Shown here piece after piece: positions 1 through 64,000 of a stretch of DNA of 64,000 nt (positions are counted from its first letter, which is position 1; each line of letters opens with the position of its first letter). The notes under the pieces are model-generated. The model searched no databases, was not told the DNA's origin, and saw nothing but the letters and a program-made list of their open reading frames with translations. The stretch is from NCBI RefSeq assembly GCF_006345805.1, contig NC_043000.1:78864001-78928000 (forward strand). The letters run 5' to 3'. Made by a program: the position numbers and the translations under genes. Source of the stretch: Octopus sinensis. Its lineage: Eukaryota.

Positions 1-2257
1 GAGGGCCTTTACGGACCTCCTCGACGGGCTGCTGCGCTTATCGGGGCGAGATGCGGAGGGCTGTGAAGGGCCAATCACGCCTGGGGAGGTGGTTGAGGCG
101 ATGGCGGACTGCGGCGCCGGGTTTAGATGGTCTACCCTATGAGTTATATAAGAGTATGCCAGACTTGTTCGGGCACCTACTGGCGGAGGTCTATGCGATC
201 TGGCAGCAGAACGGGTTCATACCCAGATCTGTGCGCCGGGGAGTAGTGACACTCGTCAGAAAGGACCCGAGCAAGGGGGAGTGCATTGATAATTTCAGGC
301 CCATCACTCTGCTAAAACAGAGTTGAAGATTTTGGCCAAAGTGTTATCGAAAAGATTGGCGCGTGTCGCGGATGGTCTGATCGGGGAGGCACAGACATGT
401 GCCGTTCCCGGCTGAACCATTCAGGATAATCCATCTTATGCGGGATTTAATAGTATAGAGGGGTTTAATAGTGATTCTGGCAAGGGTAGGGCACTGGTCC
501 ATTTAGACCAATCTAAAGCATTCGATAGGGTCGACCATCGCTACCTGGTATCTGCCCTGGCACAGTTCGGGCTGGGCCTTGGCTTCCTCAGGTGGATTAT
601 CCAAATTTACGACAACATCGACTCGGTAGTTCGGGTGAACGGCTTCGACAAGAAGCCGTTCAACATCAAGCGCTCGGTTCGTCAAGGGTGTCCGCTTTCC
701 CCGCTTTTGTACGTGGTGGCTCTTGAGTCATTACTGCGAAAACTGAGCGGCATCTCGAGACAGCCAGGTAGTGGAAAATCGGTGTCAGCGTACGCGGATG
801 ACATCACCATCATCGTAACAGAAATGGATCACCTAGAGAGGGTAGGCAAGGCCATAGAGGTTTACGAGACAGTGACAGGAGCAAAAGTTAATCGTGAACA
901 GTCAGTCGGCTTGCAACTCGGCACCTGGAGAGGCAAGTCGATGCCTCCTGACAGCGTCGTGGGACGTTGGACGGAGATTCCGATTAAGTTGCTAGGGGTT
1001 TGGTTCGGTCCAGACCTCCAAATAGAGAAGAATTGGGGCGAGGTATCGAGCAGGATGGATGCAGTAACCAAGACCTGGTCTTGGCGGTGGCTATCCCTGA
1101 AAGGGAGGGCGGAGGTAGCCAATGTGTTCATCGCATCGGTTATCACCTACTGCCTTTCCGTCGTTCCTTGCCCTGATTCGTGGTTGATCAAGTTGGATAG
1201 GCAGCTCTTCTACGTCTTGTGGAATGGCGGGAAACCACTTGTGAAACGCTCTACTTGCTGTCAACAACCGTTAAAGGGTGAGCTTGGGATGCCTTGGCCG
1301 ATGATGCGCAGACATGCGCTGGGGTTAAGACATCTGTGGCTTAAGACATCTGTCGCAAGGCTCCCCTGCTATTCCGTCGCTCGGGCAACGCCTGCGGTGG
1401 AGGTTCCACCACATTCTTCTATAGAGGGTTGGTAGAGGCGGAATGTGAAGATACCTTGGGGGAAACCCTAGGTCTCGACGATAATCAGCTGGCCAGTCTG
1501 TTCCGACGTACGTTCGAGCCGAAGACACTGGACAACTTCCAGAAGTCTCTGGCATGGCAATGCTACGGAGGAGCTGTACCTGTTCGGGATAAACTCGCAA
1601 GGCACGGTGGCCAAGACAGTCCGATATGTCCAAGATGCGAGCGGGATAGGGAAACCGTCCCGCACGCTATTGTTCATTGTTCGGTCGTGTCTGAGGTGTG
1701 GGTTTATGCCGAACAGCTGTTGTCAAGCACACGAAGAGTACAGCTGTCGACTGAGTCTATTACAAAAATTGACCCACCAGATTTCCTCGCGAAAGAAGGT
1801 AAGAATTGTTTTCTCGTTGTAGTAGCAATTGCGAAAGAGGTGATATGGAAGACGAGAATGAAAGGTTTACGGTCAGGCAAGTTCATCTCCGGCCCTGGTT
1901 TGATGAATTACTTCATCTTTCACCTGAAAAGGAAGATAGGGCTGGAGAAAATGCCTGACTAAGAGAGTGTACGAAGAACGATTGAAAGATGTAGCACGAA
2001 AGTTGCGAGTGGATGATACCACATAAATGTAAAACTAGACGAAACCAAAGTATCAGTGGGGAGGCGGGGCTCGTGGGGTCCGAGCTGAACCCGCTCCCAC
2101 TCCATCCGCAATGTCTTCCGGTCTGTTCCCCATTCGATTTTTTCTATTTTTGTAAATTTTAAAATTCGCCTTTTGTGTAAACTCATTCGTATATCTGACC
2201 CCACATCAGGTTGTATTGTCCCCTCTATGTTCGCCCCTTGTGGGTAATAATAAAACA
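1..2257 (+). mobile_element. Tx1/L1-clade non-LTR retrotransposon A, 3' part (RT, C-terminal zinc finger, 3' UTR); degenerate, cut by window start
   Basis: Frameshifted fragments with PGLDGLPYE, FRPITLL, RQGCPLSP, AYADD and CPRC..H...C; ends GGGTAATAATAAAACA before the target motif at 2258-2273. Confidence 0.92.
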
Positions 2258-2439
2258 ATTCCAGTATGTTATATATTTTGAGTATTGTAATCACTAGCGA
2301 TATCAAGATATAACTTTGAAGTTTGCATTTTATGTGTAGATGTATATATATAGATGTACATGTAATATGTACACATATATATACACATATATACATGCAC
2401 TAGCACTATGACTCGGCAACGACGGGTCTTTAATGCTAG
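2258..2439 (+). mobile_element. 3' remnant of the non-autonomous Helitron hosting element A (left-arm copy)
   Basis: Subterminal hairpin ACTCGGCAACGACGGGT then CTAG|T at 2436-2440; mirror of 44788-44971. Confidence 0.65.
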
Positions 2440-2459
2440 TATATATATATATATATATA

Positions 2460-2690
2460 TGAGGTATATTTGCCATCTCAATATGGCTAACCACTAAGGA
2501 TGGGTGTTACTGTAACTTGTAGCCCTAGGAGAACATCTCCTGCAGCTGGCTATAGGCACACTTTCTGTGACCTATTGGTATTTGCAAAGGGAGGTCATCC
2601 TTCCCTCGTCAACCTAAGTGATGCGCACGGACTGCAGTTTCTGGGTATTGACCCGTCATCAGCGCACGACAATCACCGGTTTTCGATGAA
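2460..2690 (-). mobile_element. 3' half of hammerhead-bearing small retroelement (retrozyme or Penelope pLTR-like) interrupted by LINEs B and C
   Basis: Contains the hammerhead; ends in a 37-nt block (2460-2496) repeated at 13185-13221; abuts (TA)n. Confidence 0.7.
2618..2676 (-). ncRNA. Type I hammerhead ribozyme
   Basis: Minus strand GUGAU-UGU-CGUGCG CUGAUGA C GGG UCAAUA CCC A GAAA C UGCA GUC^ CGUGCG-C-AUCAC: intact core, stems I and II, minimal stem III with palindromic loop; cleavage predicted at 2630/2629; C-A mismatch at the base of stem II. Confidence 0.85.
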
Positions 2691-3026
2691 TTTATCTTTA
2701 TTATGATCAAGTGATCTAACATAGAATGGGTACATTACAGGACAAAACAATTACAAAAATGCTTTGCGAGTTCGAATGAAATTATAAAAATTACAAAAAT
2801 AAAATTTTATGTAACTTGAACGAAAACTTGGCTTACTTTGCCTTGAAACGAAACCTTGGCTTACTTTTGCCTTTATCACGAGAACTTTTAGTGCGTATGT
2901 TTTTTTTTTTATTATTTCTTTATTTTAAACAGTTATGTACAGTGAAAGGGAATGGGAGGTACCAGTTTCAATTTTGAACCCGGCAGCCTATAAATCCCAG
3001 CAGCTGATTTTTCCTTTCCTCGATGA

Positions 3027-6000
3027 TTAAGCTGGGTAACTCTCACTCACCTTTCTCATCACATCCTTCCAACGTTCCATATACTCTTTCTGTGGCAGGC
3101 TCCTCTTCTCCAACCCCATCTTGCTCTTCAGATGATATCCGAAGTATTTTAACAAACCGGGGCCAGAGATAAAGGACCCTTTCACAAGACCTTTCAATCT
3201 AGTTCTAGATACACAGTCTTTCAATACTGCCACCGTACAGTAAAAACAGGCCTTACCTTCCTTTGAGAGTCCAGTTGGGGGTATCATCTTAATCATAGAC
3301 TCAGCCGACAGCTGTACTCGTCCCAGATGCGACAACACGTGTTCCACGTAACTTATCAAGCCTAACAGCTCCCGACATTGTACAAAAGCGTGTTGAACGG
3401 TTTCATCGTCCAACCCACATCTTGGACACGTCGGTGGCACTGACATTCCGTGCCTGGATAACTTCTCGCGAACAGGTAATGCATTCCTATAGCACTGCCA
3501 GGTCAGGGATTTTTGGTAATTATCCAAATACCCCGACCTGAAAGTCTTCTTAAACAGGTTGGAGAGTTGATCCTCATCGAACCCCAGAGCCCTTCCTAGG
3601 ACGTCATCATTTTTCCCTCTACCAGCCCTTTATAGAACACCGAGGTGGTATTCCCGCTGCCGGCCTTGCCCATCTTGTGGATCAGCCAGAGTGCCTGTCG
3701 GCACTCCTTCTGCCATGAAGTCAGGTTACGTCCTTTAATGAGACCGGGTGTAAATCCCTCCAGAGAGGCCGGTCGCGGGAAGAATTCCTCAGCCAGCGAA
3801 CTCCACACCTTATCATCCTCCAGGTTACACCCGAGGTGTCTCAGCCTCAACGCATGCTTGCGCATCATTAGCCAAGGCATCCCCAGTCCACCCTTTAGCG
3901 GTTCCTGGCAACACACGGAGCATCTCACAATCGGCTTTCCTCCTTTCCACAAAAAGCGAAAAAGGAGTCGTTCCAACTTGTTTAACCACGAATCGGGGCA
4001 AGGCACGACGGTCAGGCGGTAGGTGACGACAGAGGCTATAAACATCTGTGCCACCTCCGCCCTCCCTTTCAAGGAAAGATGCCTTCCGGACCACTTCCGT
4101 GCTATGGCATCCACCTTGCTCGTTACCTCGCTCCAATTCTTCTCCGTCTGGGAGTCTGGACCAAACCAAACTCCGAGCAATTTAACAGGACCATCCGTCC
4201 AGTGTCCAACAACACTGGACGGTATCGGCTTGTTCCTCCAGGTGCCGAGGCGCAAACCGATGGACTTGTGCCTGTTAACTTTTGCCCCTGCTACCACTTC
4301 GTATCCATGGAGAGCACCTGCTACCCGAGGTAGCTGTGTTCCGTTGGACACGATGAGGGTGACGTCATCCGCATAGGCAGAAACAGGCTTACCGCATCCG
4401 ATTTCATTAGGGTTGCCTCCTAACTTCTCCAGCTTCCGCAGCAATGGCTCAAGAGCCAAAACATACAGGAGCGGGGACAAGGGGCACCCTTGACGAACTG
4501 AACGCTTGATCGAAAACGGCTCCGTTGGGTAACCGTTTATCTGGACTGTGGACTTGATGCCGTTGTACATAGCTGAGATCCACCCGCCATAGCTAGGGAC
4601 CAGCTCAGCCGCTTCGAGGACCGCCGCCAAGTACCGATGGTCTACCCTATCAAACGCTTTACTTTGGTCTAAATGGACTAATGCCCCTCCTTTGCCGTCT
4701 AATTTCCCGACCCTATCTATAGTGTAGCGAAGAATGTGAAGATTATCCTGGATCGACCTGCCTGGGATTGCACATGTCTGTGCCTTCCCGACAAGTTTCT
4801 CCACGACAGCCGTCAGCCTTTTTGCTAACACCTTGGCCAAAATCTTAAACTCTACATTAAGTAGAGTTATGGGCCTATAATTACTAATGCTGTCCCCCTT
4901 GCTTTCTGGACAAGCGTCACAACTCCCCGACTCACAGAGCTGGGAATCCTCCCATTCTTTTGCCAGTTGCATACAACACTAAAATTCACAGGGCAGACCA
5001 TCCAACCCCGGCGACTTTTCCCCGGCGCACTCGGCCATAACCCCTCTTACCTCCGCGGGAGAGATCGATCCTTCACAGCACTCCGCCTCACCTGCCGAGA
5101 ATCGAGGCCCACCAGCTAGGAAGTCCTTTAAGGTCTCCCCACGCTCGAGTGGACCACCGCCCCCAAACAGCCGTGCGAAATGCTGGTGAAGGACCTTCTG
5201 CATCTCCTCCTGTTCATAGATCTTGCGGTCCTGCTCGTCAGTTAAGGACATAATACAGGACTTTTTGCCCTTCTGACTCTCCTCACAACGGGCCCATCCG
5301 GCAACGTTAATACCTTCTCGTTTGCCTGCACGTAACTTAGCTGACTCTACACCCCTCGTGCTTGGCGTTGAGATGATGGTACAATACCGCTCTCGCTGCC
5401 AACACTCCGGATGCACAGCCAGATTCCATAGCCTCGTCTAAGTTCTTAACTAATTTGCCCTCTATTCTAGTCCTATCTAAACTTAGCTACTTGCTAAATC
5501 TATTGGACTCCAAACGGATGGCTCTTTTGAGGGCGAGCCACCATCTATTATTAATGATGGTGCCACATAATGCCCTCTGTACTAATTCCTTAATCCGGGT
5601 ACGGAAAGCTTCACAAGTCAAAATAGACTTGTTCATTTTCCAGTACCCGGGACCTTGTCTATGGCATTTATCTACCTGTACCTCACACGTCACAAGTTTG
5701 TGATCCGTGTAAGGCACAACAGAGAATTGTGGACAGCTAACACTATTCCTATCTCGTTCCTTAACAAATACTCTATCTATGTACGATCTGCGTGAGCCGT
5801 CGATATTACTCCACGTCCACTGTGGAACGTTCGGCTCATCCAGTCGAAAACGGTCTACTAGATTAAAACTCGCTAGTAGAGCCTTGAGGCCAGGATTCCC
5901 CTTCCTATCGCTCGAGCCTACACCATCCACCCGCGCATCGAGAATGGTGTTGAAATCCCCTACCAAGACTACCGTTTTCGACGTCACTAGAAAGTGCTCC

Positions 6001-6368
6001 AGTTCCCGAAAAAAACCGGTCTGCCCACGCCCATTAGGAGCGTAGACAGCCACCAACCTGAAGGACTGCTTACTCACGTGCGTCACATCTAGGACAACCA
6101 GCCTACCTTCTGGGTCCAGAAAGACAGTACTTACCTGTAAGTCCAAGTTCTTCCTGAAAAGAATTGCCACGCCTGCACCTCCCTCCCGGCTAGGAGAAAT
6201 AAATTTCTCGTAACCATTGAGAAGTGGTGAGAACGCTTGGGGTCCTTTCATCTTGGACTCGGTAACAATAGCTACATCGATTCTATGTGAAATGAGGTCG
6301 TCTCGAAAACAAGCCTGTTTCCATTTCGATTCCATTCCACGCATATTTATACAACCTAACTTAATCAT
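3027..6368 (-). pseudogene. LINE B ORF2 (APE endonuclease, RT, zinc finger), frameshifted
   Basis: GCINMRG, VYAPN, GDFN, SYIDR, TDH; DQSKAFD, QGCPLSP, YADD; CPRC; split over four ORFs. Confidence 0.92.
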
Positions 6369-6392
6369 CGAAAAAAAAAGATAATTATTTAC

Positions 6393-7851
6393 TCACGGTT
6401 GCGAGAGGGAGCCTGACAGATTCCTTCTGCCTGTCTCCCACACACTCGCCGTTGCTGCTGGGCGTTTCACCGGCGTTTCCACCGGGCTCTGGGTTGGTGT
6501 GGCTGCCGGGCTGACGTATAATTTCCCAGTTGTCACCTCCTGGGTGACATCCTTAATGAAGCCGGCTTTTACGAGGTCTTGTAAGTTTTTTCCTTTCCAT
6601 CCTTCTTCGCCGACACTTGCATATCGCCACTCCGCTTCCTTCTCGGTCACTTTGTAGCACCTGATCTGCGTACTTGCTTGCACAAATTTTACTGCTCTCT
6701 CGTTCCTTGTGGTGTATGCTATAATTTTTTCATGTGGGGTTTGTTAAAGTGCTGGCCTATAAATGTAATACCGCCGGGGTGGGATTGGAGAATATTTTTA
6801 ATTTGTTCGTCTGCGTTGTTTTTTTTGTTACGGGTGGGGAGTCAGGGGTGATGGATTTTTTCCTTTTGTTCGACACGTTCGTGAATTCCATCTCTTCTTC
6901 TATATTTGTTTTTGTTGTATTAATTTCCTCCTCCTTTCCTTTCTCATTTTGCATTTCCTTCTTGTCTTCCTCCTTTTTGGAGTTCGACCTGTTTTTTTTT
7001 CCTCTTTGCTTTCGCCAGTCGTTACTTTGTTCACCACTTTGCTGCTTTCTGCGTTCTTCACAGCGTTTTGTGGGGGGGGGGTGCGTTGCCCGTATTATTT
7101 TTCTTTGTGCAAACGTAGCGAACGTGGCCCTTTTGTCCGCACTTAAAACATCTGGGCCTGCATCCTTCCACCGAAACTCGTATGGAGTGCCCCTCCCCCA
7201 CGAAGACTCTGTCTGGTAGGCTTTCCAGCGTCGCATTTTCCTCCTGGATAATCATCTCCAGCTGCTGGTCTCTCCAGTGTTTTGCAATTTTCCTCTTCAT
7301 ACTCAAAATTGTCAATTTTGATTCAACATCAAAAATACCGCTGTTGCCGCCCACATCACGTCGTAGCCCCTTGGTATATCTTCTAGGGTCACTTTTGCTG
7401 TTCTGCACCCTAAATATAAGGGTAGCAGTATTATATTCTCGTTTTTCAACGTTTGCGTCGAAATTTGCCTTGCTTCTTCCGCCGTCTCAAAGCGCCCTCC
7501 ACTGTAGCGCTTCTTGCACATCGGTTGACATGACGAACTTTACTCCATATTGGTGCCATACACTTTTCGACCATTTCGTTTTTTACGTCGGTCATATTGT
7601 ACACCTTGTAGGTGACCATTTTTTCCCTTATTGCCTGTAAAGTTTCAGGGGGCGGTACCAATCGTGTTTCTTCACTTTTTTGCAGAAGCGGCGGTCTGAA
7701 CTTGAATAGTCATTGACACCTCCATTTCTTCCACTTCGCCACCTACGGCTTCTGAAAAACTGGGTTTTGCCTGTGTTTCCTTTTGTTTAACAGTTGTTAT
7801 ACCTTCTCCCATCTCGGGAAAGTCTTTTTTTGAACTTAAGTCTAATTCCAT
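6393..7851 (-). pseudogene. LINE B ORF1 (zinc-knuckle RNA-binding protein), frameshifted
   Basis: RPRCFKCGQKGHVRYVC; collinear with 40655-42141. Confidence 0.85.
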
Positions 7852-8364
7852 ATTAGACAACACAAACTTGTCACAAATGACAAGAGAATTTTTTTCAAAA
7901 ATAACCTATACAGGTTAAGAGTTCACACAAAAAAAACACACAGAAAATGTCTACCCCGAAGCGCGAAAATTACTGGGTCAAAAACAGTTCAACAATTATA
8001 TTACGTGTAACACAACAAAGTAGACAAACGGAAACGAACTCACACAACGATTTGCAGCAACAGAAAAATATTTGATATACTCCGAGGAAAAATTTAAAAA
8101 ACACCGGTTTTCGATTAATTCTTTATTACGATTATAAAATCAGTACATAGAAGAACAATACAGGACATACATACAAAACAGTTAAGTGGTTCGTTTTAAA
8201 ATTTCCACAATATATGGATTATTCATTATACAAAAAACTGTATTTAAATTGTCCTTTGCAATGACTAATATAACATTACATTAGATTGAAATCTTACCGA
8301 TATATTTTAAACCCCGGCAACCTATTGGGCCCCGCAGCTTTCCTTTCCTCTTCTCCATCCATAG

Positions 8365-11300
8365 TTAAACTGGGTTTCTGACACCCACCTTTTTCGCCAC
8401 TTCCTTCCATCTTTTTTCATACACACCTCGTGGTAAGGTCTTCTTTTCCAGCCCTATTTTGCTCTTCAGATGATATCTGAAGTAAGTGAGCAAGCCGGGG
8501 CCTGAGACAAAGAATCCTATTGCGACTCCTTCCATTCTTGTACGCCACATGCATTCTTTTACTACTGCAACCGTGCAGTGAAAACATGCCTCACCTTCCT
8601 TCGAGAGTCCAGTTGGCGGTATCATCTTAATCATAGACTCAGCCGACAGCTGTACTCGTCCCAGATACGATAACAAGTGTTCTGCGTAACTTATCAAGTC
8701 TGACAACTGCCGACAGTGTACAAAAGCGTGCTGGACGGTTTCATCTTCCAACCCGCATCTTGGACACGTCGGTGACACTGAAATTCCGTGCCGCGATAAC
8801 TTCTCGCGAACAGGTAAAGCATTCCTATAACACTGCCAGGCCAGGGATCTTTGGTAATTATCCAAATACCCCGTCCTGAAAGTCTTTTTAAACAGGTTGG
8901 TAAGCTGGTCCTCGTCAAACCCAATAGCCCCTCCAAGAACGACAACGTTCTTTGCCTCTACCAGCCTGCTATAAAATACCGAGGTGGTATTTCCGCAGTC
9001 GGCCTTGCCCGCCTTGTGGATCAGCGTGAGTGCCTGTTTGCACTCCTTTTGCCATAAAGTCAGATTCCGTCTTTTGATGCAACCGGATTTAAAATTCACT
9101 AAGGAAGCTGGTCTCGAGAAAAATTCCCCTGCCAGCGGACTCCACATCTTATCACCCTCCAAGTGGTGCCAGAGATGCTTCAGCCTCAACGCATATCTGC
9201 GCATCATCAATCAAGGCATTCCTAACCCACCCTTTAACGGTTCCTGGCAGCAAACGGAGCGCCTCACAAGTGGCTTTCCTCCCTTCCACAAAAAGCGGAA
9301 AAGGATTCACGCCAACTTGCTAAGCCATGAATCGGGGCAAGGGACAACGGTCAGGCGGTAAGTGATTACAGATGCAATGAACATCTGTACCACCTCCGCC
9401 CTTCCTTTCAAGGACAGAAACTTTCCGGACCAGGTCCGTACTATGGCCTCCACCTTTCCCATCACCTCACTCCAATTCCTCTCCGTTTGGGAGTCTGGCC
9501 CCAACCACACTCCTAGCAACTTAACAGGACCATTTTTCCAGTGTCCCACGGCACTGGACGATATCGACTTGCTCCTCCAGGTGCCGAGGCGTAAGCCAAT
9601 CGACTTGTCCTTGTTAACTTTTGCTCCTGCCACCTCTGATAGCATCTTCTACACAAGGTAGCTGAGCCACATTGGACACGATGATGGTGACGTCATCCGC
9701 ATAAGCAGAAACCGTCCTCCCGCCTCCGATCTCATCCGGGTTACTTCCCAGCCTCTCCAACTTTCGCAGCAATGGCTCGAGAGCCAACACGTACAAAAGT
9801 GGTGACAAGGGGCACCCTTGACGAACTGAACATTCGATCGAAAACGGTTCCGTCAGGTAACCGTTTATCTGGACGGTGGACTTGATGCCGCTATACATAG
9901 CGGAGATCCACCCACGAAATTCAGGGCCCAGCCCAGCCTTTCGAGGCCCGTCGCCAGGTACTTATGGTCTACCCAATCGAACGCTTTACTTTGGTCTAAA
10001 TGCCGGTTAATTTACCCACCCTATCTAAGGTGTAGCGTATAAGGTGAAGATTGTCCTGGATCGACCGACCTGGAATTGCACATGTCTGTGCTTTCCCTAC
10101 AAGTTTCTCCACGACAGTCGTCAACCTTTTTGCCAACACCTTGGCCAAAATCTTAAACTCTACATTAAGTAGAGTTATGGGTCTGTAATTACTAATGTTA
10201 TCCCCCTTGCTCGGGTCTTTCTGGATTAGCGTCACCACTCCCCGGCTTACAGAAGTGGGAATTCTCCCGTTCTGCTGCCAGTTCGCGTAGACGCCTGCCA
10301 GTATTCCCCCGAACAAGTCCGGCATACTTTGATAAAACTCGTAGGGCAGACCATCCAACCCCGGCGACTTCTCCCCGGCGCATCCGGCCAGTACCCCCTC
10401 TATCTCCACGGGAGTGATCGCTCCTTCACAGCACTCCACCTCACGCCCCGAGAGCCGCGGTCCGCCGGCTAGGAAGTCCTTTAAGGCTCTCCCCCGCTCC
10501 AGCGACCCCCCCCCCCCGAACATGCGGGCGAAATGCTGGTGAAGAAGCTTTTGCATCTCCTCCTGTCCATAGATCTTGTGTCCCTGTTCGTCAGTTAAAG
10601 ACTTGATTGAAGCTTTGTTACCTCTCTGACTCTCCACTCGACAGGCCCATCTTCAACGTTAATACCTTCTCGTTTCCCTGCGCGTAGCTTAGCTCTAACT
10701 CTGCAACCTTCGTGTTTGGAGTTAAGGTGACGGTACAATACCGTCCTTGCCGCCATCACTCCGGATGCAGAGCCAGATTCCATTGCCTCGTTTAGATTCT
10801 TAACTAAATCGTCCTCTATCCTAGACCTATCTAACCTTAGCTGATTGCTAAATCTAATGGACTCTGAACGAATGGCTCTTTTGAGGGAGTCCCACCATCT
10901 ATTGTTAATGATGGTGCCACATAATGCCCTCTGTACTAACACCTTAATCCGGGTACGGAAGTCTTCACAATTCAAAATAGACTTGTTCAGCTTCCAGTAC
11001 CCGGGTTCCTGTCTATGGCATTTATCTAATTGCACCCTACAAGTCACAAATTTGTGATCCGTGTAAGGCACAATGTGAAACTGTGGACAACTAAACGTAT
11101 CCTTATCTCTTTTCCTAACGAATATCCTATCTATATACGATCTGCGTTAGCCGTAGTTGTTACTCCACGTCCACTGTGGAACGCTCGGCTCATCCAGTCG
11201 ATAACGGTCTACTAGATTAAAGCTCTCTAGTAGACCCTTGAGGCTAGGGTTCCCCTTCCTATTGGTTGAGCCAACACTGTCGACGCGCGCTTCGAGGACA

Positions 11301-11715
11301 GTGTTAAGGTCCCCTACTAAGACTACCGTTTTCGACGTCACTAAAAAGTGCTCCAGATTCCGAGAAAACTCCGACTGCCTACCCTCATTCGGAGCGTAGA
11401 CAGCTACCAACCTGAAGGACTGTTTACTTACGTGGGTCACATCCAGAACGACCAGCCTGCCTTCTGGGTCCAGAAAGACAGTACTTACCTGCAAGTCCAA
11501 GCTCTTCCTGATAAGGACTGCCACGCCCCTTCCTCCTCCTCGGCTAGGAGAAATAAATTTCTCGAAACCATTTAGATGAACGCTTGGGTCCCGTTCATCT
11601 TGGACTCGGTTACAATAGCTACGTCCACTCCGTGTGTCGTGAGGTCGTTCAGGAGACAAATTTGTTTCCATTTCGACCGCATTCTACGCACATTCACACA
11701 ACCCAGCTTTGCCAT
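8365..11715 (-). pseudogene. LINE C ORF2 (APE-RT), frameshifted
   Basis: VYAPNE, YTDH, SPGLDGLPYEFY, QGCPLSP, AYADD, CPRC. Confidence 0.9.
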
Positions 11716-11743
11716 TGTCGGAGAGAGAGAGAGAAAAAAAAAC

Positions 11744-12890
11744 TTACGGTTGGGACAGGGAGCATGACAGTTTAAATCTGCATGCTTCCCCTTCTTCCTC
11801 CCTTGTGGTCGTAGCTGCAGGGCTCTTAACCGGCGTTGCCATCGGGCTCTGGGTAGGTGTGGTTGCCGGGGTTATAGTAAGTTTGCCCTCCAGTATTTCG
11901 TTAGTTACGTCTCTGATAAGGTTATTTTAAAAATGTTCTTGGAGTGTTTTTTCTTCCACTCGTCTTCCTTATTTTTGCAAAACGAATGGTCGACTTCGTG
12001 TCTGCAGACTTACTCAATAATTTCAGTTTTGAAAATTTTAAATACTTAAACACTCTATCGTTCCTCTCGTCGAATGCTACACTCTTTTCATTTTTTTAAA
12101 TCAATTTTTCCAATCTTGTTTTATGGGGGGGGCTTGGCGAACTGTGTTCCAATGAATACAGTGCCGTGGGGGTAGGGCTGGGGAATTTGTTTTGTATGTA
12201 TCTCTGCGGTGTTTGCTGATTTTTTCTTTGTTTGGAGAGGAGAGTCCAGGGTATTTTCTTTTTTTCTTTTGCGTGTCACCTGTGTAAATTCCATTTGTTC
12301 GATTCCCTTCCTTGTCGCAGTCTTGGGGTCTTTTTCCGCCTTTTCTTTTTCTGTGTTTGAAGCACTTTGAGGAGGGGGGCTTCGCTGTTTTTCTTTTTTT
12401 TTATGCAGTTCGAGCGGACGTGACCTTTTTCACCACATTTGAAACACCTAGGTCTGCGCCCCTCCACTGACACTCTCATTGTATTTCCCTCCTCAATAAA
12501 TACCCTATCGGATAAGTTTTCTAGCACATTATTTTCTGCTTGAACGAGGAGTTCGAGCGCTTGTCCCTTCCAGTTTACCTCCTCTTTCCTTTTCATCTGC
12601 AGAATTGAGACTTTCTGCTCTACGTCGTGCAGAACCGCCGCTGCTACCCACATTATATCATATCCTCTTGGTATGTCTTCCACATATAGTTTCGCAGTTC
12701 TTTTGCCCATATAGGTAGGTAGTAACATGATGTCCTCACTTTTTAAGGTCATCGATGAAATCTCTCTTGCCACATCAGCCGAGTCGAAATGTACTTCAAC
12801 GGTAGCGCTGCGGGCACCTCGACCGACGTAGCGAATTTTGCTCCACACCGGGGACAAGCACTTCTCTGCTATTTCGTTCTTCACGTCCAT
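11744..12890 (-). pseudogene. LINE C ORF1, lacking the N-terminal region present in B
   Basis: RPRCFKCGEKGHVRSNC; MDVKNEIAEKCLSPVWSK aligns to the internal MTDVKNEMVEKCMAPIWSK of B. Confidence 0.83.
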
Positions 12891-13044
12891 TATTTTTTTC
12901 TCTTTGTTACTGTCACACAACGGACAACTGTTCAATTCACGAGCAAACACAAACAACGACGAACAAAAAACGAACTCACTCAACAAAATAGGCAGCTAAC
13001 TTCTCAATACACAGATGAAAGAGGGGTCCCTAGACGAGTCAAAA

Positions 13045-13471
13045 CACCGGTTTTCGATGAAAGGATTCCCAATGCAATTATTTATACCCTTTTTCCAGTA
13101 ACTTTTCGTCACTGATCTTGAAAAAGTGTATACAAGCAATAATAAATCTCTGAACGAGGTATAAACAGTAACTGTACAACAATGTGAGGTATATTTGCCA
13201 TCTGAATATGGCTAACCACTAATTTTCAATATATTGCTGGCGGGGAGGTGAGTCGACGCTATCCCTAGCGGTCGAGCGTCCATCACCGACGAGACAAAGG
13301 AAGGTCAAAATCATGTGATCCGGCAGTCTTGGCGTTGCAATTCGTGGGGGTTCAACTCCAAGCTAGCAAAATAAAACCTATAGAAGAGTTTCTCTTATGG
13401 TATCTACCAGATTAAAGTTTGTTCTAACATAACTTCCGCGTATAAGTGGGAGTAAATATTACCTCTATAGC

Positions 13472-13474
<3 letters not shown>
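13045..13474 (-). mobile_element. 5' half of the hammerhead-bearing host element
   Basis: Carries the 37-nt repeat (13185-13221), TATA box and target motif; flanked by (TA)n; mirror at 35031-35450. Confidence 0.65.
13055..13086 (-). promoter_or_regulatory. TATA box plus initiator-like TCA overlapping the LINE target site
   Basis: TATAAATA begins 28 nt upstream of the A of TCATCG; same spacing at 35409 and 35437. Confidence 0.55.
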
Positions 13475-13540
<66 letters not shown>

Positions 13541-13581
13541 GTGGTGTGTGTGTGTTGTGTATGTGTGTGTTGTGTGTGTGT

Positions 13582-13619
<38 letters not shown>

Positions 13620-14005
13620 ATAGAAAGAGAGAGAGAGAGATGGAGAGAGCTAAATAATAGATAGATTTGTGTTTATATAGTTTTTGCCGAAGATCCTCTA
13701 AGTTTGATATTATTAGTTACACTCTAAATTATCGCTCTTTGTTTGAATTGTTTGAATTCTTTGGGCGTCCTCTAATACGTTTCAAATCGTATTTCGCCTG
13801 TATCTTTTGACTAGTTTCTTTTTTTTTATTGTGAGACTGCTTCTGCTTTGTTTCTCTTTTCGTTGCGCCCGACAAGTTGTACATAATTGCTTTATCCCCT
13901 ACTTCCACACTTGACCTTTTCTCTCCTCTCTCAATATCTCTAATGCATGCTTTTTAATCGTTTCTATCTGCCCTTTTACATATATGTATATACATGTATA
14001 CACAA

Positions 14006-14036
<31 letters not shown>

Positions 14037-15365
14037 TGTATGTATGTATGTATGTATGTATATTTGTATGTGTGTCATTATTCAGTTTTATTTCAAGATG
14101 TCTTGCCAATAGAGGAAGATTCGGCTTCTAAACTATAGCCAATTTCAACATCAACAACAGGATATTTTGTTTGCATGTATGTATGTATGTACGTATGTAT
14201 GTATGTATGTATGTATGTATGTATGTATGTATGTATGTATGTATGTATGCATGTATGTATGTATATATGTATGTATGTATGTATAAATGTATACGTACAG
14301 ATTTGTATATTTTGTTTCATGTATGTCATATACTTGCATATACTTGCATATGTAGACATACTCATATATATTTAAATGATAAACTTCTGGAAAGTTTTAC
14401 AGATTTTTAAATTCCTGATGGATTGGATCTGTAATCTTCGAATCAGCTATCTCCTTCCTGGTTTTGTGAAGCCTAATTTCTCAAGATTGTTATTTGGGAA
14501 ATGTCTTACATATCCCAGTACCCCAATAATTACAGGTATAAATATGAACTTGTAATCTGGATAGAGTAACTGCAGATTTCTCAATAGTTCAGCGTAGGAA
14601 TTCTCTTTCTCACTGATATTCAGCTTTTTGCTAACATCCCCTGGGCAGCTGGTTTCTACAACTGTACACAGTTTCACTTCTCTATTCCAAATTAGTATAT
14701 CAAGTTCATTGTGTTCACATTAAATTGAGATTTTCACTGGGACATTCCAACAGTACGCCTTATGAGTGGCTATGGCTTCCACCATACTGTAGGTTCTTGC
14801 TTCTTTGACTCCAGGCTCATCCTTTCGACGGATACGTTATAGAGCGTCCTAGCTACAATATCATGTCTCATCGGTAGATAACACCGTGATGACATTTCCG
14901 GACACCTGCTTATTTTGTGGCTGATATCTTCGGTGTTAACTCCGCAAAGTCTGCATCGATTGTCGCATTTTAATTTTAATGCTTTTCCTGCTTCTCCGTC
15001 CCTTTTATGCATCAGGTATTTCGTTGATATTTCCTGTTCTTGGATTGCAAACGCATACCCTTCACAGCGGGAAGTAGTAATCCGGTTGTTGGTTCATGTT
15101 AGACTGTTTGGATGATGATCAATGTTACTATACTCTAGGAGCTTTCTACTAACGTATCCATGCATAGTCTTCTGCTCATATATGCTCATCCTTTTATCTG
15201 TTAATACAATGCGGTAGAGTCGAGAGATTTCTTTGGGCAGGTATTTAAGGTTATGTATGTATGTATGTATGTATGTATGTATGTATGTATGTATGTATGT
15301 ATGTATGTATGTATGTATGTATGTATGTATGTATGTATGTATGTATGTATGTATGTATGTATGTA
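13475..15365. repeat. Microsatellite cluster: (TA)n, (TG)n, (GA)n and several (TATG)n tracts
   Basis: Seen directly at ~13475-13640, 14007-14060, 14175-14283 and 15252-15364. Confidence 0.9.
14400..15200 (-). mobile_element. 3' fragment of an R4/Dong-like RLE-type non-LTR retrotransposon
   Basis: MHGY, GYAFAIQEQEI, CRLCG..EDISH..SRCP, RHD, DILIW..KLCTVVETSCP..EKENSYAEL (zinc knuckle plus restriction-like nuclease). Confidence 0.75.
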
Positions 15366-15985
15366 CGAATGTATGTCTATGTATTTATACACACACACTA
15401 CACGTGTGAGCAGGTAAGTGCAAAAACAAGGTTGAGAAAATAATACTTTAAGACCAAAAGAATAATAAAATTTTATATTGAGGCTGCAAAAATTTTTACC
15501 AAGTTGTTCAATGTAACCGTTTGTCAGACAGTCGTAAGTATTCGGAATAAGAAGATAACTTGAAGTATCTGTAGTGTGCTGAATGTGAGATGCCATATCA
15601 TGTCGATATGATGTAGCCCACTACCGAATGTAGCGTATAGATGTAACGCTTAAAGGTTTTCGCGTCGGAGTACCCACTGAACATTGAAGAATCAACACCA
15701 AGAAGAAATATTATTTACATATATATATATGCGTTTGCCCGACAGGTAGTTGAAGGGACAGTTGCTCGTTTTGACAAACAACAAGCTGGTGGATTTGGTT
15801 TCAAATTTCAGGCAAGGCGATGCAAGGTCCCAACATATTTTAAAATAATGGAACATTGAAATGAGTTGAATAAACGATTTTAAAAATTAATGGGATAGTA
15901 AAAATTAAGGGCGAATATGTTCCACACAGAAAATAACAATAATAAAGGGTAAGATAAATAAATATATAATATGTATATATAAAAA

Positions 15986-17354
15986 CTAGCAGTATCGCCC
16001 GGCGTTGCTCGGGTTTGTAAGGGAAATAACTATAAAGCATTTTTAGAGTGTTATAGCCAAAAAATAGCATAAAAATGCATTAAAAATGGAAAAAAATTAT
16101 AGTAAATTTTTTTAAATCGTTGACTCATCGTAGACATTTTTAGAGAGTTACTTCCCTTATATAATAGCAAAAAAATGCATTAAAATGGAAAAAAATGATG
16201 GTAAATTATTTTTAAAATTGTAGACTCATCGTAGACGCGCGCTAATACCCAGAAGGGCTCCATATGAATCACGACTATAAGATACCCGGCTTTGGTTAAA
16301 CTGCACCGCAAAATGTGGGAGTAGTGAGGAATCTAAATCGTAGGAGACAGACACACAACTTCACTTTTATATATAAAGATTTGTGCAACAACTAAAACAT
16401 TCGGTTGTGCAAATTGTTTGCACAGGAAACCTACCCTGTGTGGCGGCTTTTGCCGTTTTTGTGTCGTTGTTCTAAAAGAACGCTGGTCTCCTTGACAACG
16501 CTTTACGACGTTGATTTCCTTACACTCCCTTCCCCACGGCTTCACGAGGGAGGGAAGTAGGGAGAAGCAACACAGGTGCAGGTGTGAGCATGGACGCCAA
16601 CTCCGCCGCCATCGAGACACGAAAAAATATGCGTTAAAATGGAAAAAAATTATGGTAAATTATTTTTAAAATCGTAGACTAATCGTAGACGCGCGCTAAT
16701 ACTCAGAAGGGCTCGATATGAATCACGACTATAAGGTACCCGAATTTGGTTAAACTGCACCGCAAAATGTGGGAGTAGTTAGGAATCTAAATCGTAGGAG
16801 ACAGACACTCACACAACTTCACTTTTATATATATAGACTAGCAGTATCGGCCGGCGTTTCTCGGGTTTGTAAGGGAAATAACTATATAAGCATTTTTAGA
16901 GAGTTACTTCCCTTATAGATGCCAATTCGGGCTTTTTTAGCCATTTATGTTTTGGTGTCTTTAAGCCATGAAGTCGTTGTTCTAAAAGAACGCTGGTCTC
17001 CTTGAAAACGCTTTACGACGTTGATTTCCTTACACTCCCTTCCGCACGGCTTCACGAGCGAGGGAAGAAGGGGGAGAAGCAAACACAGGTGCAGGTGTTT
17101 GAGCGTGGACGCCAACTCCGCCGTCATCGACACACGAAAAATTATGCATTAAAATGGAGTAAAAAATGATGTTAAATTATTTTTAAAATCGTAGACTCAT
17201 CGTAGACGCGCGCTAATAGCCAGACGGGCTCGATATTAATCACGACTATAAGATACCCGAATTTGGTTAAACTGCACCGCAAAATGTGGGAGGAGTTAGG
17301 AATCTAAATCGAAGGGGACATACACTCACACAACTAGAGTTTTATATATATAGA
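15986..17354 (-). mobile_element. Tandem/compound non-autonomous Helitrons (three 5' ends, two 3' ends)
   Basis: 5' TC-TATATA-type ends at 17354, 16837 and 16379; hairpin plus CTAG at 16838 and 15986. Confidence 0.8.
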
Positions 17355-17699
17355 TGAAGGAAGTTGGTGTGAGAGAAAAAGAGCGAGAAAAATTTCAACT
17401 GAGAGAGGAAGAGAAGAAGGGAAAAACATGATAAGGATACATGTTTGTTTGAATATACGTGTATATGTTTGACGTAGCGTTTTTAAATCTTTAAATTACG
17501 GTGGATAGGAAATGGAATAATAGAAAAATATAGTGGATGGCCATAAAGGGCAAGTCCTGTGCACATGATAAATTAGAAAGTGTGTGAAATAAGGTAAATT
17601 AGAAAAATATAAAGAATAAGGCTTTACATGTGAGTATATAAAGGTATATAGAAAGATATTCAAAATAGGTGTGGGTATGTAAATATATATATATATATA

Positions 17700-20530
17700 T
17701 ATAAGAATATTCATAAAATAAAGAAAAGAAAATATTGGTGTTGGAGATGTAGGGGCAAGCACGGTAGCGTGGGCAAGAGCAGGGCTATGAACCAGGCTGG
17801 GAGGTGGGGTTAGGGAAGAAACTGTGGACCAGGAGGTCACGCTGTTGTGGGCTCTTTGAAGGAGGGAAGGGGTAGGTTGGGAAGATGTGCGAAGTGGAGG
17901 GGACGGATAGGAGTCACCGGAAGTCTCGGAAAATGATGCGTTAGAGGGGTGTGTGGAAACGGGAGATGAGCAACGGCGGGGCAGGTGTGGGGGAGAGAGC
18001 AGAGGTACAGTCTACGGAGCATGCCTTGGCAAGGGCTATGTGGATAGTGGTGAGGAGATATTCACGAAGGACGAATTGTTGTGCCATGTGTTGAGACTGA
18101 GTCTCAAAGTCATGGTTGTTACTGCAGAGCCTGCACAGACGGAGGAATTGAGAGTAGGGAATGGAGAGCTTGATGTGAATAGGGTGGAAGGAGGAAAAGT
18201 TGAGGTATGAACATGAGTCAGTGTGTTTGTAGTGGATAGAGACAGTGAGAGAGGAGTGGTATATGCTAACCGAAATGTCGAGAAATTCGACGGAAGTGTT
18301 GGAAATAATTGAGGAGAATTCGATGACAGGCTGGAAGGATTAGACAAAAGAGACGAAGGAGTCTAGTTTTTCGCGGGAGAGTGAGGTCGCACCGACAGAG
18401 TCATCAATATAGCGACCGTATAGTTCGTGAGTGGGACCAGTGAAACGTAGCCAATGAACAAGTTCATGTAGTTGGGGCCCATTCTCGTTGCTATAGCCAC
18501 TTCCGAGAGATCTGTTGGTAAAAATCACCCGCGAACGAGAAGCAGTTGAGGGGGAGAACAAGTTCGGCCAGACGAAGGTTCGGGGTTGGGTCGAAGGTCC
18601 AGAAAGTGTTTAAGTGCAAGAAGTCCTTCGTTGTATGGGATCACCGTATATAAACCCTTGATATCAATAATGAAGAGAAGTTTAGAAGGGCCAGAAGGGA
18701 AGGAGAAAGAGTTAAAGAGACGGAACACATGTTTAGTGTAATGGATGTGGGAGGGGAGGGAAGCCACTAGGAGGCAAGGACACGATCGAAGTATTTAGAA
18801 ATAAATTCCGTGGAGCAGTTAGAGGCGGAGGCGATGGGGCAGCCAGGGTTGTTGGGCTTGTGGATTTGGGGAAGGAAGTAAATGGTGGGGTGCGTGGAGT
18901 GTAGATAATAAGGTTGGAGGTGGTGAAAGGGAGATGGGAGGAGGAAGTGAGGTCATAGATAGTGGTGGACACAGTCTCTTGGTAGTTAGGCTTGGGGTTG
19001 GAGGGCAGAGGGCAATAAAATGAGGTGCCTTGAAGTTGGCGTAGAGCTTCAACCTTGTAGAGGTCTGCGCGCTACACCACCACGGCTCCACCCTTGTCGG
19101 CCGCCTTTGTGATGATGTCTTTGCAGCTTCGAAGACATCGGAATGTCGAGAGTTCGTCCGGGGAGATGTTAAAATATTGGGGATTGCTGCGAAAGTTAAA
19201 GCGGTCCACACACGTTGGCAGATGCATGCAAAATGTTCAACTGCTTGGAACTGGCAAGGAGCTGGCGTCCAGTAGGATGGTCGGCGGCCCAGGTCAGTGA
19301 AGCAGTCCTCTTCATTAGATGCAGGTGAAGTGTTGTGGAATAGTGCATATAGCCTGATGCGACGCACAAAGCTATGGATACCAGTACGGGTCTAAAATTC
19401 GTTACTGGATAAAGTGAGGGAGATGAAATGCAGATCCTTACTGAGAAGAGAGCGCTCCGTTTCAGAGAGGGGAAGATTAGGAGGAATGGTAACAACAGAC
19501 TGAAGTCGGGAGTGGGTGGATGAGTTAGATGTGGAAGGGGTGGCGTGGCAGTAGAAAGCTGGGAGGAGAGAGAGGGAAAGTAAGTGCTTGGGGATTAGAG
19601 TAATGGAAGGGTGGGGATGAGTATGGGGGATGAGGATGAGGAAAGCGTGGGTGTAGTGGCGTCGGCTGGGGAAAATGGAGTGAGTGGAGTTTATGTTGTT
19701 TAGTGCGAGCGAGGAACTCGTGGACAAAACATGATTTACATGGCGTATGAAGCGTAGAGTGGAATGTGCAACAGAAGGTGAAAGACGGGAGGAAAAGGTG
19801 GAATAAGCGAGAAGGAGAAGGTGGTCTGGGGTGTGTATTTTAAAGAGATTAGAACGAATGGTGGCACTGATAAGGCGGTAAGAAGTAGAACAGAGTATGG
19901 GTAGGATGGCAGAAGCAGAGTGGAAAGTGGGGTGGAAATGGAGGCGGAAACCTTTGGGGATGAGGTAGGGGTGAGGGAGGTGACTGAGAAAGTAAACATG
20001 ACTACAGAAGCGTGTTTTTTTGAAAATCAGATGGGAAAGATTAATAGAAGGTTGAAAGCAATAGAAGGTGTTTCTTTAGTCGGCGGTGAAGGTTCAGGAG
20101 GAAGAATTTGTAATCGGGCATTGTGGAAAAGGAAAAAAGAAAAGAAACAATTAAGAAAAGGAGAGAGAAAGGCAAAGTAATGACGTACTGAGTATGGAAG
20201 TTTAAAAACTTGTGGATTTAGCGGTCAAGCATGGCAACTGAATAGAAAAAGTGTTTGAAAGAAGGTATCAATGAAGTGAGAAAGTGGGTAGGAATGAAGA
20301 GAGGAAGTAGGTGTCAGATGAAGAGAGGAGAAGAGGGGAGTCAGACGAAGAGAGGAGGGGGTTGAGCCCATATGACGCAAAGGAGCAAAGAGATTAATTC
20401 CTGTTCACGGCGAAGGCGGGGATCCGGATGGCTTCTGTGCAAAGACAGTCCACACAGACAGGTGTTGTAGTGAATGACCAGTAGAGCGGAAATGGCGCGA
20501 GACTGGGGTTTCATTGCCGAGTCTGCCAAA
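17700..20530 (-). mobile_element. Decayed Penelope-like retroelement (RT ORF preceded by a GIY-YIG C-terminal fragment)
   Basis: DIKGLYTVIP, YGRYIDDSVG, RRIRLYALFH, ERSLLSKDLHF; PVSRHF..GH..REQELI fragment at ~20350-20510 upstream, as in partial-tandem pLTR structure. Confidence 0.78.
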
Positions 20531-20800
20531 CCACTAAGTTACGGGGACGTAAACAAAGTAAGACCTCTTGACCAGCGGTGGTGGAGACAAACACAGACAC
20601 AAAGATACATACATAATATGTAGTATACATACATACATACATACATACATACACGCACACACACACATATTGTTTTGCTTACGTCCCCGTAACTTATAGA
20701 AATGATAGAATAAAGTACTAGACTTAAAAAATACGAGTACTGATGTCGATTCACCCTTCAATGTGGTGCCAAAGCACGGCTGCAATGCAAGGACTAAAAT
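20520..20800. mobile_element. Cephalopod-type SINE/repeat remnant
   Basis: TAAGTTACGGGGACGTAAACA with an inverted copy at ~20675-20696; motifs shared with 55670-56040. Confidence 0.45.
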
Positions 20801-20862
20801 CAATACAATATAAATATAAAACAAGGTTTATATGTAGTTTTAAGATTGAACAACAATAAATA

Positions 20863-22273
20863 CTAGCAAACACACCCATCGTTTGGTCGGCTTAAGTTGC
20901 TTAGGTGGTATTTTTTCACCAAATAATTGAGCTACCAAGAAGGCTGTTGAATCGCACGACAATCTACGATTCCGATTAACCTAGGAACGGAAAATCAAAC
21001 TGAAGGGTGGTTGTTGCACTTTAATGATCATAGAACATATAAGTTTGCAAGCAATGCAAAGTAGAGCTACTGAAGTGTTTTGGAAGTAGATTACGGATAT
21101 TGACTACAAAATATAGTTATTTTACATGAAAGTGAAATTTCTTGTCAGAAACAGCCACATAAATGGTGTAATGAAATTGAAGGAAGACGTTGAAACTTCC
21201 CCTCTGCGAGTTTATTGCTTTCAACAGCAAAGGGATCTATTTTTTTCGGAGAGATAAGCTAATAAAAGCCCCTTTATTCTGTCTTCCCACATAGCCTGCG
21301 TATGAACTAACAGCGAATACTGCATAAAGTTGAATTGGTATAGAGCTTTCTGAAAGATATGTATAGCTTTCGATTGTGGAAGCAAAACTCATTTAAAGTT
21401 TGATTCTTTGGGACGAATCATATGTGATTCTTTAAAAAAAAAGGCTAGAGCAACAATGCTAAAACGTATTGGAAACAATGGACAACAGTCGAAATATAAT
21501 GAATGGGTAAATAAGCATCCTTAAAGTGAAACAACGCATTGGTATGTAAACAAAAGCATGAACAAATAAGAGAAAGGGAAGGGAGCATCACTTTTCAAGT
21601 AACTCAGAAAAGGTAAAGGTAAGTTTGCCAAAGTTTAATGCAGTTTAACTATGGAGATTAAAATTGCTTGGTACTGGATATTCATCGCGTAGAGTGTTCC
21701 TAGTCAATCTAATCACCGTGGTAGGTGAACAGTCGAAATATATAAGTAGAAAAAATCCTTTCACTTTTATAAAAATGTTTTAAAAAGTATGGAAGATCCT
21801 ACATACAAAAACACTATGTCCAGTTAGGTCCATCTATGCGGCAGCTCTGGTAAAATGTTTAGTGTATAACCATCCTTGGGATATAAGTAACGTGTGTGTA
21901 AAGTTTGGTGAAAATCGGTTGAGAATTATGGAAACGTATGTGTTCAGTGTTCCTAGTCGATTTAACCACCGTCGCTGGTGGACAGTGGAAATCAATAGAA
22001 AAAATCTTTTCACTGTTATAAAAAGATTAAAAAAGCTGATTAACGCAAATGAATAGGAATCATCTATTGTTGATTTCCCATCGCTCTAGATGCCCCAATA
22101 TAAATTTTTAAAAAGTAAAGTAGCCTATGTTCAGGTCAAGGATATGAAGCAGCTGTGTATGAAATTTTAATGAAATCGGATGAAAGATGTAGCAGTTAAA
22201 GTTTTGTACACACACACAGACACACACACACAGACACACACACACAGAAAACTTCAATGTTATATATATAAGA
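20863..22273 (-). mobile_element. Non-autonomous Helitron
   Basis: A|TCTTATATATATAA at 22273, (TG)n, imperfect hairpin and CTAG|T at 20863. Confidence 0.68.
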
Positions 22274-22295
22274 TAGCAATATATTCATGCGTGAG

Positions 22296-22505
22296 TGCGG
22301 TGAGCTAGCAGATTCGTTAGCACGTTGGGTAAAATGTTTAACGGCATTTCATCCATCTTTACGTTCTGAATCCAATTTTTTTCGAGGTCGACTTTGCCTT
22401 TCCTCCTTCGAGATCGATAAAATAAGAACCTTTTGGACACAGGGTTGATATAATAAACTTAAGCATTACCTCGAAATTGCTGGCCTTTTCTCAAAATTTG
22501 TAACC
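22296..22505 (+). mobile_element. Degenerate SINE
   Basis: GGTGAGCTAGCAGATTCGTTAG head and GAGGTCGACTTTGCCTTTC...GATAAAATAAG body, recognised from memory of octopus SINEs. Confidence 0.5.
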
Positions 22506-23752
22506 AATATATTCATAAGTGTAATTATTATAATGTCATATATACATGCAAACACAGACATATGTACACACACACACGCGCGCGCATGCACATACACACA
22601 CACACGCACACCTTTGCATGTAGTCAAGTTTTAATCGTAATATAATATCAACATCTGCCTGTATATGTTTGTCAAATTTAGATAAACCTCTATTCCTTGT
22701 ATTGTTTCCCACTCTGTCCTCGACAAACATTGAAATTTACATTGAGATGTCATGCGTAGTGTCTAGAAAATATTCCCGTTTCATGCGTGCATTTAGTACA
22801 TGTACTTGTGCGCACTTTATCCGCCTTCTGACAAACGATCCAAGAAACACCGACATGAAGAAGAGACGCTTGGGCGTTTCCCTTGGGAATAGTCCTATCT
22901 CGAGTAAAAAGCAATGTCACGGGTTAATGGTACAGAAAATTCAATATCCTTATTTCTAGGATTCAATAGAAAACATTCTATTTCGAAAACAAACAAATAA
23001 CTGAGCATGAAAGTTTAATTCTAACTATTTCTACGGGCTAAAAATTATCAGCAACTCTCCACACAAACCAGTGTTCGACCAGTTTGAGAAAGATATGCTC
23101 AACTTAATTATGAATATCAAATTAAGAAAATATACGAGCGAAATCCTTCGACGACTATCTAAGCAGATATCGGACATCTGGAACTGTGAGAGAGTAGATA
23201 TCCATTTCGATAGAACCAGGAAATTTACAGAATGAATACCGACGCTTATAATGGATTTATATTTAATGAGATACATAAATATTATTAGAATGAGCAGTCA
23301 ACTACTCCAAAAGACTTGTTCGGGGCGGCACAAATGCTGGAACCTTATGCACTAAGCACCCCACAATTTGGCTTGAAAGACCACAAACCAGTCTTTCTAA
23401 CTAACACCTCCATCATGTTAATCTGCCGGATCTGGGTAGAATTAGTAAAATTATTCTTGATCATATTATATCGGTCGTTCAAATTAACCCTTTGACGCAA
23501 ATCGAAAGTTGTCAAAATTGTGATGATATTTGGTCTGATGAGAAATTGAGCATATCCACGTCCATTCTGCGCATGTTTTTCTGTATGTTCCTTTGTCGTA
23601 CCCTTGAGCCACATGCTTATTAGAATGTCCATATGTATGTATATGTGGGTATATACGTGTATAGGTGTATGGGTGCGTGTGTGCGTTTCTGTGTATACGC
23701 ATACACAAACACATATACAGACACACGCATTTATATATATATATATATATAC

Positions 23753-24429
23753 AAAGCAATAAAGGGTTTAGCAACGAATTGCCTTACCACATACCGAATT
23801 TAGAAATAGCAGTCAAAGAGTTATGGCTATTTCTTCTACTAAAAAGGGAGATCTCAGTAAAAACAGCAATTGGAAGGCTACACGCGGGTGGGAAGGGGCT
23901 GGTGACACAATCGTTTCATTCACAAATTGAATTTGGTGATACTGGTTGCGGATTCTAGCTCGCTCTGATACTGAGTTGAGTTGGTGCCTTCTAGTATCTC
24001 AAAATTCAATATATAATCATTTATGATTATAGTATTCTACGCTGAAGAGAAAAGAAGTTTCGGTAAGATAGAATTATTTAATATTTAATTCTTATGCTTT
24101 CCTAAAAACTTGATTTCGAAACGTACGTCCGTAGATAACTTAAAAATGTATGATAGATTGCCGTCAATTCATTCTCTCTTACCTGTTTGTGTCTGCCTTC
24201 CAATTGCTGTTTTTACTGAGATCTCCCTTTTTAGTAGAAGAAATAGCTATAACTCTTTGACTGCTATTTCTAAATTCGGTATGTGGTAAGGCAATTCGTT
24301 GCTAAACCCTTTATTGCTTAGTATTACTTAAATTTTCCTCGAATGAGGCTTTTACATGCCGAAGACTACTTGGTGTAATTGATAATTATTCCAAATTAAT
24401 TAATTTCACCCTTCATTATTACGGATAAC

Positions 24430-24430
<1 letters not shown>
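23753..24430 (+). mobile_element. Penelope-like pLTR remnant with ~125-bp inverted duplication around a hammerhead
   Basis: 23753-23878 is the reverse complement of ~24195-24319; flanked by (TA)n. Confidence 0.65.
24036..24135 (+). ncRNA. Type I hammerhead ribozyme with long stem II
   Basis: UCUACG CUGAAGA GAAA..AAGUUU..GAAUUA..UAAUUC..AAACUU..UUUC GAAA C GUAC GUC^ CGUAGA; cleavage predicted after 24129. Confidence 0.85.
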
Positions 24431-24467
<37 letters not shown>

Positions 24468-24470
<3 letters not shown>

Positions 24471-24563
24471 CCCTTCTACAAGTGTCCGAAGAATGACACC
24501 CCCTTCAGGAGGAATATGGAAAAACATTTCATAGCTAAGTTCTCCCCCAAATTAAATGGCTGA
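24468..24563 (+). pseudogene. C-terminal tip of a Penelope-like GIY-YIG endonuclease ORF
   Basis: FPFYKCPKNDTPFRRNMEKHFIAKFSPKLNG*, matching the typical R..E..FI..F.P.LN* ending. Confidence 0.55.
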
Positions 24564-25082
24564 AACTTTACTCAACATACATTGAAGGAAAAATCTGTGT
24601 GTGTGTAGATGTGTGTATTGCCTGTTATATACATCATATTATATTATTATCTTTATAATTCACTTCCATCTTTACCCTTTAATTGTCACTTTAGTTTTAA
24701 CTTTCCTATGACATACAACTTTCAAGATGGTATAATTTGGTTGTTCATTTTGAACCGATAAAAAGGTTTTTTCAAATATTTTATGTATAAGTCTGTGTGT
24801 GTGTATATATATGTGTTGGCATAAATATCAACACACAAAAATATTTTTTCTTCTCCACTTCCTCCCTTATTTTTATTTTTATTTTTATTTTTATTTTTTT
24901 ATTTTTTATTCTTTATATTTTTATTTATTCTTTATATTTTATTTTTTATTTTTTGTTTTTATTTTATTTTATTTTATTTTTTTTATTTTTTTAATTTTTT
25001 ATTTTTATTATTATTATTTTTATTTTCCCTTTTCTCTTTTTGTCTCTCTCCCCTTCTCCAAACACACAGACACACACACACA

Positions 25083-25116
<34 letters not shown>

Positions 25117-25353
25117 AACACACACAGACACACAGAGACACACACACACACACACACCTCCACAGAATGATCATAGAAAGTGTGACCCCAAATGACATTT
25201 GCCAGGCCAACCTATGCACAACACACACTCAGTGACATTGAAATGGACAGCCAAAGTTCTTATAAAACCACAGGGGGTCCAGCAGACCAACGGAAATAAC
25301 ACTTCTTCACTCTCAGATATAAATGCGCACACACACACACACACACACACGCA

Positions 25354-25391
<38 letters not shown>

Positions 25392-25593
25392 ACATATTTT
25401 CTCTCTGCCTCACTTCCTCCTCAACCACTACTACGAAACTATAAAAAGGTTCAAACTACCCACAACTGATTTGATTTGAAAACCCACTAGAATGGGAGCA
25501 AGCGCTAATCCGAATGATATGATATATATGTAAAAAATGTAATATATAAATAAATATCTACAAATATGAACCATCTGATCTGATTACCTCAAT

Positions 25594-25652
<59 letters not shown>

Positions 25653-25685
25653 TAATCAAAATAAAAACATGATGCCAAGGGTTCA

Positions 25686-25763
25686 GCGGTACATATGTTT
25701 CGGGCCTTTATTAGACGGATTTATAACAATGCATAATGTGCGTCTGTGGCCTTCTTCAGCCGC
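25686..25763 (-). ncRNA. Type I hammerhead ribozyme, extended stem II (inverted copy)
   Basis: Reverse complement of 29004-29081. Confidence 0.78.
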
Positions 25764-28700
25764 GCACAACTACTTCTTCAAGGACATATATTACATCAAA
25801 AATTCTTGGTTGGGGATGCAAATCCTCTCATTCGCGTACGACGTAATGCGGCAACAGCATAAAAATGAAGCGTCCATCTCGTTCTTCTCTCAATGTAGAA
25901 TGCGGAAGTTTGGATGTTGAAGTAATATAAATAAATAAATAAATAAATAAATATATACATATAAAAATATATAAATATATAAATACAGACAGACGTGAAG
26001 GAACCTGGTAATAAGAGCAAATAGAGATAAAGATGGAGGGGCGAGAATTCAGGACGAAGGATAAAAGATATATAAAAATTGTAAGTATATAAAAATATAA
26101 AAATGTAGAGTATAAAGATATAAAGAGATATAAAAAATATTAAAAAATATAAATGAATATAAAGGTATAAAGTTATAAAAATAAAATTAAAAAGTGTAAA
26201 AGAATATAAGGATAAGGGATATATAGTAGTTACGGACCAAACATGGTGGTCAGGAAAATGACAAATTCTGGTTGTAGAAGTCTTGGGTGTCATAAATCAA
26301 TCGGGGCGTCTGGGGACCTAGTGTATTGTAAATTAGAGTTGTTGAGCAGCTTATCTAGTTCTTCGTAACGTATTAAATGGTCATCGCGTACATACGCACC
26401 CGCATGGATACATACACCCATATATACGCGCACATATACGCACGCATACGCAGCTACACGCATACAAGCACACATACGTACTCACGTGTAAACATATACA
26501 TATGGAAAAGGCGCATGTAGTTGGGTACACGAACCGACGCGCACGCGTACGTACATACATACACTCTCATGCGTTCATATAGGCACACTCGCACTTACAC
26601 GCATTCACAAGACGAAGTGAATCCCTATGCGTGTGGGCAGGAATATGTATACACATACACACGCGCGCACATACGCATATATATATACACACAACAGAAT
26701 ATGTATATATATACACGAACAATATACATGTACATATATATATACACACACCCACATACGCATATACATATACACACACACATATGCATACATATATATG
26801 CACATATATACATATGCATATATACACATGTGCATACACACAAATATACACACGCCCATACCCGCACACGCACATATATATATATGTGTGCATACATGCA
26901 CACCCACGTGTGCATACACACACGCATACATACATACACACGGACCCATGCACACGTATCCACACGCACACACACACACATCTGTGTGTCCATACGTGCG
27001 TGTGCGCATACACTTAGATACGCATACACAGACACCCACACATATAGGTATAGATATAAGATATTAAGAGATGTATAAAAAATGTATATAAGAAATCTAC
27101 AAAAGCATGTAAAAAAATTATTAAAGAAGTATAACGGGGGGGGGTACACATCTAGACACAGATATTTACTCATACATACGCATACACATGTATACATATA
27201 CATACATACACAGACACACGTATAATCATAAAGCGGATACATAGATAAGTAAATAAGGAAAAAGCTAAAAATAGACCTATATAGAGATATAAAGTGATAA
27301 AATAGGGGTAAAAATAGGTGTAAGAATAAGGGTAAGAATAAGAATTAGAGATAAAAATAAGAAATAAAATATAAAAATTAGAAATAAAATATAAAATTAT
27401 AAAAACTATAAAAATTAAAATAAAGAATGAAAATAAAAATAAGTATAAAAGTAAAGTAAAATAAAATAGGATAAAATAAAATAAAAATGTAGTCGGGTAA
27501 GGCTTAACATGAGATGAAGGTAAAAATAAAAGGTAGTTGAAAATGTAAAGTTAAAGGTGTGTGCTAAAGGTGACCACGTAGGGGCGGGCGGGGGAAACTG
27601 AAAATTGGAAGGGTGGGACGCGGGGACACGTGTGCGTGGGTCCGTTTTTTTACATCCGTTTGCAGATTTGTTATATACATTTTTTATACATCTCTTAATA
27701 TCTTATATCTATACCTATATGTGTGGGTGTCTGTGTATGCGTATCTAAGTGTATGCGCACACGCACGTATGGACACACAGATGTGTGTGTGTGTGCGTGT
27801 GGATACGTGTGCATGGGTCCGTGTGTATGTATGTATGCGTGTATGTATGCACACGTGGGTGTGCATGTATGCACACATATATATATGTGCGTGTGCGGGT
27901 ATGGGCGTGTGTATATTTGTGTGTATGCACATGTGTATATTATGCATATGTATATATGTGCATATATATGTATGCACATGTGTGTGTGTATATGTATATG
28001 CGTATGTGGGTGTGTGTATATATATATATATGTACATGTATATTGTCCGTGTATATATATACATATTCTGTTGTGTGTATATATATATGCGTATGTGCGC
28101 GCGTGTGTATGTGTATACATATTCCTGCCCACACGCATAGGGATTCACTTCGTCTTGTGAATGCGTGTAAGTGCGAGTGTGCCTATATGAACGCATGAGA
28201 GTGTATGTACGTACGCGTGCGCGTCGGTTCGTGTACCCAACTACATGCGCCTTTTCCATATATATCTGTATATGTTTACACGTGAGTACGTATGTATGCT
28301 TGTATGCGTGTAGCTGCGTATGCGTGCGTATATGTGCGCGTATATATGGGTGTATGTATCCATGCGGGTGTGTATGTACACGATGACCATTTAATACGTT
28401 ACGAAGAACTAGATAAGCTGCTCAACAACTCTAATTTACAATACACTAGGTCCCCAGACGCCCCGATTGATTTATGACACCCAAGACTTCTACAACCAGA
28501 ATTTGTCATTTTCCTGACCACCATGTTTGGTCCGTAACTACTATATATCCCTTATCCTTATATTCTTTTACACTTTTTAATTTTATTTTTATAACTTTAT
28601 ACCTTTATATTCATTTATATTTTTTAATATTTTTTATATCTCTTTATATCTTTATACTCTACATTTTTATATTTTTATATACTTACAATTTTTATATATC

Positions 28701-29003
28701 TTTTATCCTTCGTCCTGAATTCTCGCCCCTCCATCTTTATCTCTATTTGCTCTTATTACCAGGTTCCTTCACGTCTGTCTGTATTTATATATTTATATAT
28801 TTTTATATGTATATATTTATTTATTTATTTATTTATTTATATTACTTCAACATCCAAACTTCCTCATTCTACATTGAGAGAAGAACGAGATGGACGCTTC
28901 ATTTTTATGCTGTTGCCGCATTACGTCGTACGCGAATGAGAGGATTTGCATCCCCAACCAAGAATTTTTGATGTAATACATGTCCTTGAAGAAGTAGTTG
29001 TGC

Positions 29004-29081
29004 GCGGCTGAAGAAGGCCACAGACGCACATTATGCATTGTTATAAATCCGTCTAATAAAGGCCCGAAACATATGTACCGC
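29004..29081 (+). ncRNA. Type I hammerhead ribozyme, extended stem II
   Basis: GCGG CUGAAGA A GGCC..AGACG..CGUCU..GGCC C GAAA C AUAU GUA^ CCGC; cleavage predicted after 29077. Confidence 0.78.
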
Positions 29082-29111
29082 TGAACCCTTGGCATCATGT
29101 TTTTATTTTGA

Positions 29112-29182
<71 letters not shown>

Positions 29183-29289
29183 GTTATCCGTAATAATGAA
29201 GGGTGAAATTAATTACTCCAATTTACTCCACCACCTACACCACCAAACGGTATATACAGGTGCTTACAATTATCAAGTACTCACCCCGA

Positions 29290-29378
<89 letters not shown>

Positions 29379-29443
29379 TGTATGTATGCATGTATGTATG
29401 TATGTCTAAACACAAACATTCATACATACATAAATTTTGCTTC

Positions 29444-29543
29444 NNNNNNNNNNNNNNNNNNNNNNNNNNNNNNNNNNNNNNNNNNNNNNNNNNNNNNNNN
29501 NNNNNNNNNNNNNNNNNNNNNNNNNNNNNNNNNNNNNNNNNNN
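29444..29543. other. Scaffold gap (100 N)
   Basis: Run of N. Confidence 1.
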
Positions 29544-29655
29544 CCACCTCCCAGCCTGGATCATAGCCCTGCTCTTGCCCACGCTACCGTGCTTGCCCCT
29601 ACATCTCCAACACCAATATTTTCTTTTCTTTATTTTATGAATATTCTTATATATA

Positions 29656-30190
29656 TCTCTTATTATAAAAGGCAGATTTTATCTGCCTCCCTTTGTAACT
29701 TATAGAAATCTACAATATAGGATTTCTTCAATTAAAATTTACCTAGCATTTTTAAGAATAGAATGCATCGGGTCATGCCAGGTCCAGTTTTTCAAATTTA
29801 AACTCCAATTAAGCAAAATTTACAGAAAACTCACATTCTGGTGTGTATGTCAAATGTTTTTCTTAATGTGGTTTACACCACACGCACACGCAGACACACA
29901 GTGTGCAACGAATAAAATGAAAGTAAATAGCGACAGAGTGATTTGAGGAAGACTAAACTGAAAGTATTTAAACCACTACTCAAAAAATAAAAAAACACAG
30001 CAAACAGAAACAAATAAATACATAACGATTTACTCCTCACACAATTTCTTCAATTAGATTTTTCAAAGTACTCCATTCGGTCATGCCATAATATATTTCT
30101 TTCAATTTCACCCCCAATTAAGACAAAATTCGAGAAAACTCAATATTTTAACATTTCACTCCGAAAGCATTGATGTACATGTGTGCGTGC

Positions 30191-30231
<41 letters not shown>

Positions 30232-31310
30232 ATGGGTTGTGCGACACAGAAAGTGTGGTGTGTAAGTGAAGTGCTTTTGTTAGTGTGTGTAAAGAGACAG
30301 ACAGAGTGAAAGACAGAAATAACTGAACTTTTTTTATTCACTTTTTGTAGTGAGTGACTGAGAGAGAAAAGAGAGAGAGAGGTTATGTATGTATATATGT
30401 ATGTATGGCTTCAGTGACACACGCACACAAAAACACATACCTACGTACACCTAAAGCACGCACACACACACACAAGCGGAGCGCGAACTTCAAAATTTTG
30501 GTAGTATTAATTTGCGAGCGTACTTCTAAGCGCGCGTAATTGAAAGTTTTCACTATGATATCATCACGTGCGAAAAAATTCGAAGGGTTTTGAACAATTG
30601 AGATACACATGTCACGCCTGTATTGAAACCATTGCTAAGCTGCCGTAATTGCTTAATTAAGACTTTGTTTAAATTGAAAGGGGCAAATATGTGACGAGGT
30701 TGAAAAAAAATACCCCAGAAAAAAAATGTACTGCTGGTATTTATATAATTCACTACTATTTTGCTACAATGTCATGAAAAAGAAAAAATTTAGGTATGTA
30801 AATCGAATTCGCCACCCCCTTTTCCCCGTTCGCGTTTGTGTAAAAAAAATTATTATTTAAGTTTTAAAAATTATTTACTTTGTTCAAAAAATATTAATAT
30901 TAATTAATTTTCAAGAATTATTTAATTTTATTCTGTAAAATAGTAATTAATTCATTTATCTGTAAATCCGCGAGGTTGTTACTCAGGCACCTAGAATGGT
31001 AACCTTCAACTAACACTATCTCCTCCGAGACCCTGCGGCGCAAGTTGACCAAAATTGAGAGTATGGTAGAAGAAGGGTTGCTCTTCCTTCCGTAGAACAT
31101 AAAATTCAAATCGGACCATGTTAACACCAAAAATTATTTACATCAAAAAGATGCTTTTTTCTATGAAAATCCCTATTTTTTACGATTTTTTCACTGCTGT
31201 GTCGCCACTTTTCGGTGTATTTCGACCAGAAAAATGTTCACAAAACTTTTACTTTTCAAAATTACAATTCCAGCGGGTCGAAACAAACCCGAGCAACGCG
31301 ATACTGCTAG
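29656..31310 (+). mobile_element. Non-autonomous Helitron present only in the right arm
   Basis: A|TCTCTTATTATAAAAG start; ends CCCGAGCAACGCGATACTGCTAG|T; empty (TA)n site at ~17684-17703. Confidence 0.78.
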
Positions 31311-31670
31311 TATATATATATTTACATACCCACACCTATTTTGAATATCTTTCTATATACCTTTATATACTCACATGTAAAGCCTTATTCTTTATATTTT
31401 TGTAATTTACCTTATTTCACACACTTTCTAATTTATCATGTGCACAGGACTTGCCCTTTATGGCCATCCACTATATTTTTCTATTATTCCATTTCCTATC
31501 CACCGTAATTTAAAGTTTTAAAAACGCTACGTCAAACATATACACGTATATTCAAACAAACATGTATCCTTATCATGTTTTTCCCTTCTATCTCTATTTT
31601 CCAATTTTCTTCTCTTCCTCTCTCAGTTGAAATTTTTCTCGCTCTTTTTCTCTCACACCAACTTCCTTCA

Positions 31671-32576
31671 TCTATATATATAATAGTGAAGTTGTGTGAG
31701 TGTCTGTCTCCTACGATTTAGATTCCTAACTACTCCCACATTTTGCGGTGCAGTTTAACCAAATTCGGGTACCTTATAGTCGTGATTCATATCGAGCCCT
31801 TCTGAGTATTAGCGCGCGTCTACGATGAGTCTACGATTTTAAAAATAATTTACCATAATTTTTTCCATTTTAACGCATATTTTTTCGTGTGTCGATGGCG
31901 GCGGATTTGGCGTCCATGCTCACACCTGCACCTGTGTTGCTTCTCCCCCTTCTTCCCTCCCTCGTGAAGCCGTGGGGAAGGGAGTGTAAGGAAATCAACG
32001 TCGTAAAGCGTTGTCAAGGAGACCAGCGTTCTTTTAGAACAACGACTTCATGGCTTGAAGTCGCCAAAACAGAAATCGCTAAAAAAGCTGAAACAGATCC
32101 ACAAAAACGGCAAAAACCGCCACACAGGGTAGGTTTCCTGTGCAAACAATTTGCACAACCGAATGTTTTAGTTGTTGCACAAATCTTTATATATAAAAGT
32201 GAAGTTGTGTGTCTGTCTCCTACGATTTAGATTCCTAACTACTCCCACATTTTGCGGTGCAGTTTAACCAAAACCGGGTATCTTATAGTCGTGATTCATA
32301 TCGAGCCCTTCTGGGTATTAGCGCGCGTCTACAATGAGTCTACAATTTTAAAAATAATTTACCATCATTTTTTTCCATTTTAATACATTTTTTTGCTATT
32401 ATATAAGGGAAGTAACTCTCTAAAAATGTCTACGATGAGTCAACGATTTAAAAAAATTTACTATAATTTTTTCCATTTTTAATGCATTTTTTTGCTATTT
32501 TTTGGCTATAACTCTCTAAAAATGCTTTATAGTTATTTCCCTTACAAACCCGAGCAACGCCGGGCGATACTGCTAG
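31671..32576 (+). mobile_element. Compound non-autonomous Helitron (mirror of 15986-16837)
   Basis: A|TCTATATATA start; CCCGAGCAACGCCGGG hairpin and CTAG|T end. Confidence 0.8.
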
Positions 32577-33314
32577 TTTTTATATATACATATTATATAT
32601 TTATTTATCTTACCCTTTATTATTGTTATTTTCTGTGTGGAACATATTCGCCCTTAATTTTTACTCACCCATTAAGTTTTAAAATTGTTTATTCAACTCA
32701 TTTCAATTTTCCATTATTTTAAAATATGTTGGGACCTTGCATCGCCTTGCCTGAAATTTGAAACCAAATCCACCAGCTTGTTGTTTGTCAAAACGAGCTA
32801 CTGTCCTTTCAACTACCTGTCGGGCAAACGAATATATATATATGTAAATAATATTTCTTTTTGGTGTTGATTCTTCAATGTTCAGTGGGTACTCCGACGC
32901 GAAAGCCTTTAAGCGTTACATCTATACGCTACATTCGGTAGTGGGCTACATCATATCGACATGATATGGCATCTCACATTCAGCTCACTACAGATACTTC
33001 AAGTTATCTTCTTATTCCGAATACTTACGACTGTCTGACAAACGGTTACATTGAACAACTTATTAAAAATTTTTGCAGCCTCAATATAAAATTTTATTCT
33101 TCTTTTGGTCTTAAAGTATTATTTTCTCAACCTTGTTTTTGCACTTACCTGCTCACACGTGTAGTGTGTGTGTATAAATACATAGACATACATTCGTACA
33201 TACATACATACATACATACATACATACATACATACATACATACATACATACATACATACATAACCTTAAATACCTGCCCAAAGAAATCTCTCGACACTAC
33301 CGCATTGTATTAAC

Positions 33315-34110
33315 AGATAAAAGAATGAGCATATATGAGCAGAAGACTATGCATGGATACGTTAGTAGAAAGCTCCTAGATGATAGTAACATTGATCATC
33401 ATCCAAACAGTCTAACATGAACCAACAACCGGATTACTACTTCCCGCTTTGAAGGGTATGCGTTTGCAATCCAAGAACAGGAAATATCAACGAAATACCT
33501 GATGCATAAAAGGGACAGAGAAGCAGGAAAAGCATTAAAATTAAAATGCGACAATCGATGCAGACTTTGTGGAGTTAACACCGAAGATATCAGCCACAAA
33601 ATAAGCAGGTGTCCGGAAATGTCATCACGGTGTTATCTACCGATGAGACATGATGTTGTAGCTAGGACGCCCTATAACGTATCCGTCGAAAGGATGAGCC
33701 TGGAGTCAAAGAAGCAAGAACCTACAGTATGGTGGAAGCCATAGCCACTCATAAGGCGTACTGTTGGAATGTCCCAGTGAAAATCTCAATTTAATGTGAA
33801 CACAATGGACTTGATATACTAATTTGGAATAGAGAAGTGAAACTGTGTACAGTTGTAGAAACCAGCTGCCCAGGAGATGTTAGCAAAAGGCTGAATATCA
33901 GTGAGAAAGAGAATTCCTACGCTGAACTATTGAGATATCTGCAGTTACTCTATCCAGATTACAAGTTCATATTTATACCTGTAATTATTGGGGTACTGGG
34001 ATATGTAAGACATTTCCCAAATAACAATCTTGAGAAATTAGGCTTCACAAATCCAGGAAGGAGATAGCTGATTCGAAGATTACAGATCCAATCCATCAGG
34101 AGTTAAAAAA
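33315..34110 (+). mobile_element. R4/Dong-like RLE LINE 3' fragment (mirror copy)
   Basis: Mirror of 14400-15200. Confidence 0.75.
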
Positions 34111-34511
34111 TCTGTAAAACTTTCCAGAAGTTTATCATTTAAATATATATGAGTATGTCTACATATGAAAGTATATGCAAGTATATGACATACATGAAAC
34201 AAAATATACAAATCTGTACGTATACATTTATACATACATACATACATACATATACATACATACATGCATACATACATACATACATACATACATACATACA
34301 TACATACATACATACATACATACATACAAACAAAATATCCTGTTGTTGATGTTGAAATTGGCTATAGTTTAGAAGCCGAATCTTCCTCTATTGGCAAGAC
34401 ATCTTGAAATAAAACTGAATAATGACACACATACAAATATACATACATACATACATACATACATACATACATACATACATACATACATACATACATACAT
34501 ACATACAAAAA

Positions 34512-34542
<31 letters not shown>

Positions 34543-34928
34543 TTGTGAATACATGTATATACATATATGTAAAAGGGCAGATAGAAACGATTAAAAAGCA
34601 TGCATTAGAGATATTGAGAGAGGAGAGAAAAGGTCAAGTGTGGAAGTAGGGGATAAAGCAATTATGTACAACTTGTCGGGCGCAACGAAAAGAGAAACAA
34701 AGCAGAAGCAGTCTCACAATAAAAAAAAAGAAACTAGTCAAAAGATACAAGCGAAATACGATTTGAAATGTATTAGAGGACGCCCAAAGAATTCAAACAA
34801 TTCAAACAAAGGGCGATAATTTAAAGTGTAAATAATAATATGAAACTTAGAGGATCTTCGGCAAAAACTATATAAACACATATCTATCTATTATTTAGCT
34901 CTCTCCATCTCTCTCTCTCTCTTTCTAT

Positions 34929-35011
<83 letters not shown>

Positions 35012-35030
35012 CATATATATATATATATAT

Positions 35031-35450
35031 TAGCTATAGAGGTAATATTTACTCCCACTTATACGCGGAAGTTCTGTTAGAACAAACTTTACTATGGTAG
35101 ATACCATAAGAGAAACTCTTTTATATTGCTAGCTTGGAGTTGAACCCCCACGAATTGCAACGCCAAGACTGCCGGATCACATGATTTTGACCTTCCTTTG
35201 TCTCGTCGGTGATGGACGCTCGACCGCTAGGGATAGCGTCGACTCACCTCCCCGCCAGCAATATATTGAAAATTAGTGGTTAGCCATATTTAGATGGCAA
35301 ATATACCTCACATTGTTGTACAGTTACTGTTTATACCTCGTTCAGAGATTTATTATTGCTTGTATACACTTTTTCAAGATCAGTGACGAAAAGTTACTGG
35401 AAAAAGGGTATAAATAATTGCATTGGGACTCCTTTCATCGAAAACCGGTG
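35031..35450 (+). mobile_element. 5' half of hammerhead host element (mirror copy)
   Basis: 37-nt repeat 35274-35310, TATAAATA 35409-35416, target 35434-35450. Confidence 0.65.
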
Positions 35451-38400
35451 TTTTGACTCGTCTAGGGACCCCTCTCTCATCTGTGTATTGAGAAGTTAGC
35501 TACCTATTTTGTTGAGTGAGTTCGTTTTTTGTTCGTCGTTGTTTGTGTTTGCTCGTGAATTGAACAGTTGTCCGTTGTGTGACAGTAACAAAGAGAAAAA
35601 AATAATGGACGTGAAGAACGAAATAGTAGAGAAGTGCTTGTCCCCGGTGTGGAGCAAACTTCGCTACGTCGGTCGAGGTGCCCGCAGCGCTACCGTTGAA
35701 GTACATTTCGACTCGGCTGATGTGGCAAGAGAGATTTCATCGATGACCTTAAAAAGTGAGGACATCATGTTACTACCTACCTATATGGGCAAAAGAACTG
35801 CGAAACTATATGTGGAAGACATACCAAGAGGATATGATATAATGTGGGTAGCAGCGGCGGTTCTGCACGGCGTAGAGCAGAAAGTCTCAATTCTGCAGAT
35901 GAAAAGGAAAGAGGAGGTAAACTGGAAGGGACAAGCGCTCGAACTCCTCGTTCAAGCAGAAAATAATGTGCTAGAAAACTTATCCGATAGGGTATTTATT
36001 GAGGAGGGAATTACAATAAGAGTGTCAGTGGAGGGGCGCAGACCTAGGTGTTTCAAATGTGGTGAAAAAGGTCACGTCCGCTCGAACTGCATAAAAAAAA
36101 AAGAAAAAAAAGCGAAGCCCCTCCTCAAAGTGCTTCAAACACAGAAAAAGAAAAGGCGGAAAAAGACCCCAAGACTGCGACAAGGAAGGGAATCGAACAA
36201 ATGGAATTTACACAGGTGACACGCAAAAGAAAAAAAGAAAATACCCTGGACTCTCCTCTCCAAACAAAGAAAAAATCAGCAAACACCGCAGAGATACATA
36301 CAAAACAAATTCCCCAGCCCTACCCCCACGGCACTGTATTCATTGCAACACAGTTCGCCAAGCCCCTCCCCATAAAACAAGATTGGAAAAAATTGATTTA
36401 AAAAAATGAAAAGATTGTAGCATTCGACGAGAGGAACGATAGAGTGTTTAAGTATTTAAAATTTTCAAAACTGAAATTATTGAGTAAGTCTGCAGACACG
36501 AAGTCGACCATTCGTTTTGCAAAAATAAAGGAAGACGAGTGGAAGGAAAAAACACTCCAAGAACATTTTTAAAATAACCTTATCAGAGACGTAACTAACG
36601 AAATACTGGAGGGCAAACTTACTATAACCCCGGCAACCACACCTACCCAGAGCCCGATGGCAACGCCGGTTAAGAGCCCTGCAGCTACGACCACAAGGGA
36701 GGAAGAAGGGGAAGCATGCAGATTTAAACTGTCATGCTCCCTGTCCCAACCGTAAGTTTTTTTTTCTCTCTCTCTCTCCGACAATGGCAAAGCTGGGTTG
36801 TGTGAATGTGCGTGGAATGGGGTCGAAATGGAAACAAATTTGTCTCCTGAACGACCTCACGACACACGGAGTGGACGTAGCTATTGTAACCGAGTCCAAG
36901 ATGAACGGGACCCAAGCGTTCATCTAAATGGTTTCGAGAAATTTATTTCTCCTAGCCGAGGAGGAGGAAGGGGCGTGGCAGTCCTTATCAGGAAGAGCTT
37001 GGACTTGCAGGTAAGTACTGTCTTTCTGGACCCAGAAGGCAGGCTGGTCGTTCTGGATGTGACCCACGTAAGTAAACAGTCCTTCAGGTTGGTAGCTGTC
37101 TACGCTCCGGAAGAGTGTAGGCAGTCGGATTTTTCTCGGAATCTGTAGCACTTTTTAGTGACGTCGAAAACGGTAGTCTTAGTAGGGGACTTTAACACTG
37201 TCCTCGAAGCGCGCGTCGACAGTGTTGGCTCAACCAATAGGAAGGGGAACCCTAGCCTCAAGGGTCTACTAGAGAGCTTTAATCTAGTAGACCGTTATCG
37301 ACTGGATGAGCCGAGCGTTCCACAGTGGACGTGGAGTAACAACGACGGCTCACGCAGATCGTATATAGATAGGATATTCGTTAGGAAAAGAGATATGGAT
37401 ACGTTTAGTTGTCCACAGTTTCACATTGTGCCTTACACGGATCACAAATTTGTGACTTGTAGGGTGCAATTAGATAAATGCCATAGACAGGGACCCGGGT
37501 ACTGGAAGCTGAACAAGTCTATTTTGAATTGTGAAGACTTCCGTACCCGGATTAAGGTGTTAGTACAGAGGGCATTATGTGGCACCATCATTAACAATAG
37601 ATGGTGGGACTCCCTCAAAAGAGCCATTCGTTCAGAGTCCATTAGATTTAGCAATCAGCTAAGGTTAGATAGGTCTAGGATAGAGGACGATTTAGTTAAG
37701 AATCTAAACGAGGCAATGGAATCTGGCTCTGCATCCGGAGTGATGGCGGCAAGGACGGTATTGTACCGTCACCTTAACTCCAAACACGAAGGTTGCAGAG
37801 TTAGAGCTAAGCTACGCGCAGGGAAACGAGAAGGTATTAACGTTGAAGATGGGCCTGTCGAGTGGAGAGTCAGAGAGGTAACAAAGCTTCAATCAAGTCT
37901 TTAACTGACGAACAGGGACACAAGATCTATGGACAGGAGGAGATGCAAAAGCTTCTTCACCAGCATTTCGCCCGCATGTTCGTGGGGGGGGGTCGCTGGA
38001 GCGGAGGAGGGCCTTATAGGACTTCCTAGCCGGCGGCCCGCGGCTCTCAGGGCGTGAAGTGGAGTGCTGTGAAGGAGCGATCACTCCCGCGGAGATAGAG
38101 GGGGTACTGGCCGGATGCGCCGGGGAGAAGTCGCCGGGGTTGGATGGTCTGCCCTACGAGTTTTATCAAAGTATGCCGGACTTGTTCGGGGGAATACTGG
38201 CAGGCGTCTACGCGAACTGGCAGCAGAACGGGAGAATTCCCACTTCTGTAAGCCGGGGAGTGGTGACGCTAATCCAGAAAGACCCGAGCAAGGGGGATAA
38301 CATTAGTAATTACAGACCCATAACTCTACTTAATGTAGAGTTGAAGATTTTGGCCAAGGTGTTGGCAAAAAGGTTGACGACTGTCATGGAGAAACTTGTA

Positions 38401-40389
38401 GGGAAAGCACAGACATGTGCAATTCCATGCAGGTCGATCCAGGACAATCTTCACCTTATACGCTACACCTTAGATAGGGTGGGTAAATTAACCGGCATTT
38501 AGACCAAAGTAAAGCGTTCGATTGGGTAGACCATAAGTACCTGGCGACGGGCCTCGAAGCGGCTGGGCTGGGCCCTGAATTTCGCGGGTGGATCTCCGCT
38601 ATGTATAGCGGCATCAAGTCCACCGTCCAGATAAACGGTTACCTGACGGAACCGTTTTCGATCGAATGTTCAGTTCGTCAAGGGTGCCCCTTGTCACCAC
38701 TTTTGTACGTGTTGGCTCTCGAGCTGCGAAAGTTGGAGAGACTGGGAAGTAACCCGGATGAGATCGGAGGCGGGAGGACGGTTTCTGCTTATGCGGATGA
38801 CGTCACCCTCATCGTGTCCAATGTGGCTCAGCTACCTTGTGTAGAAGATGCTATCAGAAGATGCTATCAGAGGTGGCAGGAGCAAAAGTTAACAAGGACA
38901 AGTCGATTGGCTTACGCCTCGGCACCTGGAGTGCAAGTCGATATCACCCAGTGCCGTGGGACACTGGACAGATGGTCCTGTTAAGTTTCTAGGAGTTTGG
39001 TTGGGGCCAGACTCCCAAACGGAGAGGAATTGGAGTGAGGTGACGGACAAGGTGGAGGCCATAGTACGGACCTGGTCCGGAAAGTTTCTGTCCTTGAAAG
39101 GAAGAGCGGAGGTGGTACAGATGTTCATTGCATCTGTAATCACTTACCGCCTGACCGTTGTCCCTTGCCCCGATTCATGGCTTAGCAAGTTGGAGTGAAT
39201 CCTTTTCCGCTTTTTGTGGAAGAGAGGAAAGCCACTTGTGAGGCGCTCCGTTTGCTGCCAGGAACCGTTAAAGGGTGGGTTAGGAATGCCTTGGTTGATG
39301 ATGCGCAGACATGCGTTGAGGCTGAAGCATCTCTGGCACCACCTGGAGGGTGATAAGGTGTGGAGTCCGCTGGCAGGGGAATTTTTCTCGAGACCGGCTT
39401 CCTTAGTTAATTTTAAACCCGGTTGCATCAAAAGACGGAATCTGACTTTATGGCAAAAGGAGTGCAAGCAGGCACTCACGCTGATCCACAAGGCGGGCAA
39501 GGCCGGCTGCGGAAATACCACCTCGGTATTTTATAGCAGGCTTGTAGAGGCAAAGAACGACGTCGTCCTTGGAGGGGCTATTGGGTTTGACGAGGAGCAG
39601 CTTACCAAGCTGTTTAAAAAGACTTTCAGGACGGGGTATTTGGATAATTTCCAAAGATCCCTGGCCTGGCAGTGTTATAGGAATGCTTTACCTGTTCGCG
39701 AGAAGTTATCGCGGCACGGAATTTCAGTGTCACCGACGTGTCCAAGATGCGGGTTGGACGATGAAACCGTCCAGCACGCTTTTGTACACTGTCGGCAGTT
39801 GTCAGACTTGATAAGTTACGCAGAACACGTGTTATCGCATCTGGGACGAGTACAGCTGTCGGCTGAGTCTATGATTAAGATGATACCGCCAGCTGGACTC
39901 TCGAAGGAAGGTGAGGCATGTTTTCACTGCACGGTTGCAGTAGTAAAAGAATGCATGTGGCGTACAAGAATGGAAGGAGCCGCAATAGGATCCTTTGTCT
40001 TAGGCCCCGGCTTGCTCACTTACTTCAGATATCATCTGAAGAGCAAAATAGGGCTGGAAAAGAAGACCTTACCACGAGGTGTGTATGAAAAAAGATGGAA
40101 GGAAGTGGCGAAAAAGGTGGGTGTCAGAAACCCAGTTTAACTATGGATGGAGAAGAGGAAAGGAAAGCTGCGGGGCCTTATAGGTTGCCGGGGTTTAAAA
40201 TATATCGGTAAGATTTCAATCTAATGTAATGTTATATTAGTCAATGCAAAGAACAATTTAAATACAGTTTTTTGTATAATGAATAATCCATATATTGTGG
40301 AAATTTTAAAACGAACCACTTAACTGTTTTGTATGTATGTCCTGTATTGTTCTTCTATGTACTGATTTTATAATCGTAATAAAGAATTA
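35451..40389 (+). mobile_element. LINE C' (ORF1 ~35605-36755, ORF2 36784-40140, both disrupted)
   Basis: Mirror of 8116-13044; followed by ATCGAAAACCGGTG at 40390-40403. Confidence 0.93.
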
Positions 40390-40403
40390 ATCGAAAACCG
40401 GTG

Positions 40404-43400
40404 ATTTTAAAATTTTTCCTCGGAGTATATCAAATATTTTTCTGTTGCTGCAAATCGTTGTGTGAGTTCGTTTCCGTTTGTCTACTTTGTTGTGTTACAC
40501 GTAATATAATTGTTGAACTGTTTTTGACCCAGTAATTTTCGCCCTTCGGGGTAGAAATTTTCTGTGTGTTTTTTTTTGTGTGAACTCTTAACCTGTATAG
40601 GTTATTTTTGAAAAAAATTCTCTTGTCATTTGTGACAAGTTTGTGTTGTCTAATATGGAATTAGACTTAAGTTCAAAAAAAGACTTTCCCGAGATGAGAG
40701 AAGGTATAACAACTGTTAAACAAAAGGAAACACAGGCAAAACCCAGTTTTTCAGAAGCCGTAGGTGGCGAAGTGGAAGAAATGGAGGTGTCAATGACTAT
40801 TCAAGTTCAGACCGCTTGTGCAAAAAAGTGAAGAAACATGATTGGTACCGCCCCCTGAAACTTTACAGGCAATAAGGGAAAAAACGGTCACCTACAAGGT
40901 GTACAATATGACCGACGTAAAAAACGAAATGGTCGAAAAGTGTATGGCACCAATATGGAGTAAAGTTCGTCATGTCAACCGATGTGCAAGAAGCGCTACA
41001 GTGGAGGCGCATTTTGAGACGGCGGAAGAAGCAAGGCAAATTTCGACGCAAACGTTGAAAAACGAGAATATAATACTGCTACCCTTATATTTAGGGTGCA
41101 GAACAGCAAAAGTGACCCTAGAGGATATACCAAGGGGCTACGACGTGATGTGGGCGGCAACAGCGGTCATTTTTGATGTTGAAACAAAATTGACAATTTT
41201 GAGTATGAAGAGGAAAATTGCAAAACACTGGAGAGGCCAGCAGCTGGAGATGATTATCCTGGCGGAAAATGCGACGCTGGAAAGCCTACCAGACAGAGTC
41301 TTCGTGGGGGAGGGGCACTCCATACGAGTTTCGGTGGAAGGACGCAGGCCCAGATGTATTAAGTGCGGACAAAAGGGCCACGTTCGCTCCGTTTGCACAA
41401 AGAAAAATAATACGGGCAACCCTCCCCCCCCCCACAAAACGCTGTGAAGAACGCAGAAAGCAGCAAAGTGGAAAACAAAGTAACGACTGGCGAAAGCAAG
41501 GAGGAAAAAAAAACAGGTCGAACTCCAAAAAGGAGGAAGACAAGAACGAAATGCAAAATGAGACAGGAAAGGAGGAGGAAATTAATACAACAAAAACAAA
41601 TATACAAGAAGAGATGGAATTCACGAACGTGTCGAACAAAAGGAAAAACTCCATCACCCCAGACTCCCCACCCGTAACAAAAAAAAACAACGCAGACGAA
41701 CAAATTAAAAATATTCTCCAATCCCACCCCGGCGGTACTACATTTATAGGCCAGCACTTTAACAAACCCCACCCCCCAACTGTAAAAGGGTTTAAACCCA
41801 ATGAAAAAATTATAGCATACACCACAAGGAACGAGAGAGCAGTAAAATTTGTGCAAGCAAGTACGCAGATCAGGTGCTACAAAGCGACCGAGATGGAAGC
41901 GGAGTGGCGATATGCAAGGGTCGGCGAAGAAGGATGGAAAGGAAAAAACTTACAAGACCTCGTAAAAGCCGGCTTCATTAAGGATGTCACCCAGGAGGTG
42001 ACAACTGGGAAATTATACGTCAGCCCGGCAGCCACACCAACCCAGAGCCCGGTGGAAACGCCGGTGAAACGCCCAGCAGCAACGGCGAGTGTGTGGGAGA
42101 CAGGCAGAAGGAATCTGTCAGGCTCCCTCTCGCAACCGTGAGTAAATAATTTTCTTTTTTGTCGATGATTAATTTAGGTTGTATAAATGTGCGTGGAATG
42201 GGATCGAAATGGAAACAGGCTTGTTTTCGAGACGACCGCATTTCACATAGAATCGATGTAGCTATTGTTACCGAGTCCAAGATGAAAGGACCCCAAGCGT
42301 TCTCACCACTTCTCAATGGTTACGAGAAATTTATTTCTCCTAGCCGGGAGGGAGGTGCAGGCGTGGCAATTCTTTTCAGGAAGAACTTGGACTTACAGGT
42401 AAGTACTGTCTTTCTGGACCCAGAAGGTAGGCTGGTTGTCCTAGATGTGACGCACGTGAGTAAGCAGTCCTTCAGGTTGGTGGCTGTCTACGCTCCTAAT
42501 GGACGTGGGCAGACCGGTTCTTTTCGGGAACTGGAGCACTTTCTAGTGACGTCCAAAACTGTAGTCTTGGTAGGGGATTTCAACACCATTCTCGATGCGC
42601 GGGTGGATGGTGTAGGCTCGAGCGATAGGAAGGGGAATCCTGGCCTCAAGGCTCTACTAGCGAGTTTTAATCTAGTAGACCGCTTTCGACTGGATGAGCC
42701 GAACGTTCCACAGTGGACGTGGAGTAATATCGACGGCTCACGCAGATCGTACATAGATAGAGTATTTGTTAAGGAACGAGATAGGAATAGTGTTAGCTGT
42801 CCACAATTCTCTGTTGTGCCTTACACGGATCACAAACTTGTGACGTGTGAGGTACAGGTAGATAAATGCCATAGACAAGGTCCCGGGTACTGGAAAATGA
42901 ACAAGTCTATTTTGACTTGTGAAGCTTTCCGTACCCGGATTAAGGAATTAGTACAGAGGGCATTATGTGGCACCATCATTAATAATAGATGGTGGCTCGC
43001 CCTCAAAAGAGCCATCCGTTTGGAGTCCATTAGATTTAGCAAGCAGCTAAGTTTAGATAGGACTAGAATAGAGGGCGAATTAGTTAAGAACTTAGACGAG
43101 GCTATGGAATCTGGCTGTGCATCCGGAGTGTTGGCAGCGAGAGCGGTATTGTACCATCATCTCAATGCCAAGCACGAGGGGTGTAGAGTCAGCTAAGTTA
43201 CGTGCAGGAAAACGAGAAGGTATTAACGTTGCCGGATGGGCCCGTCGTGAGGAGAGTCAGAAGGGCAAAAAGTCCTGTATTATGTCCTTAACTGACGAGC
43301 AGGACCGCAAGATCTATGGACAGGAGGAGATGCAGAAGGTCCTTCACCAGCATTTCGCACGGCTGTTTGGGGGCGGTGGTCCGCTCGAGCGTGGGGAGAC

Positions 43401-44700
43401 CTTAAAGGACTTCCTAGCTGGTGGGCCTCGATGTGAAGGATCGATCTCTCCCGCGGAGGTAAGAGGGGTTATGGCCGAGTGCGCCGGGGAAAAGTCGCCG
43501 GGGTTGGATGGTCTGCCCTATGAATTTTATTGTTGTATGCAACTGGCAACAGAATGGAAGGGTTCCCAGCTCTGTGAGTCGGGGAGTTGTGACGCTTGTC
43601 CAGAAAGCAAGGGGGACAGTATTTGTAATTATAGGCCCATAACTCTACTTAATGTAGAGTTTAAGATTTTGGCCAAGGTGTTAGCAAAAAGGCTGACGGC
43701 TGTCGTGGAGAAACTTGTCAGGAAGGCACAGACATGTGCAATCCCAGGCAGGTCGATCCAGGATAATCTTCACCTTCTTCGCTACAATATAGATAGGGTC
43801 GGGAAATTAGACGGCAAAGGAGGGGCATTAGTCCATTTAGACCAAAGTAAAGCGTTTGATAGGGTAGACCATCGGTACTTGGCGGCGGTCCTCGAAGCGG
43901 CTGAGCTGGGCCCTGGCTTCTGCGGGTGGATCTCAACTATGTACAGCGGCATCAAGTCCACAGACCAGATAAACGGTTACCTAACGGAGCCGTTTTCGAA
44001 CAAGCGTTCAGTTCGTCAAGGGTGCCCCTTGTCCCCGCTCCTGTATGTTTTGGCTCTTGAGCCATTGCTGCGGAAGCTGGAGAAGTTAGGAGGCAACCCT
44101 AATGAAATCGGATGCGGTAAGCCTGTTTCTGCCTATGCGGATGACGTCACCCTCATCGTGTCCAACGGAACACAGCTACCTCGGGTAGCAGGTGCTCTCC
44201 ATGGATACGAAGCGGTGGCAGGGGCAAAAGTTAACAGGCACAAGTCCATCGGTTTGCGCCTCGGCACCTGGAGGAACAAGCCGTCCAGTGTTGTTGGACA
44301 CTGGACGGATGGTCCTGTTAAATTGCTCGGAGTCTGGTTTGGTCCAGACTCCCAGACGGAGAAGAATTGGAGCGAGGTAACGAGCAAGGTGGATGCCATA
44401 GTACGGAAGTGGTCCGGAAGGCATCTTTCCTTGAAAGGGAGGGCGGAGGTGGAACAGATGTTTATAGCCTCTGTCGTCACCTACCGCCTGACCGTCGTGC
44501 CTTGCCCCGATTCGTGGTTAAACAAGTTGGAACGACTCCTTTTTCGCTTTTTGTGGAAAGGAGGAAAGCCGCTTGTGAGATGCTCCGTGTGTTGCCAGGA
44601 ACCGCTAAAGGGTGGACTGGGGATGCCTTGGCTAATGATGCGCAAACATGCGTTGAGGCTGAGACACCTCTGGTGTTACCTGGAGGATGATAAGGTGTGG
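40404..44700 (+). mobile_element. LINE B' (ORF1 40655-42141, ORF2 from 42165), 3' end deleted
   Basis: Mirror of 3803-8101; jumps at ~44701 to the host tail (37-nt repeat at 44725-44761). Confidence 0.93.
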
Positions 44701-45211
44701 ATAAGCTACAGTACCACCCATCCTTAGTGGTTAGCCATATTGAGATGGCAAATATACCTCATATATATATATATATATATATATATACTAGTATTAAAGA
44801 CCCGTCGTTGCCGAGTCATAGTGCTAGTGCATGTATATATGTGTATATATATATATGTACATATTACATGTACATCTATATATATACATCTACACATAAA
44901 ATGCAAAATTCAAAGTTATATCTTGAAATCGCTAGTGATTACAATACTCAAAATATATAACAGACTGGAATTGTTTTATTATTACCCACAAGGGGCGAAC
45001 ATAGAGGGGACAATACAACCTGATGTGGGGTCAGATATACGAATGGGTTTACAAAAAAGGCGAATTTAAAAATTTACAAAAATTACAAAGATAGAAAAAA
45101 TCGAATGGGGAACAGACCGGAAGACATTACGGATGGAGTGGGAGCGGGTTCAGCTCGGACCCCACGAGCCCCGCCTCCCTACTGATACTTTGGTTTCGTC
45201 TAGTTTTACAT

Positions 45212-48200
45212 TTATGTGGTATCATCCACTCGCAACTTTCGTGCTACATCTTTCAATCGTTCTTCGTACACTCTCTTAGTCAGGCATTTTCTCTCCAGCC
45301 TTATCTTCCTTTTCAGGTGAAAGATGAAGTAATTCATCAAACCAGGGCCGGAGATGAACTTGCCTGACCGTAAACCTTTCATTCTCGTCTTCCATATCAC
45401 CTCTTTCGCAATTGCTACTACAACGAGAAAACAATTCTTACCTTCTTTCGCGAGGAAATCTGGTGGGTCAATTTTTGTAATAGACTCAGTCGACAGCTGT
45501 ACTCTTCGTGTGCTTGACAACAGCTGTTCGGCATAAACCCACACCTCAGACACGACCGAACAATGAACAATAGCGTGTGGGACGGTTTCCCTATCCCGCT
45601 CGCATCTTGGACATATCGGACTGTCTTGGCCACCGTGCCTTGCGAGTTTATCCCGAACATGTACAGCTCCTCTGTAGCATTGCCATGCCAGAGACTTCTG
45701 GAAGTTGTCCAGTGTCTTCGGCTCGAACGTACGTCGGAACAGACTGGTTAGCTGGTTATCGTCGAGACCTAGGGTTTCCCCCAAGGTATCTTCACATTCC
45801 GCCTCTACCAACCCTCTATAGAAGAATGTGGTGGAACCTCCACCGCAGGCGTTGCCCGAGCGACGGAATAGCAGGGGAGCCTTGCGACACTCCGTGTACC
45901 ATGTGCCCAGTTTCGATCTACGATTCAGCCAGTTTTCCCATCCACCGAAACTAGTGAACTTGGGAAACATCAGTTTTGCTAGCGGAGACCACACCCGTTC
46001 ACCATCCAGGTAGAGCCACAGATGTCTTAACCTCAGCACCTGTCTGCGCATCATCAGCCAAGGCATCCCTAGCCCACCCTTTAACGGTTGTTGACAGCAA
46101 GTAGAGCGTTTCACAAGTGGTTTCCCGCCATTCCACAAGACGTAGAAGAGCTGTCTTTCCAACTTGATCAACCACGAATCAAGGCAAGGAACGACGGAAA
46201 GGCGGTAGGTGATAACCGATGCGATGAACACATTGGCTACCTCCGCCCTCCCTTTCAGGGATAGCCACCGCCAAGACCAGGTCTTGGTTACTGCAGCCAC
46301 CCTGCTCGATACCTCGCCCCAATTCTTCTCTATTTGGAGGTCTGGACCGAACCAAACCCCTAGCAACTTAATCGGACCCTCCGTCCAACGTCCCACGACG
46401 CTGTCAGGAGGCATCGACTTGCCTCTCCAGGTGCCGAGTTGCAAGCCGACTGACGATTAACTTTTGCTCCTGTCACTGTCTCGTAAACCTCTATGGCCTT
46501 GCCTACCCTCTCTAGGTGATCCATTTCGGTTACGATGATGGTGATGTCATCCGCGTGCGCTAACACTGATTTTCCACTACCTGGCTGTCTCGGGATGCCG
46601 CTCAGTTTTCGCAGTAATGGCTCAAGAGCCACCACGTACAAAAGCGGGGAGAGCGGACACCCTTGACGAACCGAGCGCTTGATGTTGAACGGCTTCGACA
46701 AGAAGCCGTTCACCCGAACTACCGAGTCGATGTTGTCGTAAATTTGGATAATCCACCTGAGGAAGCCAAGGCCCAGCCCGAACTGTGCCAGGGCAGATAC
46801 CAGGTAGCGATGTTTGACCCTATCGAATGTTTTAGATTGGTCTAAATGGACCAGTGCCCCACCCTTGCTAGAATCACTATTAAACCCCTCTATAGTGTAC
46901 CGCATAAGATGGAGATTATCCTGAATGGTTCTGCCGGGAACGGCACATGTCTGTGCCTCTCCGATCAGAACATCCGCGACACGCGCCAATCTTTTCGATA
47001 ACACTTTGGCCAAAATCTTCAACTCTGTGTTTAGCAGAGTGATGGGCCTGAAATTATCAATGCACTCCCCCTTGCTCGGGTCCTTTCTGACGTATGTCAC
47101 TACTCCCCGGCGCACAGATCTGGGTATGAACCCGTTCTGCTGCCATATCGCATAGACCTCCGCCAGTAGGTGCCCGAACAAGTCTGGCATACTCTTATAT
47201 AACCCATAGGGTAGACCATCTAAACCCGGCGCCTTGCCCGCGCCGCAGTCCGCCATCGCCTCAACCACCTCCCCAGGCGTGATTGGCCCTTCACAGCCCT
47301 CCGCATCTCGCCCCGATAAGCGCAGCAGCCCGTCGAGGAGGTCCGTAAAGGCCCTCCTCCTATCCAGTCCGCCGCCCTCACCGAAAAGCTGAGCGAAGTG
47401 CTTCTGAAAGGCCTCACACATCTCCTCGGGCTTGTTTATCAACTCACCTTGTTGGTTCGTCATAGATCGAATCGTGGCGTCGTTACCACGCTGAGCTTCC
47501 ACCACTCGGGCCCATCTCACGGCGTTGATTCCTTCACAATCCATGGCGCGTATCCTAGCCCTGACAATGCAGCCCATGTGTTTGGCCTCGAGGTGCTGGT
47601 TTAACGCCAGTCTCTTGGCCGTCACCTGAGCCACAGAGCCAGTTTTCAAGGTTTCCTCTAATTCCTTAACTAGAGTAGATTCCCTCCTAGCCTCTCTAGC
47701 CACTAATCCTATGCTATATTTAATAGACTCGAATTTGATGGCTCGCTTGAGGGCATACCACCATTTGTTATTAATGATGGCACCAGATAGCACCCTCTGA
47801 ATTATAGTCCTAATCCGGTCTCTGTACTCCTTAATCGCCAAAAGGGACGTATTAAGTTTCCAATAACCGGAGCCTCTATTTTTAACCTTATCTATGTCAA
47901 GCTTACAGGTGACCATTTTATGATCACTGTAGCTGACCAGGTAAAACTGTGGACACTTAGCTATTTTTCTGTCTACTTTTCTAATTAGTATCCTATCTAT
48001 GTATGACCTGGAAGATCCGTCGCTGTTTGACCATGTCCACAATGGAGCGTTCGGAAATTCCAACCTATAAGGATCTGCTAGCTCAAAGCGGCTTAGCAGT
48101 TCCAGGAAGCCAATGTTACCTTTTCTATCTGGACGCAAGCCAACACAATCTACATCCGCTTTGCAAATTGTGTTAAAGTCTCCTAGCACAACTAATGAAT

Positions 48201-48533
48201 GCGAAGTACCAAGAAAGTTTTCCAGTTCTCGAAAATAATCACTTTGCCCTTTTTGGTTGGGTGCGTAAATTGCAACCAATCTGATAACTTTACAGTTACT
48301 GAATGTCAAATCCATGACGACCAGCCTACCTTCTGGGTCTGAAAAAATTAACCTTTTCTCAAAAACCCGTAGCCGTCAAACAGCGGGAGTAGACCTCTTG
48401 GCCCCTCTAACCGGGTTTCTGTAGCAACAATAACATCCAAATTACGCGACCTGATATCATTAAGGAAGCGACCTTGCTTCCAGCTTGATCCCAGGCCGCG
48501 CACATTTAAACAACCAACATAAATGCAATCCAT
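45212..48533 (-). pseudogene. LINE A' ORF2 (APE-RT-zinc finger), two frame breaks
   Basis: GCLNVRGL, IYAPN, GDFN, YSDH, QGCPLSP, HADD (YADD in the left copy), CPRC. Confidence 0.92.
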
Positions 48534-48541
48534 GACTTACC

Positions 48542-49803
48542 TTATATCAGTGGTTCGACTTGTTTTTCTTCTTCTTCTTCACTTTTATTTTTTTCCCGGG
48601 CTCGTGGGGGAGTCCGACGCAGGCCCTCGTATATATATGGAGATATGTCCATTCTCAGAGGGCCCACGTCGTTAAAGAATTCGGATTTTATCCGTCCGTA
48701 ATCCTTCCGTTCTATTCTATAAACAATACAGTCTTTTGTTTTTTTAATTTTTTCCACCTTGGCCATGGCTGCCAAAACGTTAATTAGCCTGTTGTTGGCT
48801 GCCTTAATGGCCATAAATGTATTCGTCGCTTCTTTTCTCTTTTTTTTGTCTCTCTTTCTGAGGGGTGGTTTCTGTTTTCCGTTTTTTTTTTGTGATTTTT
48901 GACCACCCCCTCCTCTTTTTCCTTTTCTTCGCTGCTTGTTGTTTCTGTTGCTTCTTTAGTTTCTGTTGATTCTTTATTTTCTGTTGTTTTCTCTTCTATT
49001 TTTTCTTTTTCTGGCGGTGCTGCTTCCTGCGGTCTAGGTTGGCACTCCGCTCTCACGTGCCCCTTTTTACCGCAGCCGAAGCACCTCGGCTTTCCGCCCT
49101 CCACAAACACTATCACCATCTCCTCCTCGCTGATCCTCAATGTCTCTGGAATTTCTTCCAATGTCTGTACTTCCGTCTGTTTCACTATTGAAATGCATTG
49201 GCCTTGCCAATGCCCCTCCTCCTCTACTGTAGCCTGGAGGATATTGATTTTGTCCTCCAGGCCTAACATGACTGCCGCCACCAGGCATGTGGCGTCTGCC
49301 TCTGGGGGAATGTTTCTTATTTTGATTTTCGAGGTCCTTCTGCCTCTGTACAGGGGGAGGAGGACTATATTATCGGCTTTTAGTGGTTCAGTTGATAGCT
49401 TTTCAGGTATCTCTTCTCTCCTGAACCTCACCTTTACCGTTCCAAATTTTCTTCCACGATTTATATAAGTGATTTCCTGCCATATTGTCTTTAGGCAACT
49501 CTCAATTTTCTTTTCTTCCACTCTTTGAATGGACTTCGTTGTTGAGTTGTACGTTTTATAAATAATCCTTCTTTTTTCCATTTCCTCTATCTTACTGACG
49601 TCCGGTGTTACTGATACTTCTGTACCTTCCTTTTTCAGACCTGCTGTATATTTTTCCAGGTTGCTTCTTTCCGTATTAATTGTCTTCAGTTTCTTGCCCG
49701 CAACTTCAGAAAACTTCTTAGCTGGGGCTTCTTCTGCTTTCGGCGACACCGCCGGTGAGCTTTCTTCACCTGACACAGGTGAATAGGAGATGGGGGTATC
49801 CAT
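48542..49803 (-). pseudogene. LINE A' ORF1
   Basis: YINRGRKFGTV, KPRCFGCGKKGHVRAEC; one frameshift near 48800-48870. Confidence 0.88.
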
Positions 49804-50092
49804 CACCGAAAATGGCTTAACAAGCCTTTCAATTGGCTTTCACAAGCCTTCAGAAATTCTGGCTTCGCAAGCCTTTTGTGTAGATTTTTAAATGTGTTCC
49901 ACGCTAAATGTTCCACAATAATTCCGCCCCGGGGGGGGGGGATGAAATACGTAGCCTTCGCGTGAAGGCTAATGACAGTCTTATACAGAATACACTATAT
50001 ATCAATCAAAGTAACAGTAATTAAATTAACAAACCGGTATTAACAAAGTAGCAGCAAATGACAAAACAGACTGGCGTATAACAGACTGGAAT

Positions 50093-51829
50093 GATTTTAT
50101 TACTGTCCACAAGGGGCGAACATAAAGGGGACAATACAATCGGGGAACTTAAAATAAGAAAGCGAATGACAAGAAAAGGAAAAAATAAAAGTAATAATGA
50201 CATATGAAAGAATATTTACAATGAGATGTAAATGTCCACTCGATCCCCGGAATCAAGAGGTTACATTTTCGTCAGTTTATCACAAATATTTCACCAAATT
50301 TTTCTTTTTTTTTCCTCTCACAATTTTACACATATTCTATGATTTTTTCTACTTCTCTGAAGTCCATCACTGAATCCTCAGGCAGCCGCTCTCTCACTCG
50401 AACCTTCGTGTAAAATATTACATTTTCCCCGGCAGCTCTGAAGAACTCGGCGACTACTTCCTCGGGGATTAGAGCAGTCTCCTCCCACCGGTCGGTCATC
50501 CTGTTGACCCATACATGACACTCTGTTTTACTTGTTAAGTTATTCATTACAGGGCCGAAATGGTAGGTTACTAACTTATAGTAATAGTAATCTTGTTTCC
50601 GTCCTGCGTTTTCCTTCATCTTCCTTTTCGGGCTTACTTCTTCCTTGTTCTCCTCTCTTTGTTTCTCTCTTTCTCTCTTTTTGCCTTCTTTTCTTTCTCC
50701 TTAACTCTTTGTCTGTATTTTCTCTTGCTTTGTGTTCCTTTCCTGTATTTTCTTTTTCCTTTTGTGTACCGTCCTTTCTTTTCGTTTGATTCTGATCCCT
50801 CTCTTGTTTTTTTCCTATTGTTTCTTTTTCCTTTTTTTTTCCTGACTCTGTTTTGGTTCTATTTCTTTATTTCTTTTTCCTTCATTGACTTCTTATTTCC
50901 TTTCTCTTGTTGTTTTGTTTCCTTTTCTATGCTTTCTTTCTCATTTACAGTATTCTTCTTTTCTTCAAGTTCCTGCTCGCACTCCGCTACGAATTCATAT
51001 AACGGGCACTCTTTTTTAATGTTCCCCCTTGTCCCACACAAGTAACAGTTTGGTTTTCTCCCCTCTACAATTACGCTGAGGGTCTTTTCCTCTTCAATTT
51101 CAATTCTGTAGGCAAACCTTTCAATATCCTATTTTGTGGCCATCAGCCACAATTCTACCCCATATGCTCTCCAGTTTACCGCGTTGGACTCCTTAATTGA
51201 TTCCACCTCCACTTCCTCTTCTGCTGCTCCTAGAATAGCTGTTGCCAGCCATTCTGTTTTCACTTCTGGGGGTATATTCGGGATTTTAACCCGGACCCCT
51301 CTTCTTCCCTTGTATGAGGGCCACATTGTGAATTTTTCGGCTCTTAGTACGGTGGTAGCCAGTGAGGCCGCAATTTCCTCCGTTGCACATCTCACCTCCA
51401 CCGTACCAAATTTCTTGCCTCTACTCACGTAAGTTATTTTCCCCATTATGTCTCCCAGACATTTCTCAATTTCGTCTATCTCCATTCTTGCCAGTTTCTT
51501 CGTATTCTTGTCTTGGGTTTTATATGTCACCGTCTTGCTTTCTTTATCCTCTTTTGATTTCGCGGGGGGGGGGATTAGCTTCACGCTATCACCCTTCCTT
51601 TTGAAAATCTTTTCATATTCTTTGAGTTTCTCCTTCTCAAACAACACCTCCCTTACAATTAGCGACGGATCGTTATTTTTACCGGTGACCCCCGCGTAAG
51701 TCGCCATGATTAGAGGGTCAATTCACCTTCTTCGGAAGGTTTCCACACATGGAAGCAAACGCCTCGCGCGATATCAAATCAATTTACACAGATAAATTCA
51801 CCGTCTTGTCACAACTAAAAACACACACT
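50093..51829 (-). mobile_element. ORF1-only non-autonomous LINE D (ORF1 51707-50326, disrupted)
   Basis: YVSRGKKFGTVEV and CYLCGTRGNIKKEC; no ORF2; 3' end TTGTATTGTCCCCTTTATGTTCGCCCCTTGTGG..TAATAAAA nearly identical to A. Confidence 0.82.
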
Positions 51830-52482
51830 ATTTCTTTATTACCCACACGGGGCGACGAAGAGGGGACATTACATAACATGGGGACATAGAACATTATAAT
51901 TGAATTTATGAAGGATGATTTGTTACATGAAAAAATGATAATATGAAAGCGATGCTAAAGGCCCCATCCGTTAGCATCACTTACCTGTCCTTTGGTTTTC
52001 ACCGTCACTTGAATGTTCTTTCCCAATACGAAGACCATCCATATCCATTCTTACTCCGAAATACTCCTCCATATTTTCCACGAATTCATCGCTCATTCTT
52101 ATATCTTTCACCTCCCAATTCTCCCTTTCACACCTCACCATAAACTCATCTATTTTCTTCTTTTCAATCACAGCATACCTAGTCTCACCAACTTCATACC
52201 ATTTATACTCTTCCATTAGCCTTTTAACTTCTTTCTGTTCTGTCATAGTACAAATGTTCAGCCTGGGGTCGATTTCAATCTCTTGTCTGTCTGTATTATT
52301 TTTTTCTTTTGTTTTCTTGTTCGAGGGGAGCGGGTGGGTTCACTGTCTGCAGGGATAGGGTGGGACTCAGAGGGTGTGGGTGGTGTTGGGGTGGATTGGT
52401 GTTCTGTTATTTTCTTTTCCTCGTATTCTTCTCTTCCTCTTATTCACAGCTTCTTTCCATTCCTGTGAATTCTCTTCTACTG
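51830..52482 (-). mobile_element. 5'-truncated ORF1-only element E with A-type 3' end and 17-bp TSD
   Basis: ORF1-like tail 52246-51977; 3' TGTCCCCTCTTCGTCGCCCCGTGTGGGTAATAAA; AACTAAAAACACACACT 51813-51829 vs AACTAACAACACACACT 52483-52499. Confidence 0.7.
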
Positions 52483-53798
52483 AACTAACAACACACACTC
52501 AATGAAGACTGGCATTGGCAGCTCTTCTTTTTTCTCTACATTGTATACTTTATAGACAATAGTCTTTTCTTTTATTTTATTTTTTATTATCCATCTGGAC
52601 TATTCCGTTTCTGCACGCTAATTATATTTTTAATTTATCCCCATTCATGTGAAACCACTTATTCAAGTTCAAATCATTGATGCAATTTTATACCAATTGT
52701 TATTTTTAATTTTGCATGTTACGATTATATTATACTTTAGTTTGATTTTAATTATTACTTACTACATATAATTCAATTGTTATTATTATTTTTATTGTTA
52801 AAGTGAACGCATCTGACATAAAATAGAGAAATATTTTTGTTTCACTTTTAACACGTAATGCTGGAATAGTGAAGATATGATATTGCTATGGGCTCACTCT
52901 AGGCAAGAAGTTGGACATTTTTTTTCCCATAAAACTACATGGACCCTAAGTAAGTCATGTGTAAAATTTGAATGAAATTGGTTGTGTAGTTCTCAAGTAT
53001 TAGGGAAACACACAGACAGACAGACAGACACACACACATTCTCAGTTTTATATATATAAAGATATATACTATGGATTTCGTGATATCCAACCGGTTTTCT
53101 CTATTTAAATTAGCTTCACAAGGGACATTGTGAAGTAATCATTTCTTATGAAAAAGGAGTCTCGCTATTTTGGATACTTGAAAAGTAAGAATGAGTCTAG
53201 ATAGTGGACAAACGGAGGCAACAGGTGGCAAGGGGTACAACTAACTCTTCAGTATAATTGTTGAAATAGAAATGTGTAAGGATCAGATGGTCAAGTTTGT
53301 ATATGAAGGTGTTGTCTGTACTTTTCTATGAAGAGATTTTCCTTGTTTAGGCTTCTTGTAAGGAGATTGAATCTTTGCATTGGTATAATGGGGAAATATG
53401 AAAATTCGGTGATTTCTCTCTTGCGTATATGTCAATATGTTCGCTCGAGGCTATCTGCCCGTATTGAATGAAACAAATCTGTTCTTTATGCAGACTCATT
53501 ATATTGTTCTTCTTCAGTCTTTCCCTTGTTTGCATTATCCTGTAAATTAAAGGTAAGTCCATATTGCAATACCGTTGTCACCATTATATTGTTCTTTTTC
53601 AGTCATTTGATTGTGGCCATGCTAGTGCAAAGCCTTTAGTCGAGCAAATCGACCCCAGGAGTTATTCTTTGTAAGTCTAGTACTTATTCTATCGGTCAAG
53701 TGGTGGTTGTTGTCTGTGGCTTTATTTTTTACAAACAGGGAATCTTCACTGGATTCAGGATGTTGGTCTGCGTGCGGTTCATCAATATTTTTCAAATT

Positions 53799-54206
53799 AA
53801 GTGAAAATTTTTTCTCATTGTGAGAAGTACAGTTTGGGGACGAATCCTTCAACCAAAAGTTGTTCACTTTTTAATAGTGTGTGTTTTTACAACATTTTCC
53901 ATTTATTGGAAAGCTGTACTTCAAGTGTTCACATGAAGTGAAATTTTTTTCTCATTGTGAGAAGTACAGTTTGGGGACGAATCCTTCAACCAAAAGTTGT
54001 TCACTTTTTAATAGTGTGTGTTTTTACAACATTTTCCATTTATTGGAAAGCTGTACTTCAAGTGTTCACATGAAGTGAAATTTTTTTCTCATTGTGAGAA
54101 GTATAGTTTGGTAACGTATCCTACCACCAAAAGTTGTCTGCTGTTTGTAAATAGAGTGTATTTTTAAAAGTACGTTTACCAATAATTGGAAAGCTGTATT
54201 TCAAGT
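53799..54206. repeat. Tandem repeat, ~137-bp unit, 3 copies
   Basis: AAGTGAAA.TTTTTTCTCATTGTGAGAAGTA recurs at ~53799, 53936 and 54073. Confidence 0.9.
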
Positions 54207-55669
54207 GGAGCAGTCCAGGTTCTAATCGGAGCACCATAGGGCTTGGAGTACCTGAATGCCCAGAAAATTTTTTGCTGTGTTTTGTTGAACTGTTGTTTTC
54301 TTCTTCTATTGGGACTTTCTTATTGAACTGTTTGCTTTTTCTCTTCTTCCCTTTTATTTCCTTTTGATTTCTCTCTTTTCTTTGAGGGTAAAGAAATTTT
54401 GTTTCTTCCCACTTATTGTAGGAAAAAATTGACGAGTGCTTCGGTCTCTTGTTTACCACCTAGTGGATAGAGGATACACTTTGTCGGGGTCTGTGTGGCA
54501 CACGGAGCCAGGTTCCTCAATGTGAAATTCTTTCTGCGGCTGATTGGGTTGGGTCAAAAGCTGTTTTGACCCAGTGGATCCAATCAGCCATGAATCTTGT
54601 TATGCCATATTTTATATAAATGGCCGTGTGCAGGTACCCGGTGATTCTTGAGGGTCGCCACCCTCCAGGTGCCATAGGTGCCTGGAGCCTGACCATATAA
54701 AGAAAAACTTCCTCGGGTACAAAGCAATGTCCTGGAGCAGTTGATTGAGACCTCTGTAGAAGAAGGAGCGAAGGCGGCCAAGGAAACGGAGGACTTCTCA
54801 AACAAGGGCCTCAAGAGGAAGGAGGTGAGCAACAATGGGTGTTCACCGAAGGATCCTAGGGATGAGGGAGGGGACGCGAATCTCCCGGTCATAGAGGAGA
54901 TACATCCTCCCTCAGTTGAGAGAAAAGCAAGACGAAGAGGAAGAGAAACGGGACGTGTAGCCGGCAGTCTGTGACATAGCACCGGAATGTCCTGGAAACT
55001 TGCCGGTATGGGTTGTGCCACCGGCAGGGGAAGAGACACCGTTGGGGGGAATTGTGCTGCCAATGGTAGAATTGACTGCCTCGAACCCGGAGAGAAAGGA
55101 ACTATCGGTTTTCTTCTACAAAGGCGGAGAGGTACAAGAGGTTGTGGAAAAGCACCATAAGGGAGTACCTTCACACAGATTCCCGAATGGCCTCCGCAGA
55201 TAACTGTGGAGGTCATAAAGTTGCCCGTGACGTATAGACTGCAGGGACTCAATGAGGAATAACGCTTGTGGCCGGGCGATGCCGACTCGGATCCTACCTT
55301 GGTCTTGAATGAGGCGTGGGTGATGGCGGAGTAAACGGGCACAAGCGATGTTGGGGAGGAATAGTGACAAGAGGTTGAAAAGCATCAGTGTTATATGTTT
55401 ATTGCATGCTGTTGTGTTTAAAAAGGTTAACGCTCCAATTCTTAAATGGACTATTAGTCCCAAAATTGTAAAACTCTAGTAAAAGGTTCATTACCTTGTT
55501 TTCTCTTTTTCTGTGAAAAAAGAAGGGAATAATGTTTTAGAGAAGCAAAAATCGGTGGGCGTGATTTCTTTTCTCCCATTAAAATCATCCTTTTCATCAT
55601 TCACCTCATCAATGTCTTTGTCCAGCCTTAAAGCTGCTCTGTATCGTGCTTATATGGCAAACTTTTTTG

Positions 55670-56040
55670 AAAAGTAGCTTGCTTACTAATCACATGGTTC
55701 CGGGTTCATTCTCACTGCGTGGCACCTTGGGCAAGTGTCTTCTACAAGCTCGGGTCGACCAAAGGCTTATGAGTGGATTTGGTAGACGGAAACTGAAAGA
55801 AAATGGTCTTATATATGTATAATATATATATATGTATATATATGCATGTGTGTGTATATGTTTGTGTGTCTGTGTTGCTCGCCCTAACATCGTTTGACAA
55901 CCAATGGTGATGTGTTTACATCTACGTAACTTAGAGGTTCGGCAAAATAGACCGATAAAATAAGTACTAGGCTTACAAAGAATAAATCCTGGGGTCGATT
56001 TGCTCGACTAAAGGCGGTGCTCCAGCTTGGCCGCAGACAA
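55670..56040 (+). mobile_element. tRNA-derived CORE-type SINE with microsatellite insert
   Basis: GGGTTCATTCTCACTGCGTGGCACCTTGGGCAAGTGTC and GGATTTGGTAGACGGAAACTGAAAGAA. Confidence 0.65.
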
Positions 56041-57641
56041 ATTAAAACTGACTTCCGGTTAGGCGGGACTTCTCCGAAGCACGAGTTCACCGACGGCTCT
56101 CACCCTCATGTGTTTCATTAAATGTAACTACATAAATCTTTCACCCACACACTCTGGTGCCCCGTTGATTTCTTTTGTGTAAAGCTTAACTAAAGCTATA
56201 AATGTAAGATCCAAGGATTGATGTGTATAAAGAAAGTGAGCTTGAAGCAATCTGTCGAAAAACTGAACGATTGAAAAATCGAGAGAAAACAAAGAGAGAA
56301 GAAAGTGATATCCACACCAACTTGTATCAAAATGTGTATGCTGAATAACATGCTAAGTTGTGTGTGGGACATGAAGGCATGGATGTGCATGATCGCCAAC
56401 TTTTGTAGCATGGCAAATGAAAAGAGAGACGAAGACACAAGACAATATACAAAATGGTCTTCATCTTGCTCAAGGTTTACAACAAGCCAATAATGTAACG
56501 TTTAACACCCTAACTGCATCTTCAGATATTTACAATACATAGTTATTGTAAACAGTATATAGTGATTATGTAGAGATATCAGAAACAACCTATGTCGAAT
56601 ATATAGAAGTATATCAATATTATATTGATGATAAGATATACAAAAGACCATCACTAATGTAAAGGAAGACAAATGATTAAAAGGAAGTAAATGATTAACA
56701 ATTTCGGAGATACTGTTCTCCAACATAGACATCTAATGGATATTGAAGAAATGTTAGGTATATTGAATACATGTTAGGTACTGAGGAAATGTTAGAAAAT
56801 GTTAGTTATGATCCTATGCACTATATACAGTTGTTTGGATAGATAGTAAAAGAAAAAATCCAGATGAGTTGAATTATATTCAAGAGAGAATAGTTTTAGT
56901 TAATAATCTCAGTACATGAGAAAACTAATGATTGAACCCTGGTTCAGTGTGTTCATAGAAAGAAAAATGTAATTATTGAGAAAGGAAGGAATTCTAAACT
57001 AGCAGCATATATATTGGAATAATTTCTGAATCTGTTTCTGTGCAGTCACGCAGTCTAAACAAAAAAAGAAACGATTACCTACAAACTGACAGGGGATAGT
57101 GTAGAGCTTGAAACCTGAGAATATGGTACAAATCATGATGGCAATACAAAAAATATATCCTAGAATTCTGTTTCAGAAGATGGTTTTAGGCAGAATTATT
57201 GTTGATATAAAAGTGTTCAGTTAAAAATCTGTTCAACAAAAACAACATTCCTTAAAAATGAAACTGTTGTCTTTGATTTACTTGTGAAAAGACATTTGTA
57301 CCTAAACTAAATTATTCATTTCGAGTTGGGCGTGAGTTTTTAATGTCCGCAGTGTTTGAAAAAATGTTCTCAGGAGTTGTATGAAAACTGTATACTTCAA
57401 TAATTAATTTATAACCGCTTTACTGTCTGTGAACACATTAAGTAACACGTGAGTTTAACATAATTTAATATTGAATGCATTTGTAAAACATAACAAGGGA
57501 AAAGATCCACCCATTTTAAAATAGATTACGTTGGGTGGTGGGTAGATATGTTATTTTTATATATTGAGTTGATGTGAATATTCAGCTAAATCATTTGTTG
57601 TTTTTCTTTTCTTCATGAAATTGATCACGTTTATTAAGCAT

Positions 57642-57649
57642 TATATAAA
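57642..57649 (+). promoter_or_regulatory. Candidate TATA box of the cysteine-rich gene
   Basis: TATATAAA 96 nt upstream of ATG 57738, with no intervening ATG. Confidence 0.5.
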
Positions 57650-57737
57650 GAGTTTTTCTGAGACGTTTGTCAAACTTCTCCTTGTTTCGGAAAACAACTG
57701 TCACCAAACTCCCGCAGGCTGAAAGAAACTGGCCGTC

Positions 57738-57795
57738 ATGCTGTACCAATTGTTACTAGTAATAATAGCTCTTTCGTGTGTGAATAGCTACAAAT
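57738..57795 (+). CDS. Exon 1 (signal peptide) of secreted cysteine-rich repeat protein
   Basis: MLYQLLLVIIALSCVNSYK plus 1 nt, then GTAAGT; phase 1 matches the acceptor at 61744. Confidence 0.75.
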
Positions 57796-57964
57796 GTAAG
57801 TAAATTATACTGCTCTACATTTTTCATTTCTGGTACTTTCTAGTTAGTTATTTTGTTAAATTTATCAACGGTTGGGTTAATGCAATTTACTTAAAATCAC
57901 CAACACGATATCTATCTATCTATCTATCAATCTATCTATCTATCTCTCTCTCTATATATATATA

Positions 57965-58314
57965 GTGGAACTCCGTCGGTTTCGACGTCGAGGGTTCCAG
58001 TTGATCCGAGTAACATAACAGCCTGCTCGTGAAATTAACATGCAAGTGGGTGAGCACTGCACACAGACGTGTGGCCTCAACGTAGTTCTCGGGAAGATTC
58101 AGCGTGACACAGAGTGTGATAAACCTGGCCCTTTGAAATACAGGTAAAACAGAAACAAGAAGGAAGAGTGTGAGAAACTTGTGGTGAAAGAGTACGGAAC
58201 GTCGTGGAGCTTTAGCTGTTTTCGCTCAACAAACACGCACAACGCCTGGAATCGAAACCACGATTCTACGACCACGATCCGCTGTCGTATCCACAGGGCC
58301 ATTGCACATCTACC

Positions 58315-58315
<1 letters not shown>
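57965..58315 (-). mobile_element. Intronic SINE remnant
   Basis: GCCTGCTCGTGAAATTAAC, GATTCAGCGTGACACAGAGTGTGA and a B-box-like GGAATCGAAACC in antisense. Confidence 0.55.
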
Positions 58316-58356
<41 letters not shown>

Positions 58357-59304
58357 TATATATACAAAGGGGTTTGTATGATTGTGTATAGAAGAATAGA
58401 TTACTCAAAGGAATTCCAACTCTGTCTATGTTTTATTTATATTCTTTTAATATTAATATAGGATATAGAATATATAGTAAGAAAGAAATGAAATGAAGTA
58501 TTGATTGTCTGATTGAGCAAATGAAATATTGATTAGTAAATATTAATAGAGAATAGTCATTTAATATTTAAAATATAGCACTGGCAAACCGCAGGTAGAG
58601 TAACATGCTTTAGTATTATTAAAGCTGCAAAAACAGCAAGAAAACCTGCTATTCAGAGTTTCACGTTCTCGCTCGTCTGACGGTTTAGACTGAGAATCTA
58701 ATATTCTCAAATTCTCAAAGTAAACTAAGCGACGAACGTGTACATGAAACATTTGAGTAGCAGATAGTTTCTGATATTTTTCTGACGTTTTGCTGTTTAA
58801 TAATAATAATAATATTAATAATAATGAAAATGATAATAATAATAATATATGTGTGTGTGTGTGTCCTTGTGTGTTACGTTTATCAGGATGGTGTGTACGT
58901 GTATGTGTTGTGTATGCGTGTACATACTGTGCGTAGTTATACTGGGTATGCGTTTGTGTGTGTGTGTGTGTGTGGGTGTGGGTGTGGTTCATGTATTTTT
59001 CGGGGGTGTGTGCATGTGTGTGTCTATGTACATGTGTTATATTTCTGTGCTGTGTGTGCGTCTACGTGCTGGTGTATTTGTGTATGTGTGTACCTGTGAG
59101 TTTTTGTTGTGATTGTTGGAATTGTATTGCGTGTGTATATGTGTGTGCTTCTTCTTTGTGTGTCTGTGTGTTTTTACTGGGGAATGGGCATATTGTGATC
59201 ATTCCTCTAAAGTCCTTATAAATAATTATCATTTCTAATGAACATTTGACAAAGCAATACACGCTTTCTCCTATCAAATAAAATAAATGCGCCCATTTAA
59301 AGCC

Positions 59305-59530
59305 TAGCAAGGCTCATGGACCCGGTTTCCCGGTTTCTATGGCGTATGTGTTACCCAGCTGGACGGGACGCCAGTCGATCACAGCGTTCTTCATTTTTGC
59401 CAGCTCTGTTGACTGGACGCAACGTGAAATGAAGTGTTTTGCTCAAGAACACAACGCGTCGCCCGGTCCAGCAATCGAAACCACAATCTTACGATCATGA
59501 TGCTGACACCCTAACCACTAAGCCACGCGT
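59305..59530 (-). mobile_element. Intronic tRNA-derived CORE-type SINE
   Basis: Minus strand GTGGCTTAGTGGTTAGG (A box), GGTTTCGATTGCT (B-box-like), TCTTGAGCAAAACACTT. Confidence 0.7.
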
Positions 59531-59631
59531 TTCCACCTACTATCAAATACTGTCTACAAAATCTTTCTGTATATATGCTACGATTTCTTTGAACTTATAA
59601 AAAGTTATGATTTCTTATGAAATATAAACAA

Positions 59632-60760
59632 CTATCTTAATGTGACCCGCTCTACGTGCGGGTAAGAGTGTGGTTGTTACTTTCTGTTGCTTCCTTTGTT
59701 TGGTTGTTACTGCCTGATATTTATGATTGATCTTTCAAAATATTTTTCTTTCTCAACTTACTCAAGATCTTTTGTTGTTTAAACATGGGAGAGAGGTAGA
59801 TAGAGAAAGATAGAGAGTAAGAGAAAGCTAGGGAGAGTCCGAGAGAAACCAAAACCAAACAAACAAACTTTTCGCAAAGGTGACCCGCTCAACGCGCGGG
59901 TAAGAGTGTGGTTCTTACTTTCTGTTGCTTCCTTTCTGTTTTTATCACCGCATTCTCCCTCTATGTTTCTCTCTCCTTATTCTCTCACTTTCCCACTCTC
60001 TTACTCTTCCTTTCTCTCGGACTCTCCCTAGCTTTCTCTTACTCTCTATCTTTCTCTATCTATCTCTCTCCCATTTATAAACAACAAAAGATCTTGAGTA
60101 AGTTGAGAAAGAAAAATATTTTGAAAGATCAATCATAAATATCAGGCAGTAACAACGGAACGGTCTGCTTCAAGGCAGACAGCAAAACACTAACATTTAA
60201 AAGGGACAGACGAACTTACGAGCTGAATAAAAAAAATATTGGAAACCACAGTTTGAAGGGATAGAATCTGAGGATAGTAGAGTCGTCATGGCTGGCATTT
60301 CTTAACGACGGACAGCAACGTAGTGGCAGTTTAACGGCTGGCGTAAAATTTTGAACTTGATGTAAAAGAAAATTCCTAAACACCAAGCTTTGAAGTGATT
60401 CTTTCTCACGACAGTAGACTCACCATGGCAAGCATTCAAAACTTCTTCATCATGGACGGCATCACATTGACGATTGAAAGGATGGCGCAAATTTTTTAGC
60501 TTGATGTAACCGACAATTCTTAAACACCCGCTCCTGTAAATTTTAATCCCCTTCCAGCCCCATTTAGACCTCTTTTCACATTTTGGTTAATATAACCCGA
60601 TTTCATTCGGGTCTACCCGGGCCACATTTTATAAGATGAGGAATTTTGTCCTAGAGGTCACGCCTTTCATTAGAGGAAAAAAATAGTTATCATGTAAACT
60701 CGCCAGCACTGTTAACATAGGTGTGCATATTTTCAGCACAACCGACCACATAATGCGCAC

Positions 60761-60815
<55 letters not shown>

Positions 60816-60973
60816 GCATTATATAGGGATTTCTAACCTAGCCCACTCGAATCCTCACCTCATTTTACATGTCCCTGTAAATTTTGGAGTCAATCCGACG
60901 GGATCTAGTGTCCTTTAACCCGTTCCAATGCCAAAACCAGACAAACAGACTTTTCACATTTCAGATTTATAGA
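59632..60973 (-). mobile_element. Probable Helitron with internal inversion-duplication
   Basis: A|TCTATAAATC at 60973; hairpin ACCCGC...GCGGGT twice (~59645, ~59883); degenerate ATAG|T end. Confidence 0.5.
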
Positions 60974-61266
60974 TATTGATTATGATTATGATTCTTATGA
61001 ACTAGTTTGCCTATTTTGAACACTTTTACCTAATCTGTTTAGACAAAGCCTCTCTTGATATTTTCCTATCTTCGTCAAATATTCTATTTCTTAACATTTT
61101 CTTATCATTGTCAAAGACTCTATCACTGTATTTTAATGCATCTATGTTAACTAAATTTTAACACCATAAAGGTTATACAAAGCCTTTTGATAAGCTTTTT
61201 TGTAAAAAAATTGAAACCGGCCAATAAACATCTTTAAAGACCTCTGCATTTTCAAATTCTCTTCCC

Positions 61267-61312
<46 letters not shown>

Positions 61313-61358
61313 ACTGTGTGTATGTGTGTCTGTATGTACTTATGGATGTATGTATAAA

Positions 61359-61389
<31 letters not shown>

Positions 61390-61571
61390 GTATATGTGTG
61401 TGTGTATGTGTGTGTATGTATATATAAATGTGTGTATATATATATGTATATATATATATATATATAAATATATATATGTATATATGTTTACATACCCGTA
61501 CCTGCATATTCAAGTACGTCCATGTATATACATATGTTGTATGTATGTATGTATTTATGTATTCATGTGTG

Positions 61572-61623
<52 letters not shown>

Positions 61624-61744
61624 GTGTATGTCTGTATGTCTGTATGTATGTGAGGAATTACTTTAGAATATACATATTCATTTACAGTAGTTAACTCTTC
61701 TGTGGTTAATTGATATAATTATCAGTTGATGTTTTCCTTTACAG

Positions 61745-63561
61745 ACGAATGTACACATAATGGAAAGAGGTATGGAGGAAGATTCAAGATCGACTGCAAC
61801 ACGTGTGTATGTGGTGAATATGGCAAAGCAGTCTGTACAAATTTGCGTTGTGATTACGGGCAGGAATCTACTTGTATCTATCAAGGTAGACGTTACAGAT
61901 TAGGAGAGACATTCCAGCAATCCTGTAATACCTGTGAATGCAAACACGGTGGTCAGGTACAATGTAGCAACAAAGACTGCACGAAACGATGTACTTACAA
62001 CGGAAAGGTATACCAAGAGGGTGAAGAATTCCAAGACAAATGTAATAGATGTAAATGTCTTTCTTCTGGCTATATTCAGTGTACTAATAACGTGTGTCAG
62101 TGCCAGTATAATGGTAAAGACTACGACGTTGGAGTGAGTTTCAATGATGGTTGTAAGACTTGCACCTGTCAAACTACAGGAACAGTGCAGTGTAACAGTG
62201 ATAGATGTGGCTGTTATTACAAAAAATCACAATATCAAGAGGGTCAAACTCTCACCGACGCTTGCAACACTTGCCGTTGTATAAACGGACAAGTAGATTG
62301 TACAACAAGAGTCTGTCAATGTACTTACCAAGGACGGACCTATAATATTGGCCAAAGATTTGGTGAATGTGATGAATGTCAATGTTTGTTTAGTGGTACA
62401 GTCCAGTGTTCTAACAAGCGATGCAAATGCATTTATAACGGAAATACCTACCGAATTGGAGAAACATTTCCAAACGGCTGCAATACATGCACGTGTAAAA
62501 TTGATGGTAGTGTAGACTGCACTACAAATCCATGTACCTGTACATACAAACACAGGGTTTATAATATGGGACAGACATTCACTGATGACTGTAATACTTG
62601 TACATGCCAACATAACGGTCAAGTTGCGTGCACACATAGAATGTGCAAATGTAGTTATAACAACCAGTTTTATAATATAGGTCAAACATTTAGAAAGGGG
62701 TGTAATACGTGCACATGCCAAGCCGATGGTACCGTAGACTGCACTACAAATCCATGTACCTGTACTTACAATCATAAAGTTTATAATATCGGACAGGCAT
62801 TCACTGATGACTGTAACACTTGTACATGTCAGCATAACGGACAAGTAGAGTGCACATATAAAACGTGTCGATGTACACGGAAAGGACGGTCTTATAAAAT
62901 TGGTCAGACATTTCACGAAGATTGTAACCAATGCCAATGTTTATCAACTGGATATGTTCAATGTACAACCAAAGTTTGCAAATGTACTTACAACAACCAG
63001 CTTTATAATGTAGGTCAAACATTTAGACAAGGTTGTAATACATGTACGTGTGAAGTGAACGGTAGAGTCAGCTGTACTAATAACCCTTGTAATTGCTTAT
63101 ACAATGGAAACACATACGGAATAGGGGATTCATTTAGAAAGGATTGTAACAAGTGCACATGCAAAGCCGATGGTACTGTAGACTGCACTACAAATCTATG
63201 TACCTGCAATTACAACGGCAAGCATTACGACATTGGTTCTATATGGTATAATGATTGCAACAAATGTCAGTGCACTTCTGAGGGAAGGGTGGTTTGTGAA
63301 CAGAATACATGCACGAAACCCTGTATACACAAAGGAAAAACCTATTCTGCTGGCGAAACATTTAAAGATGACTGCAACACCTGTACATGCGGACAGTTTG
63401 GTCAAGTATCCTGTACTAAAATGTACTGTCCCCCAACTACATGCCAATATTATGGGAAAACTATCCCAGATGGAAAAACATTTATGACTCAAGATAGATG
63501 CAATGTTTGTCGATGTTCAAATGGAAATGTCAAGTGTACCAAATACGATTGTTATAAAGAG
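61745..63561 (+). CDS. Exon 2 of a secreted protein with 16 tandem six-Cys VWC-half/pacifastin-like repeats (kielin/chordin-like); gene probably continues past the window
   Basis: Acceptor TTTTCCTTTACAG at 61744; open 1.8-kb frame of C-x-Y-x5-G-x2-F-x3-CN-x-C-x-C-x3-G-x-V-x-CT-x3-C-type units; donor GAG|GTGAGT at 63561. Confidence 0.92.
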
Positions 63562-64000
63562 GTGAGTAAAGTTTTCTATTAGTTTTGATCTCCCTAATAT
63601 AACGTGTCTCATCCTTATATAGTTAGTCATTGTAAACAGAGAAAACAACAAAGAATTGAATAATGTTTAGCATAAACATTGCAATGCTCTCACTGCACTA
63701 CACTCTACTACATTGTCGTACAAACAAAATTGTATCAGCGATTCGATTTCTGTCTTTATTTGAAGTAGTTCAATTTCATTGACCCTACCATTATCTTGAA
63801 GAAAGCCAATGTTCTCTTCATTGTAAACACGAGATTTTGTATATCTGCATATATTCATCATGTATATGAAAATTATTAACTTTCAACGTTTCAACTAACT
63901 TTATTGCTACTCTTGTGAAATCAACAGACTAGCTTTCACATTGAATCATCATTGTAAGTAGAATTGCGATACAGAATTGTAAATTTGCTATATATTATCT

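Follow-up and report, generated by a model that had tools for sequence, protein, structure and literature searches.

Two related LINE families of Octopus sinensis, B and C, very probably insert at one fixed position of a hammerhead retrozyme, the predicted transcription start below a U1/U2-type motif, and are likely transcribed from that promoter. Ribozyme retroelements are a new target class of sequence-specific LINEs. In the window (the whole 64,000-nucleotide stretch of DNA analysed here), one copy of each family lies within a single host unit, laid out as follows:

13059..13222, minus strand: promoter-side 5' half of the host retrozyme, matching the upstream part of uninterrupted copies.
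13105..13120, minus strand: U1/U2-like PSE-like element, its ATCAGT core at -58 relative to the predicted start (best matrix match, 10.6 bits; position conserved).
13079..13086, minus strand: TATAAATA at -28, AT-rich, with letters that differ between host subfamilies (from the sequence and its variants).
13045..13061, minus strand: 5' target copy, made up of TTC and 14 nt (exact 14-mer at 13045-13058; predicted transcription start at 13058).
8116..13044, minus strand: copy of LINE family C (zinc knuckle in ORF1, APE-RT-zinc finger in ORF2).
8102..8115, minus strand: middle target copy of 14 nt, separating C from B (exact 14-mer).
2691..8101, minus strand: LINE family B copy, 5411 nt, both ends present (ORF2 APE-RT-zinc finger broken).
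2674..2690, minus strand: 3' copy of the target, 17 nt (exact 14-mer at 2674-2687).
2617..2677, minus strand: type I hammerhead motif (alignment of 34 copies and pair counts).
2461..2673, minus strand: 3' half of the host unit, with a (TA)n tract at its end (comparison with host copies).
35273..44701, plus strand: inverted segmental duplicate of the B/C stack, without the B end and hammerhead (95.9% duplicate).

Positions 13223-13474 fall outside the host unit. The window holds five exact matches to the 14-mer, three on the minus strand and two on the plus strand (35437 and 40390), against a chance mean of 0.40 with up to two mismatches allowed. The initial annotation had treated the plus-strand matches as a mirror stack, which does carry the 14-mer but does not represent independent insertions: positions 31671-44701 are an inverted duplicate of 3802-16837 at 95.9% identity, so the window holds two insertions, not four.

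B and C are APE-RT-zinc-finger LINEs with 80% identity between their ORF2s. Pfam domains detected were Exo_endo_phos, RVT_1 and zf-RVT in ORF2 and a zf-CCHC zinc knuckle in ORF1, an arrangement that matches the Tx1 layout (N-terminal APE, RT and C-terminal zinc finger in ORF2, zinc knuckle in ORF1), and both families, in common with the Tx1 clade, enter a fixed multicopy target and duplicate it. A protein bearing the label 'Transposon TX1' scored 222 bits versus about 125 bits for human L1 ORF2p, in different databases, and the closest matches are unnamed; by this similarity we provisionally assign B and C to the target-specific Tx1-like LINEs. Protein atlas clusters for the LINEs were generic RT clusters only. 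Both families open with a run of at least four T and terminate in AATAAA, which in the window C copy is followed by 6 nt without poly(A); this copy also has a deletion near the ORF1 start and an ORF2 broken by stops and frameshifts. A sister family, A, was found at the retrozyme host in none of 25 copies. We considered the endonuclease hairpin loop as the cause of the different targets, but this loop is nearly identical in A, B and C and so does not account for them.

Genome-wide, we examined the 60 best matches to the window copies among 239 and 279 candidates, a sample in which older copies are under-represented. All 60 of the 5' ends adjoin a target copy, and 55 of the 60 3' ends adjoin one fixed position of the retrozyme (family 1), 47 directly and 8 via a stack; the remainder lie at the equivalent position of a second family (two), at the first base of a U2 snRNA gene (one) or elsewhere (two, L045 and L084). 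These flanks are not random, in agreement with the site-specific insertion that the initial annotation proposed, and the retrozyme site that it named as the target is upheld, though not as the only one, since the second family and U2 are also entered. Host target sites comprised 891 empty and 58 filled, with none in reversed controls; uninterrupted copies of the host, expected from the outset, therefore exist, and the host is multicopy. Among the 38 copies with both ends paired, 26 carried matching 14-mers at their two ends, in six variants, while 5 showed a one-transition difference and 7 other differences. A 5'-truncated C copy in the second family also has a duplication. It had been raised beforehand that the motif might be part of the LINE's own termini; the empty sites and variant-matched duplications instead identify it as a target duplication of host origin. 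Each insertion duplicates 14-17 nt of this host target and thereby re-forms it, and so the elements stack. Insertion order was readable in 2 of 13 pattern-matched stacks, and several guessed LINE end regions contained no junction.

The host copies show 358-nt spacing in a dimer, solo copies of 1.4 units, 5' inversions and (TA)n flanks. Being short and non-coding, dispersed in tandem or solo form and equipped with a type I hammerhead, the host is a dispersed hammerhead retroelement of about 358 nt, a non-LTR retrozyme. The hammerhead (2677-2617) has its core at 2662-2656, GAAA at 2641-2638, a predicted cut between 2630 and 2629 and a stem III of two pairs with a palindromic loop; the last GTG of the duplication is part of its stem I, as first annotated. 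In 34 copies picked by a core-shaped pattern, 94.2% of cells were paired, a level reached by 0 of 500 shuffles, which kinship alone can let copies beat without structure, and slid controls gave 27-51%. Position 3-8 pairs in these copies were CG (15), UG (10) and UA (9). Rfam searches of the whole window and of 2560-2720 returned no hammerhead match, only microsatellite noise, and single-sequence folding of the region was uninformative (z-scores of -1.5 and 0.0); the putative ribozyme is called from its core motif and covariation across copies, which display the conserved core and three helices of a type I hammerhead. Contigs of three runs guessed to be RNA and of one unlabelled run covered host and LINE about in proportion to copy number; host bins were deepest in the guessed-RNA runs, yet about proportional to the unlabelled run, in contigs that cannot show starts or ends. 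One contig of these runs (RNA only by guess) joins the empty site. A Penelope-like frame beside L188 was rejected as the host's partner because its family has a different 3' end, and no partner Penelope element was found in the L188 neighbourhood, where Pfam gave no usable match. One frame of the host unit appeared, by eye, weakly similar to a Penelope C-terminus.

We found the ATCAGT core at -57 to -59 in 18 of 20 U1 genes, at -57 to -61 in 23 of 30 U2 matches and at -56 to -60 in 20 of 30 motif loci; the U1/U2-like element was absent at the 6 U6 loci scored. A proximal element about 60 nt upstream of the predicted start is a trait of snRNA-type (U1/U2) promoters. Our PSE matrix was built from U1/U2 upstream sites, and about 9 per 100,000 window positions score at least 10 bits; the second family matches at the 6-nt core only (matrix score -0.1). 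As a U1/U2-type motif near -58 is common to all, the host promoter is likely snRNA-type. We rejected a TATA-plus-PSE Pol III promoter, since the element resembles U1/U2 and not U6 and both LINEs open with T runs. The proposal that the LINE borrows the host promoter had pointed to TATAAATA, which does begin 28 nt ahead of the target motif (13086-13079) but is not conserved between host subfamilies; as the shared element it gives way to the U1/U2-type motif, and the borrowing itself is supported by a leader carried into U2.

In the B copy at U2, U2 nt 1-14 (with one mismatch) are followed by the retrozyme leader from +1 and then by B. The leader is the first 14 nt of the retrozyme and lies at the LINE 5' end, which suggests that the RNA of this copy likely started at a retrozyme promoter; this clear donor-leader case is a single insertion. 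The PSE spacing and the carried leader together place the predicted start at 13058. Among the loci retrieved, 7 distinct 5' junctions had a leader variant with C at position 12, which no 3' junction or empty site showed.

We suggest that the APE endonuclease nicks 0-4 nt before +1, with a second nick at +14, and reads a loose ATCR-N4-YYG pattern together with its context, in our view the promoter region. The host's first 14 nt would head the LINE RNA, and by base pairing to the 14-nt overhang of the next target this leader may give a precise 5' junction; at a differing target such as U2, it would remain as additional sequence. Pol II is the likely polymerase, given the stretch of at least four T with which both LINEs open. 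The hammerhead would probably serve the retrozyme's own cycle, and the LINE would not need it.

Alternatively, the LINE protein may contact the snRNA-type promoter complex (SNAPc, Pol II) and cut at +1, with sequence playing a minor part, which we consider rather unlikely. The ATCAGT core lies about 58 nt upstream in all three kinds of target, different as their sequences are, U2 starts (2 of 30 examined) and host starts (58 of 949) are filled at similar rates, and a 13-nt consensus alone would occur by chance about 2,700 times (by arithmetic), more often than the approximately 950 host sites. In two C-then-B stacks ordered by duplication length, the later element sits at the promoter-side copy. 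A PSE at the usual distance was lacking from 5 of 25 empty versus 2 of 51 filled sites (p=0.035), a hand count that is small and includes non-independent sites, and the two filled sites (L126 and L133) themselves count against tethering as well as against the favoured account. U1 genes share the element, yet 0 of the 20 examined hold an insertion, and one B subfamily is nearly confined to targets beginning ATCGC, which points to a sequence preference. In a broader and no likelier version, the LINE lineage may home on snRNA-type Pol II starts as such, through a promoter-complex tether plus the host leader on its own RNA, with U1/U2-type-promoter retrozymes as abundant, harmless landing pads that spare U2 genes and an ORF1-only third tier riding the same site.

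We also regard as doubtful the initial annotation's suggestion that the host hammerhead cuts read-through LINE RNA, at 61 nt beyond the end of the LINE, and its extension in which the host tail so formed pairs with the nicked target. The geometry fits, LINE 3' junctions are precise and lack poly(A), and R2Ol becomes more efficient when its read-through RNA pairs with the target (PMC6530143), but we found no sequence footprint of such cutting, as 0 of 61 LINE 3' junctions carry host sequence ending at the predicted cut. The stretches of host sequence after LINE ends fall into clusters of about 230 and 280-300 nt in length, the same as at the 30 other motif sites, copies at U2 and in the second family lack a family-1 tail, and the nucleotides ahead of ATCG track the local target and not the donor; the weight of these absences is limited in that a paired tail would escape copying. 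Both LINEs end in AATAAA, and the putative hammerhead looks dimer-dependent, with a stem III architecture of a kind reported to be poor at monomer cutting (PMC4209133) and one hammerhead in most host copies. Hitchhiking, in which segmental duplication or the host's mobiliser would have multiplied one or a few host copies together with the LINEs inside them, is highly improbable: duplicated stacks occur (the window mirror, L125/L128 and one paralogue 200 kb away), but the presence of one LINE family in many host subfamilies, flanked at either end by the local variant, largely refutes it, 5'-truncated copies, U2 and second-family sites were all entered at the same register, and host lengths past LINE ends equal those at other motif sites.

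Insertion at the predicted retrozyme start, with transcription from its promoter, would provide genomic evidence on the transcription of a target-specific Tx1-like element, a question left open for related elements by Kojima 2015. The three natural targets, different in sequence and alike in promoter spacing, make site finding by an APE-type LINE testable as a matter of DNA sequence, RNA homology or promoter complex. An element with such a landing site, in a dispensable repeat and 14 nt below a small-RNA promoter, is a candidate for use in targeted gene insertion as well.

Ty3 and Dictyostelium TRE5-A insert at a fixed distance from small-RNA gene promoters via Pol III factors; B and C share the fixed distance, and their own tethering is a rival reading only. 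R2 uses a restriction-like endonuclease and a 5' ribozyme of its own, whereas B and C sit 14 nt below the start, so 5' processing would not be needed. The U2 site of Keno and Utopia is internal, whereas B and C enter U2 at +1, and U2 is not their main target (one of the best 60 3' ends). Keno and Utopia have one U2 site in common (PMC4640811). R2 and R1 are site-specific in 28S rDNA and depend on co-transcription from the target (PMC4494074), and target homology in the RNA aids R2 junction formation (PMC6530143).

The host is like metazoan non-LTR retrozymes in placing a type I hammerhead in short units, tandem or solo, which in mussels measure 350-390 bp (PMC7229834), and it shares a palindromic loop III and a U3-A8 core variant with reported hammerheads (PMC4209133); a Penelope origin has been proposed for retrozymes as pLTR derivatives (bioRxiv 10.64898/2026.07.22.740005). 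Newt satellite 2 is a hammerhead repeat with an snRNA-type Pol II promoter (cited in PMC2220036), and our results suggest an invertebrate retrozyme with a U1/U2-type promoter; the newt repeat is a tandem satellite, whereas the host here is a dispersed element that serves as a LINE target. The portions of the literature searched describe no LINE targeting hammerhead retrozymes, nor such a host-parasite pairing of mobile elements. Target-specific Tx1-clade elements enter other transposons, LTR elements, satellites and snRNA genes, including Tx1L in Tx1D, Tx1-Mar in Mariner-N4, Keno in U2, and Kibi and Koshi in microsatellites, and transcription from a flanking element has been proposed for SINEU (PMC4494074). 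B and C are like them in being APE-RT LINEs with a fixed multicopy target, and unlike them in that this target is a hammerhead retrozyme, entered at its predicted start.

The insertion system in this genome is real and strongly site-specific. We detected the exact 14-mer target, which begins with ATCG, five times in the window (minus strand 2674, 8102 and 13045; plus strand 35437 and 40390), against a chance expectation of 0.40 matches with up to two mismatches allowed. Two related LINE families lie between its copies:

LINE B, 5411 nt, between 14-mer copies: APE, RT and zinc-finger domains, broken
LINE C, 4929 nt, between 14-mer copies: APE, RT and zinc-finger domains, broken

Among named homologues of the RT, the closest comes from the octopod Argonauta. 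The initial annotation had listed the plus-strand copies as mirrors of the minus-strand junctions; self-comparison of the window revealed that 31671-44701 repeats 3802-16837 in inverted orientation with 95.9% identity, so these copies represent no separate insertion events. The window also contains broken remains, by eye of a non-LTR element with a restriction-like endonuclease (14400-15250, with a mirror near 34000), an open reading frame of 622 aa that encodes repeated Pacifastin/VWC-type domains (61714-63582, plus strand), and an inverted repeat with 1.5-kb arms at 98% identity that flank TA-rich repeats (25601-29167).

The 14-mer belongs to a multicopy host. Across the 2.7-Gb genome it has 704 exact matches compared with 20 for a reversed control, and the first 30 loci comprised 25 uninterrupted host copies, four LINE-lineage junctions and one unrelated sequence. 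A pattern combining promoter element, target and host continuation found at least 891 empty sites (control 0), and the same pattern with a LINE-type T run found at least 58 filled sites (control 0); stacked junctions numbered at least 13 (control 1). These counts are lower bounds because the patterns are strict, and they bear out the uninterrupted host unit that had been reconstructed from the window. The unit is about 358 nt long and occurs mostly within (TA)n tracts as solo copies of about 1.4 units, dimers and 5' inversions. An Rfam search of the whole window and the hammerhead region detected no hammerhead; in an alignment of 34 copies selected via a core-shaped pattern, the named hammerhead structure pairs in 94.2% of cells, a value reached in none of 500 shuffles, and slid controls pair in 27-51%. 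At position 3-8 the pair is CG, UG or UA, a palindromic loop III is kept in 52 of 63 distinct variants under six different spellings, and most host copies carry a single dimer-type hammerhead. The same features are described for metazoan type I hammerheads that act as dimers (PMC4209133), which are reported from non-LTR retrozymes (PMC7229834). No autonomous Penelope partner was found at the loci examined. The 5' ends of host copies reach as far as about 300 nt before +1, and most 3' ends fall within +220 to +236 or +272 to +300, shortly ahead of the following promoter element, a pattern that fits reverse transcription round a circular template; at one locus (L025) the copy starts exactly at the predicted +1, directly after a (TA)n tract.

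Searches with the LINE ends alone, without flanks, revealed how narrowly B and C insert. Among the best 30 3' ends of each (scoring covered 40 of 239 and 40 of 279 candidates, respectively, and three examined rows are the window's own copies or its mirror), B had 22 directly at the host site, six at a stacked target, one at U2 +1 and one elsewhere, and C had 25 direct, two stacked, two in a second repeat family and one elsewhere. Thus 58/60 lie at recognised targets, and all of the best 30 5' ends of each family (60/60) follow a target copy, 51 with upstream host and nine stacked, as expected from the site-specific insertion originally proposed. The sister family A, about 66-70% identical in the window comparison, had 0/25 ends at this host. 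Its copies (window 1-2257 and 45000-50100; loci L201-L225) have a duplication of 15 nt and recurring targets of their own that all lie outside this host, and some of their shared flanks may be duplicated composites. The second family targeted by C (L183, L184, L252) is weakly similar to the first host family, has a hammerhead-like motif read by eye only and an ATCAGT core at about -58 (L184, L252), and takes insertions at the same register. Elements of about 1.6 kb (L188 6651-8240, L249, L250, L182/L251, L186/L252) insert at this position too, in host copies, in second-family copies and in U2; their sole coding product is an ORF1-like protein, by tblastx to the ORF1 regions of A, B and C, and they end in a LINE-type 3' tail. 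These elements resemble HAL1-type non-autonomous elements.

Identical 14-mers bounded 26 of 38 paired ends, in six variants; five further pairs differ by one transition and seven otherwise (two rows, one misparsed and one unparsed, were scored manually). B insertions mostly carry 3-4 extra target nt ahead of ATCG, C insertions mostly none. A duplication also surrounds a second-family C insertion with a truncated 5' end, and this together with the locally matching variants shows the motif to be a target duplication, as first proposed, and not a LINE terminus. Hitchhiking leaves the pattern unexplained and is largely ruled out by the locally matched duplications. At L292, roughly 200 kb away from the window, lies a paralogue of its host copy that shares the flanks and has B then C, the opposite of the window order; its LINEs are no nearer to the window's than other copies are, and this unexplained reversal may reflect repeated hits or a collapsed triple stack. 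A single element (L156, L032) starts with the 5' end of C and, 5.15 kb on, finishes with the 3' end of B; it is likely a recombinant.

The target typically lies about 58 nt downstream of a U1/U2-like proximal sequence element (PSE), with core ATCAGT. This core occurs at -57 to -59 in 18/20 U1 genes, at -57 to -61 in 23/30 U2 hits and at -56 to -60 in 20/30 14-mer loci. A matrix built from 19 U1/U2 sites has its best host matches at -58 (10.6 bits) and -60 (14.6 bits), matches the second family at the core only, and found nothing at six U6 loci. In vertebrate snRNA genes the proximal element is described at about -60 (PMC4494074), and an snRNA-type promoter is also reported for newt satellite 2 (PMC2220036). 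This spacing places the predicted start at the A of ATCG, which is also the A of the initiator-like TCA noted initially. The AT-rich TATAAATA, 28 nt before the motif, was not borne out as a shared promoter feature, as its letters vary between host subfamilies.

Our preferred reading of site choice is a loose preference of the endonuclease that operates in promoter context. The promoter may determine it, given the constant spacing over three target kinds, insertions at 2/30 U2 starts examined, extension at the promoter side in both stacks with readable order, and the lack of a PSE at 2/51 filled versus 5/25 empty sites (p=0.035, hand count). The target sequence may instead be decisive: ATCR-N4-YYG is common to the targets, 0/20 U1 genes carry an insertion, two sites without a PSE are nevertheless filled, and one B subfamily is confined to ATCGC targets. 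By our own arithmetic, however, a 13-nt consensus is too common to account for 58/60 ends lying at these targets, a further point for the promoter.

The proposal that the LINE borrows the host promoter gains from a B copy at the start of a U2 gene within a U2 cluster, and loses TATAAATA as a conserved element. Across the 5' junction of this copy, U2 nt 1-14 (one mismatch) are followed by nt 1-14 of a retrozyme subfamily and then by B, an arrangement most simply explained by a template RNA that began at a retrozyme promoter +1. The leader of the LINE RNA would normally pair with the 14-nt target overhang. A leader variant carrying C at position 12 was seen at seven distinct 5' junctions of B, C and the ORF1-only element, two of these junctions being probable duplicates; within the set of loci retrieved, no 3' junction and no empty site has it. 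Other mismatched 14-mer pairs agree with a carried leader.

The predicted hammerhead cut falls 61 nt beyond the end of B, where the initial annotation placed it, and precise poly(A)-less ends agree with some read-through pairing, which is reported to help R2Ol (PMC6530143). That the host hammerhead cuts read-through LINE RNA nevertheless seems unlikely: 0/61 LINE 3' junctions have host sequence terminating at the predicted cut, copies at foreign targets lack a host tail, the LINEs terminate in AATAAA, and the hammerhead of most host copies is single and dimer-type.

B and C likely belong to the Tx1 clade, judging from their sequences. Targets described for this clade (PMC4494074) range from DNA transposons and LTR elements to satellites, microsatellites and snRNA genes, and one mobile element parasitising another is thus no novelty as such. 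In the open literature searched, neither a retrozyme nor an snRNA-type start appeared as a LINE target, though Repbase or subscription papers may hold such a record; the main text of an octopus repeat annotation (PMC13282606) names Tx1 a single time, and ribozymes and targets not at all. The B/C system extends target-specific Tx1-like LINEs to a retrozyme target.

Follow-up and report, generated by a model that had tools for sequence, protein, structure and literature searches.

A probable nest of Tx1-type LINE sequences within a Helitron-like element of Octopus sinensis

A locus in Octopus sinensis probably adds a further case to the recognised tendency of Tx1-type LINEs to insert into other mobile elements, although a single locus cannot prove targeting. 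Within a 64,000-nucleotide stretch of contig NC_043000.1 (positions 78,864,001 to 78,928,000; hereafter the window), three elements termed A′, D, and E lie head to tail on the minus strand, as described in a first-pass annotation, between two arms of a Helitron-like element. The best overall explanation, which we hold to be on balance probable, is a Helitron nest containing A′ and two passengers, D and E, that was later duplicated. The ends, the duplications, the coding content, the tail similarity and the doubling of the locus are observed directly, and at present they describe one locus of a known phenomenon.

The left arm of the host (52516-53062, minus strand) has TC as its first bases, at 53062, with an A of a TA tract just before it, and the right arm (44788-44955, minus strand; 168 bp) ends with CTAG (44791-44788), followed by a T, likewise in a TA tract. 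Non-autonomous HLE1 Helitrons are described as having a 5′ TC and a 3′ hairpin with CTRR, lying between A and T without duplication, and lacking RepHel (PMC11417382); the ends of the octopus element are alike, with an imperfect hairpin (44817-44799). Thus the A|TC and CTAG|T ends previously called canonical are present, but the hairpin is weak (-3.4 kcal/mol, z -1.44, with 14 of 200 shuffles equally good), and although the insertion lies between A and T without duplication, the A|T rule is automatic in TA tracts, where both ends sit. The left arm carries a microsatellite near its start and no long ORF (longest stop-free stretch, 54 aa); its positions 25-105 share 72.5% identity over 91 nt with the 5′ end of another Helitron in the window (22244-22154), a similarity that is partly microsatellite. 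Joined, the arms measure about 725 bp, and it is likely that both belong to one Helitron. No empty copies occur within the 64-kb window. A right-arm 22-mer and a left-arm 25-mer gave 0 matches in GTDB, a collection without animal genomes, and the left arm gave none in plasmid or phage collections, which are not animal genomes and do not imply absence. With regard to the target as an RNA gene, Rfam returned 0 matches at gathering score across the whole window. Several further Helitron ends are present in the window, among them a 3′ end type that occurs with two distinct 5′ partners.

Element A′ (44972-50076, minus strand; 5105 bp) is an L1/Tx1-type LINE whose first bases are target-like. It contains ORF1 (49803-48542, minus strand) and ORF2 (48533-45212, minus strand), the latter with Pfam matches to Exo_endo_phos, RVT_1, and zf-RVT, corresponding to an APE endonuclease (EN), a reverse transcriptase (RT), and a C-terminal zinc motif. 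The best solved relative of ORF2 is human L1 ORF2p (E 1.4e-46), far above R2. A CCHC motif is visible in the ORF1 translation and was also scored in a relative of the D protein (P0121, below), while for the RRM of a Type I ORF1 there was just an Atlas lead, to CCHC/RRM/ZCCHC3-like clusters (0.87-0.90). Frameshifts, an EN deletion, and an altered RT core motif disrupt the element. It is flanked by two copies of a 16-bp target (50077-50092 and 44956-44971, minus strand) that agree without a mismatch, as originally reported. The first of these is common to the 5′ side of A′ and the 3′ side of D, and two different elements therefore end at the identical base of the 16-mer. A third copy with one mismatch (2258-2273) is the duplicated locus, besides which just one further window site lies within 3 mismatches. 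From this one independent locus, a genome-wide preference of A for the Helitron site may be proposed.

The only second copy of A in the window, together with the right arm (1-2439, plus strand), is part of an inverted duplication (1-17.8 kb versus 47356-29544). This duplication of about 17 kb extends more than 15 kb beyond the Helitron end, and the duplicates diverge by 1.3-3.1%, with 1.9% for the LINE B, 1.8% for the LINE C, and 1.5-1.8% for plain flank. Since the copy lies within a duplication that includes flank, it was rejected as a second independent insertion or flank, and it gives no support to the rolling-circle carriage of LINE cargo raised in the first-pass annotation.

The body of element D (50093-51812, minus strand) consists of a 5′ UTR of about 100 nt, an ORF1 (51707-50326, minus strand) with an RNA-binding core, a CCHC knuckle, a Lys/Glu linker and a C-terminal domain, and a 233-nt 3′ region with an A-like tail. 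Its ORF1 is interrupted by a stop and frameshifts, and no EN or RT lies between the ORF1 stop and the tail. Like HAL1, D thus has ORF1 and no ORF2, and it shares its 3′ end with an autonomous partner, A′ (84% over the last 50 nt); no similarity to A′ was found in the 150 nt upstream of the shared tail. The ORF1 core is 35.6% identical to that of A′, 32.0% to B′ and 32.7% to C′, and that of A′ is 37.6% identical to B′ and 39.4% to C′, so D is no closer to A′ than B and C are. Derivation of D from A′ by internal deletion was rejected on the strength of the 35.6% identity. In Octopus vulgaris, a closer relative has been annotated (P0121, XP_036361568.1), with 91% identity in the core and the same C-terminal end residue, and D-like parts occur in two more predicted proteins (P0128 and P0131).

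At the upstream edge of the nest, a 6-bp stub (52500-52505, minus strand) probably represents the original 5′ terminus of D, severed by the insertion of E. It adjoins a target-like motif (52506-52517, minus strand), of which the previously noted 10-mer (52515-52506) matches the target at 9 of 10 positions; when compared with the A′ 3′ junction, the match lengthens to 12 positions, of which 11 agree. The longer match was reached in 2 of 1000 dinucleotide shuffles of the arm, and the 10-mer alone in 18 of 1000. The motif could be the left-hand target copy of D, which would then be short, or a target-like 5′ terminus of the element itself. With E removed, the 5′ region of D resembles the A′ 5′ end weakly (28 of 1000 shuffles equally good). 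Twenty-five to 60 bp upstream of the nest edge lies a 12-codon stretch like the start of a Tx1-type ORF1 (52540-52575, minus strand), with 9 of 12 residues identical to B′ ORF1, five of these nine using different codons; its score was reached by 0 of 1000 shuffles (best of 5 queries). This may be a LINE scrap inside, or taking the place of, the Helitron arm, and its position suggests that the left arm's inner end may be LINE-derived.

Element E (51830-52482, minus strand; 653 bp) comprises an ORF1-linker-like remnant, an ORF of 89 aa (52246-51977, minus strand), and a 147-nt 3′ region with an A-like tail at its end, and it has no EN or RT after its ORF. It sits 6 bp inside the 5′ end of D and is bounded by its own 17-bp direct repeat (52483-52499 and 51813-51829, minus strand; one mismatch), which does not occur elsewhere in the window at up to 2 mismatches; 0 of 200 shuffles exceeded 14 bp. 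An A-type target copy between E and D is absent. The earlier description of three elements stacked at one site therefore applies to D and A′, which share theirs, but not to E. Comparison of the E ORF with A′, B, C, and D detected no match, and homology to the C-terminal parts of their ORF1 proteins was rejected when no pair passed the shuffle filter; no D pair passed in that comparison either. Its predicted fold (pLDDT 51) had no PDB match at E 0.001, Atlas gave no usable match, and Pfam gave just a sub-threshold Ephrin hit. In Octopus vulgaris gene predictions E is a multicopy family. All 10 of the longer E-containing proteins are labelled O. vulgaris; four contain two or three E ORFs in series, and two (P0128 and P0131) join E to a downstream D-type ORF1. 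Both arrangements, neighbouring E copies and E preceding D, are thus repeated at other places, although the E-D joins come from spliced gene predictions without DNA context. The D-type ORF1 of P0131 belongs to another subfamily (75.6% identity to D, versus 89.7% for P0121). None of 25 further E hits matched a D or A ORF1, and none of 35 distinct E hits had an A/D-type ORF1 core ahead of the E ORF (tblastn against the window). E may prefer D as an insertion site.

The 3′ tails connect the three elements. Over the last 50 nt, identity is 84% for A′-D, 80% for A′-E and 72% for D-E, and 60-68% for the remaining 7 pairs; B and C are 65% identical in ORF1 and 74% in ORF2, yet the tails of B/C pairs stay at 60-68%. 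Because D and E both lack EN and RT and have A-like tails, they look like passengers of A's enzyme, and it is likely that the ORF2 protein of A moved both. In the proposed sequence of events, a short non-autonomous Helitron, of about 725 bp if the arms are one element, would have landed in a TA tract. The A lineage, of the Tx1/L1 clade, would then have inserted two elements at one internal Helitron site through target-primed reverse transcription. One would be its own full-length copy, A′; the other, mobilised in trans, would be D, as a passenger of older ORF1 ancestry that encodes ORF1 alone and has an A-type 3′ tail. If each insertion re-creates the target, D and A′ would stack with one shared 16-bp copy between them, a pattern from which their order is not deducible. 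The shorter E, likewise a passenger with an A-like tail, would have inserted into D at its 5′ end, producing a separate 17-bp duplication, and the whole locus with its flanks would then have been copied by inverted duplication, or doubled by assembly. The nest of B and C, which repeats the target-element-target pattern cleanly, supports stacking. Against the proposal, the left target copy of D is just 7-12 bp and possibly D's own 5′ end, the A′ start is also target-like, the locus is the only independent one, and the Helitron hairpin is weak. As the sites of D and E differ, A's enzyme, if it moved both, would not be strictly specific.

A chance pile-up in a repeat-dense region is a less likely alternative. 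The Helitron ends would come from different elements, the inner left arm would be an older Tx1 ORF1 scrap, the preference of A would be weak, and the shared 16-mer would reflect one insertion at the end of another LINE. The additional Helitron ends in the window, with one 3′ type that has two 5′ partners, the ORF1-like stretch at 52575-52540, the automatic A|T rule and the lack of an empty copy in the window or of matches in the non-animal collections all agree with this. However, the arms face each other in the correct order, their summed length is typical of non-autonomous elements, the interval between them contains no second Helitron end, the outer flank on either side is a TA run, which one insertion predicts, and the 11/12 target-like motif lies 6 bp from the nest edge.

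A more elaborate reading, to be regarded as tentative, extends the favoured nest to a layered system in which sister Tx1 lineages partition hosts, E specialises on the D 5′ end, and two protein-coding passenger families with borrowed A tails ride A's enzyme. It places A in a Helitron and B/C next to a hammerhead within a Penelope-like repeat, while the endonuclease loop has hardly changed. A′, B, and C′ form one clade in a tree of 31 sequences, which holds search hits only, without named Tx1 families, the nearest named sequences being from Argonauta hians. The B/C site is a 17-bp motif with three copies around C and B and two in the duplicate, and its host is a partial tandem repeat of about 354 bp with a 41-bp terminal repeat and a hammerhead-like core (at 2662, minus strand; helix II and a palindromic helix III). 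That core had no Rfam match, and an E-value scan returned 2 chance-level bacterial hits. In hammerhead-bearing Penelope-like or retrozyme repeats, the type I hammerhead lies in tandem units of 150-450 bp. The A-type site thus differs from the B/C site and lies in another host, as the first-pass annotation held, and different sites in sister lineages are a fair reading of the sequences; the target switching it drew from this is consistent with sites that differ within one clade, but it is already published (PMC4494074). The bB6-bB5 EN hairpin is of equal length in A′, B, and C′, with A′ differing from each at 2 of 9 positions, and this loop, earlier put forward for comparison, was found unsupported as the cause of the site difference; grafting the Tx1L loop likewise did not transfer Tx1L specificity (PMC1950540). 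If the layered system were true, site choice would be set by another factor, e.g., ORF1, RNA ends, or tail-target pairing.

D and E might instead be one-off products of deletion or truncation in autonomous Tx1 families not seen in the window, rather than established passenger families, but this is improbable. Each is represented by one DNA copy, the protein hits have no genomic context, and E begins mid ORF1-like sequence, as a 5′-truncated copy would. Yet in two unrelated elements the ORF stop is followed by a short 3′ region without a trace of ORF2, their tails match A′ whereas ORF1 does not, and none of the 35 E hits has the ORF1 core ahead of it. Least probable is the original picture of three A-lineage LINEs stacked at one Helitron site and mobile with it by rolling-circle transposition: the Helitron ends and the A′ duplication are real, and co-mobilisation could also explain the E-D adjacency in two of 10 predicted proteins, but the site and duplication of E are separate, the proteins of D and E do not place them in the A lineage, the sole second copy contains long flanks, and the different subfamily of the P0131 D partner fits independent events better than composite copying.

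The favoured nest has close parallels. According to PMC4494074, which documents Tx1 families with DNA-transposon targets, target switching, and passengers, crocodilian Tx1-Mar and SINEU occupy Mariner-N4_AMi, Tx1-9_AMi a Harbinger, and Tx1-8_Crp and Tx1-4_AMi LTR elements; tandem copies of Tx1-Mar/SINEU sandwich a target-site duplication, and hitchhiking was tested and rejected. The octopus locus is similar in placing a LINE and non-autonomous passengers in a non-autonomous DNA transposon, with a 16-bp duplication, tandem copies around one duplication and neighbouring families in different hosts. It differs in that the host is Helitron-like, the passengers are protein-coding (ORF1 or a short ORF) rather than snRNA-headed, and E sits in another passenger. 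The crocodilian preference was measured on hundreds of copies, with more than 20% of flanks of one kind defining a target-specific family (PMC4494074), whereas the octopus case is one locus. Xenopus Tx1L, an APE-type LINE, likewise inserts at a set position within a non-autonomous DNA transposon, the piggyBac Tx1D (cited in PMC4494074). Its host class is another, and its hairpin loop, 11 residues long, is tipped by RDGH (PMC1950540), whereas those of A′, B, and C′ are equal in length to that of human L1 EN when aligned with it. Among non-autonomous LINEs that retain ORF1, HAL1 (L1), HeT-A (Jockey), and Ag-Sponge (CR1) have been described (PMC5786205, PMC5753468), and the list in PMC5786205 names no Tx1 case. 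D resembles these in encoding ORF1 alone and keeping a LINE 3′ end, but the low ORF1 identity with its presumed partner (36%) shows that it did not arise from A by simple internal deletion. Neither a Helitron host nor ORF1-only passengers for the Tx1 clade were found in the literature searched, which did not extend to the family-by-family target supplements of PMC4494074. If the preference is genome-wide, Helitrons and the hammerhead repeat would join the hosts of target-choosing Tx1 LINEs, and the A/B/C trio, with enzymes 53-74% identical, different 16-17 bp sites, and near-identical loops, would be suited to asking what sets APE-type LINE specificity. If D and E are passengers, ORF1-only passengers would extend to the Tx1 clade, and the effect of a passenger protein on the site would become testable.

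The A′/D/E nest is real; it is simpler than it was first read, being one independent locus with no sign of carriage, and richer, with two ORF2-less passengers, one within the other. On the minus strand, a TA run precedes the Helitron-like 5′ end (TC, 53062), which is followed by an AT-rich left arm of 547 bp, a target-like motif (52517–52506), six bases, the short-ORF element E (52482–51830) with one copy of a 17-bp repeat on each side, the body of the ORF1-only element D (51812–50093), a 16-bp target, the L1/Tx1-type LINE A′ (50076–44972), the 16-bp target again, and a right arm of 168 bp that ends in an imperfect hairpin and CTAG (44788), with a TA run beyond. The perfect 16-bp duplication that the first-pass annotation described around A′ was confirmed, the 16-mer being exact at both positions, as was its partial target match at the upstream edge: 11 of the 12 bases of the motif agree with the A′ 3′ junction, and when the left arm was shuffled 1000 times by each method, a match this good arose twice with dinucleotide shuffling and never with block shuffling. 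The proposed stacking of three elements at one site holds for D and A′, which have a common site, but not for E: the repeat that flanks E is private to it, has no further copy in the window and exceeds in length any found in 200 shuffles. E was inserted 6 bp inside the presumed 5′ end of D. Because the start of A′ is also target-like, the motif at 52517–52506 may be D's own 5′ end. A′ starts with a further, incomplete copy of its target motif (50068–50076, minus strand), as expected under 5′ read-through or template jumping.

A′ encodes an ORF1 and, in its ORF2, endonuclease, RT and zf-RVT domains; the best solved relative is human L1 ORF2p. Frameshifts, a short endonuclease deletion and an altered RT core motif have disrupted the element. 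No ORF2 similarity was found in D or E by tblastn or blastn. The ORF1 of D carries a CCHC knuckle and lies 233 nt (from its stop) from the 3′ end, while the ORF of E is 89 aa long and lies 147 nt from the element end. D had been placed in the A lineage, an assignment its ORF1 does not bear out: core identity is 35.6% to A′, 32.0% to B′ and 32.7% to C′ (Tx1-type LINEs of the B/C nest), against 37.6% for A′–B′, 39.4% for A′–C′ and 65.2% for B′–C′, so B and C are at least as near to A′ as D is. Judged by sequence, what links D and E to A is the last 50 nt (identity A′–D 84%, A′–E 80%, D–E 72%; the remaining seven pairs 60–68%); in the 3′ region upstream of these, D and E showed no significant similarity to A. 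A common tail on an unrelated body is described as the usual sign of a passenger moved in trans (PMC5786205), and ORF1-only passengers are known in L1, Jockey and CR1 (PMC5786205, PMC5753468).

Evidence beyond the window came from protein sequences. One of 1825 longer candidates matched D (XP_036361568.1; core 91%, same terminal residue), and ten of 155 matched E (82–95% identical), all ten labelled O. vulgaris. In four of these the E ORF occurs two or three times in a row, and two (P0128, P0131) run on into D-type ORF1 sequence, that of P0131 being of a different subfamily (75.6% to D); as the proteins are spliced gene predictions, they suggest rather than show E–E and E–D adjacency in DNA. 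A representative library gave 31 E matches, 25 of them new and one (P0155) spurious; 0 of the 25 matched D or A ORF1 of the window, and an A- or D-type ORF1 core before the E ORF was absent in 35 of 35 E matches. Many O. vulgaris gene models start with the E ORF spliced to unrelated exons and are therefore probably repeat-derived. The E ORF end is a strong splice donor (51977–51990, minus strand). A predicted fold of the E ORF (pLDDT 51) had no PDB match at E 0.001. Named relatives of window proteins come from Argonauta hians and a cuttlefish (three named cephalopod matches among the 120 listed) and, further, Octopus vulgaris, which points to an octopus.

The host is probably a single short non-autonomous Helitron-like element (arms 53062–52516 and 44955–44788). 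Its ends, previously called canonical, are indeed of Helitron type under the HLE1 definition used in PMC11417382, though the 3′ hairpin of the right arm is weak and imperfect. The left arm is similar to the start of another Helitron in the window, and no second Helitron end lies between the two arms. No empty copy occurs in the window, and searches with arm sequences in the non-animal collections covered (GTDB genomes, plasmids and phages) gave no match. Because 12 codons at 52575–52540 (minus strand) resemble B′ ORF1 (9 of 12 residues identical, five of these encoded by different codons; none of 1000 shuffles scored as high, best of five queries), the inner left arm may be a LINE fragment that was captured or inserted there; the stretch may go back to capture, to an older insertion or to chance. 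Three units of a 137-bp tandem repeat (53791–54207) precede the 5′ end of the Helitron. Further Helitron-like elements of the non-autonomous kind, partly arranged in tandem, occupy 15974–17354 (−), 31283–32577 (+), 20822–22273 (−) and 29656–31311 (+); the 5′ end at 29656 is unlike that of the tandem family, yet the 3′ end is of the same type.

Self-comparison of the window showed 1–17807 (17.8 kb) to be an inverted duplicate of 47356–29544, about 85–99% identical and at least 95% across the LINE-bearing part. Since both halves belong to this duplication, A/A′, B/B′ and C/C′ each represent one event. Divergence between copies is similar in elements (A 1.3–3.1%, right arm 2.4%, B 1.9%, C 1.8%) and plain flank (1.5–1.8%). 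The duplication may be real or, given an N gap at its edge (29444–29543), an assembly artefact. Smaller inverted pairs occur within the region (23762–23878/24311–24195; 25651–27041/29116–27721), and a deletion at 44701–44703 has removed from the second copy the B′ 3′ end and most of the right part of the B′ host, corresponding to 2518–3802 of the first copy, hammerhead-like core included.

Rolling-circle carriage of the LINE cargo, as earlier suggested, is unsupported because the sole second copy includes flank too; in a comparable crocodilian case, a test of hitchhiking led to its rejection (PMC4494074). We lean towards a course in which A-lineage ORF2 would have performed target-primed reverse transcription at a preferred site in the non-autonomous Helitron, inserting A′ there and also D, the latter in trans; E would then have been added into the 5′ end of D, and segmental duplication would have followed nest assembly. 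DNA-transposon targets, target differences and tandem Tx1 passengers are already published: Tx1 families insert into piggyBac, Mariner, Harbinger and LTR elements, related families differ in target, and tandem passengers sandwich one duplication (PMC4494074, whose main text does not contain "Helitron"). Among titles and abstract openings, with Repbase Reports and most subscription journals outside the search, we found no literature on Helitron-targeting Tx1 or other LINEs, ORF1-only Tx1 or octopus Tx1 targets. In a 2026 repeat annotation of O. vulgaris (PMC13282606), L1-Tx1 is represented by 80 families and Helitrons by 84; the main text of that paper contains neither "target" nor "nested".

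That A sits in a different host than B and C stands insofar as site motif and host differ, but for one independent A locus only. The B/C nest is a clean target–C–target–B–target series on a 17-bp motif different from the A site, in a host whose units measure about 354 bp, carry a terminal repeat of 41 bp and have a type I hammerhead-like core directly 3′ of the insertion site (2457–2690 and 13045–13222 (−); 35273–35450 (+); the core lies at 2662, 12 bp from that site). The core was not scored in an Rfam scan of this host, which resembles the retrozymes of metazoans or repeats of Penelope type (PMC7229834); a Tx1-type LINE within a ribozyme-bearing repeat may merit separate study. In a FastTree phylogeny of 31 sequences, made up of matches no shorter than 1080 aa and four cephalopod-like sequences, A′, B and C′ group as a single clade (support 0.996), with ORF2 identity of 53–55% between A and B/C and 74% between B and C. 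The endonuclease specificity loops had been proposed for comparison: the bB6-bB5 hairpin, placed via the L1 alignment, has nine residues in A′, B and C′, with A′ differing from B and from C′ at two each, and so does not explain the difference in site. PMC1950540 reports that specificity was not carried over with the loop by itself.

The window is animal DNA rich in repeats. Decayed retroelement-like fragments lie at 17900–20400 (−) and 54200–55400, both without domain matches, and at 14350–15250 and 33263–34162, a pair with weak zf-RVT matches only. A single 622-codon open frame with about 14 VWC/pacifastin-like cysteine repeats (61714–63582, plus strand) is probably a host gene exon.
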